From Clostridia bacterium (lineage in GTDB: Bacteria > Bacillota > Clostridia > Christensenellales > CAG-138), in assembly GCA_017393775.1 (NCBI GenBank), contig JAFOQN010000064.1, positions 1-35,718 of the forward strand: a stretch of 35,718 nucleotides of DNA, given 5' to 3'. How positions within the stretch are numbered: position 1 is the first letter of the stretch; every line of letters starts with the position of its first letter. The translations under genes were made by a program, and so were the position numbers. The notes under the pieces are model-generated. The model saw only the letters and a program-made list of their open reading frames with translations, had not been told where the DNA came from and ran no database searches. Of this stretch, positions 1 to 35,718 are shown one piece after another.

Positions 1-242
1 ATTTCATCCGGCGTAATCTTCCTGCCGCTTCCCAGCCAGGCTGCCGCAAAGACATAAGCAAAATACGCGTTGGTGGCCATAGGATTACCGGGGCCGAGAT
101 CGTCCGCTCGTGACAAGAGTCTTTTGTATTCCTTCTTGCCTTCCCGGATCGACTGCTCCGCAAGAGACGCACTAAATCTTTGCCGAATACTCTTTTTTAT
201 CATCGGTGCGAACAGCGACCAGTATATTCCGACGTATTTCAT
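1..242 (-). CDS. ATC-hydrolase (L-2-amino-thiazoline-4-carboxylic acid hydrolase) family protein, N-terminal part, runs off the window
   Basis: Hand translation from ATG at 242 (SD GGAGGAG) gives MKYVGIYWSLFAPMIKKSIRQRFSASLAEQSIREGKKEYKRLLSRADDLGPGNPM. It resembles the N-termini of the 3303-3950 and 3953-4576 paralogs (W.LF...K...A....K..Y..). Not in the ORF track. Confidence 0.7.
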   Translation of the reverse strand, partial: MKYVGIYWSLFAPMIKKSIRQRFSASLAEQSIREGKKEYKRLLSRADDLGPGNPMATNAYFAYVFAAAWLGSGRKITPDE

Positions 243-261
243 AGCTCCTCCCGCCCCCGTT

Positions 262-975
262 CTATTTCTTCACGCTGACCCAAAGGCCATTATCCGCCTT
301 TTTCAGTGCATACTCCGTTGCCATGGGATTCTTGTCGCCTACGATGCAGTAATCACAGCAGTCGGAGGTCACGCAGGTCCCTTCCCGGATCAAAGCCGCG
401 TGGATCGCCTGCATCGCCAGATGGTCGCAGTTGCACAGGACCGGCAGCACGTCCTCCATGTGATGGCGTTTCGCAAACTCTGCGTTCGGGCATTGGGTAA
501 AACTGTAGCGAATGATGCCGTTCTCCTTGTCGTAAGAGCAACTGCCCATTCGGAAGGACTCCGGGAACTTTTTGATCTCCTCGACCCGGATATCGTTGGC
601 TTTCTGAAAGATCTTACCGGCGAGTTTGTTGTCCGGCTTTCGATTCAGATCGAATAATTTGCCCATCAGCTCAAACGATCCGAAAAAGCTCTGATAGATG
701 TCCTGCTGCACTTCCTCCAACGGAGGCTTCTCCGGAATGACCGCGTACCAGGCAAAGATCAGGATCGGGTCGTAAATGCTGGTCGTGATCTTCAGATCCT
801 TCAGCGCCGGCTCGTCCTTTAAGTATTCGCAGTATTGAAGCTGTGCCTTCTCCCAGAGCCTGGCAGCCGTTTTTTCATCGTAATAGCGCTTCAGAAGCTT
901 CTGCACGCACTTTTTGGCGTTCTTTGAGTATGCCTTGTGCTTTGTCCGGTCGATCGGCAGGTCTTTTTCTTTCAT
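262..975 (-). CDS. ATC-hydrolase family protein (V4R/HNOX-like fold, Cys-rich C-terminus)
   Basis: Motifs FTQCPNAEF...LCNCDH...TCVTSDCCDYCI. Start moved to ATG 975 after SD AAGGAG. Confidence 0.8.
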   Translation of the reverse strand: MKEKDLPIDRTKHKAYSKNAKKCVQKLLKRYYDEKTAARLWEKAQLQYCEYLKDEPALKDLKITTSIYDPILIFAWYAVIPEKPPLEEVQQDIYQSFFGSFELMGKLFDLNRKPDNKLAGKIFQKANDIRVEEIKKFPESFRMGSCSYDKENGIIRYSFTQCPNAEFAKRHHMEDVLPVLCNCDHLAMQAIHAALIREGTCVTSDCCDYCIVGDKNPMATEYALKKADNGLWVSVKK

Positions 976-989
976 GTCCCGAAACTCCT

Positions 990-1670
990 TTACTTCTTGC
1001 AGCAGAAGCATCCGATTCCTTCCACCGCTGTGACTTCTGCCTCCGTATACAACGAGGAAAGCCGGGTCTGAAGGCTCTCTTTTGTCTCATAAGGCGGGGT
1101 GAAAAAGCCTTTCGGCTGGTAGAGATGCCTTATGAACCAATCCGTTCTCTTATGACCGCCCTGCACATAAAAGCAGCCGCAGAAGGTTCCACCCGGTTTC
1201 AGCACGCGGTAGGTTTCACGGTAAGCAGTCTCCTTGTCCGGGAAGGCGTGAAAGCCGTTCAGGGACAGCACGATATCGAAACTTTCATCTTCAAAAGGTA
1301 ATGCGCCGACGTCGCCCTGCAGGAAGGTGATATTCGTGAGGCTGAGTGCTTTCGCCTTTTCCTGCGCGGAAGCCATCATATTCTCCGAATAATCCAGGCA
1401 GGTGATGTCCGCGTCCGGAAGGTCCCGGTAGACCGGCATGGTCAACACGCCCGTCCCCACAGGGACTTCTAAAAGCTTTCCGGAGAAATTCTCCGGGATC
1501 CCCGACAGCGCCTTCTCCAGATACCGGAGATTTTTCTCGCCGTCCATGTTCCAGACGATCCGGCAGATTGCCTTGCCGGGGAGCGTGGAATACGTCATCA
1601 TCCCGTCATAGAAGGAGGCATTGCTGCCCGTAAGCTTATAGGCGCTTTTGATCTGTTCTTTTCCGGTCAT
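990..1670 (-). CDS. Class I SAM-dependent methyltransferase (UbiE-like)
   Basis: Motifs LEVPVGTG, CLDYS, GDVGALPFEDESFD, RVLKPGG. Confidence 0.9.
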   Translation of the reverse strand: MTGKEQIKSAYKLTGSNASFYDGMMTYSTLPGKAICRIVWNMDGEKNLRYLEKALSGIPENFSGKLLEVPVGTGVLTMPVYRDLPDADITCLDYSENMMASAQEKAKALSLTNITFLQGDVGALPFEDESFDIVLSLNGFHAFPDKETAYRETYRVLKPGGTFCGCFYVQGGHKRTDWFIRHLYQPKGFFTPPYETKESLQTRLSSLYTEAEVTAVEGIGCFCCKK

Positions 1671-1674
1671 TTGC

Positions 1675-2508
1675 TTATCCTCCGAAGACGATCTTTACGA
1701 TCTTCATCCTGACAAGCCCGTCACAGAAACGGATCATCAGCTTGTGGAACGCGCCGACACTGTTGTAAATATCCCGATAACCGCGCATGTAGCTTTTGGC
1801 AGTAACGGAAGCGAAGTGATCACTCCATCCTGCAAGCTCGGATTCATCCTCCAGGGAGAAGAAAGCACTTACGTCAGTGATCCCGGCTTCCTTCAGCCAG
1901 GTCTTGCGCATCAGCTTCGCACCGCGCTCGTTGCAGGAATCAAAGGCAAGCACGCCTCCGGGAAAATGCTCTGCCATCGCCTGAAACAGCTTTTTCACAT
2001 CCGCTGTCCTGAAATAATAGAAAACCCCCGCTGCAAAGAAGACTGCCCCGTCCGATGCGTCGATTTCATCCATCCATGAATAATCATTCAAATCACAGGC
2101 AAGATTTATCTCCCGCTCGCCCGCAGGAAGAAGCTCGTTTCGAACCTTAATCACATCCGGCAGATCAATGTTATAGCCCTTGCATTGCCCGTTATTGACC
2201 TTTGAAAAAGTATCGTCCAGACCGCAGCCGAGATTCACGACCGCAGCTTTCGGACTGTCTTTCAGATAGGCCTCGACTTCACAGCGAAGGTCATACTGCC
2301 GCTGTGCGACCTCAAGCGCGCCGAAGAGACCGGCGGCGGATTCCATTTTCTTTCGTTTCTCCGCAAAGTCGTAGTCCAGGCTGTCGCAGATGCGTTTCGC
2401 TTCCGGATCGGAAAACAGTTCCGGAAAATGCTCAGAGCAGACGAGCCGCCCGAACAGCGGAATGATCAGCGTTTCCTGCACCGTGTTTTTTTCAATGTGA
2501 TACTTCAT
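1675..2508 (-). CDS. Class I SAM-dependent O-methyltransferase (LCM/TcmP-like)
   Basis: VQETLIIPL N-terminus, VVNLGCGLD, NIDLPDVI, AGVFYYF. Confidence 0.88.
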   Translation of the reverse strand: MKYHIEKNTVQETLIIPLFGRLVCSEHFPELFSDPEAKRICDSLDYDFAEKRKKMESAAGLFGALEVAQRQYDLRCEVEAYLKDSPKAAVVNLGCGLDDTFSKVNNGQCKGYNIDLPDVIKVRNELLPAGEREINLACDLNDYSWMDEIDASDGAVFFAAGVFYYFRTADVKKLFQAMAEHFPGGVLAFDSCNERGAKLMRKTWLKEAGITDVSAFFSLEDESELAGWSDHFASVTAKSYMRGYRDIYNSVGAFHKLMIRFCDGLVRMKIVKIVFGG

Positions 2509-2517
2509 CCTTCCTCC

Positions 2518-3306
2518 TTATCCCAGCGCAACATCGAGCGCCATCATGATACTGAAACCGACCGCAAAAAACAGAACGCCGATATTGGAATGCTTTCCGG
2601 ACGACATCTCCGGGATCAATTCCTCCACGACCACATACAGCATTGCGCCTGCCGCAAACGACAGAAGATACGGCATCGCGGGAACCACCAGACTTGCGAT
2701 CAACACGGTCAACGCCCCGAAGATCGGTTCCACCGCACCGGACAGTACGCCGAGCCATAACGATTTCAGCTTGCTTTTTCCCTCGGCAAAAAGCGGCATG
2801 GAAACGATCGCGCCCTCCGGAAAGTTCTGGATCGCAATGCCGAGCGCAAGCGCAAGCGCTCCGCCCGCGGTGATATTGGCGGAACCCGAAAGCAGTCCGG
2901 CATAGACGACGCCGACCGCCATGCCCTCGGGGATGTTGTGCAGCGTCACGGCAAGCACCATCATCATGGTCCGGTCAAGCTTCGTTTTCGGTCCCTCGGT
3001 CTGCTCTGCCCTGTCGATGCTTCTGTGCAGATGCGGGATCACATGATCCAGCAAAAGCAGAAACAGAATGCCCGCCCAAAACCCGAGAAACGCCGGTAGA
3101 AAAGCCCACCTTCCCTTTTCTGCAGATTGTTCGATTGCGGGAACGATCAGACTCCAGATCGAAGCCGCCACCATCACGCCTGCAGCGAATCCCGTCAGCG
3201 CGCGCTGTATCCCGGTTTTGAGATCCTTTTTCAGAAAAAGTACGCACGCAGATCCGAAAGCCGTTCCGAAGAACGGGATCAGAAGTCCCCAAACAACCGT
3301 TTTCAT
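2518..3306 (-). CDS. ZIP (ZupT/GufA) family metal transporter
   Basis: GFAAGVM, LHNIPEG, IQNFPEG, SGAVEP, VEELIPE motifs. ATG 3306 overlaps the upstream stop (ATGA). Confidence 0.92.
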   Translation of the reverse strand: MKTVVWGLLIPFFGTAFGSACVLFLKKDLKTGIQRALTGFAAGVMVAASIWSLIVPAIEQSAEKGRWAFLPAFLGFWAGILFLLLLDHVIPHLHRSIDRAEQTEGPKTKLDRTMMMVLAVTLHNIPEGMAVGVVYAGLLSGSANITAGGALALALGIAIQNFPEGAIVSMPLFAEGKSKLKSLWLGVLSGAVEPIFGALTVLIASLVVPAMPYLLSFAAGAMLYVVVEELIPEMSSGKHSNIGVLFFAVGFSIMMALDVALG

Positions 3307-3950
3307 ACCTGTTTCAACAACCCTTTCTTCCGATATCCGCAATCGCAATAGGGTCCGCCGGAGGCAAGTGTGTATTGCCGCACAAAATCCGACGCGCCGC
3401 CCGCTTCGCTCATGGTGTAATCCAGTCGGCACATGGCGGGTACATACTCAAAAAGCCCCAATTCTTTCATCAGCGTACAGATGCCGCAGGTCGTAAATCG
3501 CGCTTCATAGCCGCTCCCGTCCGGATAGGGAAGATATTCCATGTTCCAGGAATAGGGGTTCCGGTCTGCCGCACGAAGAGCGGCGGTGCCCTTCATCCCC
3601 TGAAGATCCTTTTCGCTGAACTTCTTCTTTCCGCTCATCCGGCAGAACCACTTCATGGGAGCGGTCATCATGGATGCCCGATAGTACTCCGTTGTCTTTT
3701 CCACCGTCGGTCTTTCCGGCAGACTCAAAAGAAAAGAGGAGAGCATCGCACAATTGACAATGTTCATTTTGAATCGGTCTGCCTTCTCAAATTCCGGAAG
3801 GCGGCCGATGATCTCTTTATATTTCGGCTTTGCTTTTTCAGCGATTGCATTCGCCGTTTCAGGATTATATCCGTAAACTGACGATAAATGCTTCCGAAAC
3901 GATCCTCCAAACAGCGCCCACATGCCCCAGGGCATTCCCATGTATCTCAT
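3303..3950 (-). CDS. ATC-hydrolase family protein
   Basis: FTTCGIC...MCRLDY...TLASGGPYCDC motif set. Confidence 0.85.
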   Translation of the reverse strand: MRYMGMPWGMWALFGGSFRKHLSSVYGYNPETANAIAEKAKPKYKEIIGRLPEFEKADRFKMNIVNCAMLSSFLLSLPERPTVEKTTEYYRASMMTAPMKWFCRMSGKKKFSEKDLQGMKGTAALRAADRNPYSWNMEYLPYPDGSGYEARFTTCGICTLMKELGLFEYVPAMCRLDYTMSEAGGASDFVRQYTLASGGPYCDCGYRKKGLLKQV

Positions 3951-3952
3951 GA

Positions 3953-4576
3953 TCAGCCGCCTTTCACCACATGGAAGTCGCAGCAGTCTCCGCCGGCGCC
4001 CAGGGTCTTGGTCCGCAGGAGCTTCCCGCCCTTATACTCGATGGTCGGATAGTCCATCACGCACATATGGGGCGTCAGAAACATCAGGTTTTCCTGCTGC
4101 CCGATCTTGCAGACGCCGCATTCCCGGTGGGTCACATAGTATTCGGGCACCGACAGGTCGTAGGAAAAATCGAAGACCCAGTCCATTGGATATTCGCGCT
4201 TCTTCGAGCGCTCTGAACCGCGGACATATTTGTCGATCTCTTTCTGATCAAAGCAGTTCTTACCCTGATAGAAGCGCTTCATCATGTCACTTTTGCAAAG
4301 GGCATCGATCATGCCGTCGAAAACGTCCATCGTGATATGCTCGGGATCCGCCTTGTAATAAGAGAATCCATAGCAGGCCATATACATCACTGCTGCGAAC
4401 ATATTGTCCTTCATTGAACCGACGGAGGGCGTTCTTTTCACCATCGCTTCGTACTCTTTTTTGTGCTTCTTCTGAAACGCCCGCATGTCCAGTCCCGGGA
4501 CAGCCTTCGCCGTATATTCATAGACCGTCTTGCGGAACATGAGGGGGAACAGCGTTCCGATGATGCCAAGTTTCAT
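3953..4576 (-). CDS. ATC-hydrolase family protein
   Basis: ECGVC...MCVMDY...RTKTLGAGGDCCDF motif set. SD AAGGAG. Confidence 0.85.
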   Translation of the reverse strand: MKLGIIGTLFPLMFRKTVYEYTAKAVPGLDMRAFQKKHKKEYEAMVKRTPSVGSMKDNMFAAVMYMACYGFSYYKADPEHITMDVFDGMIDALCKSDMMKRFYQGKNCFDQKEIDKYVRGSERSKKREYPMDWVFDFSYDLSVPEYYVTHRECGVCKIGQQENLMFLTPHMCVMDYPTIEYKGGKLLRTKTLGAGGDCCDFHVVKGG

Positions 4577-4592
4577 TTTGGTTTCTCCTTCC

Positions 4593-5090
4593 TCATTTCA
4601 GGATCAGTGCCATGATCCCGGAGAGAATGGCGGCAAGAAGCGCCATCCCTGCGGTCCCCATGATCCATTTTTTCTTTTTGTCTTCTGCCGTGATATACGG
4701 TCTTAAATCTTCCGTACCCGGGATGATCCAGGCTTTCGTGTGTCCTACCCAGTACTCGTCTATCAAAAAACGGTCGATCAGATTCATAATGAACAGGATC
4801 ACAAAGCCTTGCCAGAAACCCGGCCAAAAGCCCCGAGCACCGTTTATCAGGTAAACGCAAATAAGCACATAGATCAGATACCCCGGAAGGCACAGGCTTC
4901 TGAAAAGGGAACTCCGTTTCCGGATCGCCTCCGCGGTCGTCAGACCAAGCTCGATGACGCGCTCCTGTACCTTTTGATCGTACAGATGGACCATGCCGAC
5001 GGCACCATTACGAATGCCGATCGCACAGATCAGATACTACAGCAAAAAGCCCAGTCCGAATCCTTCTGCGATCAGTTTGATTGCCAACAT
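4593..5090 (-). pseudogene. 4-TM membrane protein interrupted by an in-frame TAG at codon 18
   Basis: ATG 5090 after SD GAGGA reads MLAIKLIAEGFGLGFLL*YLICAIGIRNGAVGMVHLY. The TAG is at 5037-5039 and the frame continues into ORF 4593-4994. Confidence 0.75.
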
Positions 5091-5111
5091 ATTCGTTCCT
5101 CTGATATCGCC

Positions 5112-5618
5112 CTATCGAATCAATGTCACAAGCCACCCCACCAGAGCAGCGGGAATCAGTGCGAAGATGATGCCGGGAAACAGCATGCCCTTCGCGTGGA
5201 ACCACTTCTGGTGATAGGCTTTGTCCATATGCTCGGTGCCCTCCAGCCGGAACATGGGGAGATTGGCAAACAGCACCCAATCAAGGAAACAGGTGTCATA
5301 GATGCCGATCCATGCCATCAGGCCGAAAGTGAGTAAAAAGCCCTGCCAGAAGGTTTTCGCCCCGGCAATCAGGGAGCAGACCAGCAGAATACCGGTGAAA
5401 AGCAGCACGCCGAAGCTTTTGGTCAGGATCACTTTTTTTGACTTGTAGCTTACATCGACCCGCTCATGTGTTTTAAAGTATTCCTCTTGAATATCAGGCG
5501 GATAGTTATGAATCGCCGCAGGAGAGTGCTTCCTATCGCCGCTGGCTCCAAAGAAAACGATTGCTGTAAAGATCGCCGAAAAGGCGGCCATTTCGATCAG
5601 GATAACCCAGATACTCAT
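5112..5618 (-). CDS. 4-TM membrane protein of unknown function
   Basis: Hydrophobic helices, HNYPPDIQE and FWQGF...YDTCFLDW motifs, SD GGAGG. Confidence 0.8.
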   Translation of the reverse strand: MSIWVILIEMAAFSAIFTAIVFFGASGDRKHSPAAIHNYPPDIQEEYFKTHERVDVSYKSKKVILTKSFGVLLFTGILLVCSLIAGAKTFWQGFLLTFGLMAWIGIYDTCFLDWVLFANLPMFRLEGTEHMDKAYHQKWFHAKGMLFPGIIFALIPAALVGWLVTLIR

Positions 5619-5642
5619 GTTTAGACCTCCGTATCAATACTT

Positions 5643-6140
5643 TCAAAACAGGGTGCAGATCCACGCTGCCAGCGCCGAAACCGCAGGGAAGATCACACAC
5701 AGTTTGAGCAGTTGGCTCACAATGTTGAAGCCGTACTTTCTTCCCTCCATCACATGTGCCGCCTCGGGGTAATAATGCTGGAAGAAGTGGAACTTCAGAA
5801 GCAGGAAGTTGTCGATGAGGGTCATATCGCAGATCTTATAGATCGTGAAGATCAGCACGAATCGCAAAAAGAACTGCCAGAATGTAAATCCGCTTCTGAA
5901 GCCGTCCCAGATGGCGATCACTCCTACGCCGAGGATCATCATAACGCTGATGATAAACAGGGTCCATCCGATTGCCCGGGCCCCGTAGAAGAGTTCCTGC
6001 TCTCGCTGGATCAGCACTTCTCTCGCTTCCTTCGGAGCAGAAGAAAAGAATTTATTATCCTGAATAAACGCCACGCAGGATATCAGCATCAAAGCCATCG
6101 CCGCGCAGAATACGATTGCCAGAAAAATTGTCAACAGCAT
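5643..6140 (-). CDS. 4-TM membrane protein of unknown function
   Basis: Hydrophobic helices with FWQFF...CDMTLIDN. Related to the two downstream genes. Confidence 0.8.
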   Translation of the reverse strand: MLLTIFLAIVFCAAMALMLISCVAFIQDNKFFSSAPKEAREVLIQREQELFYGARAIGWTLFIISVMMILGVGVIAIWDGFRSGFTFWQFFLRFVLIFTIYKICDMTLIDNFLLLKFHFFQHYYPEAAHVMEGRKYGFNIVSQLLKLCVIFPAVSALAAWICTLF

Positions 6141-6179
6141 AAAGCCTCATTCCCCCCTTTTCTCGAGATCCATAGCTTT

Positions 6180-7097
6180 TTATGGCGCCGTGTGCTCCTT
6201 CACCTTGCGGATCATCATGTCCCAGCCGTCCCTGCCCTCTTGGCAGATGGGGAAAACCGGATAGCAGTGGAACATGCCCTCGCCGACGATCATCTCATAC
6301 TGCGCGCCATATCGCTGCATGGCGGCTTCGAAACTGGGCGCACAGGCGTACAGCGTTTCGTCGGAGCCGTAGATAAAGGTCACAAAGGGACAGTTTTGGA
6401 AGTTGCCCTTTTGCAGCCAGATCATATACTCCGGCACGCTGTCATCCCCGTGGCGCATGATCTCCACCGCCGTCTTCATGTACTGGGCGGGAATCGCCAC
6501 GTCCTTTTTGTCCAGCTCCAGCATCCGCTCCCATTCCACCTGGGAGGCGACGCAGGTTCCCGGCGAAATGGTCATGATATATCCGGGCATGGGTGTATCC
6601 GGCGCAGCTTCGTTGATGTACGGCACCATGCCCAGCGCCAGATTGCCGCCGGAGGAGGTGCCGAGCACGGAAATATTCTTCGAATCATACGTCTTCAACA
6701 TCTCCCTATACGTCCCATGGATCATCTCATATGCCTTGGTCAGCGGGTAGTCCGTGCAAAGGGGATAATAGGGGACGAACACGTCGAGACCGGTCTCCCT
6801 GGCAAAGCGAAGAGCTTTTTTGACGGAGCCAGGACGGGGCGCAGAGATCATACCTCCGCCGATGATGAAAAGATTGGCCCGATCCGTCCTCTTTTTATGG
6901 ATGAGCTGCAGCACCGGAAAGCCGTTCACCGTGGTTTGGCGGATGTCGAACGCGTCGTCCCGAAGCTTCGGGATTTTGTTCTTTGCGTTTTGCTTTCGGC
7001 GGTTCTCCAGCAGCTCCTCTGTGCTCACGGAAAGCCAGCGCTTCTTGATGTTCACCGCCTTGACCAGTCGCTTCAGAATTTCATATTGTAAAGACAT
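6180..7097 (-). CDS. Alpha/beta hydrolase (HSL-like esterase)
   Basis: IIGGG oxyanion motif, GTSSGG nucleophile elbow, C-terminal GEGMFHCYP His motif. Confidence 0.88.
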   Translation of the reverse strand: MSLQYEILKRLVKAVNIKKRWLSVSTEELLENRRKQNAKNKIPKLRDDAFDIRQTTVNGFPVLQLIHKKRTDRANLFIIGGGMISAPRPGSVKKALRFARETGLDVFVPYYPLCTDYPLTKAYEMIHGTYREMLKTYDSKNISVLGTSSGGNLALGMVPYINEAAPDTPMPGYIMTISPGTCVASQVEWERMLELDKKDVAIPAQYMKTAVEIMRHGDDSVPEYMIWLQKGNFQNCPFVTFIYGSDETLYACAPSFEAAMQRYGAQYEMIVGEGMFHCYPVFPICQEGRDGWDMMIRKVKEHTAP

Positions 7098-7134
7098 ACC
7101 GCCCCTCCCTTTCCTCGATAGTCCCTCCCGTTTT

Positions 7135-7857
7135 TCATTGCCGTGTCCCCTGTCGCTCCGCTTTTTGAGAAAAGAGCAGCAGCCCCATATACATCCATAG
7201 ATTCCCCCAGCTGATCCATGCTGCGGTCATAGCGTTTCTCAGCGCGGTCTCCGGCAGGAGTTTCAGCAGCATGATCAGGGCCATACCCACCGCCGGACAA
7301 AAGACCCAGCACCATTTCGGATAGGGCGTGAAGCCCCTCGTAAAGGCCGAAATATGAGCCACGTGCTGCACGACCCAGAACAGGAAGAACAGGATCATGG
7401 CCGGCAGCAGGAAGTATGCGCCGAAGCGGACGGACAGGGCAAGCGCCGTTTCGGGGCTGACAAGCGCCATGTGTTTATAGAAGAACACGCAGGCGAGGCA
7501 AGGCACGTGGACGCCGCAGCCGGCAAAAGCCAGGGTGCCAAGGATGCCTGCCCGATAGAGATGGGCGTGCCTTCCGGAGTAAGGCGCGATGAGGCGATAG
7601 AGGGCAAAGTAGCTCAGGGCCTCCAGGGGGATGCCCCAAAAGCCCAGAAATGCGGAAAAGAAGATGCGTCTATCCGAAAGGTCGCGATAGGCGGACAGGA
7701 ATCCTTCCATTCCGGACACGGAAGGATCATGGACGCCCCAGCCCAGGAGCATATCCCCCACCAGCGTCAGACATGCGCCGAAGATGCCGATGCACATGAG
7801 CTTGCGGATGCGGGGCCAATCCAAGGCGCCGCCGATGCCGATGTCGTTATAGCTCAT
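7135..7857 (-). CDS. Multi-TM membrane protein, DUF6796-like
   Basis: About 6 TM helices, LVGDMLLGW, intramembrane His (GCGVHV). Family call from recall. Confidence 0.7.
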   Translation of the reverse strand: MSYNDIGIGGALDWPRIRKLMCIGIFGACLTLVGDMLLGWGVHDPSVSGMEGFLSAYRDLSDRRIFFSAFLGFWGIPLEALSYFALYRLIAPYSGRHAHLYRAGILGTLAFAGCGVHVPCLACVFFYKHMALVSPETALALSVRFGAYFLLPAMILFFLFWVVQHVAHISAFTRGFTPYPKWCWVFCPAVGMALIMLLKLLPETALRNAMTAAWISWGNLWMYMGLLLFSQKAERQGTRQ

Positions 7858-8611
7858 ATTGTGCCTCCCGCAGCTCGCCCTTTCGTTCCATGGCGTTGAG
7901 CAGCACCAGCCCCAGCATCAGCACCAGGGCGTGGCCGAAGGATTCCGTCCCATGATCCAGCTGGTCGATGGGCCAGGGCAGCTGGGCGAAAAGGTTGCCA
8001 ATGACACCGGGCAGCATCATGGGGTTGCAGAAGGTGGCGAGGACCCGTTGGGCCGTGGTCTTCAGGGGGATGCGCCGCGTCCACACCAGCACCAGCATGA
8101 CCACGGTCAGCCCCACGTCGCAGAGGATATAGGATATGAGCATGGGCGCCGCGTTGGCATAGAAGACGCGGTTCGCTATGTCCGCGGCGGTCTGCATGTC
8201 GCCGTAGCTTTGATAGACATATTTGAAGACCAGAGCAACGATCATGAACACGGCATGGACGTAGGCCCAAGCCACCGTGCCGGTCACGTAAGCCACCCGG
8301 AACAGGCGCAACCACTTTTGATCCTTTGGCTGTTTTAGGTGGAGCTTCAACAGGCCATACATCCGATGAAAGCCCATATAATAAAGCATGGTGCCGAAGA
8401 AACCGCAGAGAATGCTCAGCACCATGCGCCAGGTGCCCATCTCGAGATAGGCCACCCGGACCATGAAGCCAAACTGATCCGTACCGACGCGGCCCATGGC
8501 CGGTTCCCTGCCGGTGGCGGCGAACAGGAAGTCCCCGACCACATACAGAAGGCATCCGGCGATGCCCAGCAGAAGCAACCTTTGAGACCGTTCCTTCATC
8601 ATGCGGTTCAT
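7847..8611 (-). CDS. Multi-TM membrane protein, DUF6796-like paralog
   Basis: VVGDFLF and AYVHA motifs parallel the downstream gene. ATG 8611 follows SD AAGGAG. Confidence 0.7.
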   Translation of the reverse strand: MNRMMKERSQRLLLLGIAGCLLYVVGDFLFAATGREPAMGRVGTDQFGFMVRVAYLEMGTWRMVLSILCGFFGTMLYYMGFHRMYGLLKLHLKQPKDQKWLRLFRVAYVTGTVAWAYVHAVFMIVALVFKYVYQSYGDMQTAADIANRVFYANAAPMLISYILCDVGLTVVMLVLVWTRRIPLKTTAQRVLATFCNPMMLPGVIGNLFAQLPWPIDQLDHGTESFGHALVLMLGLVLLNAMERKGELREAQYEL

Positions 8612-8612
8612 G

Positions 8613-9242
8613 TCATTCTCCTTTCGTCGCAAGGATCGCAAGCCAGGGCTTTTGCGGGTGATGCGCCGTCTTCACCTGAGCAAAGCCTGCCGCTTGCAGG
8701 GCGGCTTCCAGCTCTTCGGCGGTATAGGTATGCATGCCGTCGATGATCGTTTCAAACTGCTTTCCGGTTTTGTCCATGCCGTCGGATTCGTTGACGATGA
8801 GGAACCAACCGCCGGGCTTCAGAATGCGGCAGACCTCCGAAAAGCTCTTCACGGGACCCGGCCAGAAGTAGACGGTTTCGAACGCGGTGGCAAGATCGAA
8901 CGTCCCATCCCGGAAAGGGAGCGCGGACACGTCACCCTGCATCGCCGTGCAGCGTCCGGCCCCGATCATGATCCGGTTATATGCCGCAGCTTTTTTCACG
9001 GACAGCTCGGAATAGTCGACCGCCGTCACATGCGCTTTTGGAAACATTTTCAGCAGTTCGCCGGCGTTTCGCCCGCCTCCGCAACCTAAGTCCACCGCAT
9101 TTTCCGGAGTCATTGCAGGCAAATGTGTGAAGCCCCAGTCTGCCAGTTTCGCATGCCCGGAGTTCATCGTACCGAGCATCATTTTTCCCAAGAAACCTTC
9201 CGGCTTCCGCGTTTGACTGAAAAAGTCTTTAGCAATACTCAT
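8613..9242 (-). CDS. Class I SAM-dependent methyltransferase
   Basis: VDLGCGGG, AVDYS, GDVSALPF, AFETVYFW, RILKPGG. Confidence 0.9.
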   Translation of the reverse strand: MSIAKDFFSQTRKPEGFLGKMMLGTMNSGHAKLADWGFTHLPAMTPENAVDLGCGGGRNAGELLKMFPKAHVTAVDYSELSVKKAAAYNRIMIGAGRCTAMQGDVSALPFRDGTFDLATAFETVYFWPGPVKSFSEVCRILKPGGWFLIVNESDGMDKTGKQFETIIDGMHTYTAEELEAALQAAGFAQVKTAHHPQKPWLAILATKGE

Positions 9243-9396
9243 TTCCCATCCTCCTTAAATGCTCTTGCTGCGCTCCTTCTTCCAGGAGTTCGCTTATCCG
9301 TGCGTATGTATCGTTCTGTATCTCTGCAGATAAAGTCGGAAAATATTTTTGATAGCGGCTGATTGCCACCAGTTCTTCAGGCGTGTATTGACTCAT
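9229..9396 (-). pseudogene. Truncated gene remnant (55 aa), probably the N-terminus of a further ATC-hydrolase-type protein
   Basis: ATGA-coupled start with SD AAGGAG. Reads MSQYTPEELVAISRYQKYFPTLSAEIQNDTYARISELLEE, then runs into the next gene's RBS. Family assignment is recall only. Confidence 0.55.
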
Positions 9397-9986
9397 CTTG
9401 CTTTCTCCTTCCTAAATCTGAAGTACCCTTCCAGACCCAGGTCGCTGGTCTTATGAACTGTTGTAAATCCCCGCCGGTTGGCCTCCTCTTCAAATTCTTT
9501 GAGCGTAAAGAGGGCCTCTTCTGCGTGTCCCCAGTGCAGCAAGGCGTCCACAATATGGATGCAACGCTTCGACAGATCGGCGACGTAGATGCTCCCGCCA
9601 TCTCGCAGCACCCGGCGGCTTTCGTCAAAGAAGATCCGCCAGCCCTCCACGTGATGCAGGATGCAGAAATCCAGCACTGCGTCAAAGCTTCCGTCGGGAA
9701 AACGGCTCAGATCGTCTGCACTGCCCTCTACAAAGCATGCGCTGGGCAGGTTTCGCCCTCTGGCAATCTCCAGCTGCTCCGGCATGATGTCAAGCCCGGT
9801 ATAGCTGTGCGGCTGCTCTGCGGTGATCAGGGAGGCAGCGTAACCGTTGCCGCAGCCGCCCTCCAGAATGTCCAGCCCTTTTATGACAAGGCCGAATTTT
9901 TTAAAGGTCTTGAGTTCCATCTTCTCGATGTACCATTTCCGCCAGCCCATTTGCATGGCGTCAAATTCTTTCATGCTGAGTTTCAT
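9393..9986 (-). CDS. Class I SAM-dependent methyltransferase
   Basis: ILEGGCGNG, GLDIM, FDAVLDFCILHHV, RVLRDGG. ATGA-coupled start at 9986. Confidence 0.88.
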   Translation of the reverse strand: MKLSMKEFDAMQMGWRKWYIEKMELKTFKKFGLVIKGLDILEGGCGNGYAASLITAEQPHSYTGLDIMPEQLEIARGRNLPSACFVEGSADDLSRFPDGSFDAVLDFCILHHVEGWRIFFDESRRVLRDGGSIYVADLSKRCIHIVDALLHWGHAEEALFTLKEFEEEANRRGFTTVHKTSDLGLEGYFRFRKEKAR

Positions 9987-10591
9987 CTTATCACCTTCTT
10001 CATCACCGCTACGGCACAAGGGATACTCCCGTTCGCTAAAGTAATCTGCACGTCCGAATACCCGGCATCCCGGAAAAACCGTTCGTAGCTCTCCACGGTA
10101 AACTGCCGCTTGAAATCCGCCCCGGCTTTTTCGACCGCATTGGCAAAGCCGCTTGTTTTCCCTTTCGTGTCTTTATTCATGTAGGTCGGAATGATCAGCA
10201 TTCCGCCGTCTTTGCATACACGGTTCAGTTCATAAAGCGCCGCGAGCGGATTGTCCAGCAGGTGGATCACGTTGCCCGCTACGACCTTATCGAAGCTTCC
10301 GTCCGGATAGGACAGCGCGGTAATATCCGCCTTCGAAAACGTGATGCTTTGAAAAACAGCGCAGTTTTTCTTTGCCTTGTTCAGCATCTTTTCGGAATAA
10401 TCCGTCGCTGTCAGCTGTCTGCACTTCGGCGCGATCACCGCGCTTAACAGCCCCGTCCCACAGGCGCATTCCAGCACCGTATTATCAGGTTCAATCAGCG
10501 AAGATACGATCCTCTTCAGCTTCTGATGCGTCTTCCTGTTAATGACATTGACGAAAATGTCATATGCACCGGCCACATTATCCCAGAACAC
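9983..10591 (-). CDS. Class I SAM-dependent methyltransferase (first gene of the island operon)
   Basis: VLECACGTG, ATDYS, FDKVVAGNVIHLL. GTG start with SD AGGAGG. Confidence 0.9.
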   Translation of the reverse strand: MFWDNVAGAYDIFVNVINRKTHQKLKRIVSSLIEPDNTVLECACGTGLLSAVIAPKCRQLTATDYSEKMLNKAKKNCAVFQSITFSKADITALSYPDGSFDKVVAGNVIHLLDNPLAALYELNRVCKDGGMLIIPTYMNKDTKGKTSGFANAVEKAGADFKRQFTVESYERFFRDAGYSDVQITLANGSIPCAVAVMKKVIR

Positions 10592-10604
10592 TCTTTTGCC
10601 TCCT

Positions 10605-10620
10605 GTTAGCAGCAGCTAAC
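10605..10620. promoter_or_regulatory. Operator palindrome GTTAG-N6-CTAAC (site 2, next to the RBS)
   Basis: GTTAGCAGCAGCTAAC. A second copy lies 45 bp away. Confidence 0.75.
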
Positions 10621-10649
10621 CATTGCCCCGAAAGAAAAACCCGCGGCGG

Positions 10650-10665
10650 GTTAGTCCTCGCTAAC
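10650..10665. promoter_or_regulatory. Operator palindrome GTTAG-N6-CTAAC (site 1, over the transcription start)
   Basis: GTTAGTCCTCGCTAAC directly downstream of the -10 box. Confidence 0.75.
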
Positions 10666-10666
10666 T

Positions 10667-10695
10667 ATTATAGCTGATTGGTTGTCGTTTTTCAA
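10667..10695 (-). promoter_or_regulatory. Sigma-A promoter of the island operon
   Basis: The minus strand reads TTGAAA-17 nt-TATAAT. Confidence 0.85.
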
Positions 10696-10829
10696 TATGC
10701 GTCTGAAAAATGTTTGTCATAGATTCCTTTGGCTTGAGATGCCGCAAACGGATATTGCAAATAACATCATCTTTTTTCACTTTTCATAATCCGGAAAACC
10801 AGATACGGAGGGCGTTTCCGGTTCGAAAA

Positions 10830-10852
10830 TTTACTGTATTCTTTACTGTATT
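10830..10852. repeat. Tandem 11-bp direct repeat, candidate integrase arm-type site
   Basis: TTTACTGTATT at 10830-10840 and 10842-10852, about 140 bp inside the att site. Confidence 0.55.
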
Positions 10853-10990
10853 TTGGATATTTTTGCGTGTTTTTCACGGTCCGATTCGTCCAATCAGTAC
10901 CATCGTGTAAATCAAAAAAGTGCCTAAAATAGAGACTTTTCTTGGTTTTCCCAGCGTTTCTCGACTTTTCCGGATTTTGGATTTCGAGAA

Positions 10991-11035
10991 CTGTTAACCG
11001 AAGGGTTGTAAGTTCGAGTCTTACCTGGGGAGCCA
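10991..11035 (+). tRNA. tRNA-Asn(GTT) 3' fragment (att-site duplication, not a functional tRNA)
   Basis: Anticodon loop CTGTTAA, CCGAA, T-arm GTAAG-TTCGAGT-CTTAC, acceptor strand CTGGGGA-G-CCA. The upstream GAGAA cannot pair with CCGAA and there is no D-arm. Confidence 0.88.
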
Positions 11036-11040
11036 ATTGG

Positions 11041-11086
11041 AACAAATCCGAACCTGAAGCTTGTAGGCGATGGGTTCGGATTTGTT
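11041..11086. repeat. 14-bp perfect inverted repeat after the tRNA fragment (terminator or recombination-site-like)
   Basis: AACAAATCCGAACC-N18-GGTTCGGATTTGTT. Confidence 0.65.
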
Positions 11087-11133
11087 GTTTATCTCGGCGC
11101 TTCTGAAATAAAACCAAAACGGAGGAAAAAGAG

Positions 11134-11429
11134 ATGAACACGAATGAATTGGGTTGGATCGGACGATACGGCAAAAAATTGCTTGCCATGCTCAGGGAAC
11201 ATGATCCGGACAAGTACACTTCCTGCTGTTCGAGAGAAAGTCGCAAAAATACCTGCTCGCGCAGAACAAGTACATCAGCGAGCGCATTTGGGATCTGACG
11301 ATGAAACCGGCAAAGAAGAGCGGCATCAGCGAAGAACTGAAGCGCCGCGATCAGCTGCGATGGGTGCAGGAAGTCAATTCCTATCGGAATATGGCGGAAG
11401 AATCGGTGCCTGCCGAACACTTTGATTAA
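11134..11429 (+). pseudogene. tnpV: TnpV-family protein, frameshifted
   Basis: SD GGAGG, then MNTNELGWIGRYG...EHDPDKYT. After a 1-bp deletion near 11221 it continues LLFER..KYL...GISEELKRRDQLRWVQEVNSYRNMAEE, the TnpV C-terminal signature. Confidence 0.75.
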
Positions 11430-11441
11430 GAATCGATACAA

Positions 11442-11471
11442 AACAGCAGGTGGCAAACGCTTCCTGCTGTT
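11442..11471. terminator. Hairpin between convergent tnpV and gpx, likely intrinsic terminator
   Basis: AACAGCAGG...CCTGCTGTT stem with short T tracts. Confidence 0.6.
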
Positions 11472-11495
11472 CTTCTCTTTACAGTGTATTTCTTC

Positions 11496-12041
11496 TTAAA
11501 GAATTGCCTCGACAGCTTTTTTGACGTCCGCCATGTCGACGGTCGGCTCGAAACGGGCGATGACCTTGCCCTCGCGGTCGATCAGGAACTTCGTGAAGTT
11601 CCACTTGATATATGCTCTGTCGCCGAACTGCTTGTTGTTCATGTTCGCGAACTTTTCGAGCATGGCGTTCTTGATGCCCTTGCCGAAGCCCACGAACGGC
11701 TTTTCCGTCGCGAGGAACACGAACAGCGGATCGGCAGTCTCGCCGTTAACGTCGATCTTCTTAAACTGCGGGAAGTCCGTGCCGAATTTCAGCGTACAGA
11801 ACGAATGGATCTCTTCCTCGCTGCCGGGCGCCTGATTGGCAAATTGATTGCAGGGGAAATCGAGGATTTCGAACCCCTTGTCCTTGAGCTCCTTATACAT
11901 CGCCTCGAGCGGATCGTAATGCGGTGTGAAGCCGCAGCCCGTCGCTGTATTGACGATCAGCAAAACCTTGCCTGCATATTCCGAGAGACTGACGTCGTTT
12001 CCTTTTCTGTCCTTTACCGTGAAATCATAGACCGTTTTCAT
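11496..12041 (-). CDS. gpx: Glutathione peroxidase family protein (Cys-type)
   Basis: GKVLLIVNTATGCGFT, FPCNQF, IKWNFTKFL. ATG 12041 after SD AAGGGAG. Confidence 0.95.
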   Translation of the reverse strand: MKTVYDFTVKDRKGNDVSLSEYAGKVLLIVNTATGCGFTPHYDPLEAMYKELKDKGFEILDFPCNQFANQAPGSEEEIHSFCTLKFGTDFPQFKKIDVNGETADPLFVFLATEKPFVGFGKGIKNAMLEKFANMNNKQFGDRAYIKWNFTKFLIDREGKVIARFEPTVDMADVKKAVEAIL

Positions 12042-12074
12042 TCTTGATCTCCCTTCTGATTCATTATCGTAAGT

Positions 12075-12103
12075 ATTATACACAAGGCGATTCGGTATGT
12101 AAA
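12075..12103 (-). promoter_or_regulatory. Sigma-A promoter of gpx
   Basis: TTTACA-17 nt-TATAAT with an extended TG. Confidence 0.7.
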
Positions 12104-12201
12104 CTGTTTCCTGTCGGTTTGTCTCTTTCCGGAACCCGCGCGATTCTTTCATGAACATACGCCCGATAAGAGTCCTGCCGACGACCGGCAGGGCGCCGTA
12201 T

Positions 12202-12348
12202 TTACAATTCAAGCAGAAATGGATTATGTTCGAAGCGCTGCATCCTGGCTTTGATCTGTTCGGCAACGGAAAGCGTGTGTTCCCCTTCGAACGCGATCGT
12301 ATGGACCGTTCCCATGGCGGGGAACACTTTCTGAACGGAGGTCGTCAT
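12202..12348 (-). pseudogene. apbE: N-terminal remnant of an ApbE-like FAD:protein FMN transferase
   Basis: ATGA-coupled start reading MTTSVQKVFPAMGTVHTIAF (ApbE-like F.AMGT strand). Stops after 48 codons. Confidence 0.55.
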
Positions 12349-12761
12349 TCTTCCATCCTTTCGGTCCTGTGAAACAGGGAAATCAGATATGTCACGATGC
12401 CGCACACGACGAGCGCTCCGCCGGTGATCCAGTAGACGAGCGTCAGCGGATTGGTCGTACCATAGATCTCGAGCGCGCCCGAAACGAGACTGCCGACGGT
12501 CAGCGTCGCGATCCCCGCATGATACACGCCGCGGGCAAAGCGGTTCGGGTACGGCGCATGCAGCATCGTGATAAGCATGAGAGGCAGCACGCCGAGCATA
12601 AGCGGGAACACGAAGGCATAGATCATGCCGTAGGAATACACGCCGTGGCTGAACACTTCGTAGACCGCGCCGAAAGCCACGCAGAACAGGGTCGCAAAAA
12701 GGTCAATGAGAATCCGCTTTTGCTGCGGATTCAGCTTACGTGCCGTAACCAATGTACACAA
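12345..12761 (-). CDS. 4-TM membrane protein of unknown function
   Basis: FGAVYEVFSHGVYS, GIATLTVGS, LEIYGTTN. TTG start overlaps the NAGPA gene end, SD AAGGAG. Confidence 0.8.
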   Translation of the reverse strand: MCTLVTARKLNPQQKRILIDLFATLFCVAFGAVYEVFSHGVYSYGMIYAFVFPLMLGVLPLMLITMLHAPYPNRFARGVYHAGIATLTVGSLVSGALEIYGTTNPLTLVYWITGGALVVCGIVTYLISLFHRTERMEE

Positions 12762-13707
12762 TGTCGCTCACGCTCCTTTCGCTGGATCTGTTTTTGCCGT
12801 TAGCAGGGTTGTTGACGATATTTCCAAGAAACACCATGGATGAAGAGCCGCCGCCGTCGAGATTGTAGGCGGTTTGTGCCCCGAGCGACTGCAAAAACGC
12901 CGCGAGTTCATGGAGGGAAAGTCCGTCGCTCTCGCTCGTACGTCCGTCCGCAACGACGAACAGATAATGCCCGTTTTCCAAAGTTCCGATCGCCGTCCGC
13001 GGATTGCTCGCCATCGCCCTTCCTACCTCTTCTTTTTCCGTAACGGCAATCTCGCCGTTCTCAACAAGCGCGGGTCCGAAAGACAATACGTTCCGGGCGC
13101 CGGACGCAAGCAGTTCCTCTGCCGTAATGTCATCCTCGCTGATGATGCGGAACGTACCATCCGCGTAGATCACCAGGTCCTCGCTGCCGCTTGATGTGTT
13201 GCGGTACAGCACGCCGTTGCGGATCACATAGCCGGACCGCTGTGCGCCGTAGTAATCGCCGTTGATCGCAAGGATCGCGTTGACCGAAGCCGCCATCGTC
13301 GAAGTCTTTTCCGTTATGTTGCGTCCATAGGTGTTTTCGGCAAGCGCCGTCTTCAGATAGTCCGCCGAGGAAAGCTCAATATCCGCAACGTAGACCGTCG
13401 TTTCGAGCAGGCGATATGTCGTAAGCTGTACGAAGATATTCTCATCCGAATAGGTCGTATCGGTCGTGACCGCTTCCGCCGTCAGAGACGTTTCGGCCGG
13501 TTCCTCCGCCGCTTCGGGTTCTTTCGCAGCGATCGTGATCATTTCCGTTTCCTCCGCGTTTTGTATGACGGCTGCTTTTGTATCCGGTTCGCTTGCGGCG
13601 GTTGCATAAACGCGCTTGATCAAAAACGTATCCGCCAGAAGATAGCCGGTGAACAGAAAAAGCGCCAGCCCGAACAGGACCGCAAAACCGTACCTGGGTA
13701 TCTTCAT
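12736..13707 (-). CDS. Membrane-anchored phosphodiester glycosidase (NAGPA/EpsL-like)
   Basis: N-terminal TM helix, LAINGDYY, SFGPAL, NPRTAIG, ADGR, AYNLDGGGSS. Confidence 0.9.
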   Translation of the reverse strand: MKIPRYGFAVLFGLALFLFTGYLLADTFLIKRVYATAASEPDTKAAVIQNAEETEMITIAAKEPEAAEEPAETSLTAEAVTTDTTYSDENIFVQLTTYRLLETTVYVADIELSSADYLKTALAENTYGRNITEKTSTMAASVNAILAINGDYYGAQRSGYVIRNGVLYRNTSSGSEDLVIYADGTFRIISEDDITAEELLASGARNVLSFGPALVENGEIAVTEKEEVGRAMASNPRTAIGTLENGHYLFVVADGRTSESDGLSLHELAAFLQSLGAQTAYNLDGGGSSSMVFLGNIVNNPANGKNRSSERSVSDIVYIGYGT

Positions 13708-13735
13708 TTTCGTCACCTCTCTTTTTCTTGCCTTC

Positions 13736-13767
13736 ATCATACGCTGTCAACCCTAAACGAACCTAAA
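13736..13767 (-). promoter_or_regulatory. OmpR/CiaR-like direct-repeat box plus -10
   Basis: TTTAGG-TTCG-TTTAGG-N10-TATGAT. The same layout occurs at 19434-19465. Confidence 0.6.
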
Positions 13768-13839
13768 TAGATAAAATTTATGATGTATTTTTCGAAAAAA
13801 TATGATATGATTTGAAAAAGCAGTTTCGGGGGGAGCGGT

Positions 13840-14514
13840 ATGCGCTTATTATTTGCGGAGGATGAGAGATCCCTGTCGCGCGCGGTCTGTGCAATCCTTA
13901 AAAAGAACAACTATTCCGTCGACGCGGTCTACAACGGCGCGGACGCGCTGGATTATCTTGGGACCGAAAACTACGACGGCGTGATCCTCGACGTGATGAT
14001 GCCCAAAGTGGACGGATTCACGGTCTTAAAGCGCATGCGCGAAGCCGGAAACAAGACGCCGGTGCTGATGCTGACTGCGCGTTCCGAGATCGACGACAAG
14101 GTATTCGGGCTCGATTCCGGTGCGAACGATTATCTCACAAAGCCGTTTGATACGAAGGAGCTTTTGGCCCGCATCCGCGTCATGACGCGGCGAAGCGAGA
14201 TTCAGGCCGATACAAGGCTCTCCGTCGGAAATCTGACTTTGGACGTCGCAACATATGATATGAAGGGTCCAGACGGGCAGTTCAAGCTTGTCGGGAAGGA
14301 GTTTCAGATGCTGGAAATGCTGATGCGCAATCCGAAGCGTCTGCTCTCCACCGATGCGTTCATGGATCGTATCTGGGGGTACGACAGCGAAGCCGAGCAG
14401 AATGTCGTCTGGGTCTATATCTCATATCTTCGAAAGAAACTGGAAGCCGTCGGCGCGAACGTCAAAATCAAGGCGCAGCGCGGTGTCGGGTATTATCTGG
14501 AGGTGTCGGAATGA
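13840..14514 (+). CDS. OmpR-family response regulator (CiaR-like)
   Basis: AEDE, ILDVMMP, LTAR, DYLTKPF, winged-helix VWVYISYLRKKL...RGVGY. Confidence 0.95.
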   Translation: MRLLFAEDERSLSRAVCAILKKNNYSVDAVYNGADALDYLGTENYDGVILDVMMPKVDGFTVLKRMREAGNKTPVLMLTARSEIDDKVFGLDSGANDYLTKPFDTKELLARIRVMTRRSEIQADTRLSVGNLTLDVATYDMKGPDGQFKLVGKEFQMLEMLMRNPKRLLSTDAFMDRIWGYDSEAEQNVVWVYISYLRKKLEAVGANVKIKAQRGVGYYLEVSE

Positions 14515-15767
14515 TCAAAAAACTCCAACGCAAGTTCGTATTTGCGGCCATGCTGTCGCTGCTGCTCGTGCTCGGACTTTTGATCGGGCTTATCAATGTC
14601 TTGAACTACCGCACCCTTGTGAAGGAAGCGGACGAGACGGTTTCGATGCTGGCGGAGATGGAAGGAAACGGAACAAACCAGTTTTCATTCGGCGACAAGA
14701 ACGCGCCGGAGCCGCACCTTGACGGAACCGGACACGGACAGCGTCGAGAGTTTCCCGGCGAACGTCCGTATCAGTCGCGCTACTTTTCGGTGACTCTGTC
14801 GGAATCCGGTGACGTCCTGGAATCCGATCTGAAAAACGTAGTGACCGTGGACGAGCAAACGGCTCTTGAAATGGCGAAAGCCGTTGCAAAGAAGGGACGC
14901 GGGAAAGGCTTTTCGGGCGACTACCGGTATCTGGGCATACCGCAGGACAGCGGAACACGCTGGATCTTTCTGAACCGTGAACGCGAGCTTTCGACCTTCC
15001 GCACCTTTTTGTGGACAGGCGTCGGTATTTCCGCAGCGGGCTTTTTCATGGTTTTTCTGCTGCTCATGCCGCTGTCGGCCCGGATCGTGCGTCCGATCGC
15101 GCAGAGTTATGAAAAACAAAAGCAGTTTATCACCGATGCCGGGCACGAGCTCAAGACGCCGATCACGATCATCCGCGCGGATACGGACGTACTCCTTGAG
15201 GATCTCCCCGGCAGCGAGTGGATCGCGGACATCCGTACGCAGACGGAACGGCTCAGTTCGCTGACCAACGACCTCATCTACCTTTCGCGTATGGAGGAAG
15301 AAGGTGCGAAGCCGCAGATGCTGGATTTCCCGCTTTCCGATGTCGTTTCCGACGAGACGCAACCCTTCCAATCGGTTGCCGTGACGCAGAACAAGACGTT
15401 TTCCGCGGACATCCAGCCGATGCTCACCCTCTGCGGTGACGAGAAATCGATCCGCAAGCTTGTTTCGATCCTTTTGGACAACGCCATGAAGTATTCGCCG
15501 GAGGGCGGCAGCATTGCTCTTTCTCTGAAAAGGACCGGCAGGCAGACGGTGCTTTCCGTGACGAACACCGCAGAAAATCTCGAAAAAGGCAGTCAGGACC
15601 AGCTATTCGACCGGTTCTACCGCGCCGACGCCTCACGCAATTCTGAGACCGGCGGATTCGGGCTCGGGCTTGCAATCGCCAAGGCGGTCGTCGAATCGCA
15701 CAAAGGAAAGATCCGCGCGAACTCGGACGGAGCGTCTCTGACCGTGGAAGCGACGTTTGCGGAATAA
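14511..15767 (+). CDS. Membrane sensor histidine kinase (CiaH-like)
   Basis: Two TM helices, FITDAGHELKTP H-box, LLDNAMKY, FDRFYR, GFGLGLAI. Confidence 0.95.
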   Translation: MIKKLQRKFVFAAMLSLLLVLGLLIGLINVLNYRTLVKEADETVSMLAEMEGNGTNQFSFGDKNAPEPHLDGTGHGQRREFPGERPYQSRYFSVTLSESGDVLESDLKNVVTVDEQTALEMAKAVAKKGRGKGFSGDYRYLGIPQDSGTRWIFLNRERELSTFRTFLWTGVGISAAGFFMVFLLLMPLSARIVRPIAQSYEKQKQFITDAGHELKTPITIIRADTDVLLEDLPGSEWIADIRTQTERLSSLTNDLIYLSRMEEEGAKPQMLDFPLSDVVSDETQPFQSVAVTQNKTFSADIQPMLTLCGDEKSIRKLVSILLDNAMKYSPEGGSIALSLKRTGRQTVLSVTNTAENLEKGSQDQLFDRFYRADASRNSETGGFGLGLAIAKAVVESHKGKIRANSDGASLTVEATFAE

Positions 15768-15779
15768 AACAGTGTATTT

Positions 15780-15813
15780 AAAACAGCTCCGGAATGTTCC
15801 GGAGCTGTTTTTT
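15780..15813. terminator. Bidirectional intrinsic terminator
   Basis: AAAACAGCTCCGGAA-TG-TTCCGGAGCTGTTTT between convergent genes. Confidence 0.85.
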
Positions 15814-15826
15814 CACTTGGTGGTAT

Positions 15827-17950
15827 TTATCTGCGCCCGTGTCCGCCGTGCCCTCCGTATCCGCCAAACCCGTAATTTCCGGTCGCGCCTTCGGTCGCGG
15901 ATGACTGCGTCCAATTCAGGAACGCAGAACCGTCTTTTTCGACCGTGTAAGAACCGTTCAGCGTGAACGCATCGGACGCGATCCAGCAGGAGAAATAGGA
16001 TTCGTTCAGGTTGAACGAGAAGATCGTATTGCCGCTTGCGTCCGCAATGCGGTATTCACCCGCGGAAAAGCTCGCGCCGTTCGAAACGTAGGTGTTGACC
16101 GAGCCGTTCGAAGGGATCTGACAAATACCGCCCAGCGCGACGATCGTGCCGCCCGTGACGGAGACAGAACCATCCACATCGACCGAACCGGACATGCCGC
16201 CCATCTGCGAGCCGGAAAGCACCAGCACCGTGCCGCCGGTCATTGCAAAGCTGCCGTTCGAGTCGATCCCGTCCGTATCGCCGGACGACGTGCGGATCTC
16301 GGCGTAACCGCCGTTCACGTAAATCATCGGGGTCACATTGCCCTTGCAGGCGTTCAGCCCGTCGTCTCCGGCATACACAAAGATCGTGTCGCCGTTCAGC
16401 GTGATCACGTTCGCCTCAAGTCCCTCATGCGACTCGACAACGTTCACCGAACCGTCGTTGACGGTCAGCGCGTTGTCCGCATGTATGCCGTCGTCCGCCG
16501 ACGTCACCGTCACGGAGCCGCCGTTTAAGGTAATATCGCCCAGACCCGTCGCGCCGTTTTCCAGCGCCGTGCCGCCGTTGGCGTGCAGACCGTCGTCTCC
16601 GGCAAAGACCGTGACCGTTCCGGCGTTGACGATGATCTCGTTCTCCGCCTTGACGCCCTTGGAGGAATACGTCGTCTTCGACGAATTGCCGCCGCTTGTG
16701 ATCTGTACCCAGTCGCCAAAGAGCGTACCGCCGGAAACGGAGGTCAAAAGGTATCCGTTCATTGCCGTGTTGCACGTATCGCCGGTCGTGCTCGCCTTAT
16801 AGTTCGTACCGTCCGGCACTGCACCGTGCTCAACGATATGGAACAGGATGTTCCGGTATCCGTCCGGGATGCGGAACACGAGTCCGTAATACCCGGTGCG
16901 CCCGCTGTACACCATCGTCTCATATGCGCACTGCACGAATTCGCCCGCCGCATCGTCGTCATTATAGAAGTATGCATAGTAGTCGCAATTGTCGCTGTAC
17001 AGCGAGGTCGGGACGATCAGATACGTATCCGTACCCGCTGCGGACGATCCGACGTCCGCATACGACGCCGTATAGATGTTGACGGTGCAGGTCTCCTCCT
17101 CGGAGATCTCGACGTTGTATGCAGCGCTGATGCCGTCGCACGCCGCGTAGATATCGACCTGTCCGCCCGTGATCGACACGGTCCCGCGCTGTTTGCCCTT
17201 ATTGGAGACGTCCGTGTTCTCCGTCTTGACGCCGTCGGACGCCGTGGAGATCAGCATCAGATTTCCGGATTTGATCTCGATCGAATCATTGCCCTTCAGC
17301 GCGTTGCCCGTTGCGGTGACCTTGAGCGTCATATTCTTGACGGACAGATCGTCCTTGGATTTCACACCGTTGTCGAACGCGGTCTCAACGATCAGCGTAC
17401 CGTTTCCGGTGAGTTTGAGATCGCAGGTCGCGTAGATCGCGGCGTCCTCTTCGACGCCGTCCGTACTGCCGGTCCGGAGATCGGTGACGGTGTTATAGGT
17501 GTCCTTCTGCGCTTTGACTGTCACTTCGGACGCGTTCTTCACAAGGATCGGCGCGCCGAAGCTGCACGAGATCGAAGCGTTGTTCAAAAGCAGCTTGACC
17601 TCATCTTCGTCGCCCGCATCCACGACAATCTGCCCATCGGAGAGCGCGCCGGAGAGCGTATACTCGCCCGCTGCGGTGATCGTGTAGACCGAACCGTCCC
17701 GCATGATCTCTCCCCCGTCGGAGGTCGCGGTAAAATCATCCGTCGATACCTTCGTGCTGTCGGTCGGATCGGTCAGTGCTTCGGTATTGACCGGCACGGC
17801 GGTTTCCTGTGCCGTCACCGGAACAGCAGTGCTGCTCTCCGGGGTGATCACGATCGAATCCGAGGATGTTTCTGCGTTTGTCTGCGTCTTGCCCCCGCAT
17901 GCAGTGCAGAGAAGTGCAAGAAGAATGATACCTGCAAATAATCGTTTCAT
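15827..17950 (-). CDS. Lipoprotein with Cthe_2159/DUF4353 beta-helix carbohydrate-binding domain
   Basis: Lipobox LLCTAC, VYTITAAGEYTLSG, and repeated DG(I/L/V)x(A/S) and GGxVxV beta-helix coils. ATG 17950 after SD AAAGGA. Confidence 0.88.
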   Translation of the reverse strand: MKRLFAGIILLALLCTACGGKTQTNAETSSDSIVITPESSTAVPVTAQETAVPVNTEALTDPTDSTKVSTDDFTATSDGGEIMRDGSVYTITAAGEYTLSGALSDGQIVVDAGDEDEVKLLLNNASISCSFGAPILVKNASEVTVKAQKDTYNTVTDLRTGSTDGVEEDAAIYATCDLKLTGNGTLIVETAFDNGVKSKDDLSVKNMTLKVTATGNALKGNDSIEIKSGNLMLISTASDGVKTENTDVSNKGKQRGTVSITGGQVDIYAACDGISAAYNVEISEEETCTVNIYTASYADVGSSAAGTDTYLIVPTSLYSDNCDYYAYFYNDDDAAGEFVQCAYETMVYSGRTGYYGLVFRIPDGYRNILFHIVEHGAVPDGTNYKASTTGDTCNTAMNGYLLTSVSGGTLFGDWVQITSGGNSSKTTYSSKGVKAENEIIVNAGTVTVFAGDDGLHANGGTALENGATGLGDITLNGGSVTVTSADDGIHADNALTVNDGSVNVVESHEGLEANVITLNGDTIFVYAGDDGLNACKGNVTPMIYVNGGYAEIRTSSGDTDGIDSNGSFAMTGGTVLVLSGSQMGGMSGSVDVDGSVSVTGGTIVALGGICQIPSNGSVNTYVSNGASFSAGEYRIADASGNTIFSFNLNESYFSCWIASDAFTLNGSYTVEKDGSAFLNWTQSSATEGATGNYGFGGYGGHGGHGRR

Positions 17951-17971
17951 GGCTTTTTCCTTTCTGTAAAC

Positions 17972-18000
17972 AGTGTACAGGATGAGAGAACGTTTGGCAA
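17972..18000 (-). promoter_or_regulatory. Possible internal sigma-A promoter for the lipoprotein gene
   Basis: TTGCCA-17 nt-TACACT in the short intergenic gap. Confidence 0.5.
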
Positions 18001-18005
18001 CGGCT

Positions 18006-18677
18006 TTATAATTGCGCCTGCTGTTCGCTGTACGGAAGCAGCGCGATCTCAAGGTTGCCGTTTCTGGTGCGGAGCTCGTCGATGAAAGCTTTCTCCTCCT
18101 TCGGATCCTTCATGCGGATCAGGTACGAGAGACGGAACATCGAGCCCATACCGGTCGTTTTGACGCCGAGACGCTCGACGCTCTTTAAATACCGTGCAAA
18201 CGGTTCATCGAACATTTCGGTGTATTCCAGCGATTCCGGCACGGTCACCTTCAGCAGACGCTCCTCGTGCATCGGCTTGCTGTCAAAGAGATGCAGCGAC
18301 GCAAAAAGGAAGTACAAAAGCGCAAGCGCGATGAGAATGATCACGCCGTAGGCAAGATAGCCCATGCCGAAGGCAATGCCCGCGCCCATGGCGATCAAAA
18401 TCGCGGCAATCTCGTCTGCCGTGCCCTGCGCCGAGCGGAAGCGGATCAGACTGAACGCGCCGCCGATTGCGACGCCCGCGCCGATGTTGCCGTTCACGAA
18501 GGTGATGACCGCGCCGACGACAAACGGGATCAGCGCCGCAACAATGAAGAAGCGTTTGGTGGAGCGCACCCGCCGCGACATAATCCAGGCAAACAAGAGT
18601 CCCGAAAGAACGGCGACGCCCGCCATCCAAAAGAATTCCATTGCAGTAACGGTAGAAGAATAGATCGAATCAAACAT
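18006..18677 (-). CDS. DUF4956 domain membrane protein
   Basis: VNGNIGAGVAIGGAFSLIRFRS, GIAFGMGY, C-terminal FIDELRTRNGNLEI. Adjacent to the VTC gene. Confidence 0.88.
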   Translation of the reverse strand: MFDSIYSSTVTAMEFFWMAGVAVLSGLLFAWIMSRRVRSTKRFFIVAALIPFVVGAVITFVNGNIGAGVAIGGAFSLIRFRSAQGTADEIAAILIAMGAGIAFGMGYLAYGVIILIALALLYFLFASLHLFDSKPMHEERLLKVTVPESLEYTEMFDEPFARYLKSVERLGVKTTGMGSMFRLSYLIRMKDPKEEKAFIDELRTRNGNLEIALLPYSEQQAQL

Positions 18678-18695
18678 TGTAAAAACCCCCTTCAC

Positions 18696-19403
18696 TCAGT
18701 TTCTGCTGCGCATCCCGAGCCGGTACGCTTCGCCGTATTTGCTGATGCTCCCGTGTTTGATGTTCCCGTCGGACAAAATGCGGACCAGCCACAGCGGGAT
18801 CGTGTCCTGCACCTTGATCTCAAGGATCGTCTCGCCCGGGTCCAGCAAAGGGATTCCGACCGGCGCATAGTCGAAGGACAGCGCATCCAGGCGATAGCGC
18901 GGATTGCGGTCGACGGTCAGCCTGAGATCCCCGTCCGGCTCGTAATACGCGGTGCGGTCGTAAAGGATCATGCACGCGGGCTCAAGATTTTTGTAGTAAT
19001 CGCGAAAATACGTGATCTCGCGGTCGATCTGACCTTCTTCATCGAGATTCAATTCCCCCGCAAAAAACCGGTTGACTTCCGGAACCGTCGCCTGTACGCG
19101 GCGCTTGTAGACGATTCCGAACGCCTTGCGCTTAAGTTCCAGAAAGACCGGAGACGCATTCGTCGCGCGGCCGTAAGCGCGCAGGCGGATCTTCTCCTTG
19201 AACGCCGGTTTTTCAATCGAGGTTCTGACGATCCTTCTGTCCGGTGTGTCATAATACAGCGACTGGATCGTCGTGAGCCCGTACGCGTCCGGCTTCATGT
19301 GTCCCACGAGCCGCTCGCAGAAGAATTCCGTCTGCTCCGCGCTTAAGATGTATTTCCATTCGACCCGCTGCATCACAGTGATCGGCGCCTGTACGCTTTC
19401 CAT
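18696..19403 (-). CDS. VTC-domain (CYTH-like) polyphosphate polymerase family protein
   Basis: RVEWKY, SLYYDT, KIRLRAY, FLELKRK, YKRR, LRLTVD, LEIK, ISKY. ATG 19403 after SD GTGAGG. Confidence 0.92.
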   Translation of the reverse strand: MESVQAPITVMQRVEWKYILSAEQTEFFCERLVGHMKPDAYGLTTIQSLYYDTPDRRIVRTSIEKPAFKEKIRLRAYGRATNASPVFLELKRKAFGIVYKRRVQATVPEVNRFFAGELNLDEEGQIDREITYFRDYYKNLEPACMILYDRTAYYEPDGDLRLTVDRNPRYRLDALSFDYAPVGIPLLDPGETILEIKVQDTIPLWLVRILSDGNIKHGSISKYGEAYRLGMRSRN

Positions 19404-19433
19404 CTGCGTGTCCTCACTTTCTTTGATGGTACC

Positions 19434-19465
19434 ATCATACAAGCGCTTCCTAAAACGAAATTAAA
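19434..19465 (-). promoter_or_regulatory. OmpR/CiaR-like direct-repeat box plus -10 of the VTC operon
   Basis: TTTAAT-TTCGT-TTTAGG-N9-TATGAT. Confidence 0.55.
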
Positions 19466-19500
19466 ATACGAAAACTTTTTTGGAGCGTATTCTTATGAGA

Positions 19501-19545
19501 AAAGCAAAAGGCTGCAAAACGCCGGTCACGGTATGTTTTGCAGCC
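19501..19545 (-). terminator. Intrinsic terminator at the end of the cob transcript
   Basis: GGCTGCAAAAC...GTTTTGCAGCC stem followed by TTTTGCTTT on the minus strand. Confidence 0.75.
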
Positions 19546-19567
19546 ACAGAACGGATCACTATGCGGG

Positions 19568-19819
19568 TTATTTCAGTTGTTCGTAGTCTTCGTTTGCGAC
19601 CGGCTCGCACCATTCGGCGGAAGCGTCTTCGCCCGGGACTTCGATGGCAGGATGCGCGAACCATGCGTCCGGCGCGGCGCCGTGCCAGTGCTTGACGTTT
19701 GCGGGAATGTTGACGATATCACCGGGATGTAATTCCCGCGGTTCCTTACCCCACTCCTGATAGTATCCTCTGCCGCCGGCACAGATCAGCATCTGTCCGC
19801 CGGATGGGTTTTTGTGTAT
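19568..19819 (-). pseudogene. C-terminal remnant of a cupin-domain protein
   Basis: IHKNPSGGQMLICAGGRGYYQEWG...PGDIVNIPANVKHWHGA. The N-terminal part and an RBS are missing. Confidence 0.7.
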
Positions 19820-20080
19820 TCAGTCCTGCTTTCTTGCGCGCTCGGCGATGTCAGGCCAGCGTTTCAAAATGTACTGCACCGCATTGCGTGAATGCGGGAT
19901 CATGCAGTCAGTACAGTTTTTGATGCCGGATTCCATGTAGGTAAAGTTGCCGCCGCATTTGTCGCCCAGCATGTACAGCGGGCAGTAGCAGAAGAGGCAG
20001 TTGAAATCCTCGGGATGGTCCGTCTTGTGACACGGGAAATACTTGCAGTCGGTGTTGTTGATAAAAGAATCGCTGTTCAT
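19820..20080 (-). CDS. Cysteine-rich small domain protein (cob-operon associated)
   Basis: CKYFPCH...FNCLFCYCPLY...CGGN...KNCTDCMIPH. Confidence 0.85.
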   Translation of the reverse strand: MNSDSFINNTDCKYFPCHKTDHPEDFNCLFCYCPLYMLGDKCGGNFTYMESGIKNCTDCMIPHSRNAVQYILKRWPDIAERARKQD

Positions 20081-20721
20081 TTTGCTGCTCCTCTCGTTTC
20101 ATCAATTATGTACAACAGCGCGTTGATGATGCACGCCGCAACATTGCTGCCGCCCTTTCTGCCGCGGGCGACGATGCAGGGCACGTCGGTTTCGATGATC
20201 AGCTCCTTCGACGCGACGACGTTCACAAAGCCTACCGGCACGCCGACGATGAGTCTGGGACGGTAGCCGTTGTCGATCAATTCTCTTAACCGGATCAATG
20301 CCGTCGGCGCATTGCCGATCGCAAAGATCACGTTTTCGCCTAAGGCTGCCGCCTTATCCATGCTGACGCGCGCACGGGTCACGCCCTGTTCCTTTGCTTC
20401 CCTTGCAACGTCTTCGTCGGACATGAAGCAGAACGCTTCGCATCCGAGCTTCATTGCCGTGCGTTTATTGATCCCCGCGAGCGCCATCTGCGTATCGGTG
20501 ACGATCGCAGCGCCGCCCTTCAGCGCGTCGATGGCAAGCTGTACGGCGTTTTCGGAGAAATACAGATTATCGGCGTAGTCGAAATCCGCCGTTGTATGGA
20601 TCACACGCTTCAGGATCGGCGCTTTTTCGGGGTCGATCTGCCGATCGCCGAGTTCCTTTGTGATGATGCGAAAGCTCTCGCGCTCGATCTCCATCGGCGC
20701 AATCTTTTGGATCTCCGTCAT
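20077..20721 (-). CDS. cbiC: Cobalt-precorrin-8 methylmutase (CobH/CbiC)
   Basis: [35 protein letters not shown]. Confidence 0.95.
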
Positions 20722-22217
20722 ACGCCCTCCTTTAAGATGCGATATACTGCGTTCATGTCCATATGACTGCGGATCGTGTCTGCCAGCAGATCATACTGCT
20801 GCTGCTTGTGCGCTTCACCCGACACGCGTCCCAAAAGTGCGGGATCGACGCCCTTGCGTTCGGCAAGCATTCGCACCAGTGCGCCGGCAACCGCATCGCC
20901 GTCTAAAATGCCGTGCACATAGCTTCCGCAGACGTTTCCGTGCGCCGCGCCGTCGGTCTTTGCTGCACCCGTGACCGCGTCGGTGATCTTTGCGATCGGC
21001 GTGTCGCTTTCCGTTACGCCCATGTGGATCTCGTAACCATCGAAGCTGAGCCCCGAAAGCGCGGAAAACAAGCCGCTAAGCGTGTCGAACGCGCCGGATA
21101 CGCGGGTTCGCGTTTTTTGCTCCGTAAACGTCGTTTCAACCGGCAGAAGTCCCATGCCGCGCAAAGTGCCGCCGTGCTCCACGTTGTGGGGATCGTTGAG
21201 TGTTTTTCCAAGCATCTGATAGCCGCCGCAGATGCCGAACACCGCTCCGCCGGAATCGGCAAAGCGCAGGATTTTTGCTTCGAGCCCGCTTTGTCTGAGC
21301 CACAGAAGGTCCGCCATCGTGTTTTTCGTGCCGGGCAGGATCACAAGGTCCGGCTCGCCGAACGCGCGCGTTGAGGAAACGTATCGAACGGACACGCCGT
21401 CGATCGCTTCCAGCGCCCGAAAATCGGTAAAGTTTGAAAGACGAGGCAGCCGCATGACCGCGATATCAACGAGCGCCGCCGCTTTGTTTTCGAGCCGCTC
21501 GGAAAGAGAATCCTCGTCGTCGATGTCGAGATGCACATACGGTACGACGCCGACGACCGGAACGCCCGTCAGCGTTTCGAGCTGTTTTAAGCCCGGCGTC
21601 AGGATCGATTCGTCGCCGCGGAATTTGTTGATGATCACGCCCTTGACCAAAGCGCGTTCGTCGGGATCCAGGAGCGCGACCGTGCCGTATAATTGCGCGA
21701 ATACGCCGCCGCGGTCGATGTCGCCGACCAAAAGTACCGGCGCCTTTGCCGCCTTCGCCATACCCATGTTCACAAACACGTCCGCGTCCTTCAAATTGAT
21801 CTCGGCGGGACTGCCCGCACCTTCGATCACGATCACGTCGTTTTGTTCGGAAAGCGCATTGTACGCCTTCATGACCTCGGGCATCAGCGTCTTTTTGATC
21901 CGAAAATAGTCGCGCGCGGAAAGCTGCGCATAAACTTCGCCGTTTACAATGACCTGCGACCCCATGTCGCTCGTGGGTTTCAAAAGGATCGGGTTCATCA
22001 GCACCGAAGGCTCGACGCCCGCAGCCTCCGCCTGCACGACCTGCGCGCGGCCCATTTCCAGCCCTTCCTTTGTGATGAACGAGTTCAGCGCCATGTTCTG
22101 CGCCTTGAACGGTGCGACGCGAAGTCCGTCCTGTTTGAACACGCGGCACAGTCCCGCCGCAATGAGGCTCTTGCCCGCATTGGACATGGTTCCCTGGATC
22201 ATGATCGCGTTTGCCAT
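20718..22217 (-). CDS. cbiP: Cobyric acid synthase (CobQ/CbiP)
   Basis: [44 protein letters not shown]. Confidence 0.96.
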
Positions 22218-23567
22218 TTATACCTCCTTCGCCGCAAGCCGTAAAAACCGCTCGACCGGCTTTGGGTTCGATTCATAGAAGAGATGCGGAAAGCCTGCAA
22301 GGAGATTCCCGTTTGCGTGCATGCACGTCCAATCTCTGCCGTTCGGCTTGACGGCGGAAAACGCCGAGCCGGGATCATTGCTTTCGAAATAGTGAAACTC
22401 GTGCGCTTTGATCGTTTCACCCGCCTTAAAAAACGCCGTATCCGCGTTCGCGGAAAGCGTGATATAGCCGAATCTGGAAAGCTTTTGCGTGCGGTACGCA
22501 TCCGCTTTGATCACGCCGCACATCGGATACGGGGTCCCGTCCATGTCGGAAAGCGTATCGTGAAGATACAGAAATCCGCCGCACTCGGCAAGGCACGGCA
22601 TACCGTTCCCGATCGCCGTGCGGATCGCTTCGCGCATCGCTGCGTTTTCGGAAAGCCGCTTTGCGTAAAGCTCCGGGTATCCGCCGGGAAGGATGATCCC
22701 CTGCGTTCCCACGGGAAGCCTTGAATCGGTAAGCGGCGAGAACAGTTTCAGTTCCGCGTTGTATCGCTTGAGCAGCGCAAGATTGTCGCGATAGAGGAAG
22801 CAGAATGCTTCGTCCCGCGCCACCGCGATCACGGTTTTCGGCATGTTCGGCGTCTTTGGCGCTTCCGTTGCATCGAGCGCCGGCGCGGACTGCATCAGCG
22901 TATCGAGCGCGTCGAAATCGAGCGTTTGACTGAGAAGCGCCGCCAGCGCGTCGAGCTTTTCGGAAAGGCCGTTCACCTCATCCGGCGTGACAAGTCCCAG
23001 ATGCCGGCTTTCGAGCATCAGCGCATCGGACTTCGGCACGAAACCGACCGGAACGATGCCCATTGCTTCGACCTCCGGCTTCAGTGCCTTGTAAACATGC
23101 TCGCTCATGCGATTGAAGATCACGCCTTTGACGCCGCTGTTCGGTCGAAAATCCAGAAAGCCTCTGAGCGTCGCAAGTGCGGACAGGCTTTGCCCGCGCG
23201 CGTCAACGATCAACACGACCGGCGTATCGAGCGCTTTTGCGACGGAGAAGGTACTCGCCTGCTCGCTTGCCGCGCTCAGCCCGTCGTAATAGCCCATCAC
23301 GCCCTCGATCACGGCGCAGTCGGAGCCATCCGCGTTTTGCGCGTACAAGCGTTTGAGCGTCTCTTCACCGGAAAAGAACAGATCCAATGTACCGGATTTC
23401 ACGCCGACCACGCGCTCGTGAAACAGCGGGTCGATGTAGTCCGGTCCGCACTTGAACGCCGAAACGGCTTTCCCGCGGTTTTTAAGCGCGCGTAAGATCC
23501 CGCAGACGATCGTGGTTTTGCCGCTGCCGGACGCAGGCGCGGCGAACAAAACGCGCGGACTATGCAT
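22218..23567 (-). CDS. cbiA: Cobyrinate a,c-diamide synthase (CobB/CbiA)
   Basis: SGSGKTT, FKCGPDYIDP, EGVMG, SRHLGL, GGYPE, AECGG, HEFHY. Confidence 0.96.
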   Translation of the reverse strand: MHSPRVLFAAPASGSGKTTIVCGILRALKNRGKAVSAFKCGPDYIDPLFHERVVGVKSGTLDLFFSGEETLKRLYAQNADGSDCAVIEGVMGYYDGLSAASEQASTFSVAKALDTPVVLIVDARGQSLSALATLRGFLDFRPNSGVKGVIFNRMSEHVYKALKPEVEAMGIVPVGFVPKSDALMLESRHLGLVTPDEVNGLSEKLDALAALLSQTLDFDALDTLMQSAPALDATEAPKTPNMPKTVIAVARDEAFCFLYRDNLALLKRYNAELKLFSPLTDSRLPVGTQGIILPGGYPELYAKRLSENAAMREAIRTAIGNGMPCLAECGGFLYLHDTLSDMDGTPYPMCGVIKADAYRTQKLSRFGYITLSANADTAFFKAGETIKAHEFHYFESNDPGSAFSAVKPNGRDWTCMHANGNLLAGFPHLFYESNPKPVERFLRLAAKEV

Positions 23568-25530
23568 GCTCGCCGTCCCCCTCGCCGGAAATGATATAGA
23601 CTGGATTCTGTGCCGTCATCATGTGATAAGCTCCGACCTTGCGGCTTCTTGACACGTTCATCTCGACGATCTCCTCGTTGATGAGGCGCAGCGCTTTCAT
23701 CGCCGCCGTCGCCTCCGCAAAGGTCTCCGCAGTCACTGTGTTAATCACAATGCGCACCGCAGGATTCTTCTTCAGCGCCGCTTCCATGATCTCCTTCAGG
23801 TTGCCGCCGCTGCCGCCGATAAAGACATGCGTGGGGGCGGGAAGATCGGAAAGCGCCTCGGGCGCCGTGCCTGCAACGGCCGTAACATTCGGTACGCCGA
23901 GATGCCGCTTGTTCTGCTCGATCAATGCACAGGCGTCTGCGTTTCGTTCAATCGCGTAGATCTGTCCGTCCTCCGAAGCCTCCGCCATCTCGATCGACAC
24001 CGAGCCGGTGCCTGCGCCGACATCCCAGCAGATCGCTTGTTTCGTCAGCCGCAGCTTACTCAGCGTCACTGTGCGGACCTCGGACTTGGTCATCGGAACC
24101 TCAGTGCGAAGAAAATCGCCGTCCGCTCTGCCGTGTGTGACGACCGCGCGTTCCGCCTCCGGGTTCTCGATACAGACGATCGCAAGCGGCGAAAAATCTC
24201 GTCCCGCGAGCGTCTCCGCCGTGCCGCGTTCGATCGCTTCATTTTCGCTGCCGAGATCGGTCCCGACCGCGATCTGCAAACCTCCGAGACCGTTTTCACA
24301 CAGCAGATCGAGTTGATCTCGCACGCCGTGTTCCCCGCCGACCAGCACAAACGCGCGAGCATTTTTCCTGACTTTTGCGGGCAGATTAACCGTGCGTCCG
24401 TGCGCGGAAAGCAGCGCCGCGTCGTGATACGGCACGCCGAGCTTTGCCGCAAAATAAGAAACCGAGGAAATACCGGGCAGAACCGTAGGCCTCAGATCGG
24501 CAATCAGCGGCAGAAGCTTTTTCGCGCCGCTGAAAAACCCGGTATCCCCCGACATGGCGACAACGATACGCGCCGCGTTTGTTCTGCGCAGGATCGCCTC
24601 GATTTCCTTCGATGCGATCGCGATCTCGACCGGTTTTTGAAAGCGGCTGAGCGCTTCGGTCACGCGCTTTGCGCCGACCAAAAGGTCCGCCTGTCTGCAG
24701 GCGTGTACGGCGTCAGCGGTCAGCGTCCGTTCGCCGTCCATGCCGATACCGATCACCGTGATCTGCTTGTTTCTTCGGATCCCATACCGTTCGGAAAGAA
24801 TCGAAAGGCATTCCGCTTCGGAAATACCGCGCTCCTCGTCCGGACGGCGGATTACCACGGGGGTTGCTCCGCACGCCTTCGCCGCTTTGATTTTTTCCGC
24901 AAAGCCGCCTGACGCGCCGGTATCCTTGGTGACGAGAATCGCCGCATCGATCGCTTTGATCGTTGCCTCGTTCAGTTCCTGGGAAAACGGTCCCTGCATA
25001 CAGATGAGATTTTTGCCGGAAAAACCGAGCGCAAACGCCGCGTCGGTCGATTCTTTGACCGGCAAGATGCGGGCGAACAGCCGTGTTTCATAATCTTTGA
25101 CCGCCGTGTACCGACGCAGTTCCTTGCTTCCGACGGTTAGAAGCACGTTGCCCTGCGTTCCGTTGAGATAGTGGATTGCGGCGTCCGTGTCGTTTACGAA
25201 CACGCAGCCGTCCGCATTCTCCGATGCGCGCAGCACGCGGAGATATTCCGTTCCGGTCCTTTCGGCAGCGGCCTTCAACGTCTTGGTGACTTCCTGCGCA
25301 TACGGATGTGTCGCGTCGATCAGAAGCTGCGCCTGCGTTTCTTTGAGCAGCGCTTCGATCTCCTCCGCATTTTTTCTGCCGTGCAGTACCGTGATGTTAT
25401 CGGCAGGCGCGATCAGTGTTTCGCCGTATTCGGTGGCGACGCTGACAAAGAGATGCACCGGCTGATCCCTGAGCGCCTCGGCGATCTCGCGCCCCTCAGT
25501 CGTGCCTGCGAACAAAAGTATGCTATTCAT
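23560..25530 (-). CDS. cbiJ-cbiE-cbiT: Fused precorrin-6A reductase (CobK/CbiJ) and C5/C15-methyltransferases (CbiE, CbiT)
   Basis: FAGTTEG and IDATHPYA (CbiJ). IGIG, SGDTGFFSG and PGISS (CbiE). PMTKSEVR, WDVGAGTGS and VFIGGS (CbiT). Confidence 0.93.
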   Translation of the reverse strand: MNSILLFAGTTEGREIAEALRDQPVHLFVSVATEYGETLIAPADNITVLHGRKNAEEIEALLKETQAQLLIDATHPYAQEVTKTLKAAAERTGTEYLRVLRASENADGCVFVNDTDAAIHYLNGTQGNVLLTVGSKELRRYTAVKDYETRLFARILPVKESTDAAFALGFSGKNLICMQGPFSQELNEATIKAIDAAILVTKDTGASGGFAEKIKAAKACGATPVVIRRPDEERGISEAECLSILSERYGIRRNKQITVIGIGMDGERTLTADAVHACRQADLLVGAKRVTEALSRFQKPVEIAIASKEIEAILRRTNAARIVVAMSGDTGFFSGAKKLLPLIADLRPTVLPGISSVSYFAAKLGVPYHDAALLSAHGRTVNLPAKVRKNARAFVLVGGEHGVRDQLDLLCENGLGGLQIAVGTDLGSENEAIERGTAETLAGRDFSPLAIVCIENPEAERAVVTHGRADGDFLRTEVPMTKSEVRTVTLSKLRLTKQAICWDVGAGTGSVSIEMAEASEDGQIYAIERNADACALIEQNKRHLGVPNVTAVAGTAPEALSDLPAPTHVFIGGSGGNLKEIMEAALKKNPAVRIVINTVTAETFAEATAAMKALRLINEEIVEMNVSRSRKVGAYHMMTAQNPVYIISGEGDGEHA

Positions 25531-26254
25531 AAAGGTATCCTCTCGGCGTCACCATTTTTCCGTTGATGATCTTCGTCTGGGAATTGCCGATGAACACGGT
25601 GGAGAACATGTCGACCTCCGTGTCCCGCAGTTTTTCGAGCGTCAGAACCTGCGTTTCCTCGCCGTCTCTTCCGATATTCTTTGCAATGCCGCAAACCGTT
25701 TCGGGCGACGCGTATTGCAGCACGAGGTCGCACGCACGGGCAAGGTAATCGTGCCGTTTGTGGCTCGAAGGATTATAAAGGCAGATGACAAAATCCGCTT
25801 CCGCCGCCATAAGAAGCCGCTTTTCGATCTTCTCCCACGGGGTCAGGAGATCGCTTAGCGAAATCACTGCAAAGTCGTGCATCAAAGGCGCGCCCAGAAT
25901 CGCCGCGCCACTCAGCACCGCGGATACGCCCGGGATCGTTTCAAGCGCTACGCCCGGGTATTCGGAGAGAAGCTCCTCGCAAAGCCCGCTCATGCCGTAC
26001 ACGCCAGCGTCGCCGGAACACACCATGGCGACCGTTTTGCCCTCCGAAGCGATTGAAAGCGCGAGACGCACGCGATCAACCTCCTTGCGCATCGGCGTCG
26101 AGCGGTATTCCTTGCCCGGGAACTGTTCGCGGACCAAATCGATATAGACCGTATAGCCTACAATCACGTCGCTGTGTTCCAGCGCGTCCTTTGCGCGGAG
26201 CGTCATGCCGTCCGCGCCGCCGGGTCCGAGCCCGACTACATACAGCTTATTCAA
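25523..26254 (-). CDS. cbiH: Precorrin-3B C17-methyltransferase (CobJ/CbiH)
   Basis: LYVVGLGPG, SGDAGVYGM, DFAVISLSD, LYNP, TPRGY. TTG start at 26254 after AAGGAGG. Confidence 0.95.
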   Translation of the reverse strand: MNKLYVVGLGPGGADGMTLRAKDALEHSDVIVGYTVYIDLVREQFPGKEYRSTPMRKEVDRVRLALSIASEGKTVAMVCSGDAGVYGMSGLCEELLSEYPGVALETIPGVSAVLSGAAILGAPLMHDFAVISLSDLLTPWEKIEKRLLMAAEADFVICLYNPSSHKRHDYLARACDLVLQYASPETVCGIAKNIGRDGEETQVLTLEKLRDTEVDMFSTVFIGNSQTKIINGKMVTPRGYLYE

Positions 26255-27275
26255 ACGAGATCCCCTCCTTTGATTTTGCAAGTGCGAAGGTCATACCGTC
26301 CTCCGCGATCTTTTTGATAACAAGTTCCCCATCCGACGCCTTCACCGCCGCGCGCTCCGAAACGCAGTCCGTTCCGGTCGTTTCCTTCACAAACGCCGAA
26401 CCGGAAAACACGCCCGTCACCGCGTTCAGCTCATCCGCGGAGAAGGTTAAGAACGGCAGTCCGTTCGCCTCCGCAAACGCAAGAAGCGCCGGTTCGGCCT
26501 TCTTGAGATCGATGCTCGCAAGGCAAAGGACCTCATCGGGCGAAACGCCGGCTTTCATCAGCTCGCGCGAAAGAAACGCATCGAGCGCCTTTGCATCCTT
26601 GCCGCGCTTACAACCGACGCCGATCGCGAAGCGCTGCGGAACCAGCCGGAGTGTCTTTTCATACGGCGTTTTGTTTTCGCGCGAGACGCACACGCCGATC
26701 TGCGCTTCGCCGGTAACGAGTCCTTTCGGAAGCCTGCCGGAGACCGGCAGATCGGACGAGAATCCCACCGGCTCGCCCGCGAGAAGCGCTGCGGAAACCG
26801 CTTTTGCAAGTTCCATGTCGGTGATGAACAGATGATTGTTCATCGCAAACACGTCCACGGCGAACAGATCGTTGAGATCCGTCGCCGTTGTGATGACCGG
26901 CGTCGCCCCGAGCGCCGCCGCTAACATTTTGGCAAGCGCATTCGCCCCGCCGAGGTGCCCCGACAAAAGCGGAATCACAAACGTTCCCTTTTCATCGAGC
27001 ACCAATACCGCCGGATCGGTCTTCTTGTCCCGCACCCACGGCGCGATCGCGCGGACCGCAATGCCGGAGGCGCAGACGAAGATCAATGCATCGGCGCTTT
27101 GAAAGCCGTCCCCCGCCCATTGCGCGGCGGACACGAGCAGCGGCTCGTCGCCCGCGTTCAATAACTTCGGCATCGCAAAGCGGCGGCATGCATGCCCCGC
27201 GCCTTTCAGCGCATCAGAAACACGCTCGGCTGTCTTGCGTCCATGCGCGGTATAGGAAACAATCCAAACCTCCAT
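26247..27275 (-). CDS. cbiG: Cobalt-precorrin-5A hydrolase
   Basis: GIAVRAIAP, DKKTDPAV, SGHLGGAN, VITTATD, GVGCKRG, VSERAA. ATG 27275 after AAAGGAG. Confidence 0.93.
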   Translation of the reverse strand: MEVWIVSYTAHGRKTAERVSDALKGAGHACRRFAMPKLLNAGDEPLLVSAAQWAGDGFQSADALIFVCASGIAVRAIAPWVRDKKTDPAVLVLDEKGTFVIPLLSGHLGGANALAKMLAAALGATPVITTATDLNDLFAVDVFAMNNHLFITDMELAKAVSAALLAGEPVGFSSDLPVSGRLPKGLVTGEAQIGVCVSRENKTPYEKTLRLVPQRFAIGVGCKRGKDAKALDAFLSRELMKAGVSPDEVLCLASIDLKKAEPALLAFAEANGLPFLTFSADELNAVTGVFSGSAFVKETTGTDCVSERAAVKASDGELVIKKIAEDGMTFALAKSKEGISFE

Positions 27276-27296
27276 TGGTCTGCTCCTTTCGTAAAC

Positions 27297-27362
27297 CCTG
27301 TCATCCTGAGGAACACCGTGACGAAGGATCTTTGGATTCTTCGCTTCGCTCAGGATGACGGG
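27297..27362. repeat. REP-like palindromic element (GTCATCCTGAG...CTCAGGATGAC)
   Basis: 11-bp perfect terminal inverted repeats at 27300-27310 and 27349-27359 with internal GCGAAGCGAAG...GATC. It fills the only sizeable intergenic gap in the cob operon. Confidence 0.8.
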
Positions 27363-27373
27363 ATGCATCTCTG

Positions 27374-28132
27374 TTACTCCTTCGCCGGTCGAAACTCGGT
27401 CGCAAACGTGGGATTGTAGAGTTCTGAGCGCGCGTAGCCGCTCTGTTTCACCGTGTCGCCCACGATGATGAGCGCGGTCTTTTTGACCTCGTTCGCCTTT
27501 GCGCATTGCGCAAGCGTACCGACCGTGCAGAGAAACGTCTTTTCATCCGGCCAGCTCGCCTTATAGACGATCGCAGCGGGCGTGTCCGGTTCATAACCGC
27601 CTGCGATCAGTTCCGCCTGCGTTTTTTCCAAAAGTCCGGTGCTTAAAAACAGCACCATCGTCGCCTTGTGCGCGGCAAACGCACGGACGCTTTCGCGCTC
27701 CGGCACGGGGGTTCTTCCCGCCATGCGCGTGATGACGACGCTCTGCGAGACGTTCGGCAGCGTGTATTCCATGTTGAGCGCTGCTGCCGCGCCGCAAAAC
27801 GAGCTGACGCCCGGGGTGTAATCGTATCGGATGCCCCGCTCTTCGAGCGCGTCCATCTGTTCGCGGATCGCGCCGTACAGACACGGGTCGCCGGTATGCA
27901 GCCGCACGGTCATAAGTCCTTGCGCCTCCGCATCGTACATCACGGAAAGCACCTCTTCGAGCGTCATTTCCGCGCTGTTATAAACCTTGCATCCTTCCTT
28001 TTTGACTTCGAGCAGCGCGGGGTTCACCAGAGAACCCGCATAGATGATGACGTCGGCTTCCTGTAAAAGCTTCTGTCCGCGTACGGTAATGAGATCGGCT
28101 GCGCCGCATCCGGCGCCGACAAAACGGATCAT
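27374..28132 (-). CDS. cbiF: Precorrin-4 C11-methyltransferase (CobM/CbiF)
   Basis: FVGAG, YAGSLV, RLHTGDP, PGVSS, SQSVVITR. ATGA-coupled start at 28132. Confidence 0.95.
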   Translation of the reverse strand: MIRFVGAGCGAADLITVRGQKLLQEADVIIYAGSLVNPALLEVKKEGCKVYNSAEMTLEEVLSVMYDAEAQGLMTVRLHTGDPCLYGAIREQMDALEERGIRYDYTPGVSSFCGAAAALNMEYTLPNVSQSVVITRMAGRTPVPERESVRAFAAHKATMVLFLSTGLLEKTQAELIAGGYEPDTPAAIVYKASWPDEKTFLCTVGTLAQCAKANEVKKTALIIVGDTVKQSGYARSELYNPTFATEFRPAKE

Positions 28133-28809
28133 ACTTCCTCCTTTACAACGGTGACAAGATAATAGCCTGCATCCTTCGGAATGTCGGAAGCCGCGCGATA
28201 CACGCGCTCGTCTTCCGTGCCGCAGTTTTCGACCGCCTGCGCTTCCGCGCCGCGCGCTTCGATCGCGTCCAGAAGCGGACCGAGCTCGCCCTTCATAAAT
28301 ACCTTTGTGCCGGGATACAGGAGCGCATCCTTTGCATTTGCGCCGCCCGGCAGAATGTGCAGCGCTTCGCGGTCGGTGCACAGCGGCATTTTCAATGCCG
28401 CTGCAGCCGCGCAGAACGAGGTGACGCCGGGAACCCACTCGACCGAAAACCCCTTTTCCTGTACCCGTGCCGCAAGGTACGCGAACGTCGAATATACCGA
28501 TGGATCGCCGAGCGTGATAAACACGACGGTTTTGCCCGCTTCGAGCTCTGCCGCGATTGTTTCCGTGCCCGCTTCATACGCCGCTTCGCGTACTTTTGTG
28601 TCATGCGTCATCGGCATGTCGATGCAAAGCTTCGGCTTCTCGTTAATCTCCGGCGCCGCGCCGCGCGCGATCCGGTACACAAAACATTTTTCGGGATCCC
28701 GGTGCGGAATCGCAAGCACGTCGCAGGTTTGAATGAGCCGCGCCGCCTTCAGCGTCAGAAGCTCCGGATCGCCGGGCCCGACCCCGACGCCGTACAGGAT
28801 GCCGTTCAT
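28129..28809 (-). CDS. cbiL: Precorrin-2 C20-methyltransferase (CobI/CbiL)
   Basis: LYGVGVGPGDPELLTLKA, MPMT, LGDPSVYST, PGVTS. ATGA-coupled start at 28809. Confidence 0.95.
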   Translation of the reverse strand: MNGILYGVGVGPGDPELLTLKAARLIQTCDVLAIPHRDPEKCFVYRIARGAAPEINEKPKLCIDMPMTHDTKVREAAYEAGTETIAAELEAGKTVVFITLGDPSVYSTFAYLAARVQEKGFSVEWVPGVTSFCAAAAALKMPLCTDREALHILPGGANAKDALLYPGTKVFMKGELGPLLDAIEARGAEAQAVENCGTEDERVYRAASDIPKDAGYYLVTVVKEEV

Positions 28810-29948
28810 ATGCCTTCCTCCGTCCATGCCTTTGCCGTTTCGGTTTTGATGAGCTCGCGGCTCTTGCCGGTAAAGACGATCACGCCAAGTTTGATTGCGT
28901 CTTTGAACCGTCCCGAAAGGGAAAACTCGATGCGCGTTTTCAGTGCGTCCAACGTTGCCGAAAGCAGTTCTTTCTCTTCTAAGATGCGCAGCATTTCGTC
29001 CGTCGTGACGCAGTCCAGCAGACTGCGCGCCGTATCCGCGTCCGCGCCGGCGCGAAGCGCTGCAGCCGCCATCAGCTCTGCACGGCAGTCGCCCTCCTTC
29101 GAGTGGGTATTCATCATGCCGCCCGAAAGCTTGACAAATTTGCCGATGTGCCCGACAAGCAGCGCGTCGGAAAAGCCCGCTTCGATCGCCGCTTCGATCG
29201 CCTTGCCGATGTAGTTTGAGCATTTCACAATCCGCTCGTCCGGAATATGATACCGCTCGGCAAGAAAGTCCGCGCCGTAGTTGCCCGGCGTGAGGATCAG
29301 CCGCATGTCGCCGAGCGCTTTGCGCTGTTTGATTTCCAGCACGATGCTGTCCACAAGCGCATCCTCGCTCATCGGCTCAACGATGCCGCTTGTTCCTAAA
29401 ATCGAAATCCCGCCTTCGATGCCGAGCCGCGGATTGAACGTCTTTTCCGCAAGCGCGACGCCCTCCGGAATCGAGATCACGACCGAAAGTCCCTTCAAAG
29501 CGTTCAGCTCGTCCGCGACCTCTTCGACCGCATGCCGGATCATTTCGCGCGGGACCGGATTGATCGCGGCTTCGCCGATCGCCTGCTTCAACCCGGGTTT
29601 TGTGACCCGTCCGACGCCCAAGCCGCCGTCGATTGCAATCCCCGGCTTATCGGAAAACGTCACCTTCGCATAAACAAGCACACCGTCGGTCACGTCGGGA
29701 TCGTCTCCCGCATCCTTTCGGATCGCACAAGAAGCGAAGCCGTCTCCCCTGACCGGTTCCAGAACCGAAAGATCGAGATCGATCCCCTTCGGCGTATGAA
29801 TCGGAATTGTCTCCGGCGCCGTGCCGGATAGGAGCAGGATCGCCGCCGCCTTTGCCGCCGCCGCGGCGCAGGTGCCGGTTGTGTAGCCGAAGCGCAGGCA
29901 CTTTCCGTCCTTTTCGATAAAATGTTTTTCGATGCCGGTTTTACCCAT
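28806..29948 (-). CDS. cbiD: Cobalt-precorrin-5B C1-methyltransferase
   Basis: GYTTGTCAAAA, KDAGDDPDVT, AINPVPR, GGISILGTSGIVEPMS, GHIGK. Confidence 0.96.
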   Translation of the reverse strand: MGKTGIEKHFIEKDGKCLRFGYTTGTCAAAAAKAAAILLLSGTAPETIPIHTPKGIDLDLSVLEPVRGDGFASCAIRKDAGDDPDVTDGVLVYAKVTFSDKPGIAIDGGLGVGRVTKPGLKQAIGEAAINPVPREMIRHAVEEVADELNALKGLSVVISIPEGVALAEKTFNPRLGIEGGISILGTSGIVEPMSEDALVDSIVLEIKQRKALGDMRLILTPGNYGADFLAERYHIPDERIVKCSNYIGKAIEAAIEAGFSDALLVGHIGKFVKLSGGMMNTHSKEGDCRAELMAAAALRAGADADTARSLLDCVTTDEMLRILEEKELLSATLDALKTRIEFSLSGRFKDAIKLGVIVFTGKSRELIKTETAKAWTEEGI

Positions 29949-30990
29949 GCAGCACCTCCGAAATTGCCGCGATCAGTGCGGCGTTCTCCGCATGTCTGCG
30001 CACCGCGATCCGCACGTCGCCCTTCAAAAGCCCGCGGTAATTGCTGCAATCGCGGACCAGAATGCCGCGTTCGAGCAATGCTTCATACAGCTCCGGCACG
30101 CCGGAGAGCAACAAATAGTTTGCGTCGCCCGGATAAACCTCGATGCCGAGCGCGGTAAGCATCCGCATCAGATACGGCTTTTCTTCTGCGAACAATGCGC
30201 GCGCCTGCTTCGCCCGATCCGGACAGTCCAGTGCGGCAAGTCCGGCGTATTGCGCCACGGTCGAGACGTTCCACGGCTGAACCGTTTCGGACATCTTGAA
30301 AAGCAACCCGCGGTTTTTCGAGATTGCATAGCCCAGCCGCACACCCGCCATGCCGTAGGTCTTTGTAAAGGCGCGCAGAATCAGCACGCGGTCGTATTCC
30401 CGCATGTGCCCGATGAGCGAAAACGCCCGGTCTTCGTCGGTCAAATCCTGAAAGCACTCGTCCAGAAACAGCCATGTGCCGGTCTCTCTGCACCGGTCGA
30501 GGACGCGTAAAAGCAATGCGGGCTCAATGCTTCGCCCCGTCGGATTGTTCGGTGAGCAGAGCATCAGAACGTCCGTTCGCTCCGTAATCGCGTGAAGGAT
30601 ATCCTCTGAAAGTGCAAAGCCGTTCTCCCGGCGGAGCGGATAAAAGGTCGGTTCGACGCCGACGGAGCGAAGCGCGGTCTCGTATTCCGCAAACGACGGC
30701 ACCGGCAGCAGCGCGGTTTTCGGCTTCAGCGCCGAAATAAACGAAAAAATCAGCTCCGCCGCACCGTTGCCGCAGAGAATATCATCGGTCGAAACGTCGT
30801 GCAGCGCACCAAGGCGCTCGCGCAGGCGCAGGCAGTACGGGTCGGGATAGCGGTCGACTTCTTCCGCCGCGGCGCGGATCGCCGCTTTGACGGGTTCGGG
30901 CGTACCGAACGGATTCACGTTCGCCGAAAAGTCGAGCGTCACACGTTTTTTATAGATATCGCCGCCGTGGACGTAATTCCCTAAGATCAT
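29941..30990 (-). CDS. cobD: L-threonine-O-3-phosphate decarboxylase (PLP class I/II aminotransferase fold)
   Basis: HGGD, DFSANVNP, GNGAAELI, PNNPTG, DECF, AFTK..G.RLGY, within the cob operon. Confidence 0.88.
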   Translation of the reverse strand: MILGNYVHGGDIYKKRVTLDFSANVNPFGTPEPVKAAIRAAAEEVDRYPDPYCLRLRERLGALHDVSTDDILCGNGAAELIFSFISALKPKTALLPVPSFAEYETALRSVGVEPTFYPLRRENGFALSEDILHAITERTDVLMLCSPNNPTGRSIEPALLLRVLDRCRETGTWLFLDECFQDLTDEDRAFSLIGHMREYDRVLILRAFTKTYGMAGVRLGYAISKNRGLLFKMSETVQPWNVSTVAQYAGLAALDCPDRAKQARALFAEEKPYLMRMLTALGIEVYPGDANYLLLSGVPELYEALLERGILVRDCSNYRGLLKGDVRIAVRRHAENAALIAAISEVLHG

Positions 30991-31976
30991 AGTCCGAACC
31001 CTCCCGAAAACGCAAGCGGCAGAAGGACCGCTTCAAAGAGTACAAGCAGCAGAATGCTCGCGCCGTACATCAGCGCATTGGTGCGCGCAACGTCCTTCCG
31101 CTCGATCGGGCGGTCATTCTCGCCGAGCGTCGGCTTCTCGACCCGTTTTCCGAAATAGCTTGCGGGTCCCGCAAGCTCGATGTGCAGCGCGCCCGCCGCA
31201 ACCGATTCGGTCTGCGCGGAGTTCGGGCTCGCGTGCTTTCTTCTGTCGCGCTTCCAAATCCGGAATGCGTTTCTGCCGTCAAGCTTCAGAAGCGGCGCAA
31301 CGGCGATCATGGCAAACGCACTCATCCTTGCCGGTATGAAATTTGCCGCGTCGTCGAGCTTTGCCGCGGCGCGTCCGAAAAAGAGATAGCGGTCGTTTTT
31401 GTAGCCGACCATCGAGTCCATCGTGTTGATCGCCTTATAGAAAAACCCGCCGACCGCGCCGAACAGGAGCATATACAGCATCGGTGCGATCACGCCGTCC
31501 GAGGCGTTTTCCGCCACGGTTTCAACCGTCGCTTTTAAGACCTGCTCTTCGGACAGATGCTCCGTGTCGCGTCCGACGAGCATGCTCACCTGCTTCCGTC
31601 CCGCTTCGATTCCGTCCGTTTCGAGCGCCTTTGTGACCTTGTTCGCCTCTTTCGCAAGACATCTTGCCGCGAAGCACTGCCAGCACATGATGCTGCTCAT
31701 CGCAAAATACGCCCACGGAGAAAGCAAATAAAGTCCGAACAGAATGCCGAAGCTCACGCCCGCGGAAAGCAACGGAACAAGGATCGCCATGATCAGACCT
31801 GCGCTGAATGCGCCGCGATCGGTTTTCGGGAACAGCTTTCGCAATGCCTTTTCGCTGAGCGAAATCAGCTTTCCGATCAGCACCACGGGATGCAAAAGCC
31901 ATGCAGGGTCGCCGATCGCGCAGTCGATCAGAAAGCCGAGAAGAACGGATAAGAGGGTCAACAGCCAAAGGGTCAT
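30987..31976 (-). CDS. cbiB: Adenosylcobinamide-phosphate synthase
   Basis: GDP..LHPV, VGRDT, ETVAENASDG, YKAINTMDSMVGY, HASPNS. Confidence 0.95.
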   Translation of the reverse strand: MTLWLLTLLSVLLGFLIDCAIGDPAWLLHPVVLIGKLISLSEKALRKLFPKTDRGAFSAGLIMAILVPLLSAGVSFGILFGLYLLSPWAYFAMSSIMCWQCFAARCLAKEANKVTKALETDGIEAGRKQVSMLVGRDTEHLSEEQVLKATVETVAENASDGVIAPMLYMLLFGAVGGFFYKAINTMDSMVGYKNDRYLFFGRAAAKLDDAANFIPARMSAFAMIAVAPLLKLDGRNAFRIWKRDRRKHASPNSAQTESVAAGALHIELAGPASYFGKRVEKPTLGENDRPIERKDVARTNALMYGASILLLVLFEAVLLPLAFSGGFGL

Positions 31977-33103
31977 GATTCAGCCCCCTTTACGATTGCA
32001 TCGGCATCGGTCAAAATGCCCGCTGTCTTTGCCGCGTCGAACAGTCTTTCATTCGCAGCGTTGGTTTCGCCGAACACCGGTACAGTGCGGATCACCCTGC
32101 CGATCGAGCGTATGCGTTCCAGCGCGCGTTCTTCCGTCGCCTCGTCGATTTTCGAGAACGCCGGAACGGACAGCAGCTCTGCGGAAAGCGCCTTTGCAAC
32201 CGGATAATCGAGATCGCTTTCCGGTAAAATGCCTGCCGCAAACGGAACGCCCGCCCGCTGCAGTGCGCGATATGTTGGAATGCCGGAACCGCCGCCGCCG
32301 ATCACAAACACCTGCGGCGCACCTGAAACGGCGGAAAGCTCAAGGCTTCCGAACAGCGCGTTGAAGCTGCCGTTTTCAATGCCGTACAGCGCGGATATGT
32401 ATGCGTCTGAAAAGATGTTCTCCGGCGTATCGCAGCGGTCGATGCGATTGTGCGCCACGCACACGACGCGGTCCGAGATCTTTTCGGCAAGGTCGAGCTC
32501 GTGCAGCGAAGCGATGACCGCGACGTTGTTTTTGCGCACCATGGTTTTCAGAATATCCAAAAGCTCTAACTTATGCTTCACGTCAAGGAACGACGTCGGC
32601 TCGTCGAGCACGATGATCTCCGGCTGCTGCGCGATCGCGCGGGCAAGCAGGATCCGCTGACGCTGTCCGTCGGAGATCGCAGAAAACGGCCGGTCCGCAA
32701 AGTCGCTCGCATGCACCGTTTCGATCGCCGCATCAACGATCGCGCGGTCCTCCTTTGAAAGAATGCCGAGCCGTCCGGTATACGGGTAACGACCCGTCGC
32801 CGCGATGTCCCAACAGGTCATGAGTTCGCCCCTGATGCGTTCGGTCATCACGATCGCAAGCTTTTTTGCGACGTCGCGTTCGCGTAAGACCGCCATGTCG
32901 CGTCCGTCGAGCACGACGGTACCCGCGATCAGCCGAAGCTGTTTGATCATGCTTTTCAGGATCGTGGATTTACCGGAGCCGTTCGGACCGATCAGCGTTA
33001 AAATCTCACCGCGGCGCACACCGATTCCGATGTTTTCGATCAAGGGCTTGCCGTCGTAACCGACGGTCATCTGTTCGGTGTAGATATAATACGTCTGATT
33101 CAT
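31973..33103 (-). CDS. Fe/cobalamin-type ABC transporter ATP-binding protein with C-terminal extension
   Basis: GPNGSGKST, ISDGQRQR, LDEPT, SLHEL. ATGA-coupled start at 33103. Confidence 0.92.
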   Translation of the reverse strand: MNQTYYIYTEQMTVGYDGKPLIENIGIGVRRGEILTLIGPNGSGKSTILKSMIKQLRLIAGTVVLDGRDMAVLRERDVAKKLAIVMTERIRGELMTCWDIAATGRYPYTGRLGILSKEDRAIVDAAIETVHASDFADRPFSAISDGQRQRILLARAIAQQPEIIVLDEPTSFLDVKHKLELLDILKTMVRKNNVAVIASLHELDLAEKISDRVVCVAHNRIDRCDTPENIFSDAYISALYGIENGSFNALFGSLELSAVSGAPQVFVIGGGGSGIPTYRALQRAGVPFAAGILPESDLDYPVAKALSAELLSVPAFSKIDEATEERALERIRSIGRVIRTVPVFGETNAANERLFDAAKTAGILTDADAIVKGAES

Positions 33104-34143
33104 CGGCCGCCCTCCTTCTGCCTTCTGAGCATGACAAGGATGACGATCGGCGCGCCGAATACCGCGGTCACCGAACTGATCGAAAGCTCGTTCGGCGCAA
33201 ACGCCGTCCGCGCGATCAAATCGCAGAAGAGGCAGAATACCGCGCCGCCCAAAAAACATGCGGGGATCATGATGATCGGTTTTGCAGTCTTGAACAGCCT
33301 TCGCATGAGATGCGGCACCGCCACGCCGACAAAGCTGATCGGTCCCGCAAACGCGGTCACGCACGCGGAAAGGACGCCGCTCAGCAAAATCAGCGCGATC
33401 CGGAACAGCCGTATATTGACGCCCATATTCTGCGCATACGTTTCGCCGAGCTGATACGCGCCGATCGGCTTGCTTAACAGGAAAGTACAGACGAGCGCAG
33501 GCAGCACGACCGCCGCAATGACGATCACGTTGTCCCACTTGATGCTTGCAAAGCTGCCCATCGCCCAGTCGTGAAGCTTCACGATGTTCGAATCGTCGGC
33601 AAACCGGATCACAAACTCCGTGATCGCCGAGCAGATATAGCCGATCATAACGCCGCAGATGATGAGCATCGACATGCGCCTGACCTTATAGGAGATCGCA
33701 AGCACGAAGCCCATCGAAAGCATCGCGCCGACGAATGAGGCGACGATCAGCGTCACCGAGCCGACGGCGATCCCGCGGCTTAAAAAGCCGATCATCGTTA
33801 CCGACAGCACAAGCTTCGCCCCGGACGAGATGCCGAGAATGAACGGACCCGCGATCGGGTTGTTGAAGAATGTCTGCAGAAGAAAACCGGACAAAGCAAG
33901 CGCGCCGCCCAAAAGAATCGCGGGAATGATGCGTACCATGCGCACGTCCATCACGATCACGCGGTGCGGACTTTCGGGATGCAAAAGCCCGTCGAACACC
34001 TCGGAAAGCGATACGGTCGTGCTGCCCGCTGCGATGTTCCAGAATGCAAAGCCACATAAAGCGACAAACAGCAGCGCAAAGCCGATCCATAGCCTTGCCT
34101 GCTGCGTATGCTGTCTGTTCTGTTCAGATCCACCGGTCCGCAT
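33100..34143 (-). CDS. FecCD/BtuC-family ABC permease
   Basis: SGFLLQTFFNNPIAGPFILGISSGA, LGETYAQNMG, GPISFVG..VPH. Confidence 0.93.
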   Translation of the reverse strand: MRTGGSEQNRQHTQQARLWIGFALLFVALCGFAFWNIAAGSTTVSLSEVFDGLLHPESPHRVIVMDVRMVRIIPAILLGGALALSGFLLQTFFNNPIAGPFILGISSGAKLVLSVTMIGFLSRGIAVGSVTLIVASFVGAMLSMGFVLAISYKVRRMSMLIICGVMIGYICSAITEFVIRFADDSNIVKLHDWAMGSFASIKWDNVIVIAAVVLPALVCTFLLSKPIGAYQLGETYAQNMGVNIRLFRIALILLSGVLSACVTAFAGPISFVGVAVPHLMRRLFKTAKPIIMIPACFLGGAVFCLFCDLIARTAFAPNELSISSVTAVFGAPIVILVMLRRQKEGGR

Positions 34144-34158
34144 CAAGAATGTCCTCCG

Positions 34159-35316
34159 TCAGTTGACCTTATGTAAATATACGAGCGCATCGGTCCCATC
34201 GCCCGACAGCACCCGGTAAAAGTCCGCAATGAGCTTGCCGATCCCCATCGGTTCCTGAAACAGGTTCTTGCCCGTGCACCACACGTCGCCGTTTTTGACC
34301 GCTTTAAACTCGGAAAACAGCGGGCTTTTGTCGAGCAATTCCGCGATCGAATAGATCTCGCCGTCGATCGTGCTGTTGTAAATCAGAATATCGGCGTCCT
34401 TCGCGCCGGTATAAAAGCTTTCCATCGTCATATTCACGGTGGAAAGCGCGCTGCCGTTCGAAAGATCGGAAAACGCATACGCACCGCCCGCGGTCTCGAT
34501 CATCTTCACAACGTAATCGCCGCTCTTGCGCACATTGACGCTGCCGGAGCCGGTGACATAGAAAAATGCAACGGTCTTCCCGGTTTTCGGCATGTCGCCG
34601 ATCGCTTTGACCGCTTCGACCTCCGCTTCAAACGCAGCTTCTGCTTCCGCTTCCTTCCCGAGGATCGTGCCGTAAACCTTGATCCACTCCATGCGTCCCA
34701 GCGGATCCTGTTCGTAACTGCTGCGCTCGATCAGAACCGGGATCCCGTAACCGATGAGCTTTTCGGAAATCGCGGGCGAATGATAGATCATCGTCGATTC
34801 GATCGCGAGATCGCAGTGCTCCTTTAGGATGAGCTCGAAATCCGGCGCGCTGTATTTGCCGGCAAACAGCATGTCGCCGCGTTCCATCGCATCCGCTGCG
34901 TCTTCGATCGACCAGCCGTCCGCCTTCGTACCGGAAAGCCGCACTGCGGATATGCCGTCCAGCGCGCGGAAAAAGTCCATCGCACTCGTTGCCGCAAGAT
35001 AGATCCGGTCAACCGGACGGTACAGGACCGCAATGTCATCAGGCAATCCCGCAGGCTTTCCCATGCCCTCCGGAACCAGGAGCAGTTTTCCGGTCGCGGG
35101 GATCTCGAGAAGCGTGTAGCCGTCCGTATAATGCACGATTTTAAACTCGGTCGCATAGCGCACCGGCGTCTCTCCGATCGGGGATAACGCGCTCCAGGCG
35201 GGACCTGCGGGACGGTCTGCGTCCGCCGTTTTCGCGGTACCGCAGGCAGCACAGAAAACGCAAAAAGCAGCGCACAGAATCCAAGCGCCGATCCGTTTTG
35301 CAATCCGCACGCTCAT
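34159..35316 (-). CDS. Fe/B12-type ABC substrate-binding lipoprotein
   Basis: Lipobox CAAC, GKYSAPDFE, SSYEQDPLGRMEWIK, FKAVKNGDVW. Confidence 0.9.
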   Translation of the reverse strand: MSVRIAKRIGAWILCAAFCVFCAACGTAKTADADRPAGPAWSALSPIGETPVRYATEFKIVHYTDGYTLLEIPATGKLLLVPEGMGKPAGLPDDIAVLYRPVDRIYLAATSAMDFFRALDGISAVRLSGTKADGWSIEDAADAMERGDMLFAGKYSAPDFELILKEHCDLAIESTMIYHSPAISEKLIGYGIPVLIERSSYEQDPLGRMEWIKVYGTILGKEAEAEAAFEAEVEAVKAIGDMPKTGKTVAFFYVTGSGSVNVRKSGDYVVKMIETAGGAYAFSDLSNGSALSTVNMTMESFYTGAKDADILIYNSTIDGEIYSIAELLDKSPLFSEFKAVKNGDVWCTGKNLFQEPMGIGKLIADFYRVLSGDGTDALVYLHKVN

Positions 35317-35717
35317 GACGCAGGCGAGAGCGTTTCGGCGTCGAATGTGATCGTGTATTCGATCTCGTGCGGTGTACTCATCGCCGTGGTGTCCGCAACG
35401 ACGTTGAGCGGCTCATGAATGCTTTTCACCGGCAGTACGAACATCGAGTGTCCGTCCGAGATCGCGGGCTCAAACCGCTCGCCGTTCAGAAGCATGTAGT
35501 CATACTTGTCGCTGCTCCAGATCACCAGAAGCGACGCCGTGCCGTCCTGAAAAACGGTCAGCTGCGCGGGCGACTGGATCTTCGCTTTTCCCGTGCCGCC
35601 CTCGAGCGTGACGCCGATCAAATAGGTGCCTTCCGCCGGCAGCGCCTTCTTTGCGCAGGCGGCAGTCGCAAGCAGCATCGCCAAGATCAAAAACCAAACG
35701 ATGATCCTCTTTTTCAT
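35313..35717 (-). CDS. Small lipoprotein (NEAT-like) associated with the Fe/corrinoid ABC transporter
   Basis: Lipobox TAAC, LEGGTGKA, WSS..YDYM, ADTTAMSTPHEIEY. Translationally coupled to the substrate-binding gene. Confidence 0.75.
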   Translation of the reverse strand: MKKRIIVWFLILAMLLATAACAKKALPAEGTYLIGVTLEGGTGKAKIQSPAQLTVFQDGTASLLVIWSSDKYDYMLLNGERFEPAISDGHSMFVLPVKSIHEPLNVVADTTAMSTPHEIEYTITFDAETLSPAS

Positions 35718-35718
35718 A

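Follow-up and report, generated by a model that had tools for sequence, protein, structure and literature searches.

A sixteen-gene array of methyltransferase, ATC_hydrolase-family and membrane-protein paralogues as a probable member of a small DtxR/MntR-family metal regulon in a Clostridia bacterium

Which signal controls a long series of genes drawn from very few protein families, and what could such genes do together? The question is raised by positions 1-10695 of the window, by which we mean the whole analysed stretch of 35,718 nucleotides. The window is an entire contig (C65), so that its left edge is the end of the assembly. The operon observed there is real: 16 open reading frames, all on the minus strand, are packed tightly behind one strong promoter (Table 1). 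The original prediction of at least 17 co-oriented genes was right about promoter and strand and too high in number. The family composition it gave was recovered, with five SAM methyltransferases, four ATC_hydrolase proteins, two DUF6796 proteins, three small membrane proteins of a "DxxxxD" type, one esterase and one ZIP protein. Neighbouring genes overlap, as in the ATGA where the g2 start codon overlaps the g1 stop codon, or are separated by at most 39 nt. The limit of about 40 bp that had been claimed for all gaps fails at two places: the g2-g3 gap measures 150 nt and contains no detectable remnant, and the g8-g9 gap (117 nt) is the 5' part of g9, severed by an in-frame TAG. Across the operon 12 terminator-like sites were counted, against 13.5 expected from shuffles; this is no excess. 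The paralogues are as highly diverged as was stated (18-32% identity; 18-25% among the ATC_hydrolase proteins). Expression is weakly indicated by contigs of RNA libraries (four metatranscriptome runs from ruminants), which cover parts of the operon and span four gene junctions.

Table 1. Features of the array, its leader and the adjoining region (positions in the window)
Feature	Position	Strand	Remark
Sigma-70-type promoter, TTGAAA-17-TATAAT	10667..10695	-	11/12 matches
Predicted operator OP1, GTTAGCGAGGACTAAC	10650..10665	.	weight matrix, 18.7 bits
Terminator-like hairpin AACCCGCCGCGGGTT with T-rich tail	10628..10652	-	between OP1 and OP2
Predicted operator OP2, GTTAGCTGCTGCTAAC	10605..10620	.	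weight matrix, 23.1 bits
g1, class I SAM methyltransferase	9983..10591	-	202 aa, GTG start; Methyltransf_11, E 3e-22
g2, class I SAM methyltransferase	9393..9986	-	Methyltransf_11, E 8.7e-20
g3, class I SAM methyltransferase	8613..9242	-	E 4.1e-21
g4, DUF6796 membrane protein	7847..8611	-	E 3.6e-45
g5, DUF6796 membrane protein	7135..7857	-	E 2.3e-67
g6, alpha/beta-hydrolase esterase, HSL-like	6180..7097	-	Abhydrolase_3
g7, small membrane protein	5643..6140	-	without Pfam family
g8, membrane protein, paralogue of g7 and g9	5112..5618	-	without Pfam family
g9, third g7-type paralogue	4593..5090	-	in-frame TAG 5037-5039; open part 4593-4994
g10, ATC_hydrolase family	3953..4576	-	E 3.9e-21
g11, ATC_hydrolase family	3303..3950	-	Pfam domain match
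g12, ZIP (ZupT-like) divalent-metal importer	2518..3306	-	ATG overlaps g11 stop codon
g13, LCM/TIGR00027-type SAM methyltransferase	1675..2508	-	domain match
g14, class I SAM methyltransferase	990..1670	-	E 2.4e-24
g15, ATC_hydrolase family	262..1011	-	likely start 975
g16, fourth ATC_hydrolase, N-terminal 80 aa	3..242	-	cut by contig end
Non-coding stretch adjoining the repeat	10753..10990	.	conserved in two congeners, one with different cargo
45-nt copy of tRNA-Asn(GTT) 3' end, candidate attachment-site repeat	10991..11035	+	sequence match
Frameshifted TnpV-like gene	11134..11425	+	weak match

The leader carries two GTTAG-N6-CTAAC palindromes of 16 bp each, which are predicted operators. OP1 begins 2 nt past the -10 hexamer, and OP2 is followed immediately by the AGGAGG ribosome-binding site (10599-10604). 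When the 1.91 Mb assembly was scanned with a weight matrix, nine sites of at least 14 bits were revealed, confined to three loci. Besides the two sites of the window contig, two head the genes for DUF3793, a truncated ZIP and HMA on contig C57, and five are located on contig C124 at an HMA gene, a dtxR-like gene, feoA and feoB. The dtxR-like gene, which thus lies on a contig other than that of the window, is divergent from feoA-feoA-feoB. It encodes the sole DtxR/MntR-family member found in the assembly, with Fe_dep_repress (PF01325, 37.7 bits) and Fe_dep_repr_C (PF02742, 60.5 bits) both above cut-off. That the array is under metal-dependent repression, as had been proposed, is well supported at the sequence level by the operator common to it and to the dtxR-like/feoAAB locus. 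We consider it probable (about 0.6) that positions 1-10695 represent a single operon within a small metal regulon of the DtxR/MntR family.

Such a regulon would resemble the DtxR/IdeR and MntR regulons known from C. diphtheriae, B. subtilis and E. coli in the two domains of the repressor, in palindromic operators that overlap the promoter, in targets for metal uptake (FeoAB, ZIP) and in a regulator gene divergent from its target. The half-sites GGTTAG/CTAACC also resemble the DtxR iron box, with a spacing of 6 bp instead of 1. Unlike DtxR the regulator is a protein of 133 aa without the SH3-like third domain, and most of the predicted targets are uncharacterised methyltransferases, ATC_hydrolase proteins, DUF6796 proteins and small membrane proteins. 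To our knowledge none of these families is a known member of DtxR/MntR regulons. In an alignment with DtxR the metal-site residues Met10, Cys102, Glu105 and His106 are kept in the regulator; B. subtilis MntR carries Asp8 and Glu99 at the positions of the Met and the Cys. Met/Cys/Glu/His site residues are tied by rule to selectivity for iron. The sensed metal is most likely Fe2+, ahead of Mn2+. Among the NCBIfam models the best match of the regulator is the E. coli-type MntR (NF008273, 91.5 bits, under the cut-off of 153), ahead of DtxR (NF053665, 48.6 bits, under the cut-off of 290), and this order counts against the account favoured here.

In further Clostridia from rumen and gut the predicted operator and the array families likewise occur side by side, a check that the original prediction had proposed. 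Within the genus 17 of 28 genomes contain a stricter operator pattern, with 2-7 sites each, at dtxR/feoAAB loci and at the heads of arrays; a reversed control pattern matched once in total across the same genomes. The 54 DUF6796 loci collected from rumen and gut Clostridia (758,554 bp) contain 68 sites, and four control palindromes gave 0-1 each. At least one site is present in 42 of these loci, alongside variable arrays of the same families in shuffled gene order. A gene of one of the families starts within 200 nt downstream of 47 of 83 sites (DUF6796 21, DUF3793 8, esterase 4, LCM 4, other methyltransferases 4, ZIP 3, DtxR 2, g7-type 1). In distant genomes that carry DUF6796 the count is 5-18 sites versus 1-3 for the control, and the sites cluster at loci of this kind, some of these distant-taxon loci being MAG bins that are possibly mis-binned. 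The strict operator is absent from 12 of the 54 loci, and the stricter pattern from 11 of the 28 genus genomes, which counts against the metal-regulon account.

The array lies beside a repeat that matches the 3' end of an intact tRNA-Asn gene on contig C28 at 100% (G000:C28:4912-4956), where integrase, relaxase, NikA/MobC and ParB genes are encoded. The TnpV-like gene next to the repeat has an intact homologue in a related locus (L008:1501-1797; TnpV, E 4.4e-24). In another genome a segment of the array is 94% identical, while the flanking cbi genes are only 65-69% identical. Mobility is also suggested by the scarcity of DUF6796, which exceeds its cut-off in only 11 of the 301 genomes sampled from the class. 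The array had been called island-borne; the tRNA-Asn repeat agrees with this, but the integrase contig C28 is not joined to C65. A genomic island is thus plausible, on two unlinked contigs. The operon is probably a horizontally mobile, modular array that travels as cargo on an element inserted at tRNA-Asn.

The methyltransferases contain Methyltransf_11/25 (g1, g2, g3, g14) or LCM-type (g13) domains above cut-off, and none scored above the cut-off of an NCBIfam or characterised subfamily. The ZIP domain of g12 reaches 77.3 bits (Pfam cut-off 35.1); with the ZupT equivalog model g12 gave 125.5 bits (cut-off 252). The g7-type proteins, for which there is no Pfam model, share the invariant residues R93, D105 and D110. 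The g5 model (pLDDT 91.5) shows about seven transmembrane helices packed in a bundle, and the structure search for DUF6796 returned generic 7-TM bundles as the only matches. The founder of PF14196 is the L-ATC hydrolase AtcB of Pseudomonas. The scores of g10, g11 and g15 with this family (76.8, 80.3 and 44.1 bits) are all above the cut-off of 28.1, as is that of the g16 homologue in a congener, a full-length ATC_hydrolase protein 76% identical to g16 (91.4 bits). C155, C174, D177 and C202 (g11 numbering) are invariant in the alignment. The g11 model shows an H-NOX/V4R-like fold and matches H-NOX, Bet3 and V4R proteins, the matches being weak (best Z 5.4, Foldseek E about 2e-3); such a fold agrees with a passage in PMC5847659. 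In the conserved Cys cluster and this modelled fold the ATC_hydrolase proteins of the array resemble AtcB and the H-NOX/V4R/Bet3 group, and they may be ligand-binding metalloproteins instead of hydrolases. In contrast to AtcB they are encoded in a predicted metal regulon and not in a cysteine-salvage operon, and activity on thiazoline rings is only putative here.

Under metal-replete conditions the single DtxR-like repressor would shut off the operon by binding both palindromes, of which one would cover the transcription start and the other the site just ahead of the ribosome-binding site. Under metal scarcity, repression would be lifted from it along with FeoAB and the DUF3793/ZIP/HMA operon. 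Its products could then form a membrane-associated battery of cytoplasmic SAM methyltransferases, H-NOX/V4R-fold "ATC hydrolase" proteins with a Cys3-Asp site, an esterase, 7-TM DUF6796 proteins and small DxxxxD proteins. This battery might take up or handle organic metal chelates and modify them by methylation and hydrolysis, and the alteration would let the ZIP importer capture the metal. For this biochemical step taken alone we claim possibility rather than probability. A wider proposal, which we rate as unlikely though worth stating, is that the arrays serve as mobile, siderophore-free systems by which anaerobes of gut and rumen free iron, or some other divalent metal, from its organic chelates. 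Xenosiderophores, thiazoline-type ligands and plant polyphenols are candidates for such chelates. DUF6796 and DxxxxD proteins would act in membrane uptake or handling; binding or opening of the ligand would fall to the ATC proteins, its chelating groups would be disabled by SAM methyltransferases and esterases, and ZIP and FeoAB would import the freed metal.

Other explanations differ in what the genes would do and in what the palindromes are. It is rather improbable that the array serves manganese sparing of the MntR type, in which its genes would substitute for housekeeping enzymes with versions that need no metal or carry a different one, with no processing of chelates. E. coli-type MntR is the top NCBIfam match of the regulator, and we take the layout xTAGC-N4-GCTAx of the operator to resemble the E. 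coli MntR box. In S. aureus a manganese-independent phosphoglycerate mutase is controlled by MntR. In one distant genome (G218) operator sites adjoin the gene of an enolase and also precede an operon with a His_Phos_1 member of the phosphoglycerate-mutase superfamily; these sites suit manganese sparing better than chelate processing and count against the latter. The primary metal site with the Met and Cys of DtxR and the core targets feoA-feoA-feoB speak against sparing. Like the sets controlled by Zur or MntR, non-transporter enzymes would here be derepressed with importers under metal limitation. Each member of those sets replaces a known metal-dependent housekeeping enzyme, however, and no such counterpart is evident for the five diverged small-molecule methyltransferases, the DUF6796 or the DxxxxD proteins. 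Nor do we find it likely that there is no coherent pathway at all, and that unrelated accessory genes were gathered downstream of a strong, conditional promoter carried by a mobile element, in the manner of integron cassettes. As in such cassettes a long co-oriented array follows one promoter, and content and order vary among close relatives. Shuffled gene order in congeners, decay (the g9 nonsense codon, the truncated ZIP on C57), the patchy taxonomic distribution of DUF6796 and the near-identical array segment between diverged flanks would all fit. Unlike integrons the array has no IntI integrase, a Pfam scan of window positions 1-13000 having revealed no integrase, and its overlapping or closely spaced genes leave no room for attC sites. 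The same few families stand behind the same operator in most of the DUF6796 loci, and certain sub-blocks are retained both in the window and in the loci L098, L093, L092 and L086, namely DUF6796 pairs and ATC(g11)-[HMA]-ZIP-LCM-MT(g14).

It is very unlikely that palindromes and hairpin act at the RNA level, as an attenuator or riboswitch of the 5' leader, and are not DNA operators for a protein. Either palindrome is able to fold into an RNA hairpin, and a terminator-like hairpin with T-run occurs inside 13 of 20 OP1-OP2 pairs. The hairpin in the window stands in the path of transcription to g1, an observation that counts against the metal-regulon account. A search of the leader in Rfam 15 found nothing at the gathering threshold, and E values up to 10 brought up chance miRNA and snoRNA rows only. 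The stem GTTAG/CTAAC is fixed and the centre variable, so there is no covariation, which argues against an RNA element. One site at the feoA promoter falls in the spacer that separates the -35 from the -10 box, hence outside the transcript, and the genus sites co-localise with the dtxR-like gene. Most improbable of all is that the genes encode tailoring enzymes of an NRPS, PKS or RiPP cluster whose core lies past the left contig edge. The contig ends within g16 and any further genes downstream lie past its edge, but in a congener (G007) the array closes with the g15-g16 pair and a LysR-type gene follows on the opposite strand. The Pfam scan of the operon ORFs found no NRPS or PKS core in the window, in line with what had been stated before. 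The 66 related loci (926,009 bp) contain 13 ORFs of more than 800 aa, and no NRPS or PKS was seen among the five of these that were given identities: a 903-aa ORF of L100, the sole one of the 13 scanned with Pfam, is an FtsX/MacB-type permease, and by N-terminal sequence alone three appear to be CopA-like ATPases and one of 2441 aa appears typical of conjugative elements.

No published description of such an array was found. The system is new as a variant of a metal-starvation regulon, a kind of regulon that is itself known. If the arrays indeed strip metal from organic chelates, they would represent a so far undescribed route of metal acquisition. The operator common with iron-uptake genes would tie several uncharacterised families to metal starvation.

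Between positions 1 and 10695 the window, itself an entire contig (C65; 35,718 bp, from a 1.91-Mb MAG of 220 contigs, 69% complete, 56% G+C), carries 16 ORFs, every one on the minus strand; they are called g1 to g16 here and are listed with their Pfam assignments in the table. The truncated g16 has a homologue in a congener (76% identity) which is a full-length ATC_hydrolase. Neighbouring genes overlap, with ATGA at g1/g2 and g11/g12, or are at most 39 nt apart, with two exceptions. In the 150-nt spacer between g2 and g3 no gene remnant was found by tblastn, nor was one found in 10592-11500. The apparent gap of 117 nt between g8 and g9 is the 5' end of g9, broken at codon 18 by an in-frame TAG in place of the Phe of an intact homologue; g9 would be either a pseudogene or restarted at Met33. 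Paralogues within the operon share only 18-32% identity. The promoter has 11 of 12 consensus matches, and terminator-like sites show no excess over shuffled sequence. Taken with the ORF and Pfam assignments, the single promoter, the tight packing and the lack of a terminator excess therefore confirm the original prediction of one co-oriented operon, which had counted at least 17 genes instead of the actual 16. The DxxxxD motif it had pointed out in the small membrane proteins g7-g9 corresponds to the invariant residues D105 and D110; R93 is invariant as well.

Coordinates and assignments of features in the window and in related loci (L, extracted locus; G, genome; C, contig; G000 is the MAG of the window)
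Feature	Location	Strand	Remark
g1, g2, g3, g14		-	Methyltransf_11/25 methyltransferases (Pfam)
g13		-	LCM-type methyltransferase (Pfam)
g4, g5		-	DUF6796 (Pfam)
g6		-	Abhydrolase_3 esterase (Pfam)
g10, g11, g15		-	ATC_hydrolase (Pfam)
g12		-	ZIP transporter (Pfam)
g7-g9		-	membrane proteins without Pfam family
g16		-	N-terminal piece, 80 aa; contig end cuts remainder
g9, gene span	4593-5090	-
g9, in-frame TAG	5037-5039	-
g9 homologue, intact	L100:12118-12609
Operon promoter	10695..10667	-
OP1	10650..10665
Leader hairpin	10628-10652
OP2	10605..10620
TnpV-like gene	11134-11425	+	frameshifted
Glutathione-peroxidase gene	11496-12266	-	own promoter at 12103..12075 (11 of 12), without operator site
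Cobalamin operon	20077-27506	-	CbiC, two CobQ/CbiA-type amidotransferases, CbiJ-methylase fusion, tetrapyrrole methylase, CbiG
HTH_17-like ORF	L065:878-1075		66 aa; same place in L062
Operator-headed operon	G000:C57 (L024) 664-1995		DUF3793, ZIP cut to last 97 aa, HMA-domain gene
Mobilizable element at intact tRNA-Asn	G000:C28 (L025) 190-4986		ParB-like, NikA/MobC, relaxase, integrase
ORF of about 843 aa	L013:14412-16943; L015:13976-16507; L016:6773-9310		ends just upstream of array operator pair
Region of about 35 kb	L111/L112 (G218:C36:24000-62000)
Region of about 35 kb	L113/L114 (G130:C12:110000-149999)

Scattered parts of the operon occur at 93-100% identity in RNA-library contigs of four ruminant metatranscriptome runs, and such contigs span the junctions g16/g15, g15/g14, g13/g12 and g6/g5. 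This is compatible with transcription across the operon junctions, although the contigs show no single transcript and the libraries may hold DNA. No RNA contig of the four runs covers promoter and leader (10450-10836), which is not evidence of absence.

The leader consists, in 5' to 3' direction, of the -10 box, one base, GTTAGCGAGGACTAAC, a short G+C hairpin with a T-rich tail, GTTAGCTGCTGCTAAC, AGGAGG and a GTG start. The two palindromes, OP1 and OP2, follow the pattern GTTAG-N6-CTAAC, which is rare in the MAG: a scan with a weight matrix derived from related sites revealed nine sites of at least 14 bits, confined to three loci. Besides the window, these are contig C57, with two sites at the head of a DUF3793 gene, a truncated ZIP gene and an HMA gene, and contig C124, with five sites around an HMA gene, the gene of a 133-aa regulator and feoA-feoA-feoB. 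One of the latter falls inside the feoA promoter, between its -35 and -10 boxes. The regulator comprises both DtxR-family domains and is encoded by the sole such gene found in the assembly. From the sequence it is well supported that the operon is metal-repressed by a regulator of DtxR/MntR type and belongs to a small regulon with FeoAB. The repression by metal that had originally been proposed gains its support from the operator common to the window and the regulator/feoA-feoA-feoB locus. A repressor bound at OP1 would occlude the promoter, and OP2 would provide a second block to transcription.

Aligned to the diphtheria toxin repressor, the regulator keeps Met10, Cys102, Glu105 and His106; the first two of these are replaced by Asp and Glu in B. 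subtilis MntR. According to the residue-based rule for metal selectivity in the DtxR/MntR family the kept residues point to Fe2+. In overall similarity, however, the closest NCBIfam model is the E. coli-type MntR, with a score below cut-off. Fe2+ would be the first choice for the sensed metal, with Mn2+ as second possibility.

The palindromes might also be read as RNA structure. Of 20 distinct operator pairs, 13 enclose a terminator-like hairpin with a T-run (window, and related leaders in L011-L022, L058, L092, L096, L098 and G000:C57), and another one is located just before the feoB operator on C124. The leader matches no Rfam family. Because the arms are invariant in sequence while the centre varies, a protein operator appears to fit better. 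Two related loci contain an HTH_17-like ORF (E 2.6e-5, under cut-off) between OP1 and the hairpin, and the short leaders elsewhere may be remains of such a small gene. As a rival regulator this ORF was rejected, since it has no homologue in the MAG.

DNA-level matches to the region were obtained in 26 of the 27 other genomes of the genus, with 65-77% identity and differing order, and protein-level maps of congeners show arrays of the same families. The stricter pattern GGTTAGC-N4-GCTAAC is present in 17 of 28 genus genomes with 2-7 sites each, whereas its reversed control gave one match in total. The sites are situated at the dtxR/feoAAB locus and at the heads of arrays, which usually start with an operator pair, DUF3793, a g14-like methyltransferase and ZIP. 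In the MAG studied here the decayed C57 locus seems to correspond to this head, the window being a second array. In three congeners a large ORF adjoins the array operator pair; judged by its N-terminal MxCxxC motif it would be a heavy-metal P-type ATPase.

A DUF6796 alignment searched against one genome per species yielded 54 loci in rumen and gut Clostridia and a few bins under other labels. The MAG labels include Christensenellales, Oscillospiraceae, Lachnospiraceae and Erysipelotrichaceae, and the isolate Ruminococcus sp. YE282 (L060) is a cultured carrier. The strict operator occurs 68 times in these 758,554 bp, compared with 0-1 sites for each of four control palindromes. At least one is present in 42 of the 54 loci; several of the 12 others are short contigs starting inside an array. 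The first gene after the operator encodes DUF6796, DUF3793, an esterase, an LCM or other methyltransferase, ZIP, or the regulator itself. The arrays further include metallo-beta-lactamase-fold and alpha/beta hydrolases, a PEMT-type membrane methyltransferase, ApbA-type reductases, exporter-fold ABC pairs and MacB/FtsX pumps. Sub-blocks kept across loci are the DUF6796 pair and ATC(g11)-[HMA]-ZIP-LCM-MT(g14), and membrane-ATC-membrane triads are recurrent. The same families reappear in two distant, nearly complete genomes, in regions of about 35 kb that also contain FeoB genes, 6-11 operator sites and two regulator paralogues; many operator-headed operons, exporter-fold ABC pairs, a MacB-type pump, enolase and a His_Phos_1 gene are seen there. 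As the same families and the operator recur together across genomes, the objection that these families would not be met together in other genomes fails.

Directly upstream of the promoter 45 nt are identical to the 3' end of tRNA-Asn(GTT), and the frameshifted gene nearby has an intact homologue matching TnpV (E 4.4e-24). The tRNA fragment and the TnpV-like gene form a block that is present, 84-88% identical, in at least seven genomes: G032, from another genus of the same family, and six of the genus itself. The intact tRNA-Asn on contig C28 of the same MAG is flanked by tyrosine integrase, MobA/VirD2 relaxase, NikA/MobC and ParB genes. The geometry fits an array that makes up the far end of the mobilizable element as its cargo, but the two contigs are unjoined. 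Two congeners have kept about 260 nt beside the tRNA repeat, one of them next to different cargo, which from the translations would comprise a transporter, an esterase, a regulator and a large ORF, a putative glycoside hydrolase. One MAG shares a 1.8-kb array segment with the window at 94% identity, but its adjacent cobalamin genes at only 65-69%; in that locus (L081) the cobalamin operon lies directly upstream of the segment. Among 301 genomes sampled from the class, DUF6796 exceeds the cut-off in only 11, and mean G+C at 1-11 kb is about 53%, compared with 56% for the genome. The island proposed originally is plausible, not proven: tRNA repeat, patchy DUF6796 and segment identity speak for it, and the unjoined contigs of array and integrase against it. 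That the array is modular, and widespread yet patchy in gut and rumen Clostridia, is well supported, and it is probably mobile.

The g11 model (pLDDT 93.3) best matches H-NOX, Bet3/TRAPPC3 and the V4R phenol-sensor domains of PoxR, MopR and DmpR, although weakly (Foldseek E about 2e-3; VIA Z 5.4-4.3, tied rows). C155, C174, D177 and C202 are invariant in an alignment of 32 ATC sequences, and a passage in PMC5847659 likewise connects the ATC hydrolase domain with HNOB and V4R, three conserved cysteines included. Fold matches, cysteines and this passage suggest that ATC_hydrolase proteins may have a metal site at which a small hydrophobic ligand is bound, whether hydrolysed or not. The DUF6796 model (pLDDT 91.5) is a bundle of about seven transmembrane helices for which Foldseek found nothing in the PDB at E 0.1 or better and VIA-align nothing beyond generic 7-TM bundles (best Z 9.4). 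Among 25 members of the DxxxxD family there is no consistent Pfam match; the family has 655 cluster representatives (E up to 1e-3) among 1.84 billion proteins, and a search of a protein atlas yielded 'hypothetical protein' clusters only. None of the array proteins, methyltransferases included, reached the cut-off of an NCBIfam family. A complex prediction for g7 and g15 (score 0.00) speaks neither for nor against binding.

Our preferred guess, which comes near the original idea that foreign chelators are dismantled, is that the products act at the membrane to process organic metal chelates. Its grounds are the regulon, the co-conserved ZIP, the ligand-binding fold and the enzyme classes, and nothing else. 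A serious rival is a role of the arrays in Mn-sparing or enzyme substitution, for which the distant genome G218 is informative: operator sites adjoin an enolase gene there and head an operon including a His_Phos_1 gene.

Much less probably, the genes would be ordinary tailoring enzymes of a biosynthetic core beyond the left contig edge. In genome G007 the array ends with the g15-g16 pair, next to a LysR-type gene of opposite orientation. Across 66 related loci (926,009 bp) there are 13 ORFs above 800 aa, five of which were assigned. One, of 903 aa in L100, was scanned against Pfam and is an FtsX/MacB-type permease; by N-terminal sequence alone three are read as probable CopA-like ATPases and one of 2441 aa as a protein typical of conjugative elements. 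It is mainly the array end in G007 and the lack of very long multi-module ORFs that argue against tailoring enzymes.

A literature search for DUF6796, DUF3793, ATC hydrolase and DtxR/FeoB in Clostridia revealed no paper on such arrays or the operator. As the operator is simple and specific and Ruminococcus sp. YE282 is cultured, the regulon is directly testable. Gut communities are shaped by metal limitation, and to our knowledge little is known of the ways in which strict anaerobes that lack siderophores deal with it. DUF6796, DUF3793, ATC_hydrolase and DxxxxD proteins of rumen and gut Clostridia appear to be under a repressor of DtxR/MntR type and to be derepressed along with FeoAB, which gives these families of no known role (for ATC_hydrolase, the clostridial members) a testable physiological context.
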